From positions 1-41,855 of the forward strand of contig CANRHO010000001.1 of NCBI GenBank assembly GCA_947630435.1: DNA of 41,855 bases, given 5' to 3'. The DNA comes from an uncultured Bacilli bacterium. Its GTDB lineage: Bacteria; Bacillota_I; Bacilli_A; RF39; UBA660. Below the pieces are notes generated by a model, which searched no databases, was not told where the DNA came from, and saw only the letters and a program-made list of their open reading frames with translations. Below are positions 1 to 41,855 of this stretch, one piece after another (positions within the stretch are counted from its first letter, which is position 1; every line of letters begins with the position of its first letter). Made by a program: the position numbers and the translations under genes.

Positions 1-42
1 AAAGATGAATTTATAAACTTAGTAAATGATTTAATTAAATAA
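1..42 (+). CDS. 3' end of an unidentified upstream gene (partial, last 13 codons ...KDEFINLVNDLIK, TAA at 40-42)
   Basis: Frame is open from the window edge to TAA at 40-42 and is followed directly by a perfect hairpin. Too short to identify. Confidence 0.3.
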   Translation, partial: KDEFINLVNDLIK

Positions 43-64
43 AGGTTATCAATTGATAACCTTT
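41..64. terminator. Bidirectional rho-independent terminator between convergent genes
   Basis: Perfect inverted repeat AAAGGTTATC AATT GATAACCTTT at 41-64, flanked by A/T runs. It sits between the stop of the + strand gene (40-42) and the stop of deoD (63-65). Confidence 0.6.
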
Positions 65-791
65 ATTTAATTATTGCCTCTAACGCTAATTTTATCATAT
101 CATTTAAAGCGGTTTTTCTATCTTCGTTTGATACAACTTCTTTAATATACGGTGAATCAGTAACGGACAAAAGAATTGCTGCATCTCTTTTAAATTTTTT
201 AGCTGTTAGTAAAACCGCATACCCTTCCATTTCTTCCGCAATTATATTTATATCTTTAGGAACCCTCTTATATATTCCTTTTTCATCACCATACGGACCA
301 AATACAGAAGTAGTATTAGTAGTTCCTATCTTAATTGGTATGTTTAGTTTCTTTGATTCATCAGCAATTATCTTATTTAATTTTTTTGATGGTAAGACAA
401 CTGATATATCCTTATTTATAAATTGTTTCCCATAATCGGTCTCACTATAAACCGAGTTCGCTAAAACAACGTCCAATAACTTTAAATCTTTAGATACGGC
501 TCCACAAGTTCCTATTCTAATTATTTTTTTTACACCAAAATAGTACAATAATTCAAACACATATATTCCTGCTGAAGAAGCGCCCATACCAGATGGTACA
601 ACACTTACTTTTTTCCCCTTATAAGTTCCAGTATATGCATTCATATTACGAACGGTGTTTACTAGTTTTACATCACTTAAGAAATTATCAGCAATATATT
701 TAGCACGAAGTGGATCACCTGGTAATAATACTAATGGTGCAATATCTTCTTTTTTAGCTTCTATATGAATTGGTTTTTTTTGTGGTTTCAT
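63..791 (-). CDS. deoD: Purine nucleoside phosphorylase, DeoD type
   Basis: 242 aa. PLVLLPGDPLRAKYIADNFL, YTGTYKGKKVSV..SGMG and IIRIGTCGA strongly resemble DeoD-family PNP/uridine phosphorylase. GGAGG RBS precedes ATG at 791. Confidence 0.85.
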   Translation of the reverse strand: MKPQKKPIHIEAKKEDIAPLVLLPGDPLRAKYIADNFLSDVKLVNTVRNMNAYTGTYKGKKVSVVPSGMGASSAGIYVFELLYYFGVKKIIRIGTCGAVSKDLKLLDVVLANSVYSETDYGKQFINKDISVVLPSKKLNKIIADESKKLNIPIKIGTTNTTSVFGPYGDEKGIYKRVPKDINIIAEEMEGYAVLLTAKKFKRDAAILLSVTDSPYIKEVVSNEDRKTALNDMIKLALEAIIK

Positions 792-811
792 TTAATACCT
801 CCATTATTTTT

Positions 812-839
812 AGTATAACACGCTTAACACAAAAGATAA
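812..839 (-). promoter_or_regulatory. Candidate sigma-A promoter for deoD (extended -10)
   Basis: Minus strand reads TTATCT (839-834), 16-nt spacer, TGT-TATACT (-10 at 817-812, TG at 820-819), about 20 nt upstream of the deoD ATG. Confidence 0.35.
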
Positions 840-896
840 ATAATTAGTTTGTTAATTTTTTATTTATTTAATCCTTTTCCCAATATAAAAATAAAT

Positions 897-912
897 AGCA
901 CTTTTCAGTACT
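897..912 (-). terminator. Weak candidate terminator after recA
   Basis: Minus strand AGTACT-GAAA-AGTGCT (6-bp stem with one G.U) overlaps the recA TAG stop and is followed by ATTTATTTTTAT. The short stem makes this weak. Confidence 0.3.
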
Positions 913-1933
913 ACTTATTTTCATTTTTACAGTCTTTTTTTAATATCCCGTGGCTTTCTCGCACTTTGCTTTCTATTTCTTGTGCTATTTTTGGATTATC
1001 CTTTAAAAATGCCTTAGCATTTTCTTTTCCTTGTCCAATTTTTTCTCCTTTATAAGCATACCAAGCACCGCTTTTATCAACAATACCAATTTCAGATGCT
1101 AAATCAAGAATTTCTGCTTCTTTTGAAACACCTTGCCCATACATTATTTCAACAGTAGCAGTTTTAAATGGTGGAGCAACTTTATTTTTTACTACCTTAA
1201 TGTTAGTTTTATTACCTATTACGTTGTCTCCGTTTTTTATTTGTTCTCCACGTCTTACGTCTAGTCTTATTGTCGAATAAAACTTAAGAGCTCTACCACC
1301 AGTTGTTGTCTCTGGATTTCCAAATAATACTCCTACTTTTTCTCTTAATTGATTAATAAATATTACTATCGTATTTGTTTTATTAATCGTGCCCGATAAT
1401 TTTCTTAATGCTTGACTCATTAACCTTGCTTGAAGTCCAACGTGAGAATCACCCATTTCTCCTTCGATTTCAGCTTGGGGAACTAATGCTGCTACCGAAT
1501 CGATTACAACTATGCTTATAGCTTCACTTCTAACTAATGCATCACATATTTCTAATGCTTGTTCTCCTGTGTCAGGTTGTGATAATAATAATTCGTTAAT
1601 ATCAACACCTAAGTTTTTAGCATAAACTGGATCTAATGCATGTTCCGCGTCAATAAATGCTGCCTTACCACCTTGCTTTTGTACTTCCGCTATCGCGTGT
1701 AATGCAAAGGTTGTTTTACCAGACGATTCAGGCCCATAAATTTCAATTATCCTTCCCTTTGGAAAGCCACCTACACCAGTTGCTATATCAAGTGTTAAAG
1801 AACCAGTTGATGATACGTCTATTTCGTTATGAGTCTCATCTCCTAACTTCATTATTGACCCCTTTCCAAACTGTTTTTCTATATCCGCAAGAACTTGTTC
1901 TAGTGTTTTATCGTTTTCTACTTTTTTTACCAT
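911..1933 (-). CDS. recA: Recombinase RecA
   Basis: 340 aa. Walker [19 protein letters not shown] and [25 protein letters not shown] are canonical RecA sequence. AGGAGG RBS upstream. Confidence 0.97.
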
Positions 1934-1964
1934 TTAAATCCTCCTAATTAACAATTACAATAAT

Positions 1965-1993
1965 ATTATAATGCATAAAAAAAGAAAAATCAA
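1965..1993 (-). promoter_or_regulatory. Candidate sigma-A promoter for recA
   Basis: Minus strand reads TTGATT (1993-1988), 17-nt spacer, TATAAT (1970-1965), about 30 nt upstream of the recA ATG. Confidence 0.5.
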
Positions 1994-2070
1994 GCCTTTT
2001 TTCGAACATTTGTATGAACGTTTGCTATATGATTTTTCTTCAAAAATTCATTTATTGCTATGCAAAAAAT

Positions 2071-2700
2071 CTATTTTTCTAACTTTATTTCTTCTATTTC
2101 TTTATTTTCGTTTTTCGAAAAAATAACTTCTTTATTCATGACATAATACTGTATACCTGAAATAATAGAAAATACCGTTGCTAAAACAAGTAAGAAATTA
2201 GCTACATCTAAATTAAATAATTCAAATGGTAAGTTATAACATAAAGTTAAAATTATTCCTAACATTAAGAACGTAGTCTTTACTTTTCCTGTTTTTATTG
2301 CTGCGACAACCTTTCCTTTACTTCCCGCAAGCATTTTTATAGTATCTACAACCGTATCTCTAAATACAATAATAACAGTTATAACAGGAGATACCATTCC
2401 CTGAGCAGTTAAAATTATTAGGGTTGAATTAACTAACATTTTATCAGCTATTGCATCGGTCATTTTGCCAAAATCAGTTACCATGTTATGACTTCTTGCA
2501 ATATGTCCGTCAAGTGCATCAGTAACAGATGCTATTGCAAAAATTCCCGCCGCAATGAAATATTTAACGTCAACTGTTATAGTACCTAACAAAAATTTAG
2601 GAAATTCTACGTTTACCATGTAAAACGGAAATAACAAAAGCACTATTAACATAACTGTTAAAAAAATTCTTATCATAGTTATTCTATTAGCTAAATTCAT
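2071..2700 (-). CDS. pgsA: CDP-diacylglycerol--glycerol-3-phosphate 3-phosphatidyltransferase
   Basis: 209 aa polytopic protein with the CDP-alcohol phosphatidyltransferase motif DALDGHIARSHNMVTDFGKMTDAIADK. Sits between the rodZ-like gene and recA, as in B. subtilis. Confidence 0.9.
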   Translation of the reverse strand: MNLANRITMIRIFLTVMLIVLLLFPFYMVNVEFPKFLLGTITVDVKYFIAAGIFAIASVTDALDGHIARSHNMVTDFGKMTDAIADKMLVNSTLIILTAQGMVSPVITVIIVFRDTVVDTIKMLAGSKGKVVAAIKTGKVKTTFLMLGIILTLCYNLPFELFNLDVANFLLVLATVFSIISGIQYYVMNKEVIFSKNENKEIEEIKLEK

Positions 2701-2711
2701 ACTATCACCTC

Positions 2712-3191
2712 TTAGTTTTGTAAATAAGTTATATCATTTTGATCTTTATTAGTTGGATTAATATATTCGGTTATAACTATATAACCAATTAAGAAAATTA
2801 ATAATAATATAATCAAAGTCACAATTATAGGAATAATTTTAGACCTGGGTTTTTCTTCCATAGTATAAGGAGATACTACCTTTTGCTCGGCCTTTTTTTC
2901 TTTTTCTTTTTCCTTGCTAGCTTTTTCTATCTCATCAATTGGTATTTTTGAAGTTTCTTCAAAAAAATATTCATTAAAGTCATCCATTATTCTTTCTTCA
3001 TCTAATCCTAAGTATTTTGCATAACCTCTAATAAAAGACTTTAGATAAAATACATCTTTAAATACTTTTAAATTACCAGATTCAATATTTTCAATTTGCG
3101 AAGCCCTTAAGTTAAGATCTTCAGCTGCTTCTTCAATTGATACCCCTTGTTGTTGTCTTGCAGCTTTTAACTCCTCGCCTATTTTCTTCAA
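2712..3191 (-). CDS. rodZ: RodZ-like cytoskeleton protein (XRE-type HTH + single TM)
   Basis: 159 aa. N-terminal HTH (LKAARQQQGVSIEEAAEDLNLRASQIENIESG), then FIRGYAKYLGLD, a charged linker and one TM helix. TTG start at 3191 with AAGGAG RBS. Directly upstream of pgsA, like ymfM/rodZ in B. subtilis. Confidence 0.7.
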   Translation of the reverse strand: MKKIGEELKAARQQQGVSIEEAAEDLNLRASQIENIESGNLKVFKDVFYLKSFIRGYAKYLGLDEERIMDDFNEYFFEETSKIPIDEIEKASKEKEKEKKAEQKVVSPYTMEEKPRSKIIPIIVTLIILLLIFLIGYIVITEYINPTNKDQNDITYLQN

Positions 3192-3212
3192 CTTAGTTCA
3201 CTCCTTTATTAA

Positions 3213-3580
3213 AATAATGGTTTTAATAAGCCACGTTCTGTACCAATTGCTTGGTTCGTAAACATTTATCTATGCACAAAAGCATCCCTTAATCCGTTCA
3301 TTTCCTTCATAAGGGTTCCCCTACCAAATTTGGGTTTCTCACTCATGGGGTTTACCGCGTTCCACTTTTTTAGTTTCCTAAAAAAATCGTCACTATGGCA
3401 CTTTATGCCTAATGTAACCATATCAAAAAACTTAGGTTATCTCGGCGCCGTTAGGATAATACCTACCGAAGGTTATTTTTTCCCTTCGCATGAACACTAC
3501 GACCTAATCTCAGGAATCGTGTGAGCGTGGACTTTCCTCTACTAATATAACTTAGCAGCGTTTACGTAAAAACCATTATT
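3213..3580 (-). ncRNA. rnpB: RNase P RNA, type B (Bacillus-type)
   Basis: The minus strand contains universally conserved RNase P RNA blocks: GAGGAAAGTCCACGCTCACACG, AAAGTGCCATAGTGACG, GTGGAACGCGGTAAACCCCATGAGTGAGAAACCCAAAT and GGTACAGAACGTGGCTTAT. These nearly match the B. subtilis rnpB as I recall it. P1 is a perfect 12-bp pairing of AATAATGGTTTT (3580-3569) with AAAACCATTATT (3224-3213). End coordinates are +/- a few nt. Confidence 0.93.
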
Positions 3581-3899
3581 CATCTTTATCATATATATAT
3601 TTTTCCAGCTGTGATAAACGTCTTAATATATCTACGTTAGTGATTTCTTTCTCACTTTTTTTAACAATATCAATGTTTGCCTTTAAATTTCTAAGTTCAT
3701 GCTTAAGATCTAAATTTTCCCTTGCAAGTTCCTTATTTTCTGCACGAAGTTCTTTTACTATGTTAACAAACTCAACATAATCTTTTATTATTTGATCAAG
3801 ATACTTATCTACTTCTTGAAGCCTATATCCTCTTGTATCAATTTTAAATTCCTTATCAAAAATATCTTGTGGAGTTAAGGCAATTCTTCCATTAAACAT
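3576..3899 (-). CDS. gpsB: Cell-cycle/divisome protein GpsB (DivIVA-domain)
   Basis: 107 aa. LTPQDIFDKEFKIDTRGYRLQEVDKYLDQIIKDY (DivIVA N-domain), a coiled coil, and a C-terminal NVDILRRLSQLEKYIY typical of GpsB. Confidence 0.85.
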   Translation of the reverse strand: MFNGRIALTPQDIFDKEFKIDTRGYRLQEVDKYLDQIIKDYVEFVNIVKELRAENKELARENLDLKHELRNLKANIDIVKKSEKEITNVDILRRLSQLEKYIYDKDE

Positions 3900-3922
3900 T
3901 ATTTACCACCTCTGTAGTTTCC

Positions 3923-3951
3923 ATTATCGCAATTTTTTATTCATTTGTCAA
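3923..3951 (-). promoter_or_regulatory. Candidate sigma-A promoter for gpsB
   Basis: Minus strand reads a perfect TTGACA (3951-3946), 17-nt spacer, GATAAT (3928-3923), about 24 nt upstream of the ATG at 3899. Confidence 0.55.
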
Positions 3952-3982
3952 TTTACATTTATTTTCAACTAGTTAACATTTA

Positions 3983-4255
3983 TTAATTTTTGCTTATACG
4001 CATAAGACACTTTATTAAGTCATATGATGAAACAGAAAAACTGAACGTTACAAACCCCACAAAAAAGCTTTCAAAACTAACACCAAAAAACACGAAATTA
4101 ATGATAACGCTAACTGGTAATAGTATCCAAACAATATATTTCCCAGGAATGTTAAACGTCAACTTTATCGTGTTTCCTAAAATGTTTAAAACTATCCACA
4201 CACAAAAAATATGTGGTAATAAAATATATAAATTTTTTATTTCTTCCAATTTCAA
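3983..4255 (-). CDS. Small 3-TM membrane protein, holin-like (tentative)
   Basis: 90 aa with a TTG start and three hydrophobic helices. The pattern ILG..IK(5)IPGK.I..ILP(14)G.S...(Y)D..K resembles small phage holin families. The call rests on memory of that pattern only. Confidence 0.4.
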   Translation of the reverse strand: MKLEEIKNLYILLPHIFCVWIVLNILGNTIKLTFNIPGKYIVWILLPVSVIINFVFFGVSFESFFVGFVTFSFSVSSYDLIKCLMRISKN

Positions 4256-4259
4256 TCAC

Positions 4260-4358
4260 CTAATTAATCCTATGATTAATTATTAAATTTTCTTCCAATT
4301 TTACTACCTCATCTATTAGATCATCAATCAAAACTAAAATCAAAGTAAAATCTCTCAT
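4260..4358 (-). CDS. 32-aa micro-ORF upstream of the holin-like gene
   Basis: ATG at 4358 follows a strong AAGGAGGA RBS at correct spacing. Product is MRDFTLILVLIDDLIDEVVKLEENLIINHRIN. The stop is 4 nt before the TTG start of the downstream membrane protein. Not in the ORF track because it is too short. Confidence 0.4.
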   Translation of the reverse strand: MRDFTLILVLIDDLIDEVVKLEENLIINHRIN

Positions 4359-4476
4359 GGCGTCCTCCTTTTAAATAATATCACACAATAAAACTTTTTT
4401 ATTTTTTTCGACAATTCTTTTCATTATTTTATATAAAAACAAAATTATTTGTAGTATAATTATTAAAGGTGATTAC

Positions 4477-5097
4477 ATGATTAAAGAAAGCACGTTTGCA
4501 AAATTTAATAAAATAAAATCAAACGACTTTAAAACTGATTTTGCAAATCGTGGTATGGGACTTGAAAACGACATTAATTTAGCTAATAATTATTATAGAA
4601 TTAATGATATAGCATATGTATATAAAAAACCAACACCAATAAAATTAGTTGATGTCGATTATAAAAAAGGCATTATAAAAAAAGCTTATTTCGAAACCCC
4701 ATCGACAACTGATTATAATGGTATATATAATGGTAAATACATTGATTTTGAGGCTAAAGAAACAACTAGTAAAACCTCTTTTTCACTTTCAAATATACAT
4801 AAACACCAAATAAATCACTTGATAAACGTTAAAAACAAAGGAGCGATATCATTTATAATAGTAAGATTCACAACTTTAGGCGAAACATATTACCTAAGCA
4901 CTGAAAACTTAGAATGTTTTATCAAAAATAATGAAAGAAAATCAATTCCGGTTACTTTTTTTAGAGAATATGGTACAATGATTAAAATAAAGTATAGTCC
5001 AAGAATAGACTATATAGAAATAATTAATAAATTATATTTTGGAGGTAATAATTATGATGAAAAAAAGAAGCAAAACTGCCAACAAACTTGCAAGTAA
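4477..5097 (+). CDS. recU: Holliday junction resolvase RecU
   Basis: 206 aa. NRGMGLENDIN..N.YY, KKPTPIK and STTDYNGIY.GKYIDFEAKET match RecU. AAAGGTGA RBS. Directly upstream of and overlapping ponA, as in B. subtilis. Confidence 0.9.
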   Translation: MIKESTFAKFNKIKSNDFKTDFANRGMGLENDINLANNYYRINDIAYVYKKPTPIKLVDVDYKKGIIKKAYFETPSTTDYNGIYNGKYIDFEAKETTSKTSFSLSNIHKHQINHLINVKNKGAISFIIVRFTTLGETYYLSTENLECFIKNNERKSIPVTFFREYGTMIKIKYSPRIDYIEIINKLYFGGNNYDEKKKQNCQQTCK

Positions 5098-7801
5098 AAT
5101 TAAAAGTAAAACAAATGTTGTTAAGAAAAAAGCATCCTCGTATGCATCTAAAAATAAAAACAAAAATATAAGTAAGAAAAAAAGAATTATACTAAACGCT
5201 TTATTAACGTGTGTGATTTTCTTTGTTGCGGTTATGGTGATTTTCTTTTCGTACATCATTATAAAAGCCCCTAAATTTAATCCTGATAATTTAAAATTCA
5301 CACAAATGTCAGAAATATATGATAGTAATGGAAATTTAATGACAAAAATGGGTAATGAAAACCGAACCGAAATAACTTATGACGATTTACCTGAAGTTTT
5401 AATTGACGCAATAATAGCAACTGAAGACGCGAGGTTTTTTCAACATAACGGTTTTGACCTACCAAGGTTTGTTAAAGCTGGTATAGGTCAGGTATTTGGT
5501 AAAAACTCAGGAGGAGCTTCTACCTTAACGATGCAAATTGTTAAAAATAACTATACGTCAACTGTATCAACTGGTTTTGAAGGTATAGTAAGAAAATTTA
5601 CTGATATTTATATTTCTGTATTTAAAGTTGAAAGAAAATACACAAAAAAAGAGATAATAGAATTTTATGTAAACGATTCTTATTTAGGTAATGGTGCATA
5701 CGGAGTTGAACAAGCATCACTAAACTATTTCGGTAAATCAGTTGGAGAACTTAATTTGGCTGAGGCATCATTTATCGCTGGGCTTTTCCAATCTCCTACT
5801 TATTATAATCCATACAATTATCCAGAAAGAGCGGAAAAAAGAAGGCAAACCGTTTTGTATTTAATGCAAAGACATGGTTATATAACTGAAGAAGAAAAAA
5901 ACATTGCACAAGCAAACCCAATTACTTCCTATATAAAAACCACTCAAACTAATAATTCATATTCACAATACCAAGGTTATATAGATACGGTTGTAGAGGA
6001 ATTAGAAAGCGAATATGACTTAAATCCTTACACCACACCTCTTAAAATATACACAGCCATGAATAAAGAAAAGCAAGATTTTGTAAATAAAGTTATGAAT
6101 GGTGAAGCATGGAATTGGGAAAACGATGTAGTACAAGCCGGTGTTGTAATGACGGATTCTGCAACCGGAGAAGTAATGGCAGTTGGTGCCGGTAGAAATA
6201 AAAATACAGAACGCTCATTTAACTATGCTACACAAACTAATAAACAAATAGGTTCAACTGCTAAACCGATATTTGATTATGGTCCTGCGGTAGAATATCT
6301 TGGTTGGGGAACGGTAAATTACATTAATGATGCCCCACATACCTATAGTAATGGAAAATCAATTTCTAATTCAGATGGTGGCTATAAAGGAATGCTTCCT
6401 ATGTATCAAGCGCTTGGATTATCTAGAAACATAACAGCTTTAAAAACTTTCCAACAAGTTTCAAAAGAAGCTGGAAATGATAAAATATTAAAATTTGCAA
6501 CTAGTTTAGGAATTACTCCTGAGGTTGAAAACGGAAAAGTTCATGAGGCACATAGTATTGGGGCTTTTACTGGTTCTAAAAAAGAAGGCGAATCAAGGAC
6601 AAGTCCTATGACCATGGCTGGAGCTTATCAAGCTTTCTCAAATGGAGGTTATTACATTAAACCTCATACAATAAAGAAGTTCGTGTATAAAGAAACCGAT
6701 GAAGTAGTAGAATCCAAATATACAAAAACAAGAGTAATGAATGATTCAACGGCTTATATAATAAATTATGCTTTAAATTGGTCAGCAACCGAAGGTCTTG
6801 CCCGTACGGCTGCAAATATATCTGGAGTTCAAACGGCCGCTAAAACGGGTACTAGTAACTATGATTCTGCAACATTAAAAGCTCATCATATGTCAAGTAA
6901 AGCTGTTGCAGAACTTTGGGTATGCGGATATTCTCCAACGCAAACAATAACGTTCTGGTATGGATATGATGACTTAAACACAGGTCATTATAACACAACC
7001 GCAACTTGGAATATACGTGATAGGTTTTATAGAAATTTAGCTGATAATTTATTTGATAAAAATGGGGCAACGTTTGAAGTGCCATCTAGTATTGAAGCTG
7101 TACAAGTAGTAAAAAACTCCGATCCATTAAAGTTAGCAGGTCAATATACTCCTGATTCTATGAAGGTTACTGGTTACTTTAGAAAAGGAACCTCTCCAAA
7201 AGAAGTAGCTAATTCAGCTGATGATATTTTACCTAGCGTACGTAATGTCTCAAGCAAAGTATCTGGTAACACTGTAACGTTAAACTGGACCGGCTTAAAC
7301 GCGGAAGATTTGTTAAATCTTAACTTTGATGAAAGTTACGGAACATTAGGCTATGATATATACATAAAAAACGGATCAAATGGCAGTGAGATATACGTTG
7401 GAACAACAACGTCTAATTCATATACTCATACTACTAATTACTCAAATCCAGTGTATGTAATTTATACCGCTTATTCAAATTATAAAAATAACCGAAGTAA
7501 AGGGGTTTCACACCAAGTATCGGTTGTAACTGATTTTGATATAGAATTAGAAGACCTAGAAATAAAAGAGGGAGATAGTTTTGACATTAAAAACAGTATA
7601 ATGGTTTTTTATAACTCTGTTGATGTAACAGATGATTGTACGATTACGGTATCTCCGGATCCTAGTACAATTATTAACAAACCAGGCGTTCATATTTTAA
7701 CATATACAATCACATATGCTGGTAAAACTAAAACTGCAACCAGAAAGGTTACGGTTACAGGAAAAACCACATCAGGAAGTGAACCATCTGAAAATCCATA
7801 A
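5054..7801 (+). CDS. ponA: Bifunctional class A penicillin-binding protein (PBP1A) with C-terminal FN3-like and Ig-like domains
   Basis: GT51 motifs (EDARFFQHNGFD, GASTLTMQ) and transpeptidase motifs (STAKP, SRN, KTGT). Start is moved to ATG 5054, 7 nt after a GGAGG, rather than the track's TTG at 5039. The C-terminal roughly 190 aa forms an FN3-like domain (about 7229-7531) plus an Ig-like domain (about 7532-7780). Confidence 0.92.
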   Translation: MMKKRSKTANKLASKIKSKTNVVKKKASSYASKNKNKNISKKKRIILNALLTCVIFFVAVMVIFFSYIIIKAPKFNPDNLKFTQMSEIYDSNGNLMTKMGNENRTEITYDDLPEVLIDAIIATEDARFFQHNGFDLPRFVKAGIGQVFGKNSGGASTLTMQIVKNNYTSTVSTGFEGIVRKFTDIYISVFKVERKYTKKEIIEFYVNDSYLGNGAYGVEQASLNYFGKSVGELNLAEASFIAGLFQSPTYYNPYNYPERAEKRRQTVLYLMQRHGYITEEEKNIAQANPITSYIKTTQTNNSYSQYQGYIDTVVEELESEYDLNPYTTPLKIYTAMNKEKQDFVNKVMNGEAWNWENDVVQAGVVMTDSATGEVMAVGAGRNKNTERSFNYATQTNKQIGSTAKPIFDYGPAVEYLGWGTVNYINDAPHTYSNGKSISNSDGGYKGMLPMYQALGLSRNITALKTFQQVSKEAGNDKILKFATSLGITPEVENGKVHEAHSIGAFTGSKKEGESRTSPMTMAGAYQAFSNGGYYIKPHTIKKFVYKETDEVVESKYTKTRVMNDSTAYIINYALNWSATEGLARTAANISGVQTAAKTGTSNYDSATLKAHHMSSKAVAELWVCGYSPTQTITFWYGYDDLNTGHYNTTATWNIRDRFYRNLADNLFDKNGATFEVPSSIEAVQVVKNSDPLKLAGQYTPDSMKVTGYFRKGTSPKEVANSADDILPSVRNVSSKVSGNTVTLNWTGLNAEDLLNLNFDESYGTLGYDIYIKNGSNGSEIYVGTTTSNSYTHTTNYSNPVYVIYTAYSNYKNNRSKGVSHQVSVVTDFDIELEDLEIKEGDSFDIKNSIMVFYNSVDVTDDCTITVSPDPSTIINKPGVHILTYTITYAGKTKTATRKVTVTGKTTSGSEPSENP

Positions 7802-7823
7802 AGGTACTTAAGTACCTTTTTTT
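7801..7823 (+). terminator. Rho-independent terminator of recU-ponA
   Basis: AAGGTAC-TTAA-GTACCTT hairpin starts at the last base of the stop codon and is followed by T7. Confidence 0.75.
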
Positions 7824-7844
7824 ATTGCAAAAAAAAAGACCATC

Positions 7845-8492
7845 CTAGTCTTCGTTTAACCAATCGTATTCGTAAGTTATCTCTTCTTTTTGATCTTCTT
7901 CTTTCTTTATTTTTGACGTTATATCATTTGGAGTTTTAATTCCTTTTTTATTCCACTCATAAAGAATCTTATCTATGTATCTTAGGTTATTAACCCCATT
8001 AAATACCGCTTCTTTTAGAGCTGATAAAATAAGTTCATTGCTTATTCCTTTTTCTAACCAATCACTTATTATTTCATATTCCATAGGAGATAAAGTCCTT
8101 CCAAATTCTTTCTCAAATTCATCATATAAATCTTTTTCTTTATTTTCTTTTTTCTGTTTATTTAGCATTTTAGAAAAAATAATTTCATAAAATAAGCTTA
8201 TGTCTATTTTTTCTTCTAGAACACCTGATTCATTCTTTTCCATTAAAATAAGTAATATATTTTTATCTTTCAATAAAGATATTGCGCTTAATAACTCTTT
8301 TTCGGTAAAATTTATATCATCAATTATTTTTTTATAATCAAATATCATTTTATTAGGTTTATTTAACAAATATATAAGTAAAATAAATGAGTCCATGTCT
8401 AAACCAAGTTCTTTAGCATATGATAACACATATTTAGAAATAGTATAATGATTCTCATTATTTAATTGTTCTAAAAAATCTTTCTTATTCAT
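7845..8492 (-). CDS. dnaD: Replication initiation/primosomal protein DnaD
   Basis: 215 aa. N-terminal wHTH-like region and a C-terminal DnaB_2/DnaD domain (FEKEFGRTLSPMEYEIISDWLE...ILSALKEAV..GVNNLRYIDKILYEWNKKGI). Confidence 0.75.
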   Translation of the reverse strand: MNKKDFLEQLNNENHYTISKYVLSYAKELGLDMDSFILLIYLLNKPNKMIFDYKKIIDDINFTEKELLSAISLLKDKNILLILMEKNESGVLEEKIDISLFYEIIFSKMLNKQKKENKEKDLYDEFEKEFGRTLSPMEYEIISDWLEKGISNELILSALKEAVFNGVNNLRYIDKILYEWNKKGIKTPNDITSKIKKEEDQKEEITYEYDWLNED

Positions 8493-8537
8493 GACATCAC
8501 ATCCTAATCAAATTATAACATATTACTTAGATAAGTA

Positions 8538-9599
8538 TCAATTATGTATTTTGAAAGTTCTTTTTTTTAATAATATCTTCTCTTCGACATCATTTAAAAC
8601 AACACTTATCTTACTTTTGTCTTTTAGATTTAAAATATTAATTATATCTTTACCACCTATTTTTATATCAGATTTCTTTTTGATTGGTAAAGCATCATAT
8701 CTATCATAAATATTTACTTCATTTATTTTAAGTATCTGAGAAGCTATATAACATACGTAATTACCCTCTTTATATAATTCCATATCATCTATTTTATTAT
8801 CCCTTAAAACTCGTAAAATAGCTTGTAAATAGCTTCTTTCGTTAGTGGTAAATGGATATTTGGAAGATGGATTAATTTGTGCCCATATACCAATTGGATC
8901 ACTAGTTTTTATAATGTTAGAATTAATATCTATATCTAAATAATCATCTAAGTGTAATTCTTTAATGAGCTTTATACCTTTAAGAGCATTTACGGAAGAA
9001 AAAATTCTATTTAACTCCTGCTTTTTTCTATAATAAGATAACATGGCAAGAGAATCCCGATTATTTATTATTGCTTTTTTTAATTCATCATCTATACTAA
9101 AATCAAGCTCCGTTGCAAATCTTATAGCCCTTAGTATTCTAAGAGTATCTTCTTTAATTTTTTTATCAGCATTACCAACACTTTTTATCACTTGATTTTT
9201 AATATCGTCTATAGAGTTAAGTAAATCTAATATTCTTCCGTTTTTATCAATACAAAGTGTATTAATTGTAAAATCACGTCTTTTTAAATCTATTATTAGT
9301 TTATCGGTATACACGATTTTAGAAGGTGTTCTTCTGTTTTGATACTCAAGATCCATCCTATAGGTAGTTATTTCAAAGTTAATTTTCTTAAAAAGCAACT
9401 TAACTGAACCATAAGATTCAAATGGTATTTTAACATCATTAAAAATTTCTTGTATTTGTTTAGGTGTAGCATTTGTTGCAATATCAATGTCATAACTTTT
9501 CCTTTTTAAAATCATATCTCTTACAAACCCACCAACTATGTAGGCTTCATATCCGTTTTCATAAAAAATATTTAAAAGCTTAATAGCTTCTTCTTTCAT
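8538..9599 (-). CDS. cca: CCA-adding tRNA nucleotidyltransferase
   Basis: GYEAYIVGGFVRD, DIDIAT and RRDFTINTL are PolyA_pol/CCA motifs. ATG at 9599 follows AGGTGA and is preferred over the upstream GTG at 9608. Confidence 0.85.
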   Translation of the reverse strand: MKEEAIKLLNIFYENGYEAYIVGGFVRDMILKRKSYDIDIATNATPKQIQEIFNDVKIPFESYGSVKLLFKKINFEITTYRMDLEYQNRRTPSKIVYTDKLIIDLKRRDFTINTLCIDKNGRILDLLNSIDDIKNQVIKSVGNADKKIKEDTLRILRAIRFATELDFSIDDELKKAIINNRDSLAMLSYYRKKQELNRIFSSVNALKGIKLIKELHLDDYLDIDINSNIIKTSDPIGIWAQINPSSKYPFTTNERSYLQAILRVLRDNKIDDMELYKEGNYVCYIASQILKINEVNIYDRYDALPIKKKSDIKIGGKDIINILNLKDKSKISVVLNDVEEKILLKKRTFKIHN

Positions 9600-9635
9600 T
9601 AGTATCACCTATATAATTATAACATTTTAAAAAAG

Positions 9636-9659
9636 AAAAAAACCATTTTCATGGTTTTT
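9636..9659 (-). terminator. Rho-independent terminator of hup
   Basis: Minus strand AAAACCAT-GAAA-ATGGTTTT followed by a T-run, 7 nt after the hup stop. Confidence 0.75.
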
Positions 9660-9665
9660 CGATTA

Positions 9666-9938
9666 TTAGTTTACAGCTTCCTTTAATTTAGAACCTGCTT
9701 TAAATGCAACTGCAGTTCTTGCAGGAATCTTAACTTTTTCTCCAGTTCTTGGATTATGTCCTTCTCTAGCAGCTCTTTGTGAAGTTGCGAAAGTTCCAAA
9801 TCCTACTAAAGAAACCTTGTCTCCTGCTTTTAAAGCTTCTGTAACCGTTGAAGTAAATGCATCAAGTGCACGAGCAGCATCTGCTTTAGTTAGTCCAGCT
9901 TTTTCAGCCATCTTTTCTACTAATTCTTGTTTTGACAT
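9666..9938 (-). CDS. hup: DNA-binding protein HU
   Basis: 90 aa from ATG 9938 (GGAGG RBS). MSKQELVEKMAEKAGLTKADAARALDAF...VSLVGFGTF..R.AREGHNPRTGEKVKIPA is canonical HU. The track's 9 extra N-terminal codons are rejected. Confidence 0.95.
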   Translation of the reverse strand: MSKQELVEKMAEKAGLTKADAARALDAFTSTVTEALKAGDKVSLVGFGTFATSQRAAREGHNPRTGEKVKIPARTAVAFKAGSKLKEAVN

Positions 9939-10051
9939 AATTAAAACCTCCATGTTTATGTTCATTTATAAGCTATCTTGCTTACAATATAAGCGTACCA
10001 TTTTTAAAAGAATAATTCAAGTATTTTAATCATAAAAATAACATTTTTTAC

Positions 10052-10600
10052 TTATTTTTTAAGGGTTTGTGTACTTTTTAGCAATAGATGAATAACTAAT
10101 CTTCTATTTTTATGTTTTTTTTGACAAGTAACAAGGAGTAAAGCCCTTTTTTCATCATTGTTTAAAATGCTAATTTCCGTATCTAATACGTCATATATTT
10201 TATCTACCTTATAAGTTACTTTTAATTTATCTTTGTATAAATATACTAAATCTTCTTCTTTAAGTTCGTCTAGTCTATTAAAATATGTTCCATACCCCAT
10301 TCCAGAATGACCAAATATTATAATCTTTTCATTATAGTTACTATTTTTATAATATACCAAACCATATTTTAAGTTATTAAAGTTATCATCAGATAATCTA
10401 ACTACCGTGTTAAGATTAATAACAGGAATATTAATTACCATGCTACTTTTATAGTTAAAACTAGAATTATTGCTGTAATAGCTATTTACTTCATGGTTAT
10501 TTTTACTATTTATATATATCCAACAAATACATTCTTTTATAATTAAAAACAACAACATTAAACATATGATTCTAAGCAAGTTTTTTTTCATAAAAGACAC
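10052..10600 (-). CDS. Sortase family transpeptidase (small, N-terminal membrane anchor)
   Basis: 182 aa. TM anchor, candidate catalytic His in IIIFGHSG, Cys in LLLVTCQ and Arg in NRRLVIH. Overlaps the 3' end of the LPKTG protein gene by 29 nt. Confidence 0.8.
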   Translation of the reverse strand: MSFMKKNLLRIICLMLLFLIIKECICWIYINSKNNHEVNSYYSNNSSFNYKSSMVINIPVINLNTVVRLSDDNFNNLKYGLVYYKNSNYNEKIIIFGHSGMGYGTYFNRLDELKEEDLVYLYKDKLKVTYKVDKIYDVLDTEISILNNDEKRALLLVTCQKKHKNRRLVIHLLLKSTQTLKK

Positions 10601-12014
10601 CAGCTATTAATAAGCTAAACAATATTAAATAACCATATATTTTTTTTCCGGTTTTTGGTAATTTTATATTGTGATTAACTAAGGTTATGTTTTGTACAAT
10701 ACCATCTTTAGTAACCTCTATTATTTTATCTTTTACTTTATCTACTCCATCTAAAGAAGTAATTTGCCTAAGTATATATTTACCATATGCAAGTTCTAAC
10801 GTTATGTTACCATTTTCATCGGTTGTTTTTTCCATAACAAAGTTTCCACGTTCATCATAAACGTAAAATAATATTCCTTGTTCTGGAGTACATGTTTTAT
10901 CTTTTTCATTATCTAGTACTTTGGTAATAACTACTTTATTTTTAATTATACGTTCATATGATTTTATAGTTGTATTTAAATTATTAGTATCTAAAGAAAA
11001 ACTATGTTTTTCACTATCAACAGTATAACCTATACTAGATTTTAGTTCTTTTATGAAATAATTACCCTTTGGTAAATTATCAAAGATAACCTTTCCTTGT
11101 TTATCGGTTTCTTTACTAGCCAAAAGTTTTCCACTTTCATCATACAATCCATATATTGCTCCTTCTAAACAAGCTCCTAAAGAAGATGGTACCTTACTAT
11201 TAGTATCTAAATCTAATTTATCAACAATTACCTTTGCATATGTATAATTAATATTATATTTTTTTTCATAATTATAAGGAAATTCAAAACTTCCTATTGT
11301 TTGATAACCAGATTTATAATAAAACTTTGTTGCCTTACCATTTTGCTTTCTTCTTAAATTAAATGAATTATCACCAGCTTTTACTTTTATTTTTATATTA
11401 TTGCCCTCTATTTTAATATCGGCATTACCAAGTAATTCATATCCATTTAAAACGTTATTTTTATCATTTAAAGATAATTCATCACCAACGATATATTTAT
11501 CTTTAAAATCAAATTCAGGACTTATCTCATATTTATTTACAAGATTCATTATTTCACTTTTATAAGATTCTATATTTAATGTATTACCTCCTTCTTTTTT
11601 ATCGGTCCACCATACGTTTTCTACACCCATTTCTCTCCAGATCAACTCTTGAGCAGCCATATAATATTCTTTAACATTATGATTTGTATACCCATACCCA
11701 TAGTAACCTATTAAACTTAATTTTTTTATATTTTTATTCTTTAAATTAGTATCATTAATATCATTTGTCGAATTATAAGTACCACCTTTATCTGCGACTA
11801 TACCTGGTTCAATGCAGTAAGCTGTATTCCCATTTGCAGTTATCATAGCAAGATTAGTAATGTGATCAGATCCACTTCTATACTGATGCGCAAATATACT
11901 TCTATCTAAATTCCAATCAATGTACGAGTCCATAGATGCCGCATTTACTTTTACAAATGGTAGTAATAACATAACTAATAATATTGATAATGATATAATT
12001 AATTTGTTTTTCAT
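10572..12014 (-). CDS. LPKTG-anchored surface adhesin with two Cna-B/SpaA-type domains and a thioester-domain-like N-terminal region
   Basis: 480 aa. Signal peptide (..VKVNA/AS). C-terminal sorting signal LPKTG + TM + KKLA. Two prealbumin-fold repeats (GAIYGLYDESGKLLASKETDKQGKVIFDNLPKGNYFIKE; GILFYVYDERGNFVMEKTTDENGNITLELAYGKYILRQ). The N-terminal region carries AYCIEPG and AAQELIW. Confidence 0.8.
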   Translation of the reverse strand: MKNKLIISLSILLVMLLLPFVKVNAASMDSYIDWNLDRSIFAHQYRSGSDHITNLAMITANGNTAYCIEPGIVADKGGTYNSTNDINDTNLKNKNIKKLSLIGYYGYGYTNHNVKEYYMAAQELIWREMGVENVWWTDKKEGGNTLNIESYKSEIMNLVNKYEISPEFDFKDKYIVGDELSLNDKNNVLNGYELLGNADIKIEGNNIKIKVKAGDNSFNLRRKQNGKATKFYYKSGYQTIGSFEFPYNYEKKYNINYTYAKVIVDKLDLDTNSKVPSSLGACLEGAIYGLYDESGKLLASKETDKQGKVIFDNLPKGNYFIKELKSSIGYTVDSEKHSFSLDTNNLNTTIKSYERIIKNKVVITKVLDNEKDKTCTPEQGILFYVYDERGNFVMEKTTDENGNITLELAYGKYILRQITSLDGVDKVKDKIIEVTKDGIVQNITLVNHNIKLPKTGKKIYGYLILFSLLIAGVFYEKKLA

Positions 12015-12333
12015 GTTTTATTTCCTTTCTTTTCGTATGCATTTTTATTGAATAATCAAATTATTTTATATAAATTTTATGTTTTTATTATTTTTTTGCT
12101 TGATAACAAAATTATTAAATTCAGCTAACTTTTTTCAAATATAACATATAGGTCTTGTGTTTCTCTTTTAAAATTGTTATGTTTATTAAAATACAAACTC
12201 TTATTTAAATATAAACGCTAATTTAGTAAGTTATAATTTTTCGTGTATCTATAAAATTTTCCTCCTTTCAAATTAATGGCCACTACTATACTCATAATAT
12301 TTGTCGAATTAAAATGAATTTTGTTTAAAAATT

Positions 12334-12361
12334 AAAAAAACTTCAAAATTTTGAAGTTTTT
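12334..12361. terminator. Bidirectional rho-independent terminator ending the glycopolymer/lysin transcription unit
   Basis: A7-CTTCAAAATTTTGAAG-T5 is a perfect palindrome flanked by A and T runs. It lies about 130 nt downstream of the stop of the lectin-GH25 gene on the minus strand. Confidence 0.7.
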
Positions 12362-12490
12362 CGTATCTTAATACATAATATTTTTCTAAATTTAACATAT
12401 AATTATAAACTTTATTATCTAACATTTATTCAATATATATATTTATATCCATAAAAAACGATTAATGTGTAATTATTTCAATAACTATGT

Positions 12491-14929
12491 TTATTTTAAA
12501 TAACTCATATCAACGTATCCATGAACACCATCTATTGTAGCAGATGAAGTATATTGCCATAACGAATAAGAACCACTATAACCACAATATCCGCGATAAT
12601 CCGCTACCCAGTCAACATAACCTTTAACATTATTACTTAATCTGCTATCTATATAGTTTGTACTAGCATAAACTTTAACTTTATACTTAGAACTTACGTA
12701 TGAACTAACACTATTAACATATGTATTTATTATGTTATCATATTGGGGTTTAGTTAACGTCTTTGAAGACTCCGTATTAGTATACCAATCTTCTATATCA
12801 TAATAGATTCCAAGAGTAGGATTTAAATTATACTTCCTAATCATATCTTTTGTAAAATTAGCTTCTATATTAGCTCCATTAGTCGTTGATGCATAACTAA
12901 ATAAATATATCCCATATGGTATTTCTAATCTTTTGACTTCATTTATATATTCTTTGAATTTTTCATCTTCCGTACTCCAATATCCTATTCTTAAGATTAC
13001 TCCATAAATACCACTATTTGATACTTTATTCCAGTCTATACTACCCTGATGATAACTAACATCCATAACTCTTGTTTTTTCTTCTGATTTAATGAATTTA
13101 AATTTTTGGTTTTTTCCACCATTATATTCCCATAGTAAAATATTAGTTCCATTAGATGTTTGTCCATTTGAAACATCTAAGTATAAATTACCACAATTAG
13201 ATATTATGTAAAAATATCCATCACCTGCTGATTTTATTATCCACTGCTGATTAATACCATTACCGCTGTCATATATTAATGCATTTGTACCATTTGCAGA
13301 GGATGCTCCCTCAACATCAATTGATTTGGTTAAATCGACTAGTGTACTAATTTTATAATAGCCATTTGATAAATACTCTATCTTAAATTTTTGAGCCAAA
13401 GAAGTATTTCTACTCCATAATTGTATATTTGTTTTGTTCTGGGGTTTTGCACCATTTACATCAACAAACATATCTTTATTTAAAGCACTTGAAATTCTAT
13501 ATATTCCATCGTCTAAAATTCTTTCACTAATTCCAGAAGCAGTTTTGATAAAATTAAATTTTTGTGCATTACCACCGTTAAATTCATGAATTTGAATATT
13601 TGTTTTATTACTTGTAGAAAGTCCAGTTAAATCTACGTATTGCCCGTTTTTTGATAATATATAATAACCATTAGAAGATTTTCTAATAAACCATTTTTGA
13701 TTATCGTTATTTTCGTATTTACCTATGTTTATATTTGCACCATCAACTTGTAAAGAATAATTATTATCCTTATCACACAATATTGCATAATATCCATCTT
13801 TTATATATTTTATGTACCATTTCTGAGCCATACCATAATTCAAATCATATATTTGTACGTTAGTTGAAGGTTCCATGTTAGCTTGATTAACATCCACTAC
13901 TTTTTTATTGTTTAAAATCGTATTTATAAAATAGTAACCATCCATAATAGATTTTATCCCATTATCCTGAATCTTATCAAACTTGAATTTTTGATTATCC
14001 GAATCTTTAGCCGTATACATTTGAATGTTAGCCCCATTCTGGGCATTTCCTTTATATACATCAAGTGCTAGATAATTACACTTTGATAATATATGATAAT
14101 AACCATCACCAGAGTCTTGTATTATCCACTGCTGGTTATTTCCGCCATTGGATTTATAAATTTCTACGTTAGTTTCATTTGTCTTCCCGGCATTATGAAC
14201 GTCCAAAACATAATTAATATCAAAATAAGACCTTATGGTATAATAACCATTACCCGTGTAACTAACATAAAACATTTGATTTTCTCCAGCACCTTTTTTG
14301 TAAAGTTGGACATTAGTTGTATTTTTATATTCATTATTATATATATCTAATGTAAAATCATTACTTAATTTAGAAGATATTGTATATACACCAGGTTCAA
14401 TGGTTTTTTTTAAGTCACTAATTTTTTCAAATATAAACTTTTGTGCGTTACTATCGTTACTTTCCCACAATTGAATGTTATTACCATTATAAGCTACTGC
14501 ACCATTTACATCAACGCAATAATTCTCATTGTAAGAACAAATTTTATAATAACCATCATATTTTTTAATGATCCACTTTTGAGCTGATGAATTATTTTTT
14601 TGATAAAGTTGAACATTTACCGAATTATTAAATACCGCTTGATTTGCATCTAATGAAAAATTATCATCAATAGCACTAGTTATTTCATAATAACCATCAT
14701 CTCGATATTTAATAATAAACTTTTGGTTTATGCCCTCATTAGTTTTGTATAATTGAACGTTAGATTTATTTGAGGCTTTGCCAAGATATACATCCATAAC
14801 ATAGTTTTCATCTACCTTGCTATGTATTACGTATACTCCATCATCAATGGTTTTATCATATGCCTTTACATTTATAATTAAACAAAAAAGGCTAATTAAT
14901 AAAATAACGGAAATTTTAATTTTTTTCAT
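12491..14929 (-). CDS. Secreted GH25 muramidase with four N-terminal ricin-type (beta-trefoil) lectin modules
   Basis: 812 aa. Signal peptide (..INVKA/YD). Twelve Q-x-W/F repeats in four groups of three (NQKF, AQKW, AQKF / NQMF, NQQW, NQKF / AQKW, NQKW, AQKF / AQKF, NQQW, NQKF). The C-terminal roughly 195 aa (about 12491-13081) has GH25 motifs (MDVSYHQGSIDW, GIYYDIEDW). Confidence 0.85.
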   Translation of the reverse strand: MKKIKISVILLISLFCLIINVKAYDKTIDDGVYVIHSKVDENYVMDVYLGKASNKSNVQLYKTNEGINQKFIIKYRDDGYYEITSAIDDNFSLDANQAVFNNSVNVQLYQKNNSSAQKWIIKKYDGYYKICSYNENYCVDVNGAVAYNGNNIQLWESNDSNAQKFIFEKISDLKKTIEPGVYTISSKLSNDFTLDIYNNEYKNTTNVQLYKKGAGENQMFYVSYTGNGYYTIRSYFDINYVLDVHNAGKTNETNVEIYKSNGGNNQQWIIQDSGDGYYHILSKCNYLALDVYKGNAQNGANIQMYTAKDSDNQKFKFDKIQDNGIKSIMDGYYFINTILNNKKVVDVNQANMEPSTNVQIYDLNYGMAQKWYIKYIKDGYYAILCDKDNNYSLQVDGANINIGKYENNDNQKWFIRKSSNGYYILSKNGQYVDLTGLSTSNKTNIQIHEFNGGNAQKFNFIKTASGISERILDDGIYRISSALNKDMFVDVNGAKPQNKTNIQLWSRNTSLAQKFKIEYLSNGYYKISTLVDLTKSIDVEGASSANGTNALIYDSGNGINQQWIIKSAGDGYFYIISNCGNLYLDVSNGQTSNGTNILLWEYNGGKNQKFKFIKSEEKTRVMDVSYHQGSIDWNKVSNSGIYGVILRIGYWSTEDEKFKEYINEVKRLEIPYGIYLFSYASTTNGANIEANFTKDMIRKYNLNPTLGIYYDIEDWYTNTESSKTLTKPQYDNIINTYVNSVSSYVSSKYKVKVYASTNYIDSRLSNNVKGYVDWVADYRGYCGYSGSYSLWQYTSSATIDGVHGYVDMSYLK

Positions 14930-14953
14930 TATAACACCTCCATGTATAATTAT

Positions 14954-15385
14954 TTAACTCTTTTTAAATACAAATAATTTACTAAATAAATAATTAAATA
15001 TTATTATAAGTATTTGGCTGACAACCGTCCATATTAGTACCCAAATATCACTGTTTAATTTCAAAACCGTAACAAAAAACCACATTATAAGCATTTCCAT
15101 ACCAAGTGTTAATAATCTGGCAGCAAAAAAACTTAACATTTCCTTTAATATTTTCTTGCTTTTGCTTTTAAATACAAATATTCTATTTGTTACATATGCA
15201 AAAATAACGCCAGCAACCCAAGAAGTTATAACCGCAATTTGTAGTTCAAAAGCATCTTTAGCATTTAAAATAGTAAATAATAATCCCCATTTAACTGCTA
15301 AATTAACTATCGTGGTTAAAGCACCCACTACAAGATAATTTATGATTTCTTCATACTTTCTATATAATTTTAATATTTTTTTCAT
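14954..15385 (-). CDS. GtrA-family membrane protein (putative flippase for polyprenyl-phosphate-linked sugars)
   Basis: 143 aa with 4 TM helices. N-terminal ..INYLVVGALTTIVNLAVKWGL and a C-terminal FNYLFSKLFVFK are typical of the GtrA/PF04138 family. Confidence 0.8.
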   Translation of the reverse strand: MKKILKLYRKYEEIINYLVVGALTTIVNLAVKWGLLFTILNAKDAFELQIAVITSWVAGVIFAYVTNRIFVFKSKSKKILKEMLSFFAARLLTLGMEMLIMWFFVTVLKLNSDIWVLIWTVVSQILIIIFNYLFSKLFVFKKS

Positions 15386-15423
15386 AAGTCCTCAATAATT
15401 TAATAAATAAACATATTACTATG

Positions 15424-16494
15424 TTAGTCATTTATTTTTAATTCTTCCTTTAGATGTTCAACGGTTCTTTTAAATCCTGATGAAATATCATATTTAGGCT
15501 CCCACGATAACTCATCCCTGATTTTTTTAGTAGATAAAATTCCATCTTTAAATGATGCAACTCCTTTTTGAGTTGTCTTTGGTATATCAAAAACAATTTT
15601 TAATTTTTTATCAGGTTCTAAATTTATTAAGGTTTCCGCAAGTTGTCTTATGGAAACTTTAGAATTTTCATCCGCAACATTATAAACCATATCGTTAGAT
15701 TTTAAAAGAATTAAAAACATTGCCTTAATAGCATCAGCAATATATGTGTATGTTCTAACTGAAGAACCATCACTTTTTAAAACAATGTCCTTATTATGCA
15801 AAACGTTATTTAGAAAATCAGCTTGCACACGTCCATCATAAATAGACATACCAGGTCCATAAGTATGAGCTAATCTTACGATTTTTGTATTTAAACCATA
15901 TTCTTCTTTAAAACCTACACACATATTTTCTGCAGCCTTCTTTCCTTCTGCATAGCCATTTCTAGGAATTAAAGGGTTTACCTGTCCTAATAAACCGTCC
16001 TCAGTAAATAATTCCTGCCCATTTATAGGTTCACCATATATCTCACGAGAAGATATAAATAGATATCCTTTAGCGCCTTTATTTTGAGCTAAAGAAAGAG
16101 TATTTGCGGTACCTATAGTATTAGCAAGGTTGGTTTCTACTGGTTGTTTTCCCATGATTTTTGGACTAGCAGGAGAAGCCGCATGAATTACATAATCTAC
16201 GTTACCCTCGACGCTAATTGGATTTATTACATTTGCAACAATTATTTCTACGCTATTATTATTCTTTACATATGAATCCAATTTATTAACATCTCTTACT
16301 AGTGCTTTTATTTTAGTATTAGTATTATAAAGTTCATTTAACTTTATAATAGTATAAACAAAATATGATCCTACCATTCCAGAAGCCCCTGTAATTAAAA
16401 CCGTTTTATCTTTTAATTTTTCTACTAATAATTTTGAAGTACAAAATTCAATTATATCTTTTACATCTTCATCTATTATTTTTGAATATTTCAT
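15424..16494 (-). CDS. Extended-SDR NAD(P)-dependent epimerase/dehydratase/reductase
   Basis: 356 aa. Rossmann motif VLITGASGMVGSY, catalytic YAEGK (YxxxK) and an SSREIYG serine. Resembles UDP-glucuronate decarboxylase/GalE-type enzymes. Substrate not determinable. Confidence 0.8.
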   Translation of the reverse strand: MKYSKIIDEDVKDIIEFCTSKLLVEKLKDKTVLITGASGMVGSYFVYTIIKLNELYNTNTKIKALVRDVNKLDSYVKNNNSVEIIVANVINPISVEGNVDYVIHAASPASPKIMGKQPVETNLANTIGTANTLSLAQNKGAKGYLFISSREIYGEPINGQELFTEDGLLGQVNPLIPRNGYAEGKKAAENMCVGFKEEYGLNTKIVRLAHTYGPGMSIYDGRVQADFLNNVLHNKDIVLKSDGSSVRTYTYIADAIKAMFLILLKSNDMVYNVADENSKVSIRQLAETLINLEPDKKLKIVFDIPKTTQKGVASFKDGILSTKKIRDELSWEPKYDISSGFKRTVEHLKEELKIND

Positions 16495-16506
16495 ATTTAC
16501 CTCACT

Positions 16507-17250
16507 TTAGTTACTATGATTTTGTTTTTTTAATTCTAACAACTGACTATAATCTATTGATGCGTAATTCCCTAATAGTGTACAGTAGTCTTCTGCCGTT
16601 GTAACTTTTATATTTCCTCTATTTCCATTAACTAAATGACAATTAATTCCGTTTTTAAACATTAAACCACAAGAATCAACTATACCCTCATATTTAGGAT
16701 TTGTTTTTCTTTCTTTTAAATGCATTTTATATATATCATCTAAATAAAAACATTGTGGAGCCTGAGCTGTATACATAATTTTTCGTTCGGGCATTTTTGT
16801 TACTTTAACCCCATCCATACTCATAACAGGAGTTTCAAAACATGGAGTAACAGTTATTGCGCTTCCATGACGTTCTACCGAATCAACACATTCATTAATC
16901 GTTTCTTTACTTACTAAAGGTCTTACACCATCATGAATTAATACAACTGCATTATCATAATCTTTTTTTACTTCACTTAACCCAATAAAAATCGAATCTT
17001 GACCTGTATCACCTCCAGGAAATACTCTTTTAACTTTTGTAATACCATACTTACTAACCAAAGACTCTAGATAATCAACATAATCTTTAACACACGCGAT
17101 ATATATATAGTCAATTTTTTCATTTGATTCAAATAATTCAAGCGTATGAACAATAATCTCCTTTCCTTGAACTTTCAAAAACTGTTTTGGAATCTCGGCA
17201 CCCATTCTTTGCCCAATTCCTCCGGCAAATATAATCGCAATCTTTTTCAT
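16507..17250 (-). CDS. tarI: IspD/TarI-family cytidylyltransferase (probable alditol-phosphate, e.g. ribitol-5-phosphate, cytidylyltransferase)
   Basis: Start set at ATG 17250 (GGAGGAAAATT RBS), giving MKKIAIIFAGGIGQRMG..IPKQF, the IspD-family signature. The track's 27-codon N-terminal extension is rejected. The gene symbol is by family analogy. Confidence 0.75.
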   Translation of the reverse strand: MKKIAIIFAGGIGQRMGAEIPKQFLKVQGKEIIVHTLELFESNEKIDYIYIACVKDYVDYLESLVSKYGITKVKRVFPGGDTGQDSIFIGLSEVKKDYDNAVVLIHDGVRPLVSKETINECVDSVERHGSAITVTPCFETPVMSMDGVKVTKMPERKIMYTAQAPQCFYLDDIYKMHLKERKTNPKYEGIVDSCGLMFKNGINCHLVNGNRGNIKVTTAEDYCTLLGNYASIDYSQLLELKKQNHSN

Positions 17251-17296
17251 AATTTTCCTCCATAATAGCGTTATATTATTCATATATCTTTTTATA

Positions 17297-17325
17297 ATTT
17301 TATCATAATAAATACTATTAATCAA
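17297..17325 (-). promoter_or_regulatory. Candidate internal promoter upstream of tarI
   Basis: Minus strand reads TTGATT (17325-17320), 17-nt spacer, TGA-TAAAAT (-10 at 17302-17297), within the 150-nt gap between the PF05704 gene and tarI. Confidence 0.4.
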
Positions 17326-17400
17326 ACTCAATACTATCTTTAAAACGTTTCGTGAATTTGATTAAATATATTTTTATACCTTATAAATAGGTACACTACA

Positions 17401-18276
17401 CTAATTTTTTTTCTTTTTATTACCTATAACAAAATCATAATTTGTAAAAACATCTTTTTTTATTTCAATAGACTTATTTAACTTGTGAAAATCAGACATT
17501 TTTTTAATTTGTTCAAATCTATTTTTATTGTATTTTTTTTCTAACTCAAATTGTAAGACATGAGGACTTATATTATTAAATACTGGTATTTTATCAAACT
17601 CTTCTTTATATTCATCACAAGCAATTGAAAAAGCCAAATGAAATAAAAAGTAATTAGATAATGCATTTTCCTTCTTCCAATACTCAAAAAGAAGTTTTTG
17701 TGTTGCAACTAATATAGGGTTATTTTTACATGAATTAATTAGCCAACTAGAAGATTTTATAGGCATTTTATCAACTCTATCAAGTGAAATTTCTTTATAA
17801 ACAAAAAGAGGCTCTTTAGTTATATATAATGGTTCACTATCCGCTGTACAAAACACCGTGGAATCAAGCCATAAACCGCCATGCTTTATTAATAAATTAG
17901 TTCTCAAAAGATCTGAAAAATGAGTCTTTGAAATAATACCTTTTTCGTATTTTTCAATAATATAATCAGGAAAATCAGTATATTTTTTGTAGTTATTCTC
18001 TGTTAAAATAACAATTTCTTTATTAGGCATGGTTTTTTTTACTGATTCCACGCATTTTTGAACTAAAACTGGTGCATTTTCTAAACCCTGAAACCAACAT
18101 ACAAAAATCTTGTTTGAAAATACTTTTTTATAATTACCATGATAAAAAGTATCAATAATATTTTGATAATCTTTTTTTAGCTTTATTTTTAAATTATGTT
18201 GTATTTCAATGTCTTTTGCTATTTTATTATTAATAAAATGATATTTAATATTACGAATCTTTCTTATTATATTCAC
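17401..18276 (-). CDS. Capsular polysaccharide synthesis protein family (PF05704-like, GT32-related glycosyltransferase)
   Basis: 291 aa. IFVCWFQGLENAPVLVQKCVESV...IVILTENNY...ISKTHFSDLLRTNLLIKHGGLWLDSTVF matches the Caps_synth family signature as I recall it. Confidence 0.7.
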   Translation of the reverse strand: MNIIRKIRNIKYHFINNKIAKDIEIQHNLKIKLKKDYQNIIDTFYHGNYKKVFSNKIFVCWFQGLENAPVLVQKCVESVKKTMPNKEIVILTENNYKKYTDFPDYIIEKYEKGIISKTHFSDLLRTNLLIKHGGLWLDSTVFCTADSEPLYITKEPLFVYKEISLDRVDKMPIKSSSWLINSCKNNPILVATQKLLFEYWKKENALSNYFLFHLAFSIACDEYKEEFDKIPVFNNISPHVLQFELEKKYNKNRFEQIKKMSDFHKLNKSIEIKKDVFTNYDFVIGNKKKKN

Positions 18277-19424
18277 CTTTTAAATACCTCCTTTAAAATG
18301 AATTTAGCAATGTCTTTGCTTGAATTTGGATTTTGGTTTAAACCAAGGTTTTTCATGTAATTATCCAAATCTTTATGGTAAGAATTAATGTTAAAGTTAA
18401 TAATATTGTCTTCAAGTTCTTTTTGTGTTTTTGCAAATGGAAATGGCATGTCTTTATAAGGTAAATTAAAATCTCGATTTTTTACGTATTCGTCATAATC
18501 ATTAGCATATATATAACACGTTTTTTTCATCATAGCAAAATCAAACATAGTAGATGAGTAATCCGTTATCATAACATCCGAAAAAACCTCTAGTTCATTC
18601 ATATCTTTAACAAATGATGCATTAATAATTTTTTCTGAATATTTAAAATAATCTGCTTTATTAGAAATATTAGGATGTAATTTAATTAAAGTCACCCACT
18701 CTTTTTTATCTTTTTTAGAAAGAACATCCATAATTTTATTAAAATCCAAATCATAGCAATCTAAATTTTCATCATCTCTAAAGGTTGGACAGTATAGTAA
18801 AATTTTCTTATCATTAGAAATATTAAATAGTTTTCTATACTTAGAACGTATTTTTTTATTATCTGATTTTTTTAAAAAAACGTCGTATTCTGGCCACCCT
18901 AATTCAATAAAATCTCCGTTATACCAAAAGCTTCTTTTAAAAACATCTTTTTGCCAGGTGCTGCTAGCTACCATATAATCAGTCATTGCTGCATCTTTTT
19001 GAGCATATTCTACATATTCCTTAGATAGTGAATTAATGGCGTCTTTTTCTACTTTTTTAGCACCAATACCACCATGCCATGCTTGAATATAAATTTGAGT
19101 TTTTCTTTTACGTGCAAAATAACATTTCCTAGAATTACCAATCCATAATTTAGCAGTAACATGCTCATAAATTGATCTAACCGAATTATATTTAACTTTT
19201 TTAACATAATTAGGCAAAGTAGCATCACCATATATATCATAACAAACCAAGCAAATTATTTTCAAAGACTTATCCATTTTATATAATTCATCAACAATAA
19301 GTTTTGGATTGCCAAGATATCCTTTTCCATTAAAGCAATCAACTACTATTTTCTTTTCATCAATTCTAAAGACGCGAAACAAATACCAACATATTTTTTT
19401 TATAAAAACTTTAATTTTTACCAT
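18273..19424 (-). CDS. CDP-glycerol/ribitol:poly(alditol phosphate) phosphotransferase family (TagB/TagF/TarL-like)
   Basis: 383 aa. YIQAWHGGIGAKK, LLYCPTFRD, IKLHPN and ITDYSSTMFDFA are Glyphos_transf (PF04464) motifs. 4-nt overlap with the downstream gene. Confidence 0.85.
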   Translation of the reverse strand: MVKIKVFIKKICWYLFRVFRIDEKKIVVDCFNGKGYLGNPKLIVDELYKMDKSLKIICLVCYDIYGDATLPNYVKKVKYNSVRSIYEHVTAKLWIGNSRKCYFARKRKTQIYIQAWHGGIGAKKVEKDAINSLSKEYVEYAQKDAAMTDYMVASSTWQKDVFKRSFWYNGDFIELGWPEYDVFLKKSDNKKIRSKYRKLFNISNDKKILLYCPTFRDDENLDCYDLDFNKIMDVLSKKDKKEWVTLIKLHPNISNKADYFKYSEKIINASFVKDMNELEVFSDVMITDYSSTMFDFAMMKKTCYIYANDYDEYVKNRDFNLPYKDMPFPFAKTQKELEDNIINFNINSYHKDLDNYMKNLGLNQNPNSSKDIAKFILKEVFKR

Positions 19425-20952
19425 TAACTACACCTCTTGATAACTTTTTTTTAATCAAAATAATAAAATATTTTCTATCTTCTTTACTAAACATGATTAA
19501 GTAATTAACTATTAATCCGATAGCTCCGCAAAGTATTATCATCAAAATTAATATCATCCAAGAATCTATGTTAAATAAGCTATATACAAAGTAATCAATA
19601 CCTAGCAAAATTAAATTAACCAATAGATATCTAAATATCTCCGGGTAAAAGGTTGTTTTTTTAACTCCTAAACAATGAGCTGAATACAAAGGTGTATAAG
19701 TAAGATTTTTTATTGCACCAGTAACGGAAGATACTAAAGCAACCGCAATAACTCCTAAATTAGTATGTTTTATTAAAACAAGAACAATTAACGTGTTAAA
19801 TAAGCCTATGAAAACATGTAATAAGGAATTAACTTTTAATTTGTTGGTAATGGTAAATACTTGCCATAAAGGAACAATTATGCTTGATGCAATTAAAGAA
19901 ACAATTGAAACAATAGATAAAATTGTTAAAAGTTTAATATCTTGATTAGGAACCCATAATGAATAAAAAGACGTTCCAAAAATAAGAAAAAAACACATAG
20001 AGCAACTAGCGAATACACCAGTCAATTTCATGGATAACTTAAAATCCTGAACGACAACATCCATTTTACCCTTAGCATAATCAATCGTTTGTTGTGGTGA
20101 AAAAATGCCCGCAAACGTTGAAATAAAAGCACTTAAATTTGTGGTAATGGTTTTTACAATGGCAAATTGCCCCATCGCTAATGGATTAATAAACAAGTTT
20201 GTAATTAATAAATCTAGGCCATCTGTTAATATTTGTCCTAATTTTGTAACGGTATTCCATACACCAGATTTAATAATTTCAATTATTGACTTAATATCAA
20301 AATAACGTTTTTTTACCTTTATATCAGGTAATAATTTTTTCGTATAATACATGTTTTTTATCAATTGATATATTGATACAATGCAAGATGCAAAGCCTAC
20401 GTACAAAACATATGGTTTAAACACTATAAATGCTACAATAAGTATTATAGCCTTTAAAGCATACGAAATAATATTAACCTTTGCATTTAAATCTAATCTA
20501 TTTGTAGCAAACGTAGTAGTTGAATATGATGAATTAATGAGGCTTAAAATAAAATTAATAAAAATAAATAAGAATAATAATTTTACATCAAAAACCATGT
20601 TAGAAGGAATTGATAAAATATCATTCAAAAAGAAAACCATTATTAAAGACGGTAGCAATAATAATAAACCAATAAAGATATTTGCATATACAGAACTAGT
20701 AAAATATTTATTAGCTTTTTCATAATTTCCCTTGTGGATTTCTATCGTAACAAATCTACCTATCATAGAGTTAAAAGCAATCGTAAGTAAACTTGCATAA
20801 GTAACAAAATTATTAGCTAATGTAATAAAGCCATTAGCTTCTACCCCTACGTTTTTAGTTATGTATGGCGTAAGAAAAAAGTTAATACCTATATTAACGC
20901 AAAAGGCAAATATAGTTGAAGTCATATTTAATATCATTTGTTTGTTTTTCAT
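19411..20952 (-). CDS. wzx: Wzx-type oligosaccharide flippase (MOP superfamily)
   Basis: 513 aa, about 12-14 TM helices, N-terminus typical of polysaccharide biosynthesis/flippase proteins (NMTSTIFAFCVNIGINFFLTPYIT..VG.EANGF). AAGGAG RBS. Confidence 0.8.
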   Translation of the reverse strand: MKNKQMILNMTSTIFAFCVNIGINFFLTPYITKNVGVEANGFITLANNFVTYASLLTIAFNSMIGRFVTIEIHKGNYEKANKYFTSSVYANIFIGLLLLLPSLIMVFFLNDILSIPSNMVFDVKLLFLFIFINFILSLINSSYSTTTFATNRLDLNAKVNIISYALKAIILIVAFIVFKPYVLYVGFASCIVSIYQLIKNMYYTKKLLPDIKVKKRYFDIKSIIEIIKSGVWNTVTKLGQILTDGLDLLITNLFINPLAMGQFAIVKTITTNLSAFISTFAGIFSPQQTIDYAKGKMDVVVQDFKLSMKLTGVFASCSMCFFLIFGTSFYSLWVPNQDIKLLTILSIVSIVSLIASSIIVPLWQVFTITNKLKVNSLLHVFIGLFNTLIVLVLIKHTNLGVIAVALVSSVTGAIKNLTYTPLYSAHCLGVKKTTFYPEIFRYLLVNLILLGIDYFVYSLFNIDSWMILILMIILCGAIGLIVNYLIMFSKEDRKYFIILIKKKLSRGVVNGKN

Positions 20953-20998
20953 TAGGTACTCCTTACATATTTAGCAATGTTTGACTATATATAATAAA

Positions 20999-21027
20999 AT
21001 TATAACACACTAATTATAACAAGTAAA
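20999..21027 (-). promoter_or_regulatory. Candidate internal sigma-A promoter (extended -10) for the wzx-to-lysin unit
   Basis: Minus strand reads TTTACT (21027-21022), 17-nt spacer, TGTG-T-TATAAT (-10 at 21004-20999). A second TGTTATAAT copy lies 14 nt upstream at 21021-21013. Confidence 0.5.
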
Positions 21028-21092
21028 ATAAAACCAGTATGAAATTTTTTTTGTGGCGCAACAAAATAAAAAGTATATTATAAAATAAAAAT

Positions 21093-21122
21093 TTGGTATT
21101 TATCTTAAAGATTAAATACCAA
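21093..21122 (-). terminator. Internal rho-independent terminator after the SGNH gene
   Basis: TTGGTATTTA / TAAATACCAA 10-bp perfect stem with a 10-nt loop, followed on the minus strand by TTTTTATTTTAT. It lies 36 nt downstream of the stop at 21158. Confidence 0.6.
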
Positions 21123-21157
21123 AAATCAAAGAATTAAATGTTTTTTAAAAAAACAAT

Positions 21158-22018
21158 TCAATATTTTTCATAACTATATTTAATACACTTATTATCAATA
21201 TAATTCAGTATCAATTGATTTGTTTTATCATCATAATGAAGCCCATCATAAGTTTCAAAATTAACATTGTTAAACGAATCACAACTATACATATTTATGC
21301 GTTTGTTATTTTCTAAAAGTTCATCTATTTTGCTATTAAAATCCATTATCTTATGGTTTCTAACTTCTGCCATAATATCATCATAAAGCTCTTTATTTTG
21401 AACAGGATTAACCGATAACAAGTAAAAATTAACATCGCTGTAATTATCAGCTAATTTTTTATATAAAGAAAAATATTCTACAACTCTATCTTCAATGTTA
21501 TCAACTACCCTCGTATCATTAACACCCATGTTAATAACCACATGGTATTTATGGTTTTTATTACGATTATCTAATTCTTGAATTAGTTTTGGATAAGCAA
21601 TATCTTTAAACCAAGTTATTGTAGCCCCACCTTTTGCAATAAAACTAAAATTATCTGGTATATTTAAGTCTTCCGCATCATTTTCAATAAATTCCATGCG
21701 GGAATCACCTATTACAATAACTTTGTTAGTTTTAATTAACGAAAAATCATTATTTTTATTAATTTTAGAAAAACAACCTTCCAAAGTAAATAAATTATCA
21801 GTAAAAATAATATTGAAAACACATATTAAAACAACCAAAAAAATTATAAAAGAAAATATGTTAAAAAATAATATAAACTTTTTGTTATTATTCTTGAAGA
21901 TGATAATGGTAACTAGTAAAATAAAGAAAATTAATATTATGCTTAACAATATATCTAAATTTTTATCACATAAACCTTTATATATTTTTATCAATATTTT
22001 CACCTCGGATCTTATCAA
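21158..22018 (-). CDS. Membrane-anchored SGNH/GDSL-family hydrolase or acyl-transfer domain protein
   Basis: 286 aa. Two N-terminal TM helices, then the SGNH blocks VIVIGDSR (I), AKGGAT (II), INMGVND (III) and DGLHYD (V). The start is uncertain: TTG 22018, or TTG 21994 after GAGGTG. Confidence 0.7.
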   Translation of the reverse strand: MIRSEVKILIKIYKGLCDKNLDILLSIILIFFILLVTIIIFKNNNKKFILFFNIFSFIIFLVVLICVFNIIFTDNLFTLEGCFSKINKNNDFSLIKTNKVIVIGDSRMEFIENDAEDLNIPDNFSFIAKGGATITWFKDIAYPKLIQELDNRNKNHKYHVVINMGVNDTRVVDNIEDRVVEYFSLYKKLADNYSDVNFYLLSVNPVQNKELYDDIMAEVRNHKIMDFNSKIDELLENNKRINMYSCDSFNNVNFETYDGLHYDDKTNQLILNYIDNKCIKYSYEKY

Positions 22019-22030
22019 TAAAAAGAAAAT

Positions 22031-22510
22031 TTAATTATTGGAAATAAACTCGTTAATTTTTTTAACAATATTATCATTATTAAATTCCCATTCTTTTGGT
22101 TTGAATTTTTTTATTTTTTTAAGTACATCTTTTAATTTATCTTTTTCATCTAATTTTAAAATATAGCCTTCTTCATAAAAATTATCCACTATTTGCTTTT
22201 GGTGATCATTGGTATGTTCTTTATACTTAGAAAGTCTTGCAGACGCTATAACTTTCTTTTTATGTTTTAAGCCGGTTAATATGCTACCTACTCCCCCATG
22301 AGTAATTAAAATATCGCATGAGCTAATGTATTTTTCAAAATCTTCCATTTTTATATAATCAAATATTTTCATTTTATCTGATTCATATTTTGTATATCCA
22401 GCTTGAATGATTACTTCTTCTTTTATTTCACCTTTATTAATAGAATTTTCAATTATTTTTAAAAGTCTACTAAAACTTTTATCTTGTGTTCCTAATGTAA
22501 CAAAAATCAT
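22031..22510 (-). CDS. Alg13-like glycosyltransferase catalytic subunit (Glyco_tran_28_C; Cps14G/EpsF/PssE-like)
   Basis: Start at ATG 22510 (AGGAGG RBS) gives MIFVTLGTQ..F.RLL...HGGVGSI, typical of the catalytic half of split Alg13/Alg14-type transferases. Confidence 0.8.
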   Translation of the reverse strand: MIFVTLGTQDKSFSRLLKIIENSINKGEIKEEVIIQAGYTKYESDKMKIFDYIKMEDFEKYISSCDILITHGGVGSILTGLKHKKKVIASARLSKYKEHTNDHQKQIVDNFYEEGYILKLDEKDKLKDVLKKIKKFKPKEWEFNNDNIVKKINEFISNN

Positions 22511-22518
22511 GTGACCTC

Positions 22519-22989
22519 CTAAAATAAACTCCCCCAATATTTAGCTTTTGGATAAAGCTTTAACATATCTTTCCACTGTACTAAAAATAAATCAGCAAAT
22601 TTATAAACGTATTTACCCGTTATTGTTTTTGAATTTCTATTAGCAAACGTTTCAATAAAAATAATTTTACTACCAAATATTTTACCAATTAAGCACATCG
22701 GGCCAGCAATATGAGCACCAGTTGAAATAATGTATTGTGGTCTTATTTTAATAAATAAAAATAATTCAATAAAACAGTTAATTAAAAGCTTAAAAACATA
22801 TGAAAATTTATGATCTTTAGTTCCATAAATAACATAGTTTATTCTTTTGCCATACTCTTTTTTTAATTCTTTATTTACCTTTGTTTTTTCTGTAATTATA
22901 TGATAATCATATTTATTAAACATTTTTTTAAGTTGTAAGAGCTCAGTCAAATGACCTCCTGTACTTGAAATAAATAATACTTTTTTCAC
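22519..22989 (-). CDS. Alg14-like membrane-associating subunit (Cps14F/PssD-like)
   Basis: 156 aa. MKKVLFISSTGGHLTELLQL...STGAHIAGP...IFIETFA matches the Alg14-like family. Directly upstream of the Alg13-like gene. GTG start with GGGAG RBS. Confidence 0.8.
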   Translation of the reverse strand: MKKVLFISSTGGHLTELLQLKKMFNKYDYHIITEKTKVNKELKKEYGKRINYVIYGTKDHKFSYVFKLLINCFIELFLFIKIRPQYIISTGAHIAGPMCLIGKIFGSKIIFIETFANRNSKTITGKYVYKFADLFLVQWKDMLKLYPKAKYWGSLF

Positions 22990-23063
22990 AATCTAAATCT
23001 CCCGTTAATATTTTATCAATTTTTAGTTTATATTACAATTACAAAATCACCTTTATATATGTA

Positions 23064-25148
23064 TTAAAATGTTTTAGTTTTTCTTATTTTACAAAATAAC
23101 GCATCTATTCCCGGAATACTAGCAACGATTATAATAGGAACATAATGTACTAAATATCTTGCTGAAGATTCCCATAAAGAAAGAAATACAATCAATCCAA
23201 ATAATGCAATATAAACAACATTACAATCATTTGTTTTTTTTACAAACGCCGTAATAGCACTAACTACTATAGAAAAGTAAAGAAAAATAATTAATCCTGT
23301 ATCTTTTATATAGTAAATGGAAAAATATTTACCATCAGAACAAATGATTTCCTGTACTATATTTTTTTCCATAATTTTATTTTCAGATATGGTTCTACTA
23401 CCATGAAAAGTTCCATCTCCCCAAGTGAAAAGCGCTTTTCGATATAGAAAACTTATATATCCAGTAACTTTATAACTTTTCATTTTTTCTTTAATCTTTT
23501 TTATATGACCTTTAATCATATTCTCACGTGTTCCCAAGGAATATGTATAATTATACAATTTAGCATTATATACCCCAATATAATCTTTACCTTCCACATT
23601 TGATGGATATTCATATAACCCCATCATAATCCAATGACTATAAGGAAGTGCTCCAGTTTTTGTTGCTTTAAAAAAATCAATATGATTCTCAACCAACCTT
23701 AAGAAGGAAAAAGAACAAATCATTGTAAGTATAATAATACCCATTGTTTTTATATTTTGATTAAACTTAAATCTAAATAAAACATCAACTATGATAGCTA
23801 TAAGCATAATAACACAAGTAAACTTAATTTTAATTCCAATAACAGCTAAAATACCTATTAAAATGGATAAAAAAATTTTTTTACGATCATACTTCATATC
23901 TCTAATATAGACATAACAACATAAAATAGCTATGGGAATTGGTAACGCTAAAGTATCAGTATAAAATACTGGTAAATATAAATAAAAAGCAGAAGATAAT
24001 AATATTAAAATCATCGCACATAAGATATTTTTATTCCCAAATAATTTCTTAATTGTTAATATGGTTAAAATTGCTGAGATATCAACAACAATAAGATTCA
24101 AAACATGAGTTGCAACCAAAGAATATTTTAATAAATGAAAATAGTTTAAAATTTTAAATAAAATAGCTTCAATAACAAATAAATACTTGTTATTGGGAAA
24201 AGTGGAGAAATAATTATAATTTATTCCATCCATGTTTCCAATCGCAAAATTTTTTGCCGATTCATAAACAACCTTCCAATCCCATCCAGGATTGTTCTTG
24301 GCAAAATATAAAACAAGAATTTGTAAAATAATAAATATAATTCCTAAAATAGTATAAACAATAAATTTTTTCTTTTTATTACTATTGATATTATTAATTC
24401 CTAAATAAACAAGTGGAAACAACAAGAAAACTAATATAAAAGCAATAATGTTATTTTTTGTAGTTGCTACACTTAAAACGGTTTTATTATTAAAAATAAT
24501 TCCAATGATAAAAGAAGCAAAAACAAAAGTAAAAATTAGTAAAAAAATTCGAATCAAAATAGGCATTTTTTCATTTTTTATATTTTTCATATTTATTTTT
24601 TTTATATTATTTTTATTAACTAAATATGCTTCCTTTGCATATTCCAATGCCTGCCTATCGTTTTTTATGGAATCAGAATAAAAACGATTCATTTCTCTTT
24701 TAGGATATTCTTTTTTATACCGATTTACTTTTTCAATACCCATACAATTTTTAGATTTAAATTCACCAGTATGTTTGTCTACTTTTGTAGCAATAACATG
24801 AACATTTAATATTTTTTCTAATGGTTTTAATAAAAATTCTGGAGACGCTGAGATAATCAAATCAAATTTTTCTTTTTGTTTTAAATACCAAGGTTTTATT
24901 TTAAAGAGATTTTCCTTCCAAAAATCATCAACGTATTGATCAACATTATCTATTTTCTTTAAGAAAGAAAATGCTTTTTCCTTAAAATAAGTTTTATTTT
25001 TTATTTTAAATATGTAAAGTAAAAAAACCAATATTTGAACTGGTAAACATAATAAAATTCTTTTATTTCTTTTAAGGCAAAAGAAATAAAAATCTATACT
25101 AGAATCTCCATCATAAATGGTTTTATCAAAATCATAAGCGTTTATCAT
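23064..25148 (-). CDS. Fusion protein: N-terminal HAD-IB-like phosphatase domain + C-terminal GT-C-type (PMT_2/ArnT-like) polytopic glycosyltransferase
   Basis: 694 aa. Residues 1 to about 185 carry HAD motif I (YDFDKTIYDGDS), motif II (LIISASP) and motif IV-like (FYSDSIKND). The rest has about 11-12 TM helices with a loop NPGWDWKVVYESAKNF...YFSTFPNNKY, reminiscent of GT39/GT83-type enzymes. Confidence 0.65.
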   Translation of the reverse strand: MINAYDFDKTIYDGDSSIDFYFFCLKRNKRILLCLPVQILVFLLYIFKIKNKTYFKEKAFSFLKKIDNVDQYVDDFWKENLFKIKPWYLKQKEKFDLIISASPEFLLKPLEKILNVHVIATKVDKHTGEFKSKNCMGIEKVNRYKKEYPKREMNRFYSDSIKNDRQALEYAKEAYLVNKNNIKKINMKNIKNEKMPILIRIFLLIFTFVFASFIIGIIFNNKTVLSVATTKNNIIAFILVFLLFPLVYLGINNINSNKKKKFIVYTILGIIFIILQILVLYFAKNNPGWDWKVVYESAKNFAIGNMDGINYNYFSTFPNNKYLFVIEAILFKILNYFHLLKYSLVATHVLNLIVVDISAILTILTIKKLFGNKNILCAMILILLSSAFYLYLPVFYTDTLALPIPIAILCCYVYIRDMKYDRKKIFLSILIGILAVIGIKIKFTCVIMLIAIIVDVLFRFKFNQNIKTMGIIILTMICSFSFLRLVENHIDFFKATKTGALPYSHWIMMGLYEYPSNVEGKDYIGVYNAKLYNYTYSLGTRENMIKGHIKKIKEKMKSYKVTGYISFLYRKALFTWGDGTFHGSRTISENKIMEKNIVQEIICSDGKYFSIYYIKDTGLIIFLYFSIVVSAITAFVKKTNDCNVVYIALFGLIVFLSLWESSARYLVHYVPIIIVASIPGIDALFCKIRKTKTF

Positions 25149-25252
25149 AATAACTAAACTCCTAACAAATAAAGTTTTTATATATATATTATTTTAATAA
25201 AAATACTATAAAGAAAGTAAAAAGAAAATATAAACATGATTTATTTTTCTCA

Positions 25253-26281
25253 CTACAAATTAACAGATTTGATTTTCCCTAAAAAATTTAATTTTATTTT
25301 TATTATTATTTTTTCAATAAATAATAATAAAAATACAAAAATAGTTGTTATTACAACATTACTACAAAACATTATTACCAATTTAATTATTCCTGGTAAT
25401 GTAATTATATAAGGATAAAGATAGTAAATTAACGAACTACCAATACCTTGACAAAAATAATATACTAAGGCATTTGCACCAACAAAGCATAGAATATTTT
25501 TACCTTTAACTTTTATTTTATCTTTAAGATAAGTAGCAATAATAATTGAGTTCATTGCGTAAAATAGATAACTGATGTGTGAGATGCTTTTCGCGTCCTG
25601 TAAATTTAAGAAACCATAATTACTAAAATGCAATAAAATAAACGTAATGAAAACATTCGTAATAAGTATAGTTAAAAAGTGTTTTAATGATTTAAAATTA
25701 AAATCGTATAAATAATATCCTAAACAATATATTAGAGTATACATAATTATATGTGGTTGTATTATTAAGAAATTATTCTTATATAGACTCATCCCATATA
25801 AGATAAACAATAAAACTAAAACATATTTAAAATTATTCCTTGTTTTAAAATACTTATTGTATAAACATATAAGTAAATTACCAATAATTAAAACTTGAAA
25901 ATACATAAATATAAACCATAATGAACCATTTACAACAGGTAAAACGCTTACGTTGTCAAAATGAAAAAACATTGCTTTAATTACCGAATACACATCAAAG
26001 TTTTTAAAATCAACCAACAGTATTATTATAAAATATAAAACTAAAAACAATAACCATTTTCGCCAAAACTTAATTAACCCTTTTAATGATTTGAAAAAAT
26101 CTTTGTTTATATTAAAAGTCATTCCTGAAATAAATATAAAAAGAGGAACATCAATAATTAAGGACAATGATCTAAGCCATATAGGTACATAGGCTTCACC
26201 GCTCCAAAAACAAGTATGAATTAAAATAATCCATATAGCTGCAAAACCTCTTAGAAAATCTATAGTATTATCTCTTTTCAT
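25253..26281 (-). CDS. Acyltransferase-3 (AT3) family membrane O-acyltransferase
   Basis: 342 aa, about 10 TM helices. The N-terminal RDNTIDFLRGFAAIWIILIHT is the AT3/OafA-family signature. Confidence 0.85.
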   Translation of the reverse strand: MKRDNTIDFLRGFAAIWIILIHTCFWSGEAYVPIWLRSLSLIIDVPLFIFISGMTFNINKDFFKSLKGLIKFWRKWLLFLVLYFIIILLVDFKNFDVYSVIKAMFFHFDNVSVLPVVNGSLWFIFMYFQVLIIGNLLICLYNKYFKTRNNFKYVLVLLFILYGMSLYKNNFLIIQPHIIMYTLIYCLGYYLYDFNFKSLKHFLTILITNVFITFILLHFSNYGFLNLQDAKSISHISYLFYAMNSIIIATYLKDKIKVKGKNILCFVGANALVYYFCQGIGSSLIYYLYPYIITLPGIIKLVIMFCSNVVITTIFVFLLLFIEKIIIKIKLNFLGKIKSVNL

Positions 26282-26294
26282 TTTTACTCACCCC

Positions 26295-27800
26295 TTAATT
26301 TGAAAACTTAATAATTAAATAATCATCGATCATTTTTATTGAACCTTCATTTGGGTAAAATGGCATTTTTTGTACTTCATATTTAGAAGCAAATTCTTTA
26401 GCTGTTTTAGATTCAGTATCTTCTTTATCAACAATATTTATAGGATGACCCATATAATACTTTATAAAGCGATAATAATTTTTATGATAAGTAGTTGAAA
26501 ACGAACTAAATAATCCTACAGCCTCATAGTCAAAACCAGGTTGTTTTATAGCTAATGGTCCATTATTTAAACTTCCAATTATAACAACTGGTGTTTTACC
26601 AACTTCATATCCGTCAGTATTTTCAACTTTATATATAACACGATTCATCGTACTAATGGTAGCTTTTAATTCTAAATTCTTTTTTTCATATACTTGATTC
26701 GAATATACAATATTACAAAAAGCAATAATCATTAAAAACATATAAGCCGCTTTATTTAGCTTTGTTTTATCGCTAAGTAGTAAAATTATAAATACGTAGG
26801 TAATATTAATACCAAAAATCATAAGTTCATGGGTAACTCCTACGGTAATAAAATAGATAATATTTAAAATGAATGGTAGAATTAGGCATAGCAATAAGAT
26901 TAAGAAAAAATTTTGTTTTTTTAAATTTTTATTTTTAATTATTTTTATACAATTATAAATAGCAATTACAATTAAAACTATATTTAAAATCAAATATAAA
27001 GTTTTATGAAAAGTATGAGGTTTAAATAAGTATTCGAAATATTTTGAATACGTTTGTTTTATACCAAGAGTTAATGTACCTAGATTGCTGTAATTTAAAG
27101 CGTTGCTGATACTATTTGTAACATGACTTAAATTATAATTAAGAATACGTAATATTAATTTATTTAAAATTATATAAACTATTAAAGAGACTATAGTAAT
27201 TAACATACATTTAATCCCTTCTTTAAAAATTTCTTTTTTATTTTTATCATTACTTAAATCTTTTATTAACATACCAATATATAAACCAAGTGTAACACTT
27301 AAATATGCTGGATAAATCGCAAAAGTAATCAATAAAGTTATAATTGCTAAATATGATAATTTATTATTTTTTCTAATTAAATAAACTGATATTACATTTA
27401 AAAGTATACAAAATATATACATATCAGCATAATTTATATATGTAGCATTTAACAAAGTAATAGTTGAACAAGTACAAGTCAATAATGTAATAAGTAAAAT
27501 TAAAATTTTATCTTTTATCTCAAATAATTTGCAAATATAATATATAGTGAATATCATAAATATGGTTGATAAAACCCCAATGATGATAGGAGGATAGTAA
27601 GAACCCCTAAGAAAAGTCCAAACAGGAATTAAAAAACGCCCGATTCCTAGTGAATCACCATAATAACCAGCATGAAATATATTTAATGAATCATGCGAAT
27701 ATAAAATATTAAAATAACAAAAACCATGTGCAACAAACATAGTAATCGTGGTTACAATACCAATAAATTTTAATAATTTCATATCAAATAATTTTTTCAA
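26295..27800 (-). CDS. Polytopic membrane protein with extracytoplasmic C-terminal domain; candidate GT-C/GtrII-like glycosyltransferase
   Basis: 501 aa. About 11 TM helices followed by a roughly 130-aa soluble tail. An acidic/aromatic first loop (YSHDSLNIFHAGYYGDSLGIGRF). The start is 5 nt after the stop of the UbiA-family gene. Function is inferred from architecture and context only. Confidence 0.45.
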   Translation of the reverse strand: MKKLFDMKLLKFIGIVTTITMFVAHGFCYFNILYSHDSLNIFHAGYYGDSLGIGRFLIPVWTFLRGSYYPPIIIGVLSTIFMIFTIYYICKLFEIKDKILILLITLLTCTCSTITLLNATYINYADMYIFCILLNVISVYLIRKNNKLSYLAIITLLITFAIYPAYLSVTLGLYIGMLIKDLSNDKNKKEIFKEGIKCMLITIVSLIVYIILNKLILRILNYNLSHVTNSISNALNYSNLGTLTLGIKQTYSKYFEYLFKPHTFHKTLYLILNIVLIVIAIYNCIKIIKNKNLKKQNFFLILLLCLILPFILNIIYFITVGVTHELMIFGINITYVFIILLLSDKTKLNKAAYMFLMIIAFCNIVYSNQVYEKKNLELKATISTMNRVIYKVENTDGYEVGKTPVVIIGSLNNGPLAIKQPGFDYEAVGLFSSFSTTYHKNYYRFIKYYMGHPINIVDKEDTESKTAKEFASKYEVQKMPFYPNEGSIKMIDDYLIIKFSN

Positions 27801-27805
27801 TTAAA

Positions 27806-28651
27806 TCACCTCACATATATCAAACAACTCAAAATCAAAGCATAAATAATTCCTAAGAAAATCAAAACTTTATCATTTAAAATTACTTCAATAGGATCAC
27901 CATAACTATTTTCCTCAATATTCATAGAATATCTCATAGTCATAATCATGACTATCGGTACGGTCCATACTAATAAGTTATTATTTATATCAACTGTCCA
28001 AAGCGAGTAAAAAACGATAGTGCAAGCTAAAAACATATACATATTCTTATCCAAAAAATTCTTATTATAATATCTCAAAACATATCTTGAATTACTGCCA
28101 TTTTTTTGAATTTCATTACGCCTTTTGCCTAAACTTAAGTAAAATGAGATTGACAAAACTGTTAAAATAAGCCAACTAGACAAAACTATGTTCAAACAAA
28201 ACCCACCATATAAGATTCTAATAACAAAACCAGAAACTAATATAACTATATCTAATAATGGAATATTTTTAAGACCAAAGCTGTAACCAATGTTTAAAAT
28301 AAAGTATAAAAATAGCAAAAGTGTTCCATAATTAAATAATAAATTAGAACTATATAACAGTATTAATGTTACAAAAAATAACAATATAGCTAAAGTAATT
28401 CCTTCTTTAACAGAGACTAATCCACTAGCAATAGGTCTATTTTTCTTTGTAGGGTGTTTTCTATCCTTTTCTTTATCATTTATATCATTAACAATGTAAA
28501 TAATACTAGAAGTAAGTGAAAAAGCTACAAACATTATTAAAAGTTTAAATAGTATATTTTCATTAAAGATAACACCAGCAAAAAAAGCTGGAAATAATAT
28601 TAAAATATTTTTTAGATAGTGATTTATTCGCATCAGTTTTAGGTATTTCAT
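27806..28651 (-). CDS. UbiA-family prenyltransferase, polyprenyl-phosphate 5-phosphoribosyltransferase-like (DPPR-synthase/Rv3806c-like)
   Basis: 281 aa, about 8 TM helices. N-terminal LMRINHYLKN..ILFPAFFAG, a first Asp-rich motif IVNDINDKEKDRKHPTKKNRPIASG, and a second region LGKRRNEI. Size and motifs match the short UbiA clade usually annotated as decaprenyl-phosphate phosphoribosyltransferase. Confidence 0.65.
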   Translation of the reverse strand: MKYLKLMRINHYLKNILILFPAFFAGVIFNENILFKLLIMFVAFSLTSSIIYIVNDINDKEKDRKHPTKKNRPIASGLVSVKEGITLAILLFFVTLILLYSSNLLFNYGTLLLFLYFILNIGYSFGLKNIPLLDIVILVSGFVIRILYGGFCLNIVLSSWLILTVLSISFYLSLGKRRNEIQKNGSNSRYVLRYYNKNFLDKNMYMFLACTIVFYSLWTVDINNNLLVWTVPIVMIMTMRYSMNIEENSYGDPIEVILNDKVLIFLGIIYALILSCLIYVR

Positions 28652-30324
28652 TTTTGCACCTCATACTCTATTTTTTCAATATACAATTCTTTGTTTTTAT
28701 TAAGTTTTTTAACTATTTTATAGTCGATTTTATAATCTATTAGATTATATAATGAACCTGTAAAATGTTCATTATATAATTTTATATTTAATTTTTTTCC
28801 ATAATTCTTTTCTAAATTCATTCTACTTTGTCCACTTACTGGAAGTTTATTTAGAAACATTATTTTCGTAGTATAATAAACATTACTCAAGCATAATATT
28901 AATAAAATAACACCTAAAATAGCTAAGAATCTCTTGTTTTTAAGTAATATAAATACAGCCATTATAGGAATAAAATAAGCTTGTGGATAATATCTTGCCC
29001 ACCAACTTTCCCCGATGACAAACATAAATAAAATTATAATTATAAATGGAATTCCTAGCATAATTAAATCGTCATATTCTTTTTTTATTATCAAAATTGC
29101 AAAATAAATAATTATTAGTAGTAACGAAATAATTAATAATCCACTGAAGTAAATTCCAAACCCACCTATTCGCGTATCTTCTGATATTTGCATTTGCTCA
29201 TAGTAAGTTTTAACGAACGGTTTTTTTAATTTGGGCTCACCATTATTAAATTTTCCGATGTTGGCACTATAACTAAATATCGAATAGAAATTCTTGCTGA
29301 TTGGACTTTTTTTATCAAAAGAAGCGGGTTGCATATCAGTCATTATATCTCTTTTATCTTTGCCAATAAGTGGATACAATGGATTATGATGCACTACTAT
29401 ATTTCTAACATAAGAATTGCTACCAACTATAAATAAGCTAATTATTAAAATTAATATAAATTTTAAAGTAAAATGTAATATGTCTTTATACTTTTTATCT
29501 TTTATTTTCTTTATTATGTAAATAATATAATAACCTAAACAAAATATTCCAGCATAAAGTAATCCCGTAAATTTAAGGTTAATAATTATAATTAGTAAAC
29601 AACCAATAGTAAAGAAGTATTCTTTATTTTCGTTTTTAATTAAAAGATACATATAAATTATTACCAGTAAAAGAATGAATCCAAGAAAACCATCTAAATA
29701 CAAAGATAGTATTTGTTGCCAAATAATTGGCAAAGTACATGCAGCGACAGCTGTTAAAATAGATAATAATTTATTCTTATAATATTTGTTTATTATATAA
29801 GCAATTATAAAAAACGTAATAAATAATATAATTAAATTAAATACTTTAGCTGTTTCAATATTATTTGTTATCTTGTAAATAGAGGCTCCAATAATCCAAG
29901 TTGCCTTAGGATAATTTTCTATCCATATAGTATGCCCAACATCATAATTTATCTTTTTGCCAAAATTTTTAGCACTACTATAGATAGGATTCCAACCGTT
30001 TTTAAGCAAGCCAATAGCTTCTTTATGATAAGCGTTACCATCGTAGGAGGTATCTAAAACTCTACCACATAAAGTTATAGATAATACAAAAATAACTAAA
30101 ACCAAAAAACCAGAAATTAAAATATTCTTATAATTTTCCTTGCATATAAAGTATAATTCTATTAACGCTAAAATAAATGAAATAGGTAGGTGAAAATAAC
30201 TAATAGAAACATTACATAAATATAAAACTGAAGTAATTACTAAAACATTTGCAATGGTAAATAGCATTAACAATGAAGTATTATAAAATATTTTCAAAGT
30301 TTTATTAAACATGGTCAGTTTCAC
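28648..30324 (-). CDS. Large polytopic membrane protein of unknown family; candidate GT-C-type transferase or polymerase
   Basis: 558 aa, about 13 TM helices. Conserved-looking loop LDTSYDGNAYHKEAIGLLKNGWNPIY. The stop overlaps the UbiA-gene start (ATGA at 28648-28651), implying translational coupling. Confidence 0.4.
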   Translation of the reverse strand: MKLTMFNKTLKIFYNTSLLMLFTIANVLVITSVLYLCNVSISYFHLPISFILALIELYFICKENYKNILISGFLVLVIFVLSITLCGRVLDTSYDGNAYHKEAIGLLKNGWNPIYSSAKNFGKKINYDVGHTIWIENYPKATWIIGASIYKITNNIETAKVFNLIILFITFFIIAYIINKYYKNKLLSILTAVAACTLPIIWQQILSLYLDGFLGFILLLVIIYMYLLIKNENKEYFFTIGCLLIIIINLKFTGLLYAGIFCLGYYIIYIIKKIKDKKYKDILHFTLKFILILIISLFIVGSNSYVRNIVVHHNPLYPLIGKDKRDIMTDMQPASFDKKSPISKNFYSIFSYSANIGKFNNGEPKLKKPFVKTYYEQMQISEDTRIGGFGIYFSGLLIISLLLIIIYFAILIIKKEYDDLIMLGIPFIIIILFMFVIGESWWARYYPQAYFIPIMAVFILLKNKRFLAILGVILLILCLSNVYYTTKIMFLNKLPVSGQSRMNLEKNYGKKLNIKLYNEHFTGSLYNLIDYKIDYKIVKKLNKNKELYIEKIEYEVQK

Positions 30325-30328
30325 CTCT

Positions 30329-31300
30329 TTAGTTCATTTTATTTTTTTCTTTTATGTAAATAATTTTAGAAATAAATTTATTAAAATATTTTAAATAAAT
30401 ATTCTTCATGCCTGTTTTATTTAAATAAATATTATTTTTATAGTTAGGAAAATTATTTCTGACTCTATCAATAGCAAAGATAACAGCCTCTTTGTATTTA
30501 TTTTTATCATTAGCTTTAGCCATTCTTTTAATAAATGTTCCAAAAATATATCTTACATATGAATATTCCAATTCAGGCAAATACTCTTCATACAAATCAT
30601 TTTTTTTATAATAATCTACAATATTATCAAGCACCTTTATAATATCATATAATTTATTATTATATGTATAAGTAATAGAACCATTTGTTTGGATATAATT
30701 ACAGAAAGGTTTATTTACAACTCCTATTGATGATATTTTTGGAAAAAGTTTAAAAAGAAATTCTATATCCTCATACCATATATTTTTAGAAAACAGCGTA
30801 TTTGTAACTATTTTTCTCTTAATGATTTTATTCCAAATGACGGCATAAGAATAAATCATATGTTTTTTGATTTCTTCTTTTGAAAATGTATCTTTATTAA
30901 TACCAGAGTCTATGCTTATTTTTTTATTTGGATAAATTACTCTTGCATCGCAAACCACCATATCAAAATCCTTCTCAACGGCTTTTTCATACATCTTTTC
31001 ATACATCATAGGGTCTTGAGTATCATCACTATCTAAAAAACCTATATATTCACCTTGAGCCATCTTAATACCAGCATTTCTAGCTCCACCGGGTCCACTA
31101 TTTTTTTGATTTATAACTTTTATTTTATTTTTATATTTTAACTCATATTTTTTTAATATCTTTAAAGAATTATCAGAAGAACCGTCGTTAACAAATATAA
31201 ATTCTATATCTTTAATTGTTTGTTTTAATAAACATTTAATAGTTTTTTCTATATAATTCTCACTATTATATACAGGAACTATAACACTAACCTTTATCAT
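30329..31300 (-). CDS. Family 2 glycosyltransferase
   Basis: Start at ATG 31300 gives MIKVSVIVPVYNSENYIEKT...VNDGSSD...FLDSDD, the GT2 GT-A fold signature with DxD. Confidence 0.9.
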   Translation of the reverse strand: MIKVSVIVPVYNSENYIEKTIKCLLKQTIKDIEFIFVNDGSSDNSLKILKKYELKYKNKIKVINQKNSGPGGARNAGIKMAQGEYIGFLDSDDTQDPMMYEKMYEKAVEKDFDMVVCDARVIYPNKKISIDSGINKDTFSKEEIKKHMIYSYAVIWNKIIKRKIVTNTLFSKNIWYEDIEFLFKLFPKISSIGVVNKPFCNYIQTNGSITYTYNNKLYDIIKVLDNIVDYYKKNDLYEEYLPELEYSYVRYIFGTFIKRMAKANDKNKYKEAVIFAIDRVRNNFPNYKNNIYLNKTGMKNIYLKYFNKFISKIIYIKEKNKMN

Positions 31301-32753
31301 TTTCTTTTCCCTTTCTACTATCATATAATAAGTAACCCGTTATAAAACCTAAATATAAAGAAATAATAAGTTCATCAATTATATGTCCGCTAAAATATGA
31401 AATACAAAGTGGAAGGATTAAACCTGATAAGATAACTATATCAAATAAAATAAATTTTTTCTTTTGTATTTTTTTAAAAACAAAATAAGCAGCTATTAAA
31501 AAGTATGGGCAAAGGAAAACAATAATACCAAGTATACCTATAGTATAATAATGAATGACAAAGTCTTGTTCTAAATATAAATAAGTATTTATGAATCTAC
31601 TATAACCCAAACCAAATAAACTTGTATAAGCAGTTTCATAAGTTTTAGCGATATCATTAGTAATTAATTTTTCTGAATTTCTATTACCTACTCTTTTTTC
31701 AGGCGATACATTTTCAACAAGATTTACCCAAAATTTCCTATGTTCTTTATAAGGATAAATCTCCATGTAATAAATGGGTTGAGTGCCTGAATACTTTAAT
31801 TTTTCTTCTAAATTCACTTCAGCTTTTATCGATTTCATTTCTTTTTCGTCTTTATCTGAATAAGTAACCCCAACGTTTACTATTGGTGCTTTTGTCATTA
31901 AAGACAATCCAAAAACTAAAACTAATAAAACTAAACCGAATTTCTTACAGTCAAATTTACAGGTTTTAAAAACAAAACTATAAAATAAATATAAGAAAAT
32001 CATCATAGTAATTATTAAAATCCAACCGTAAGAAGCAACTCTTGTACCAAGCATTATCATTGAAAGCAAGGTAAGTAACGTTATGATAATACGAGGTTTC
32101 GTAATCTTTTCATATAATGAATAAATACATATAGGAAATAAAATAAACATAAGCCCACTTATTTGATTAGCCGAGTTAAACCATCCTTTAGAAGCTAAAT
32201 CAGAAGGTAAATATTTTTTATTAAAAAACCAATTGAAGAAGTTAGCTTTAATAAAGCCGCCACCATAAGAAGCACAAGCAATATTAAGCAAATTCATTCC
32301 AACAATAATAATTGAAGTAATAGCTGCTACAAATAAAAATAATTTTATAACCTCTTCCTTGGTTGGTTTTAATTTATATGTAATTAAAATAACTAATATT
32401 GGAAGGAGCATCCTAATCATATAAAATAATTCGGTTACTATACTATAAGAGAAAGTTTTAAAACCACTATTATCAATACCACTTGAAATAAAATGGTGAA
32501 ACAATATATAAATTAGCAAAAAAACTCCGTATATCCCAATAATTTTTAAATTTTTTAAATTTTTCTTATTAAAAAATATCATAACAAAGAGAAAAGTAAT
32601 TATTAACATTCTTATAATTGTTGTTGGAGAAAAATGAAATATATTTATTATTTCATCTGTATATAAAAGATAACAGTCTAATACTGGCTGTAACATTAAA
32701 AATATAAATAAAATTTTTCTAAGTGTTTTTTCATCTTTAATTTTTTTCATCAT
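31287..32753 (-). CDS. wzy: Wzy/O-antigen-ligase-family polytopic protein (probable repeat-unit polymerase)
   Basis: About 488 aa from ATG 32753, with about 11-12 TM helices. A large loop after LGTRVASYGW resembles the Wzy_C domain. Located between glycosyltransferase genes. Confidence 0.6.
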   Translation of the reverse strand: MMKKIKDEKTLRKILFIFLMLQPVLDCYLLYTDEIINIFHFSPTTIIRMLIITFLFVMIFFNKKNLKNLKIIGIYGVFLLIYILFHHFISSGIDNSGFKTFSYSIVTELFYMIRMLLPILVILITYKLKPTKEEVIKLFLFVAAITSIIIVGMNLLNIACASYGGGFIKANFFNWFFNKKYLPSDLASKGWFNSANQISGLMFILFPICIYSLYEKITKPRIIITLLTLLSMIMLGTRVASYGWILIITMMIFLYLFYSFVFKTCKFDCKKFGLVLLVLVFGLSLMTKAPIVNVGVTYSDKDEKEMKSIKAEVNLEEKLKYSGTQPIYYMEIYPYKEHRKFWVNLVENVSPEKRVGNRNSEKLITNDIAKTYETAYTSLFGLGYSRFINTYLYLEQDFVIHYYTIGILGIIVFLCPYFLIAAYFVFKKIQKKKFILFDIVILSGLILPLCISYFSGHIIDELIISLYLGFITGYLLYDSRKGKENDKG

Positions 32754-32763
32754 GTTGCTCCTT

Positions 32764-33945
32764 TTATACTTGTTTATATATCTTATCATCTAACATGTTT
32801 TCTATAGTTTTTATGCTATTTTTATTTTTTTTACTATAATCATAATCTAATGCTTTATCTTTAAATTTTTTAATAAGATTATGATTGGTTAAAAGTTTCT
32901 TCATTCCTTCATATAAACCATTTTCAGAATTTTCAACTATCAAGCCATTTTGCATATTATCAATTATTGTTTCTGTAGCCTCATTAGAAGTTGCTAAAAC
33001 TGGTTTATGTAAAATAAGAGCTTCCACTAAAACAAGGCCAAAAGACTCATGAACAGCTGAAGAAACATACACATCAGAACCAGCTACATATTTATAGGGA
33101 TTTGTTTGATTACCAACAAATTTTACACAGTTTAAATTTAACTCTTTTTTTAAATTAAATAAATTTTCTCTTTCGGGACCATCTCCGACAATAGTCATAA
33201 AACCATCCTCAAATAAGCCTTCCCTTTTTAATTTAGCAATTACTTTAAGTAGCCTATCATAACCCTTTTCTTTAGCTAATCTACCTACGGAAATAAAATT
33301 TATTTTTTTATCTGAAGGTTTTATTTTTTCTTTCCCAAATTTTTTAATTTTAGTATCATCTATTATGTTTGGAATAACCAATATTTTATCTTTCATTTTA
33401 TAATGCGCATTAAAATCTTCAGCTGTTTGTTTTGAAACAGCTACTATTTTTTCAAAAGCATTATACGTTTTCTTAAATATATTACGATACCTTCTTGTTG
33501 GATCATTTTCTGTGTATGTTGCATGTAACCAATGTATTTTTCTAGGAGTATCCCCAACAGCTGTAAAAATAGCACTAAAACCATCGCTAAAAGCTATCTC
33601 AATATCGTAATTAGTTTTTAGTATTTTTTTTCTTTCTTTAAAAAGTTTGTTTTTGATTAATCCCGTCTTTAATAAAAAAATAAGTTTTAATTTATTAATT
33701 AATAATTTCAAATCAAATTTTTTTTTAAAATAGCTAATTGGTGTATCAATCGCTTTGAAAAAAGCTCCTCCATATATAATTTTTATCTTTTTATCAATTT
33801 TATTTTCTATTCTTTCCCCTTCATTATTTAGAATAAGCAGATCAATTTTATATTTCGTTAGAGAAAGATGATTTAAAATATCTTCTAAAACTATTGATAC
33901 ACCACCCATCTTACGATCAGTAACTACAAATAAAACTTTTTTCAT
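32764..33945 (-). CDS. GT4 (GT-B fold, group 1) glycosyltransferase
   Basis: 393 aa. MKKVLFVVTDRKMGGVS, and a C-terminal ESFGLVLVEALILHKPVLAT (E-x7-E region) typical of Glycos_transf_1. Confidence 0.88.
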   Translation of the reverse strand: MKKVLFVVTDRKMGGVSIVLEDILNHLSLTKYKIDLLILNNEGERIENKIDKKIKIIYGGAFFKAIDTPISYFKKKFDLKLLINKLKLIFLLKTGLIKNKLFKERKKILKTNYDIEIAFSDGFSAIFTAVGDTPRKIHWLHATYTENDPTRRYRNIFKKTYNAFEKIVAVSKQTAEDFNAHYKMKDKILVIPNIIDDTKIKKFGKEKIKPSDKKINFISVGRLAKEKGYDRLLKVIAKLKREGLFEDGFMTIVGDGPERENLFNLKKELNLNCVKFVGNQTNPYKYVAGSDVYVSSAVHESFGLVLVEALILHKPVLATSNEATETIIDNMQNGLIVENSENGLYEGMKKLLTNHNLIKKFKDKALDYDYSKKNKNSIKTIENMLDDKIYKQV

Positions 33946-34898
33946 GATGTTTTATCACCCCGTTTCAGTAAATTGATTAATTTGAATTTTTCTTTAAATA
34001 ATAATTCACACATAACACGATATTTAAATGGTTGTTTTTTATAGTAAAAATTATTTTTCCAATTAGGGAACTCACTTGTAATAGTTTTGTTTATTTTTTT
34101 TATTTGATCATGTTTTTTGAATTTTAAAAACCTTAATCCACCACCGTGTAGTAAATGTTCAATATATAAATATTCTAATTCACTATAATATTTTTTAAAA
34201 ACTTTTTTTTCTTTAAATATTTTTGATAGGTTCTTCATGGCATCAAAAATTTGTTCTAATTTAGATGAATATTCTATTTGATTCATGGTTGAACCAGAAC
34301 GTATAACATAATAATATAGTTTATCATTTATAAAAATTATTTTTTTTGCAAAAAGACCATATGAAGGAACTAACGCAATATCTTCATACGCATTTAATTT
34401 TGGAAAAAATAAATTATTATTCTTTATAATATTAGTTTTAATTAACATAAAACACGGACCGGACTGGTTTAAAATAAAATTTTTTTTATCGTCATCACTT
34501 TTTATTTTTTTTATTTGATTATTTTCTATTATCCCATCAGCAACTAAATAACTATCAAAACAAACGATATCAGCATTTGCTTGTATAGCGTTATTATAGG
34601 AAATCTTTAAAATATCTTTATCAACATAATCATCGCTATCGACAAACATAATAAATTCTCCGCTCGCTTTTTTAATTCCAAAATTACGAGCGATAGCTTG
34701 TCCTTCGTTTTTTTTATTTATTAGTTTTATTCTCTTATCTTTATATTGATTAATTATGTTCAAACTATTATCAGTACTACCATCGTTTATTAAAATTATT
34801 TCAAAATCATCAAAAGTTTGTTTAAGTAAACTATCTAAGCATTTTGATAAATAGTTTTCAACATTATAAACCGGGACTATTACGCTAATTTTAGTCAT
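33942..34898 (-). CDS. Family 2 glycosyltransferase
   Basis: 318 aa. ISVIVPVYNVENYLSKCLDSLLKQT, INDGSTD, FVDSDD. 4-nt overlap with the GT4 gene. Confidence 0.9.
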   Translation of the reverse strand: MTKISVIVPVYNVENYLSKCLDSLLKQTFDDFEIILINDGSTDNSLNIINQYKDKRIKLINKKNEGQAIARNFGIKKASGEFIMFVDSDDYVDKDILKISYNNAIQANADIVCFDSYLVADGIIENNQIKKIKSDDDKKNFILNQSGPCFMLIKTNIIKNNNLFFPKLNAYEDIALVPSYGLFAKKIIFINDKLYYYVIRSGSTMNQIEYSSKLEQIFDAMKNLSKIFKEKKVFKKYYSELEYLYIEHLLHGGGLRFLKFKKHDQIKKINKTITSEFPNWKNNFYYKKQPFKYRVMCELLFKEKFKLINLLKRGDKTS

Positions 34899-34960
34899 GT
34901 AACCTCCTTTATGTTACTATTTATTATACCATCACAAGCATATCCAAAGCAACAAAACAG

Positions 34961-35893
34961 TTATTTACTTATAAGCATTTTATAAATTGACGGACATAAT
35001 TTAAACAAGTAATATCCTATATAATTTTTTAATTTAAAATAATCTTTAAAATAGGAAACTGGTAAAAGATTTTCCTTTAATTTTTTCTTTAAATTCTTAT
35101 CCTTAGTATTATAATAATTAACTTTAATAAAATGATTATAATCCGTACATGCTTTAAATTTTAATTTTTTAAAGCCTTTTTTATCAAAAAATTCAATTCT
35201 TTCTTTTAAAGCTTCTAGAGCATCTAATCTTTTTATAGAAAATTTTTCCCCCATAATACTAGTATCTCTTTGAAAGTAATAATATAATGTACTTTTAGTA
35301 AAAACCACTTTATTTGTTTTATCATATAAATGATGGATTACAAATTCATCTTCATTTATCTTACCTTTAGGATACCTTATTTTATTAAATAATTCTTTTT
35401 TATAAAGCTTGCCCCAAGCTACGCGCATAGTTACGCAATAATCTTTATCATATAAATATTCTAATGCTTCTTTAGAGCTCATAACTATTTCATTATCATC
35501 TATTTTCTCTTTAACAATTTCATTTTCATAAAACGGATGATAATTTCCAATCGAGATATCGGCATTATGTTTTTTTATTAATTTATAAAGTGTTTCACAA
35601 TACTTTAACGATACATAATCATCACTATCTATGAATGTTATATACTCACCCGTTGCTATTTCTATACCCTTATTTCTAGCATCTGATAACCCTCCATTTT
35701 TCTTATGAATCACTTTAATTCTTTTATCCTTTTTAGCATAAGCATCACAAATATTTCCTGAACCATCAAGGCTTCCATCATCAACCAAAATGATTTCAAT
35801 ATCTTTGTACGTTTGATTTATTAAACTATCTATACATTTTGACAAATATTTTTGTACATTATAAACTGGTACAACAATACTTATTTTCTTCAT
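34961..35893 (-). CDS. Family 2 glycosyltransferase
   Basis: Start at ATG 35893 gives MKKISIVVPVYNVQKYLSKCIDSLINQTY, VDDGSLDGS, FIDSDD. The track's 24-codon extension is rejected. Confidence 0.9.
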   Translation of the reverse strand: MKKISIVVPVYNVQKYLSKCIDSLINQTYKDIEIILVDDGSLDGSGNICDAYAKKDKRIKVIHKKNGGLSDARNKGIEIATGEYITFIDSDDYVSLKYCETLYKLIKKHNADISIGNYHPFYENEIVKEKIDDNEIVMSSKEALEYLYDKDYCVTMRVAWGKLYKKELFNKIRYPKGKINEDEFVIHHLYDKTNKVVFTKSTLYYYFQRDTSIMGEKFSIKRLDALEALKERIEFFDKKGFKKLKFKACTDYNHFIKVNYYNTKDKNLKKKLKENLLPVSYFKDYFKLKNYIGYYLFKLCPSIYKMLISK

Positions 35894-35914
35894 ATTTCTA
35901 CCTTCTTTTCCATA

Positions 35915-35923
35915 ATTATAACA
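35915..35923 (-). promoter_or_regulatory. Candidate extended -10 element (TGTTATAAT) for the GT2-to-SGNH unit
   Basis: The minus strand reads TGT-TATAAT at 35923-35915, 22 nt upstream of ATG 35893 and just downstream of the 36003-36032 terminator. The -35 region is poor (TTTATG). Confidence 0.4.
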
Positions 35924-36002
35924 TTTTTTTAAGACTACATAAATATAAAGTAACATTTTTTTCAATTACTTTGGTTTTTGTCTTTATATTACTATATAAA
36001 AA

Positions 36003-36032
36003 GTGTATATAACTTTTTATAGTTATACACAC
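36003..36032 (-). terminator. Rho-independent terminator after the GtrB-like/GT-C pair
   Basis: 12-bp inverted repeat with one mismatch (GTGTGTATAACT-ATAAAA-AGTTATATACAC on the minus strand) followed by TTTTTATAT. It lies 37 nt downstream of the stop at 36069. Confidence 0.6.
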
Positions 36033-36068
36033 TATATATTCTTATAGTCTGAATTAAAAAACATTAAT

Positions 36069-38216
36069 CTAATTTTTGTTATGAAATAAATTTTTAATAA
36101 TTATACCTTCTATTAATAAAGTAAATAACATTAATAATATATACTGTAACTTAGATAAATATGTTCCACTATATTCATAATAGACTTTCATGCTTAAATC
36201 ACTTTTAACTTTCTTATTATTAACTAATAAATCTCCATCATATTGACTATTTCCCCTAGATAATCTGTATCCCCAACCTATTGAATTGCTATCATCATCC
36301 ATGGAAGATATAACAATCCAGTACTTTTGCTTTTTAACGGGATTTTGCTCATCTAATTTTAAATTGACTAATCCATCATTTGATATGTCTTTAGAAGTAA
36401 TTATAAAAGATTTAACCTGTTTATTTTTTGTATATACTCTAACGTCATATTTCGCGCTTGAGTCGTTATATTTTATAGCTGCTAAAGATATGTTATTAAA
36501 TTTTCCATTTGCATAAAATTCTTGTTCGATTATTTTTTTATTAATAGATAAATCATCTAAATATATATTATATTGGGGATAAATATTATTTACTTGATAA
36601 ACATGATACGTGGAAATTTTAGTAACATAACCTTGGTAAAGAAAAGCAAAGGAAATAATCGTAAACAAAACAAATACCAAAGCAACATTTTTTCCTAATT
36701 TTTTCTTTTGCACATCTAACTTCTTATTAGAAATTTTATCTAAAATATATGCTCCTAAAATAATCATAAAAGAAATAAATGGTAAACTATAATCAGTTTT
36801 ACTTTCCCAAATTGCATAGAAAAATATTAATCCTAATATTGAAATAGTAAAAAATATTCTATAATCAATTTTTTTAAATCTTAATTGATCAATTAAACAT
36901 GCTAACACTAATAAATATAAAAACATCCTAAAAGCATAACAATAAATATTTACAAAATCACTTTTTTCTCCATTTATAAATTGATATAATTTACTTTCTT
37001 TTTGAAGGTTTGTAATTCTAAAACTATAATTTTCAGAAAATGATGCAGGAATCTTAACTATAAAGTGATTTACTAATCCACTAATACCATATTCTTTTAT
37101 GGTTTTCTTAATTTCATCAACATTAGCTCTTACTTTTTCTTCTTTACTATCAAAACCATAAGTAAAATAATTTAAATTCTCATCTAATATTCCATTACCT
37201 TTTATTCCTATCATTAACCAGTGGGTAACTGGAAAATTTTTGGAATTATCAGGATAAAACTTTTTAATATTATAATTTATCACTTCAAAGCAAATAATTG
37301 ACGTGAACAAAAACACCGTGATAGCCATTAATAATTTTTTATAGTTTATTTTAATAAACTGACTTACCTTTTGTTTATGTAACATTACATAAATAATAAA
37401 TGTTACAAATATGGCTATTAATGGTATTATCATGGTAGCTCTAAGCATAAATCCAGTAACTGATATAATACTAAATATAATTACATAAAGCATAAATTTT
37501 AAATTAATGGTATTACATTCTTTCATTAATAAAATTAGATATATTGAAGAAATTACAAACACCCAACTAAAAGTATTAGTATAAGTCCAAAATATATAAA
37601 AATAATTTAATGGATTTAATACGCATAAAACTAAAGTTTTTAAAGCAAAATCATTACCTTTTAATTTTTGTGCAACTTTATAAGTGAAAAAAATAGACAA
37701 ATCAATTAAAATTATATTGCATATAGTTAAATAAGTTGTATTACCTGCTAAACCAAATAAATTAAAAAATTTAGTAATCAAAATTACCATTAATGTAAAA
37801 AAGTTATTATTTGAGTATATTTCCCAATAATATGTAGAATTATAATCGACTATTTTATCAAAACCAAAAGCAATTGCTCTTGCCTGATTAGTCGTTATAA
37901 ATGAATCTGTAACTTGAATAGGATGTATATCTGTTAACAGAATTATTTGAGACACAATCAAAAATAATATTAGTCCATATTTTAGTATTCTCTTCTTTTT
38001 ATCATCCCATTTATTTATATTTTTATAAATAACAATAATAAATAAAAATATTAAAGTGGCAACACCCCAATATATATATTCTGGATATTTAACAAGAGAA
38101 TTTAAGTATTTTGACATATCTGTGTACATTAATGAATTATATGTTATTAATATTAATAACAGTAATGTAATAACAATTATTACATTACTTGCAATTTTCG
38201 AAATTTTTTTCATCAT
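36069..38216 (-). CDS. GT-C-type polytopic glycosyltransferase with C-terminal extracytoplasmic domain (partner of the upstream GtrB-like enzyme)
   Basis: About 715 aa from ATG 38216 (GGAAGGAA RBS). About 13 TM helices. An Asp-containing first loop (HPIQVTDSFITTNQARA) and a roughly 190-aa soluble C-terminus. Directly downstream of a polyprenyl-phosphate glycosyltransferase gene. Confidence 0.6.
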   Translation of the reverse strand: MMKKISKIASNVIIVITLLLLILITYNSLMYTDMSKYLNSLVKYPEYIYWGVATLIFLFIIVIYKNINKWDDKKKRILKYGLILFLIVSQIILLTDIHPIQVTDSFITTNQARAIAFGFDKIVDYNSTYYWEIYSNNNFFTLMVILITKFFNLFGLAGNTTYLTICNIILIDLSIFFTYKVAQKLKGNDFALKTLVLCVLNPLNYFYIFWTYTNTFSWVFVISSIYLILLMKECNTINLKFMLYVIIFSIISVTGFMLRATMIIPLIAIFVTFIIYVMLHKQKVSQFIKINYKKLLMAITVFLFTSIICFEVINYNIKKFYPDNSKNFPVTHWLMIGIKGNGILDENLNYFTYGFDSKEEKVRANVDEIKKTIKEYGISGLVNHFIVKIPASFSENYSFRITNLQKESKLYQFINGEKSDFVNIYCYAFRMFLYLLVLACLIDQLRFKKIDYRIFFTISILGLIFFYAIWESKTDYSLPFISFMIILGAYILDKISNKKLDVQKKKLGKNVALVFVLFTIISFAFLYQGYVTKISTYHVYQVNNIYPQYNIYLDDLSINKKIIEQEFYANGKFNNISLAAIKYNDSSAKYDVRVYTKNKQVKSFIITSKDISNDGLVNLKLDEQNPVKKQKYWIVISSMDDDSNSIGWGYRLSRGNSQYDGDLLVNNKKVKSDLSMKVYYEYSGTYLSKLQYILLMLFTLLIEGIIIKNLFHNKN

Positions 38217-38229
38217 AATTCCTTCCGTT

Positions 38230-39192
38230 TTATTTATCTTTATCCTTGTTTTTAATAATTTTTTCAACGTTATATCTAGGTCTTTCCTTAACTTCTATAT
38301 ATGTCTTTCCGACATACTGACCTATTATACCAATGCATAAAAGTTGAACTCCACCCAAAAACCAAATCGAGCAGAAAAGTGAACTCCAACCGTCAAAGCT
38401 ACGCCCCATAAAATATCCTAAAACACCATATAGCATAGCAATAATGCTTACAACTATAATTACTATGCCTAACATGCAAATAATCGTCATTGGTTTAATA
38501 CTAAATGAGGTTATACCATCAAAAGCAAACTTTATCATTTTTTTAAGTGGATATTTACTTTCTCCTGCAATTCTTTTGCCACGAGCATAATATACACAAT
38601 CTGTTTTATATCCAATTAAAGGTACTATACCTCTTAAAAATAAATTTCTTTCTTTATATTCCGAAAGATCTTTCATAGCTCTTTTACTCATAAGTCTAAA
38701 ATCAGCATGATTATAAACTGATTTAACACCCATTAGTTTCATAAATTTATAAAATGATTGTGCGGTAAATCTTTTAAAGAAACTATCACTTTTTCTATCA
38801 TTACGAACTCCATAAACAATATCTATTCCGGATGTATATTTATCTATCATTTCTTCGATTACATTTATATCATCTTGTAGATCAGCATCAATTGAAATAG
38901 ACATATCAACTAAATCTAAAGATTCTGTAATACCCGCTAATAAAGCGTTTTGATGACCAACATTACCAGCTAATTTTAGTCCATAAACAAATTTGTTTTT
39001 TTTATTTTCCTCATGTATTAATTGCCAAGTATTATCTTTACTTCCATCATCTACAAACAATATAAAACTATTTTTTGCAATTTTTCTTTTTTTTATTAAA
39101 TCTTTTAAAAGATTTGTTAGTTTTCCAGAGGAAAAACTAAATATTTCTTCTTCATTATAACATGGTACAATAATTGCTAACCTATTTTTCAT
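38230..39192 (-). CDS. GtrB/CsbB/ArnC-type GT2: polyprenyl-phosphate glycosyltransferase
   Basis: 320 aa. LAIIVPCYNEEE, FVDDGSKDNT, SIDADLQDD, and two C-terminal TM helices ending GIIGQYVGKTYIEVKERPRY. This is the classic GtrB-family architecture. Confidence 0.88.
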   Translation of the reverse strand: MKNRLAIIVPCYNEEEIFSFSSGKLTNLLKDLIKKRKIAKNSFILFVDDGSKDNTWQLIHEENKKNKFVYGLKLAGNVGHQNALLAGITESLDLVDMSISIDADLQDDINVIEEMIDKYTSGIDIVYGVRNDRKSDSFFKRFTAQSFYKFMKLMGVKSVYNHADFRLMSKRAMKDLSEYKERNLFLRGIVPLIGYKTDCVYYARGKRIAGESKYPLKKMIKFAFDGITSFSIKPMTIICMLGIVIIVVSIIAMLYGVLGYFMGRSFDGWSSLFCSIWFLGGVQLLCIGIIGQYVGKTYIEVKERPRYNVEKIIKNKDKDK

Positions 39193-39238
39193 AAACTACT
39201 ATCACCTTTATCTATAATTTTAATTATTAACTATTTAT

Positions 39239-39267
39239 AGTATAACATACTACTTCATTATCATCAA
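39239..39267 (-). promoter_or_regulatory. Candidate sigma-A promoter (extended -10) heading the glycopolymer locus
   Basis: Minus strand reads TTGATG (39267-39262), 17-nt spacer, TATG-T-TATACT (-10 at 39244-39239), about 45 nt upstream of ATG 39192. Confidence 0.45.
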
Positions 39268-39305
39268 TTTATTATTTTGCGTTAATTTAATGTTTAATAC
39301 AAAGT

Positions 39306-39334
39306 TTGACTTTTCACATTATATATGATAGCAT
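39306..39334 (+). promoter_or_regulatory. Candidate divergent promoter for the wHTH-metallophosphoesterase gene
   Basis: TTGACT (39306-39311), 17-nt spacer, TGA-TAGCAT (39329-39334), about 28 nt upstream of ATG 39362. Confidence 0.35.
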
Positions 39335-39361
39335 ATAACTCCGTGAAAAAGGGATGAAAAA

Positions 39362-40510
39362 ATGACAGAAACAAATAAAAAAATAATAGATATGATTAAA
39401 CAAAAAAAATCAATAGAAGAAATATCTAAAGAGGCAAACTTAAGCTACAAACAATTATATAATAGAATCTCAGATATACAAAGAAACGGGTATATAACAA
39501 AAAGAAGATATGATACCAATGGCACTTTATACTATACTTTTGGTAATGATGACTGTTATCATTCAGATAATTCATTTGAATTATATAACGAAAAAACAAC
39601 TGTAAAATTTTTAGTTATTTCTGACTTACATATGGGAAACATATCAAGCGATGAAGAAACATTATATGCAATATACAATTATTGTTGCAAAAACGATATT
39701 CATGTAATTATAAATTGTGGAGACATTTTAGATGGAACATTTTCAAATACAGAATGTTTTATACCTCCAGAAGAGCAAATAGAATATTTAATAAAAAAAT
39801 ATCCTTTTGATAAAAGTATTTTCACTTTATATACACCTGGTGATCATGATATTTCTTTATATGCAAAGAATAACATTTCAATGGACATAGCTTTAAATAA
39901 AAGAAGACATGATATATGTGCTATTTCTCCATATGTCAAATTACATAATGACGTTATTATGTTTAATAACAATCAAATTATGGTATCACATAAAGCACCT
40001 GTTTTTGAAGAAAATAATATACAAAATATAAAATTACACTTAGTAGGACACAATCACACCTCAAAAACCTTATTAGGAATTAATGACTCTAAAAATGTAA
40101 CTCCTAGAATAATGGTACCACCTCTTTGTAGAAATCATTGTAAAGGAGAAATAAACATCCCAAGAGCCATAGAACTTACCTTATATTTAGATAATAAATA
40201 TCATTTTAAGTACGTTTTAAAAAAAGACCTATTGGTTTTAAACAGTAAGGTATTAAATACTGGTGAAACAATAATTAACTATGGTAATGACAAGTTAAAT
40301 GCACTAAATTTAGAAAATACAAATAATTATATCGATGATAACGAAACTATAGTTAATAAAACATTTAAAGATTCCGAGGAAAAAGAAATTGGTGAATTAA
40401 GTAATGAACAAAAACAAAAATTAAATGATTTCTTTGGGAATATTGGAACCTCTAAGAAGTTAGATAATATGATAAAAAAGTCTATAAAAAGAAAACAAAA
40501 ACGAAAATAA
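39362..40510 (+). CDS. Fusion of an N-terminal winged-HTH-like domain with a calcineurin-like metallophosphoesterase and a basic tail
   Basis: 382 aa. The N-terminal roughly 60 aa (KKSIEEISKEANLSYKQLYNRISDIQRNGYI) look like an HTH. The metallophosphoesterase motifs are ISDLHMGN, NCGDILDG, PGDHD (variant of GNHD/E) and VGHNHTS. The C-terminus is an acidic-then-basic tail ending KKSIKRKQKRK. Confidence 0.7.
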   Translation: MTETNKKIIDMIKQKKSIEEISKEANLSYKQLYNRISDIQRNGYITKRRYDTNGTLYYTFGNDDCYHSDNSFELYNEKTTVKFLVISDLHMGNISSDEETLYAIYNYCCKNDIHVIINCGDILDGTFSNTECFIPPEEQIEYLIKKYPFDKSIFTLYTPGDHDISLYAKNNISMDIALNKRRHDICAISPYVKLHNDVIMFNNNQIMVSHKAPVFEENNIQNIKLHLVGHNHTSKTLLGINDSKNVTPRIMVPPLCRNHCKGEINIPRAIELTLYLDNKYHFKYVLKKDLLVLNSKVLNTGETIINYGNDKLNALNLENTNNYIDDNETIVNKTFKDSEEKEIGELSNEQKQKLNDFFGNIGTSKKLDNMIKKSIKRKQKRK

Positions 40511-40566
40511 AAGACAACCACATTGTCATTTGATGAAATTATAAGATAAATATAAACACAAAAAAA

Positions 40567-40590
40567 CACACTCTCTCGGTGTGATTTTTT
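40567..40590. terminator. Weak candidate terminator between convergent genes
   Basis: CACAC-TCTCTCG-GTGTG (only a 5-bp stem) followed by ATTTTTT and preceded by A6. It lies between the metallophosphoesterase stop (40510) and the spoIVA stop (40621). Confidence 0.35.
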
Positions 40591-40620
40591 ATTTAATGCT
40601 TTTAAACATAAAAAAGATAA

Positions 40621-41855
40621 CTATATTACTATAGCTATCATGTTATTAGAACCTTTATTAACTACTTTGGTTAGGGTTGTTTGTAATTTATGTCTTATAT
40701 TATCCGGCATTAAAGATAATTTACCCCTTATGCCCTCTTGAACAATATTATCCAAACTTCTACCAAACATTTCACTTTTCCATACGCTTTGTGGGTCTGC
40801 TTCGTAATCTTTCATTAGGTTATCAATAAGTTCTTTGCTCTGTGTTTCAGAACCAATAATGGGTTCAAAGGTTGATTCAACATCTACTCTTATCATGTGG
40901 ATAGATGGTGCAACTGCTTTTAATTTTACGCCGTATCTTGTTCCTTGTTTTATTATTTCAGGAGTATCAAGTTTCATATCTTTAATAGTAGGAAAAGACG
41001 TTCCATATCCGGTTTGTTTAACCATTTTAATTGCATCTTTAAATTGTGAGAATTCTTCTCTTGTTTCATTTAATTCCGTAAATAAACTAATAAGTTTTGC
41101 TTTAGAATCTATTTCAGTTCCAATTATTTCATTTAATACTTCGTTATATAATCCATCTGGCGCTTCTAAGTTAATCGTTATTTCACCAGTAGCAGTATTT
41201 ACCTCAGATAAATAGGCCTTACTAATATAATCACAGCCATTAAAGTGTTCTATTATTGTATCAACATCTCTTACTTTATCAACATCTACTACACTTTCTT
41301 TTATTTTTTCTATATATTCTTTTTTTATAATATGTTTATATGATAAACATGCTATCCAATCAGGTATGTTTACATTAACACTTAATACCGGAAATTCAAA
41401 TAATGCTTCTTTTAAAATATTATATATTTCTTTTTCCGTCATCGTTTCAACGCTAACCGGAATAACAGGTACGTTATATTCGTCCTTTAAACTTTGAGCT
41501 ATTCTTTCAGTATCAGGATGTGTAGGATGAGCTGAATTTAAGACAACGATAAATGGTTTTCCTATTTCCTTTAACTCGCTTATAACTTGATTTTCAGCAC
41601 TAACATAGTCCTCTCTTTTTATCTCCCCAAAACTACCATCAGTGGTAACAACAATACCTATTGTTGAATGATCCCTTATTACTTTTTCAGTACCAATTTC
41701 CGCCGCTTCAACGAAAGGAATTTCTTCATCATACCATGGGGTTCTAACCATCCTAGGCCCATTTTCGTCTTCATACCCTTTAGCAGCATCAATTACATAT
41801 CCCACACAATCAATTAATCTTATGTTTGCAGTAAAATCTTCTATTTGAATTTGAG
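40621..41855 (-). CDS. spoIVA: Stage IV sporulation protein A (spore coat morphogenetic ATPase), N-terminally truncated by the window edge
   Basis: Near-collinear with B. subtilis SpoIVA as I recall it: KGYEDENGPRMVRTPWY, STIGIVVTTDGS, GKPFIVVLNS, ALFEFPVL, MVKQTGYG, RYGVKLKAVAPSIHMIRVDVES, SLMPDNIRHKL. The frame stays open upstream of the track's Met to the window end (..IRLIDCVGYVIDAAKGY). Confidence 0.95.
   Translation of the reverse strand, partial: QIQIEDFTANIRLIDCVGYVIDAAKGYEDENGPRMVRTPWYDEEIPFVEAAEIGTEKVIRDHSTIGIVVTTDGSFGEIKREDYVSAENQVISELKEIGKPFIVVLNSAHPTHPDTERIAQSLKDEYNVPVIPVSVETMTEKEIYNILKEALFEFPVLSVNVNIPDWIACLSYKHIIKKEYIEKIKESVVDVDKVRDVDTIIEHFNGCDYISKAYLSEVNTATGEITINLEAPDGLYNEVLNEIIGTEIDSKAKLISLFTELNETREEFSQFKDAIKMVKQTGYGTSFPTIKDMKLDTPEIIKQGTRYGVKLKAVAPSIHMIRVDVESTFEPIIGSETQSKELIDNLMKDYEADPQSVWKSEMFGRSLDNIVQEGIRGKLSLMPDNIRHKLQTTLTKVVNKGSNNMIAIVI

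Follow-up and report, generated by a model that had tools for sequence, protein, structure and literature searches.

The most likely role of the gene block at 23064–30324 of the 41,855-nt stretch of DNA analysed here (the window) is to build a ribose-type sugar on a lipid carrier within the cell, for attachment by membrane enzymes to a cell-wall polysaccharide outside. We consider it probable that this block, presumably together with a GtrA-family gene elsewhere in the window (Table 1), is a Firmicute version of a three-component extracytoplasmic pentofuranose glycosylation system. On the cytoplasmic face, a UbiA-type enzyme would move ribose-5-phosphate from PRPP to polyprenyl phosphate (presumably undecaprenyl phosphate), as argued by strong homology; the HAD domain of a 694-aa fusion protein would strip the 5-phosphate to give polyprenyl-P-ribofuranose, to which motifs, linkage and fusions point; the lipid-linked sugar would then be flipped outward, most likely by the GtrA-family protein; and, outside the membrane, GT-C-fold transferases would put the pentofuranose on the Wzx/Wzy-type polysaccharide of the surrounding genes. 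This last step, for which the GT-C fold is modelled and the substrate is putative, could fall to the 558-aa protein, to the fusion through its GT-C domain, and perhaps to the GtrII protein. The sequence-only reading had proposed such a decoration module, and the clade of the synthase, the HAD residues, the GT-C folds and the lack of a DprE1 domain in the window ORFs scanned support it. The pathway type is already known, having been described in 2024 in Gram-negative bacteria (PMC11127046); the new feature is the fusion of the phosphatase to the transferase, and no description of a HAD phosphatase::GT-C fusion was found in the searchable literature.

Table 1. Features of the proposed pentofuranose module, with positions in the window.
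Feature	Position	Strand	Basis or remark
558-aa polytopic GT-C-fold glycosyltransferase gene	28648..30324	-	candidate pentofuranosyltransferase; no Pfam family
ATGA stop/start overlap, 558-aa GT-C gene / UbiA-type synthase gene	28648..28651	-	sequence reading
Putative 281-aa polyprenyl-phosphate 5-phosphoribosyltransferase (PPPRS), Rv3806c clade of UbiA superfamily	27806..28651	-	homology
501-aa GtrII-family polytopic glycosyltransferase gene	26295..27800	-	Pfam PF14264
342-aa Acyl_transf_3 membrane acyltransferase gene	25253..26281	-	Pfam PF01757
N-terminal HAD-IB phosphatase domain (predicted), residues 1-190 of 694-aa fusion	24579..25148	-	Pfam, TIGR models
C-terminal GT-C-fold membrane domain, residues about 196-694 of fusion	23064..24563	-	model, Foldseek
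143-aa GtrA-family protein gene	14954..15385	-	Pfam GtrA_DPMS_TM

The four ORFs named in the sequence-only reading, all on the minus strand, were found where it had placed them, as were its motifs and junctions. Translational coupling links the 558-aa gene to the synthase gene: the TGA stop of the former overlaps the ATG start of the latter at 28651–28648, with a GAGGTG Shine-Dalgarno sequence 6 nt upstream of that start. The synthase stop ends at 27806; past 5 nt (TTTAA), at 27800, the 501-aa ORF begins with TTG, and a GAGGTGA ribosome-binding site precedes this start. The HAD::GT-C ORF begins at 25148, 2,658 nt past the synthase stop (about 2.7 kb, as described before), and the 104-nt gap in front of it holds an AGGAG site. 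The quoted motifs are likewise present in the synthase (VNDINDKEKDRKHPTKKNRPIASG) and in the 694-aa protein (YDFDKT, IISASP, YSDSIKND). The 558-aa ORF starts with GTG; the public copy of this protein (P0121) has 554 aa, starting at an ATG four codons downstream, at 30312. Judged by Pfam, NCBIfam and PDB scores, the homology of the proteins of the block is far beyond chance. The sequence-only reading made no mention of the Acyl_transf_3 gene, which lies within its interval, of the GtrA flippase candidate, or of a second, hexose-type lipid-sugar system consisting of a GtrB/ArnC-like GT2 (38230–39192) and a GT-C (36069–38267).

Both modelled polytopic proteins (558 aa and 694 aa) fold as GT-C in the models, as had been claimed, and not as transporters or Wzy proteins. 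The 558-aa protein (AlphaFold2 pLDDT 92.7, pTM 0.93) has AftA (8if8), ArnT, PglB, EmbA/B and ALG9 as its top Foldseek matches (probability about 1.0), the best solved structure being that of the arabinofuranosyltransferase AftA; the E-value of 1.6e-3 and TM of about 0.4 count against this reading. For the GT-C domain of the fusion (pLDDT 88, pTM 0.75) the matches are AglB/STT3, ALG12, ALG3, Pmt4 and ArnT (probability about 1.0), with E-values of 4.9e-3 or weaker and TM of 0.3–0.46 again weighing against; it scores 105 bits with TIGR03766, under the cut-off, and its homologues carry precomputed assignments to PF27792 and PF13231 (PMT_2). The 558-aa protein and the core of the 694-aa family align with each other in hhalign (probability 93.8, E 1.8e-7). 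Invariant positions are D95-G-N-x-Y-H-K, Y209-x-D211-G and WWARY in the former, and D290 (WDW), D398-T399 (YTDT), H505-W506, W576-x-D578-G and E660 in the latter. The 558-aa family numbers >489 homologues, among them fusions with HAD or with GtrA plus HAD, and it adjoins UbiA in 19–21 of the 80 related loci/genomes on which all neighbourhood counts are based, as well as in L088, L091 and L093. One family member without a nearby UbiA gene (L092), and the occurrence of the GT-C family of the fusion without UbiA nearby (L089), count against the pentofuranose reading. The 558-aa protein and the C-terminal domain of the fusion are both candidate pentofuranosyltransferases.

The earlier statement that neither unassigned polytopic protein fits a named family holds with regard to Pfam for the 558-aa protein and fails for the 501-aa protein, of which residues 27–342 match PF14264 (Glucos_trans_II, GtrII) at 2.1e-40. 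This protein is possibly a third transferase of the system, with either a pentose or a hexose donor. The 342-aa protein (PF01757, 2.7e-16) is probably a glycan O-acyltransferase, accessory and outside the sugar-donor pathway; its homologues lie ≤500 bp from UbiA in 5/80 loci, and also in L003, L088, L090 and L091.

The founding GtrII is a glucosyltransferase that uses Und-P-Glc in the Shigella Gtr systems. The family name points to glucosyl transfer. We give limited credence to a mixed block, in which a single one of the three polytopic transferases takes pentose while GtrII, and possibly another, draws on polyprenyl-P-hexose made by the GT2. With the hexose-type system present, it is uncertain which donor each GT-C uses: the GT2 is PgfS/ArnC-like (216 and 136 bits) and its gene overlaps that for the 732-aa TIGR03766-like GT-C, the PF27792 family is also found beside GT2 genes without UbiA, and the window has a single GtrA. 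However, the GtrII gene starts 5 nt past the synthase stop, GtrII-family genes adjoin UbiA in four other genomes (4/80 loci), HAD fusions tie the 694-aa and 558-aa families to the pentose pathway, and two or three large polytopic genes stand beside UbiA in 25/80 loci.

For flipping polyprenyl-P-monosaccharides the window offers a single candidate, the GtrA protein (GtrA_DPMS_TM, 1.5e-21). Its gene lies about 7.7 kb downstream from that of the fusion, and it may serve the pentose pathway or the neighbouring hexose system; this distance and the alternative role count against the main reading. A GtrA-like domain lies ≤5 kb from UbiA in 30/80 loci, of which 24 are HAD::GtrA fusions. As for the sugar, domain searches identified no DprE1-type or other FAD oxidase in any window ORF scanned, in agreement with the sequence-only reading; since the window lacks genes for a DprE1/DprE2 pair, ribofuranose is the most likely sugar. 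Counting against this, an extended SDR gene (15424–16494) adjoins the GtrA gene, and its product could in principle epimerise the lipid-linked sugar. It nevertheless seems unlikely that the same pathway delivers another sugar, either Xylf via this SDR acting like ORF13 of Citrobacter youngae, or Araf via DprE1/DprE2 encoded elsewhere in the genome. C. youngae O2 does make a Xylf donor with a GalE-like SDR, a Rhizobium candidate locus has two SDRs and a GMC oxidoreductase, and our view of the genome is one 41.9-kb contig. However, the best solved-structure matches of the SDR are UDP-glucuronate decarboxylases (9e-39), its position after genes for an IspD-type cytidylyltransferase and a TagF-like protein better fits nucleotide-sugar or polyol metabolism, its likeness to the Rhizobium SDRs is merely generic (24–26% identity), and its homologues lie ≤3 kb from UbiA in 1/80 loci.

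The N-terminal domain of the fusion (Pfam HAD, 3.9e-12; TIGR01490 and TIGR01488, HAD-IB) is predicted to be a cytoplasmic phosphoribose 5-phosphatase (PRP); a cytoplasmic location is suggested by the lack of a signal peptide and by the lysine-rich linker that leads to the first membrane helix. The catalytic residues (D6, D8, T10, S100, K140, D159, D164), which include the Asp residues asked after by the sequence-only reading, are intact on alignment and conserved in at least 90% of 60 homologues. No other neighbour accompanies the synthase as consistently as HAD, which lies ≤3 kb from UbiA in 50/80 loci, 38 of these ≤500 bp. Besides stand-alone members, the subfamily has fusions with GtrA, UbiA (P0114), the 558-aa family (L057, L090) and the 694-aa family, a Rosetta-stone pattern that ties all the fused parts to one pathway. 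Nearly all of the best 150 matches have the HAD at the N-terminus, and about 21 of the best 150 clusters carry the HAD::GT-C fusion. It is improbable, though deserving of mention, that the HAD domain is instead regulatory, vestigial or directed at another phosphorylated substrate, with an unlinked enzyme performing the dephosphorylation. In L004, the nearest relative (66% identical fusion), the HAD domain is inactivated (D6N, T10I, S102V, D159N, D164K) and so is dispensable or replaced there, which counts against the phosphatase role; GDSL/SGNH, metallophosphatase and Glycos_transf_4 domains are further fusion partners of the HAD type seen in the window, and a C. youngae D18A PRP mutant retained partial function. 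Sequence comparison of the HAD domain with solved structures gave no significant match, and direct BLAST to the proteobacterial HAD::UbiA of Rhizobium was not significant, so homology to the characterised PRP domain depends on P0114, a HAD::UbiA fusion that carries the HAD type of the window and matches NF006088 along its full length. The intact motifs, the linkage to the synthase, the N-terminal position and the P0114 fusion favour the 5-phosphatase.

The synthase (Pfam UbiA, 2.4e-24) is supported as falling, within the UbiA superfamily, in the decaprenyl/polyprenyl-phosphate phosphoribosyltransferase clade, as claimed before, rather than in the quinone or haem classes. It matches the NCBIfam decaprenyl-phosphate phosphoribosyltransferase (DPPRS) at E 8.8e-61, and scores 164–206 bits on three DPPRS models versus ≤45 bits on models for quinone, haem and chlorophyll prenyltransferases; the score with NF008978 (205.6 bits) is 1.4 bits under the equivalog cut-off of 207, which counts against the assignment. 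The only solved structure matched is Mycobacterium tuberculosis Rv3806c (PDB 8j8j; E 4.3e-37 over 268 residues). Nine of the 12 PRPP/Mg-contact residues of Rv3806c are identical (R22→R8, K28→K14, Y70→Y52, N73→N55, D77→D59, K87→K69, R90→R72, Y138→Y123, K143→K128) and two are conservatively replaced (Q135→N120, Y157→F142); among those kept are the phosphoribose contacts that, according to the Rv3806c paper, are not conserved in ordinary UbiA enzymes. Close homologues in Firmicutes bear the NCBI name decaprenyl-phosphate phosphoribosyltransferase, and the synthase occurs in at least 572 species genomes, mostly Firmicutes among the matches listed. It is thus hardly credible that an ordinary aromatic, quinone or haem prenyltransferase stands here among unrelated genes: superfamily membership and the near-miss at the cut-off would allow it, and the model scores, the sole PDB match, the phosphoribose-specific contacts and the glycan-cluster context with a HAD partner speak against it.

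Comparable cassettes occur in other genomes, including those of the cultured strains Clostridium puniceum DSM 2619, Solibacillus cecembensis DSM 21993 and Lactococcus cremoris F.2.7. L088 has contiguous 558-family, UbiA and HAD::GT-C genes, and one metagenomic cassette has the order 558-family GT-C, UbiA, HAD, PRPP synthetase, GtrA. Lactococcus cremoris plasmid pF27D (NZ_CP068515.2) encodes a hypothetical membrane protein, DPPRS, HAD-IB and GtrA, in that order, within a Wzx/Wzy EPS cluster known from annotation alone, for which no paper was found. It resembles the window in being a Firmicute cassette in a Wzx/Wzy cluster, with a DPPRS 48% identical and a HAD-IB 52% identical to those of the window, and GtrA; it differs in being plasmid-borne, in its stand-alone HAD and in its single candidate transferase, which has no BLAST relation to the GT-Cs of the window.

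The mycobacterial decaprenyl-phospho-arabinose pathway comprises Rv3806c, Rv3807c, DprE1/DprE2, Rv3789 and the Emb/Aft GT-Cs. The window shares with it a homologous synthase (E 4e-37, PRPP site kept), a putative lipid-linked pentofuranose donor with GT-C transferases (the 558-aa protein has its best structural match in AftA) and a GtrA-family protein (compare Rv3789), but the phosphatase is HAD-type rather than PAP2 (compare the Rhodococcus locus), DprE1/DprE2 are absent from the window, the lipid carrier is presumably C55 and not C50, and the module would decorate a Wzx/Wzy polymer instead of polymerising arabinan. The Shigella/Salmonella GtrA-GtrB-GtrC (GtrII) systems for O-antigen glucosylation and the three-component hexose systems of Gram-positives likewise combine a lipid-phosphate monosaccharide, a GtrA-type flippase and an extracytoplasmic polytopic GT, and the window has both a Pfam GtrII protein and a GtrB/ArnC-like GT2 with a GT-C; the donor enzymes of the module, however, are a UbiA-type PRPP enzyme and a phosphatase rather than a GT2 with UDP-sugar. 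In pilin D-arabinofuranosylation of Pseudomonas aeruginosa PA7/Pa5196 (PsPA7_6246-6249 and TfpW), a PPPRS homologue outside Actinobacteria also feeds a GT-C, but DprE1/E2 homologues are needed, the target is a protein and there is no HAD::GT-C fusion.

Closer than the mycobacterial pathway, and closest among known systems, is the three-component system characterised in C. youngae (Kelly et al., PNAS 2024; PMC11127046), which in O1/O2 consists of ORF15 (PRP::PPPRS), ORF14 (flippase) and ORF12 (GT-C, GT136), with or without the SDR epimerase ORF13, and for which the same chemistry was shown experimentally with ORF15/ORF12 (PMC11127046). Gram-positive candidates are already listed there, including a Bacillus locus with several GT-Cs (PMC11127046); the earlier statement that the pathway is not characterised in spore-forming Firmicutes is therefore true of experiments only. 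BLAST showed no similarity between the GT-Cs of the window and the candidate GT-C of Rhizobium. As in C. youngae, a UbiA-type PPPRS using PRPP would act with a HAD-family 5-phosphatase, without DprE1/E2 where the sugar is Ribf, and the GT-C would work outside the membrane on finished polysaccharide; given the Gram-positive host, the acceptor would be a wall or capsular polymer rather than O antigen. The window differs in its flippase candidate, which is GtrA-type and non-adjacent rather than MATE, in the three polytopic transferases that flank its synthase, and in its HAD domain, which is joined to a GT-C whereas that of C. youngae is joined to the synthase.

The 281-aa synthase of the module is a member of the UbiA superfamily (Pfam UbiA, 2.4e-24) and possesses the Mg/pyrophosphate motif NDxxDxxxD. 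In NCBIfam, three models for decaprenyl-phosphate phosphoribosyltransferase (DPPRS) score 206, 183, and 164 bits, against at most 45 bits for all other UbiA classes compared (quinone, haem, chlorophyll, and ether-lipid prenyltransferases); with the equivalog model NF008978 the protein reaches 205.6 bits, 1.4 bits under the cut-off of 207. Proteins that are 59–62% identical carry the NCBI name DPPRS, and the Mycobacterium tuberculosis enzyme Rv3806c is the sole match among solved structures in the PDB (E 4.3e-37 over 268 residues). Rv3806c contacts PRPP and Mg through R22, K28, Y70, N73, D77, K87, R90, Q135, Y138, K143, Y157, and K208 (PMC10994848). When these positions are transferred via the PDB-match alignment, nine are identical in the synthase (R8, K14, Y52, N55, D59, K69, R72, Y123, and K128), two are conservatively changed (Q135 to N120, and Y157 to F142, the latter exchange also occurring in some mycobacteria), and K208 is replaced by Y190, which adjoins the invariant R189; the mapped residues are invariant among 17 homologues. 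Ordinary UbiA enzymes do not keep the phosphoribose contacts of Rv3806c (PMC10994848), and conservation of these contacts here is therefore specific evidence for PRPP as the substrate. The NCBIfam scores, the sole PDB match, and the conserved PRPP contacts place the protein in the phosphoribosyltransferase clade, as the sequence-only reading had proposed. On the basis of this strong homology, the synthase would make polyprenyl-P-ribose-5-P from PRPP and polyprenyl-P. Identity as a quinone or haem prenyltransferase is ruled out by the distance between the DPPRS scores and those of the other classes, and by a PDB match confined to Rv3806c.

Residues 1–190 of the 694-aa fusion protein constitute a HAD-IB domain (Pfam HAD, 3.9e-12). 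Residues D6, D8, T10, S100, K140, D159, and D164 of the catalytic motifs I–IV are all present, each kept by 90% or more of 60 aligned homologues, and the catalytic Asp residues of the phosphatase are thus intact on alignment, in keeping with its earlier designation as a HAD-type enzyme. The fusion has no signal peptide, and a lysine-rich linker (KKINMKNIKNEK) leads into the first helix (residues 197–220); from these sequence features the HAD domain would be cytoplasmic, where the phosphorylated lipid intermediate would be made. In the window the HAD gene is 2.7 kb from the UbiA gene. Across 80 loci around UbiA homologues, drawn from at least 572 species-level genomes with synthase homologues, HAD is by far the most consistent neighbour of the UbiA gene: 50 loci have a HAD homologue within 3 kb of it, and 38 have one within 500 bp. 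The carriers in these loci comprise about 24 stand-alone proteins (~187 aa), about 24 HAD::GtrA fusions (~325 aa), and a few fusions to large polytopic proteins. The HAD::GtrA proteins, in which the phosphatase is joined to a putative flippase, adjoin the UbiA gene in about 24 of the 80 loci (e.g., 10873–11853 of locus L078); this HAD type is also joined to YfhO-like, DUF6080-like, GDSL/SGNH, metallophosphatase, or Glycos_transf_4 domains, among others. When 1.84 billion representative proteins were searched (threshold E 1e-30), 196 clusters of the HAD subfamily were recovered; among the best 150 of these, the HAD domain is N-terminal in nearly all, and about 21 carry at least 560 residues.

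The same HAD type also occurs fused to UbiA itself, in a homologous protein (P0114) whose entire length is covered by the HAD::UbiA model NF006088 and whose HAD domain is 52% identical to that of the window over the aligned stretch. A stand-alone HAD-IB protein encoded between an annotated DPPRS and GtrA on the Lactococcus plasmid pF27D is likewise 52% identical to the window domain. The window HAD has no match to NF006088 in the NCBIfam scan, its BLAST similarity to the Rhizobium HAD::UbiA protein is not significant (E 0.26), and a PDB sequence search with the domain gave no matches. Because direct similarity to proteobacterial domains of the phosphoribose 5-phosphatase (PRP) type is not significant, homology to the characterised PRP domain runs solely through the P0114 bridge.

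The closest homologue of the fusion (66% identity, same synteny) is encoded in the Lapin-012 bin34 genome (L003/L004, contig CANQNL010000026.1; gene at 13553–15544 of L003). Its HAD domain is decayed (D6N, T10I, S102V, D159N, and D164K, plus an internal deletion), and no second HAD gene is visible on the 16.7-kb contig.

Structure prediction supports a GT-C fold for the 558-aa and 694-aa proteins; the earlier reading had suggested one for the membrane domain of the latter. The 558-aa model (pLDDT 92.7, pTM 0.93) matches AftA first among solved structures (E 1.6e-3), followed by ArnT, PglB, EmbA/B, and ALG9; the 694-aa model (pLDDT 88, pTM 0.75) matches AglB/STT3, ALG12, ALG3, Pmt4, and ArnT (best E 4.9e-3, TM 0.3–0.46), and every structure that it matches with probability of at least 0.98 is a GT-C enzyme. 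For both proteins the solved-structure matches near probability 1 are all GT-C, with E values of only 1.6e-3 to ~1e-1 and TM scores of 0.3–0.46. Conserved residues include, in the 694-aa GT-C domain, D290 (in a WDW motif; invariant in 22 homologues), YTDT, HW, WxDG, and E660, and, in the 558-aa family, a DGNxYHK loop motif, an invariant D95, and a nearly invariant D91 (30 homologues). From the helix order, D290 and D95/D91 would lie in the first large extracytoplasmic loop of their respective proteins. By profile comparison with hhalign, the two families share a homologous core (probability 93.8%, E 1.8e-7). The 501-aa protein belongs to GtrII (2.1e-40), a class assigned by Pfam alone; the earlier statement that the polytopic proteins fit no nameable family thus holds for the 558-aa protein, which has no Pfam model, and fails for the 501-aa protein. 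Wzy or transporter identity of the 558-aa and 694-aa proteins is ruled out by fold. Compared by BLAST with the GT-C candidate at the Rhizobium locus (Kelly et al. Fig. S12), the window GT-Cs show no similarity.

Homologues of the GT-C domain of the fusion (e.g., P0001 and P0096, and those in L003 and L089) are annotated with PF27792 ("CHIM_prot"), a very recent Pfam accession; the window domain has no Pfam match because PF27792 is not part of the Pfam version scanned. The HAD domain swaps partner between loci: in the window it is attached to the PF27792/PMT_2-like family and the 558-aa protein stands alone, and in locus L090 it is attached to a 558-family protein, with a PF27792 protein alone next to that fusion and right after UbiA. 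A 558-family gene, UbiA, and a HAD::GT-C gene are contiguous in L088, and a 558-family gene, UbiA, and Acyl_transf_3 occur together in L091. The link to UbiA is not exclusive, as one PF27792-family locus (L089) and one 558-family locus (L092) each lack a nearby UbiA gene. The pattern of HAD fusion flags both families as candidate pentofuranosyltransferases.

The module lies inside a run of genes, from 39192 to 14954, that is almost entirely on the minus strand and has a G + C content of ~24%; this is a single large glycopolymer cluster. It encodes several GT2 glycosyltransferases, one GT4, and one GT32; an O-antigen-ligase/Wzy-like protein, a Wzx-like flippase, and PssD/PssE (Alg14/Alg13-like); and a TagF-like glycerophosphotransferase, alongside the IspD-type cytidylyltransferase with its extended SDR, the GDSL-like protein, and the GtrA protein listed in the table. 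The genes for the polyprenyl-phosphate phosphoribosyltransferase (PPPRS), the PRP-type HAD, and the GT-Cs are all on one strand within 7.3 kb, inside this Wzx/Wzy/GT cluster. Re-reading of the sequence bore out the coordinates, junctions, and motifs of the module ORFs: the 558-aa and UbiA ORFs share an ATGA at 28648–28651, the 501-aa ORF has a TTG start five bases past the UbiA stop with a GAGGTGA ribosome-binding site ahead of it, and the HAD::membrane fusion ORF starts 2,658 nt beyond the UbiA stop. The sequence-only reading had passed over the Acyl_transf_3 gene within the module. Promoter and terminator counts in the window are at background level and do not indicate operon boundaries. A truncated SpoIVA gene marks the host as a spore-former.

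Features of the window, with positions in nucleotides.
Feature	Position	Strand	Remarks
SpoIVA gene	40621–41805		truncated
PgfS/ArnC-like GT2	38230–39192	minus	216 bits to PgfS; full-length ArnC match
732-aa polytopic protein	36069–38267	minus	N-terminal 400 residues TIGR03766 GT-C-like; no Pfam match
558-aa polytopic protein	28648–30324	minus	predicted GT-C fold
UbiA-type synthase	27806–28651	minus	281 aa
501-aa polytopic protein	26295–27800	minus	Pfam GtrII
Acyl_transf_3 gene	25253–26281	minus	between 501-aa gene and fusion gene
694-aa HAD::GT-C fusion	23064–25148	minus	HAD domain 24579–25148; GT-C domain 23064–24563
GDSL/SGNH-like protein	21158–22018	minus	membrane-anchored; weak Pfam match (2.8e-4)
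Region of IspD-type cytidylyltransferase, then extended SDR	15424–19424	minus	SDR at 15424–16494
GtrA gene	14954–15385	minus	only GtrA in window; ~7.7 kb downstream of fusion gene
812-aa lectin-repeat protein	12491–14929	minus	directly after glycan cluster
Sortase and 480-aa protein	10052–12014	minus	overlapping genes

Acyl_transf_3 adjoins UbiA in several relatives too, and the window copy may form a split OafA-type O-acetyltransferase with the GDSL/SGNH-like protein. The IspD-type cytidylyltransferase scores 157 bits against the ribitol-5-P cytidylyltransferase model, just under the cut-off, and lies downstream of genes for the TagF/TarF-like glycerophosphotransferase and the GT32 enzyme; together with the SDR, these genes suggest that the same polymer bears a substituent derived from a polyol-phosphate or an unusual CDP-sugar. 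At the upstream end of the cluster, the PgfS/ArnC-like GT2 gene overlaps the gene for the 732-aa protein by 38 nt, and the two constitute a second lipid-linked sugar decoration system. Beyond the cluster, the 812-aa protein combines about ten ricin-type beta-trefoil lectin repeats with a C-terminal GH25 lysozyme domain, and a ricin-repeat protein of similar kind adjoins the 558-family gene in L092. The sortase gene overlaps a gene whose 480-aa product contains thioester (TED) and SpaA/prealbumin-like domains, and the two resemble a pair of surface proteins of the pilin or adhesin kind.

The 80 loci are mostly from Firmicutes, many of them gut MAGs, and include the cultured Clostridium puniceum and Solibacillus. 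Within the species-level genome collection, the rabbit-gut MAG Bacilli bacterium Lapin-012 bin34 comes closest (79% UbiA identity). In the phage collection we found a single unannotated match of 33% identity and did not recover the phage example of Kelly et al. The Lactococcus cremoris plasmid pF27D (NZ_CP068515.2; 7596–10715 of L084), a mobilisable dairy Lactococcus EPS plasmid, encodes a hypothetical membrane protein, DPPRS, HAD-IB, and GtrA within a Wzx/Wzy cluster; on this basis a strain that is cultured and tractable is expected to make an EPS decorated with pentofuranose. Our literature search found no paper on this cassette. A metagenomic locus (5001–9691 of L093; JGI metagenome 3300029305) combines a 558-family GT-C, UbiA, HAD, PRPP synthetase, and GtrA in one cassette. 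PRPP synthetase is not a usual neighbour: L093 is the only instance, with none near UbiA in the 80 loci and none in the window.

We propose a four-step scheme, which we regard as probable in its general form. The UbiA-type synthase would condense PRPP and polyprenyl-P to polyprenyl-P-ribose-5-P, as strong homology suggests; the HAD domain of the fusion would remove the 5-phosphate, as its motifs, genomic linkage, and fusion patterns imply; a GtrA-family protein may flip the donor outward; and the GT-C enzymes, for which the fold is predicted and the substrates are presumed, would attach the sugar, on the outer side of the membrane, to the Wzx/Wzy-type polymer made by the neighbouring genes. 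The only GtrA gene of the window is potentially shared with the second, GtrB-like system; among relatives, 30 of the 80 loci have a GtrA-like domain no more than 5 kb from UbiA.

As for the sugar transferred, ribofuranose is the most likely candidate because no epimerase pair is seen in the window, and we favour it by a modest degree over other pentoses. The Pfam scan of the window ORFs found no FAD_binding or ALO-type domain, which agrees with the earlier reading, in which no DprE1-like oxidase was recognised. The sole SDR has its best match to UDP-glucuronate decarboxylases (9e-39), and since its gene follows the IspD-type gene, a nucleotide-sugar or polyol role is likelier than lipid-sugar epimerisation. 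An identity as a lipid-sugar epimerase like ORF13, the SDR epimerase of the Citrobacter youngae system, is not supported; we keep the role in view because C. youngae O2 uses a GalE-like SDR to epimerise the lipid-linked sugar (PMC11127046).

A more elaborate reading is that HAD::GT-C fusions reflect channelling of the donor or its translocation by the GT-C, and that three GT-Cs build an oligo- or poly-pentofuranosyl structure; we consider this improbable. If channelling occurred, the same protein would complete the lipid-linked donor at the inner face of the membrane and use it up at the outer face, and the GT-C membrane domain would possibly share in translocation, with the HAD::GtrA proteins of other genomes counted alongside. 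The product of the three GT-Cs could be a "ribofuranan" that resembles arabinan, instead of one sugar as a side chain, and could be widespread in gut Firmicutes. Should the general four-step scheme hold, a PRPP-derived lipid donor for pentofuranose decoration of wall or capsular polysaccharides would be common in Firmicutes. Decorations of this sort influence phage receptors, recognition by the immune system, and the diversity of serotypes. The HAD domain, whether stand-alone, GtrA-fused, or GT-C-fused, serves as a better genomic marker of the pathway in Firmicutes than the marker relied on until now, fusions of the type found in ORF15 (PRP::PPPRS) of C. youngae, and the scheme makes specific predictions that can be tested in many gut Firmicutes.

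The mycobacterial arabinan pathway, proposed earlier as the comparison, has a homologous synthase in Rv3806c; the closer match overall is the three-component system of C. youngae, in which a PRP::PPPRS fusion acts with a flippase and with the founding GT-C of family GT136 (Kelly et al., PMC11127046). The mycobacterial DPA pathway uses an epimerase pair of DprE1 (FAD oxidase) and DprE2 (reductase), whereas the window ORFs scanned have no FAD_binding or ALO-type domain and their sole SDR resembles UDP-glucuronate decarboxylase; it also has a PAP2-type phosphatase (Rv3807c) next to the synthase, as does the Rhodococcus locus, whereas the window has no PAP2 domain and a HAD instead. As in three-component pentofuranose systems, PPPRS, PRP, and GT-C occur together in a glycan locus; the flippase of such systems is of the MATE or SMR/GtrA type, and the candidate in the window, a GtrA gene potentially shared with the second lipid-sugar system, lies ~7.7 kb downstream. 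An SDR giving Xylf or DprE1/E2 giving Araf is optional in these systems (PMC11127046). Gram-positive candidate loci have already been reported; that of Bacillus sp. NP157 is described as elaborate, having several GT-Cs or epimerases, and a phage locus in which the PRP is separate is also mentioned (PMC11127046). The earlier view that the pathway is uncharacterised in endospore-forming Firmicutes therefore stands as regards experimental work, of which our literature searches found none, and gives way as regards published Gram-positive candidates. In the searchable literature we found no phosphatase fused to a GT-C, no account of the equally common HAD::GtrA fusion or of the breadth of the cassette in Firmicutes, and no experiment that ties a Firmicute glycan to a cassette of this type. 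The pathway type is already known, since Kelly et al. report Gram-positive loci and NCBI labels Firmicute UbiA homologues as DPPRS; after the 2024 work a specialist would not be surprised by the module, which is a new architectural variant rather than a new pathway and extends an established concept without introducing a new principle.
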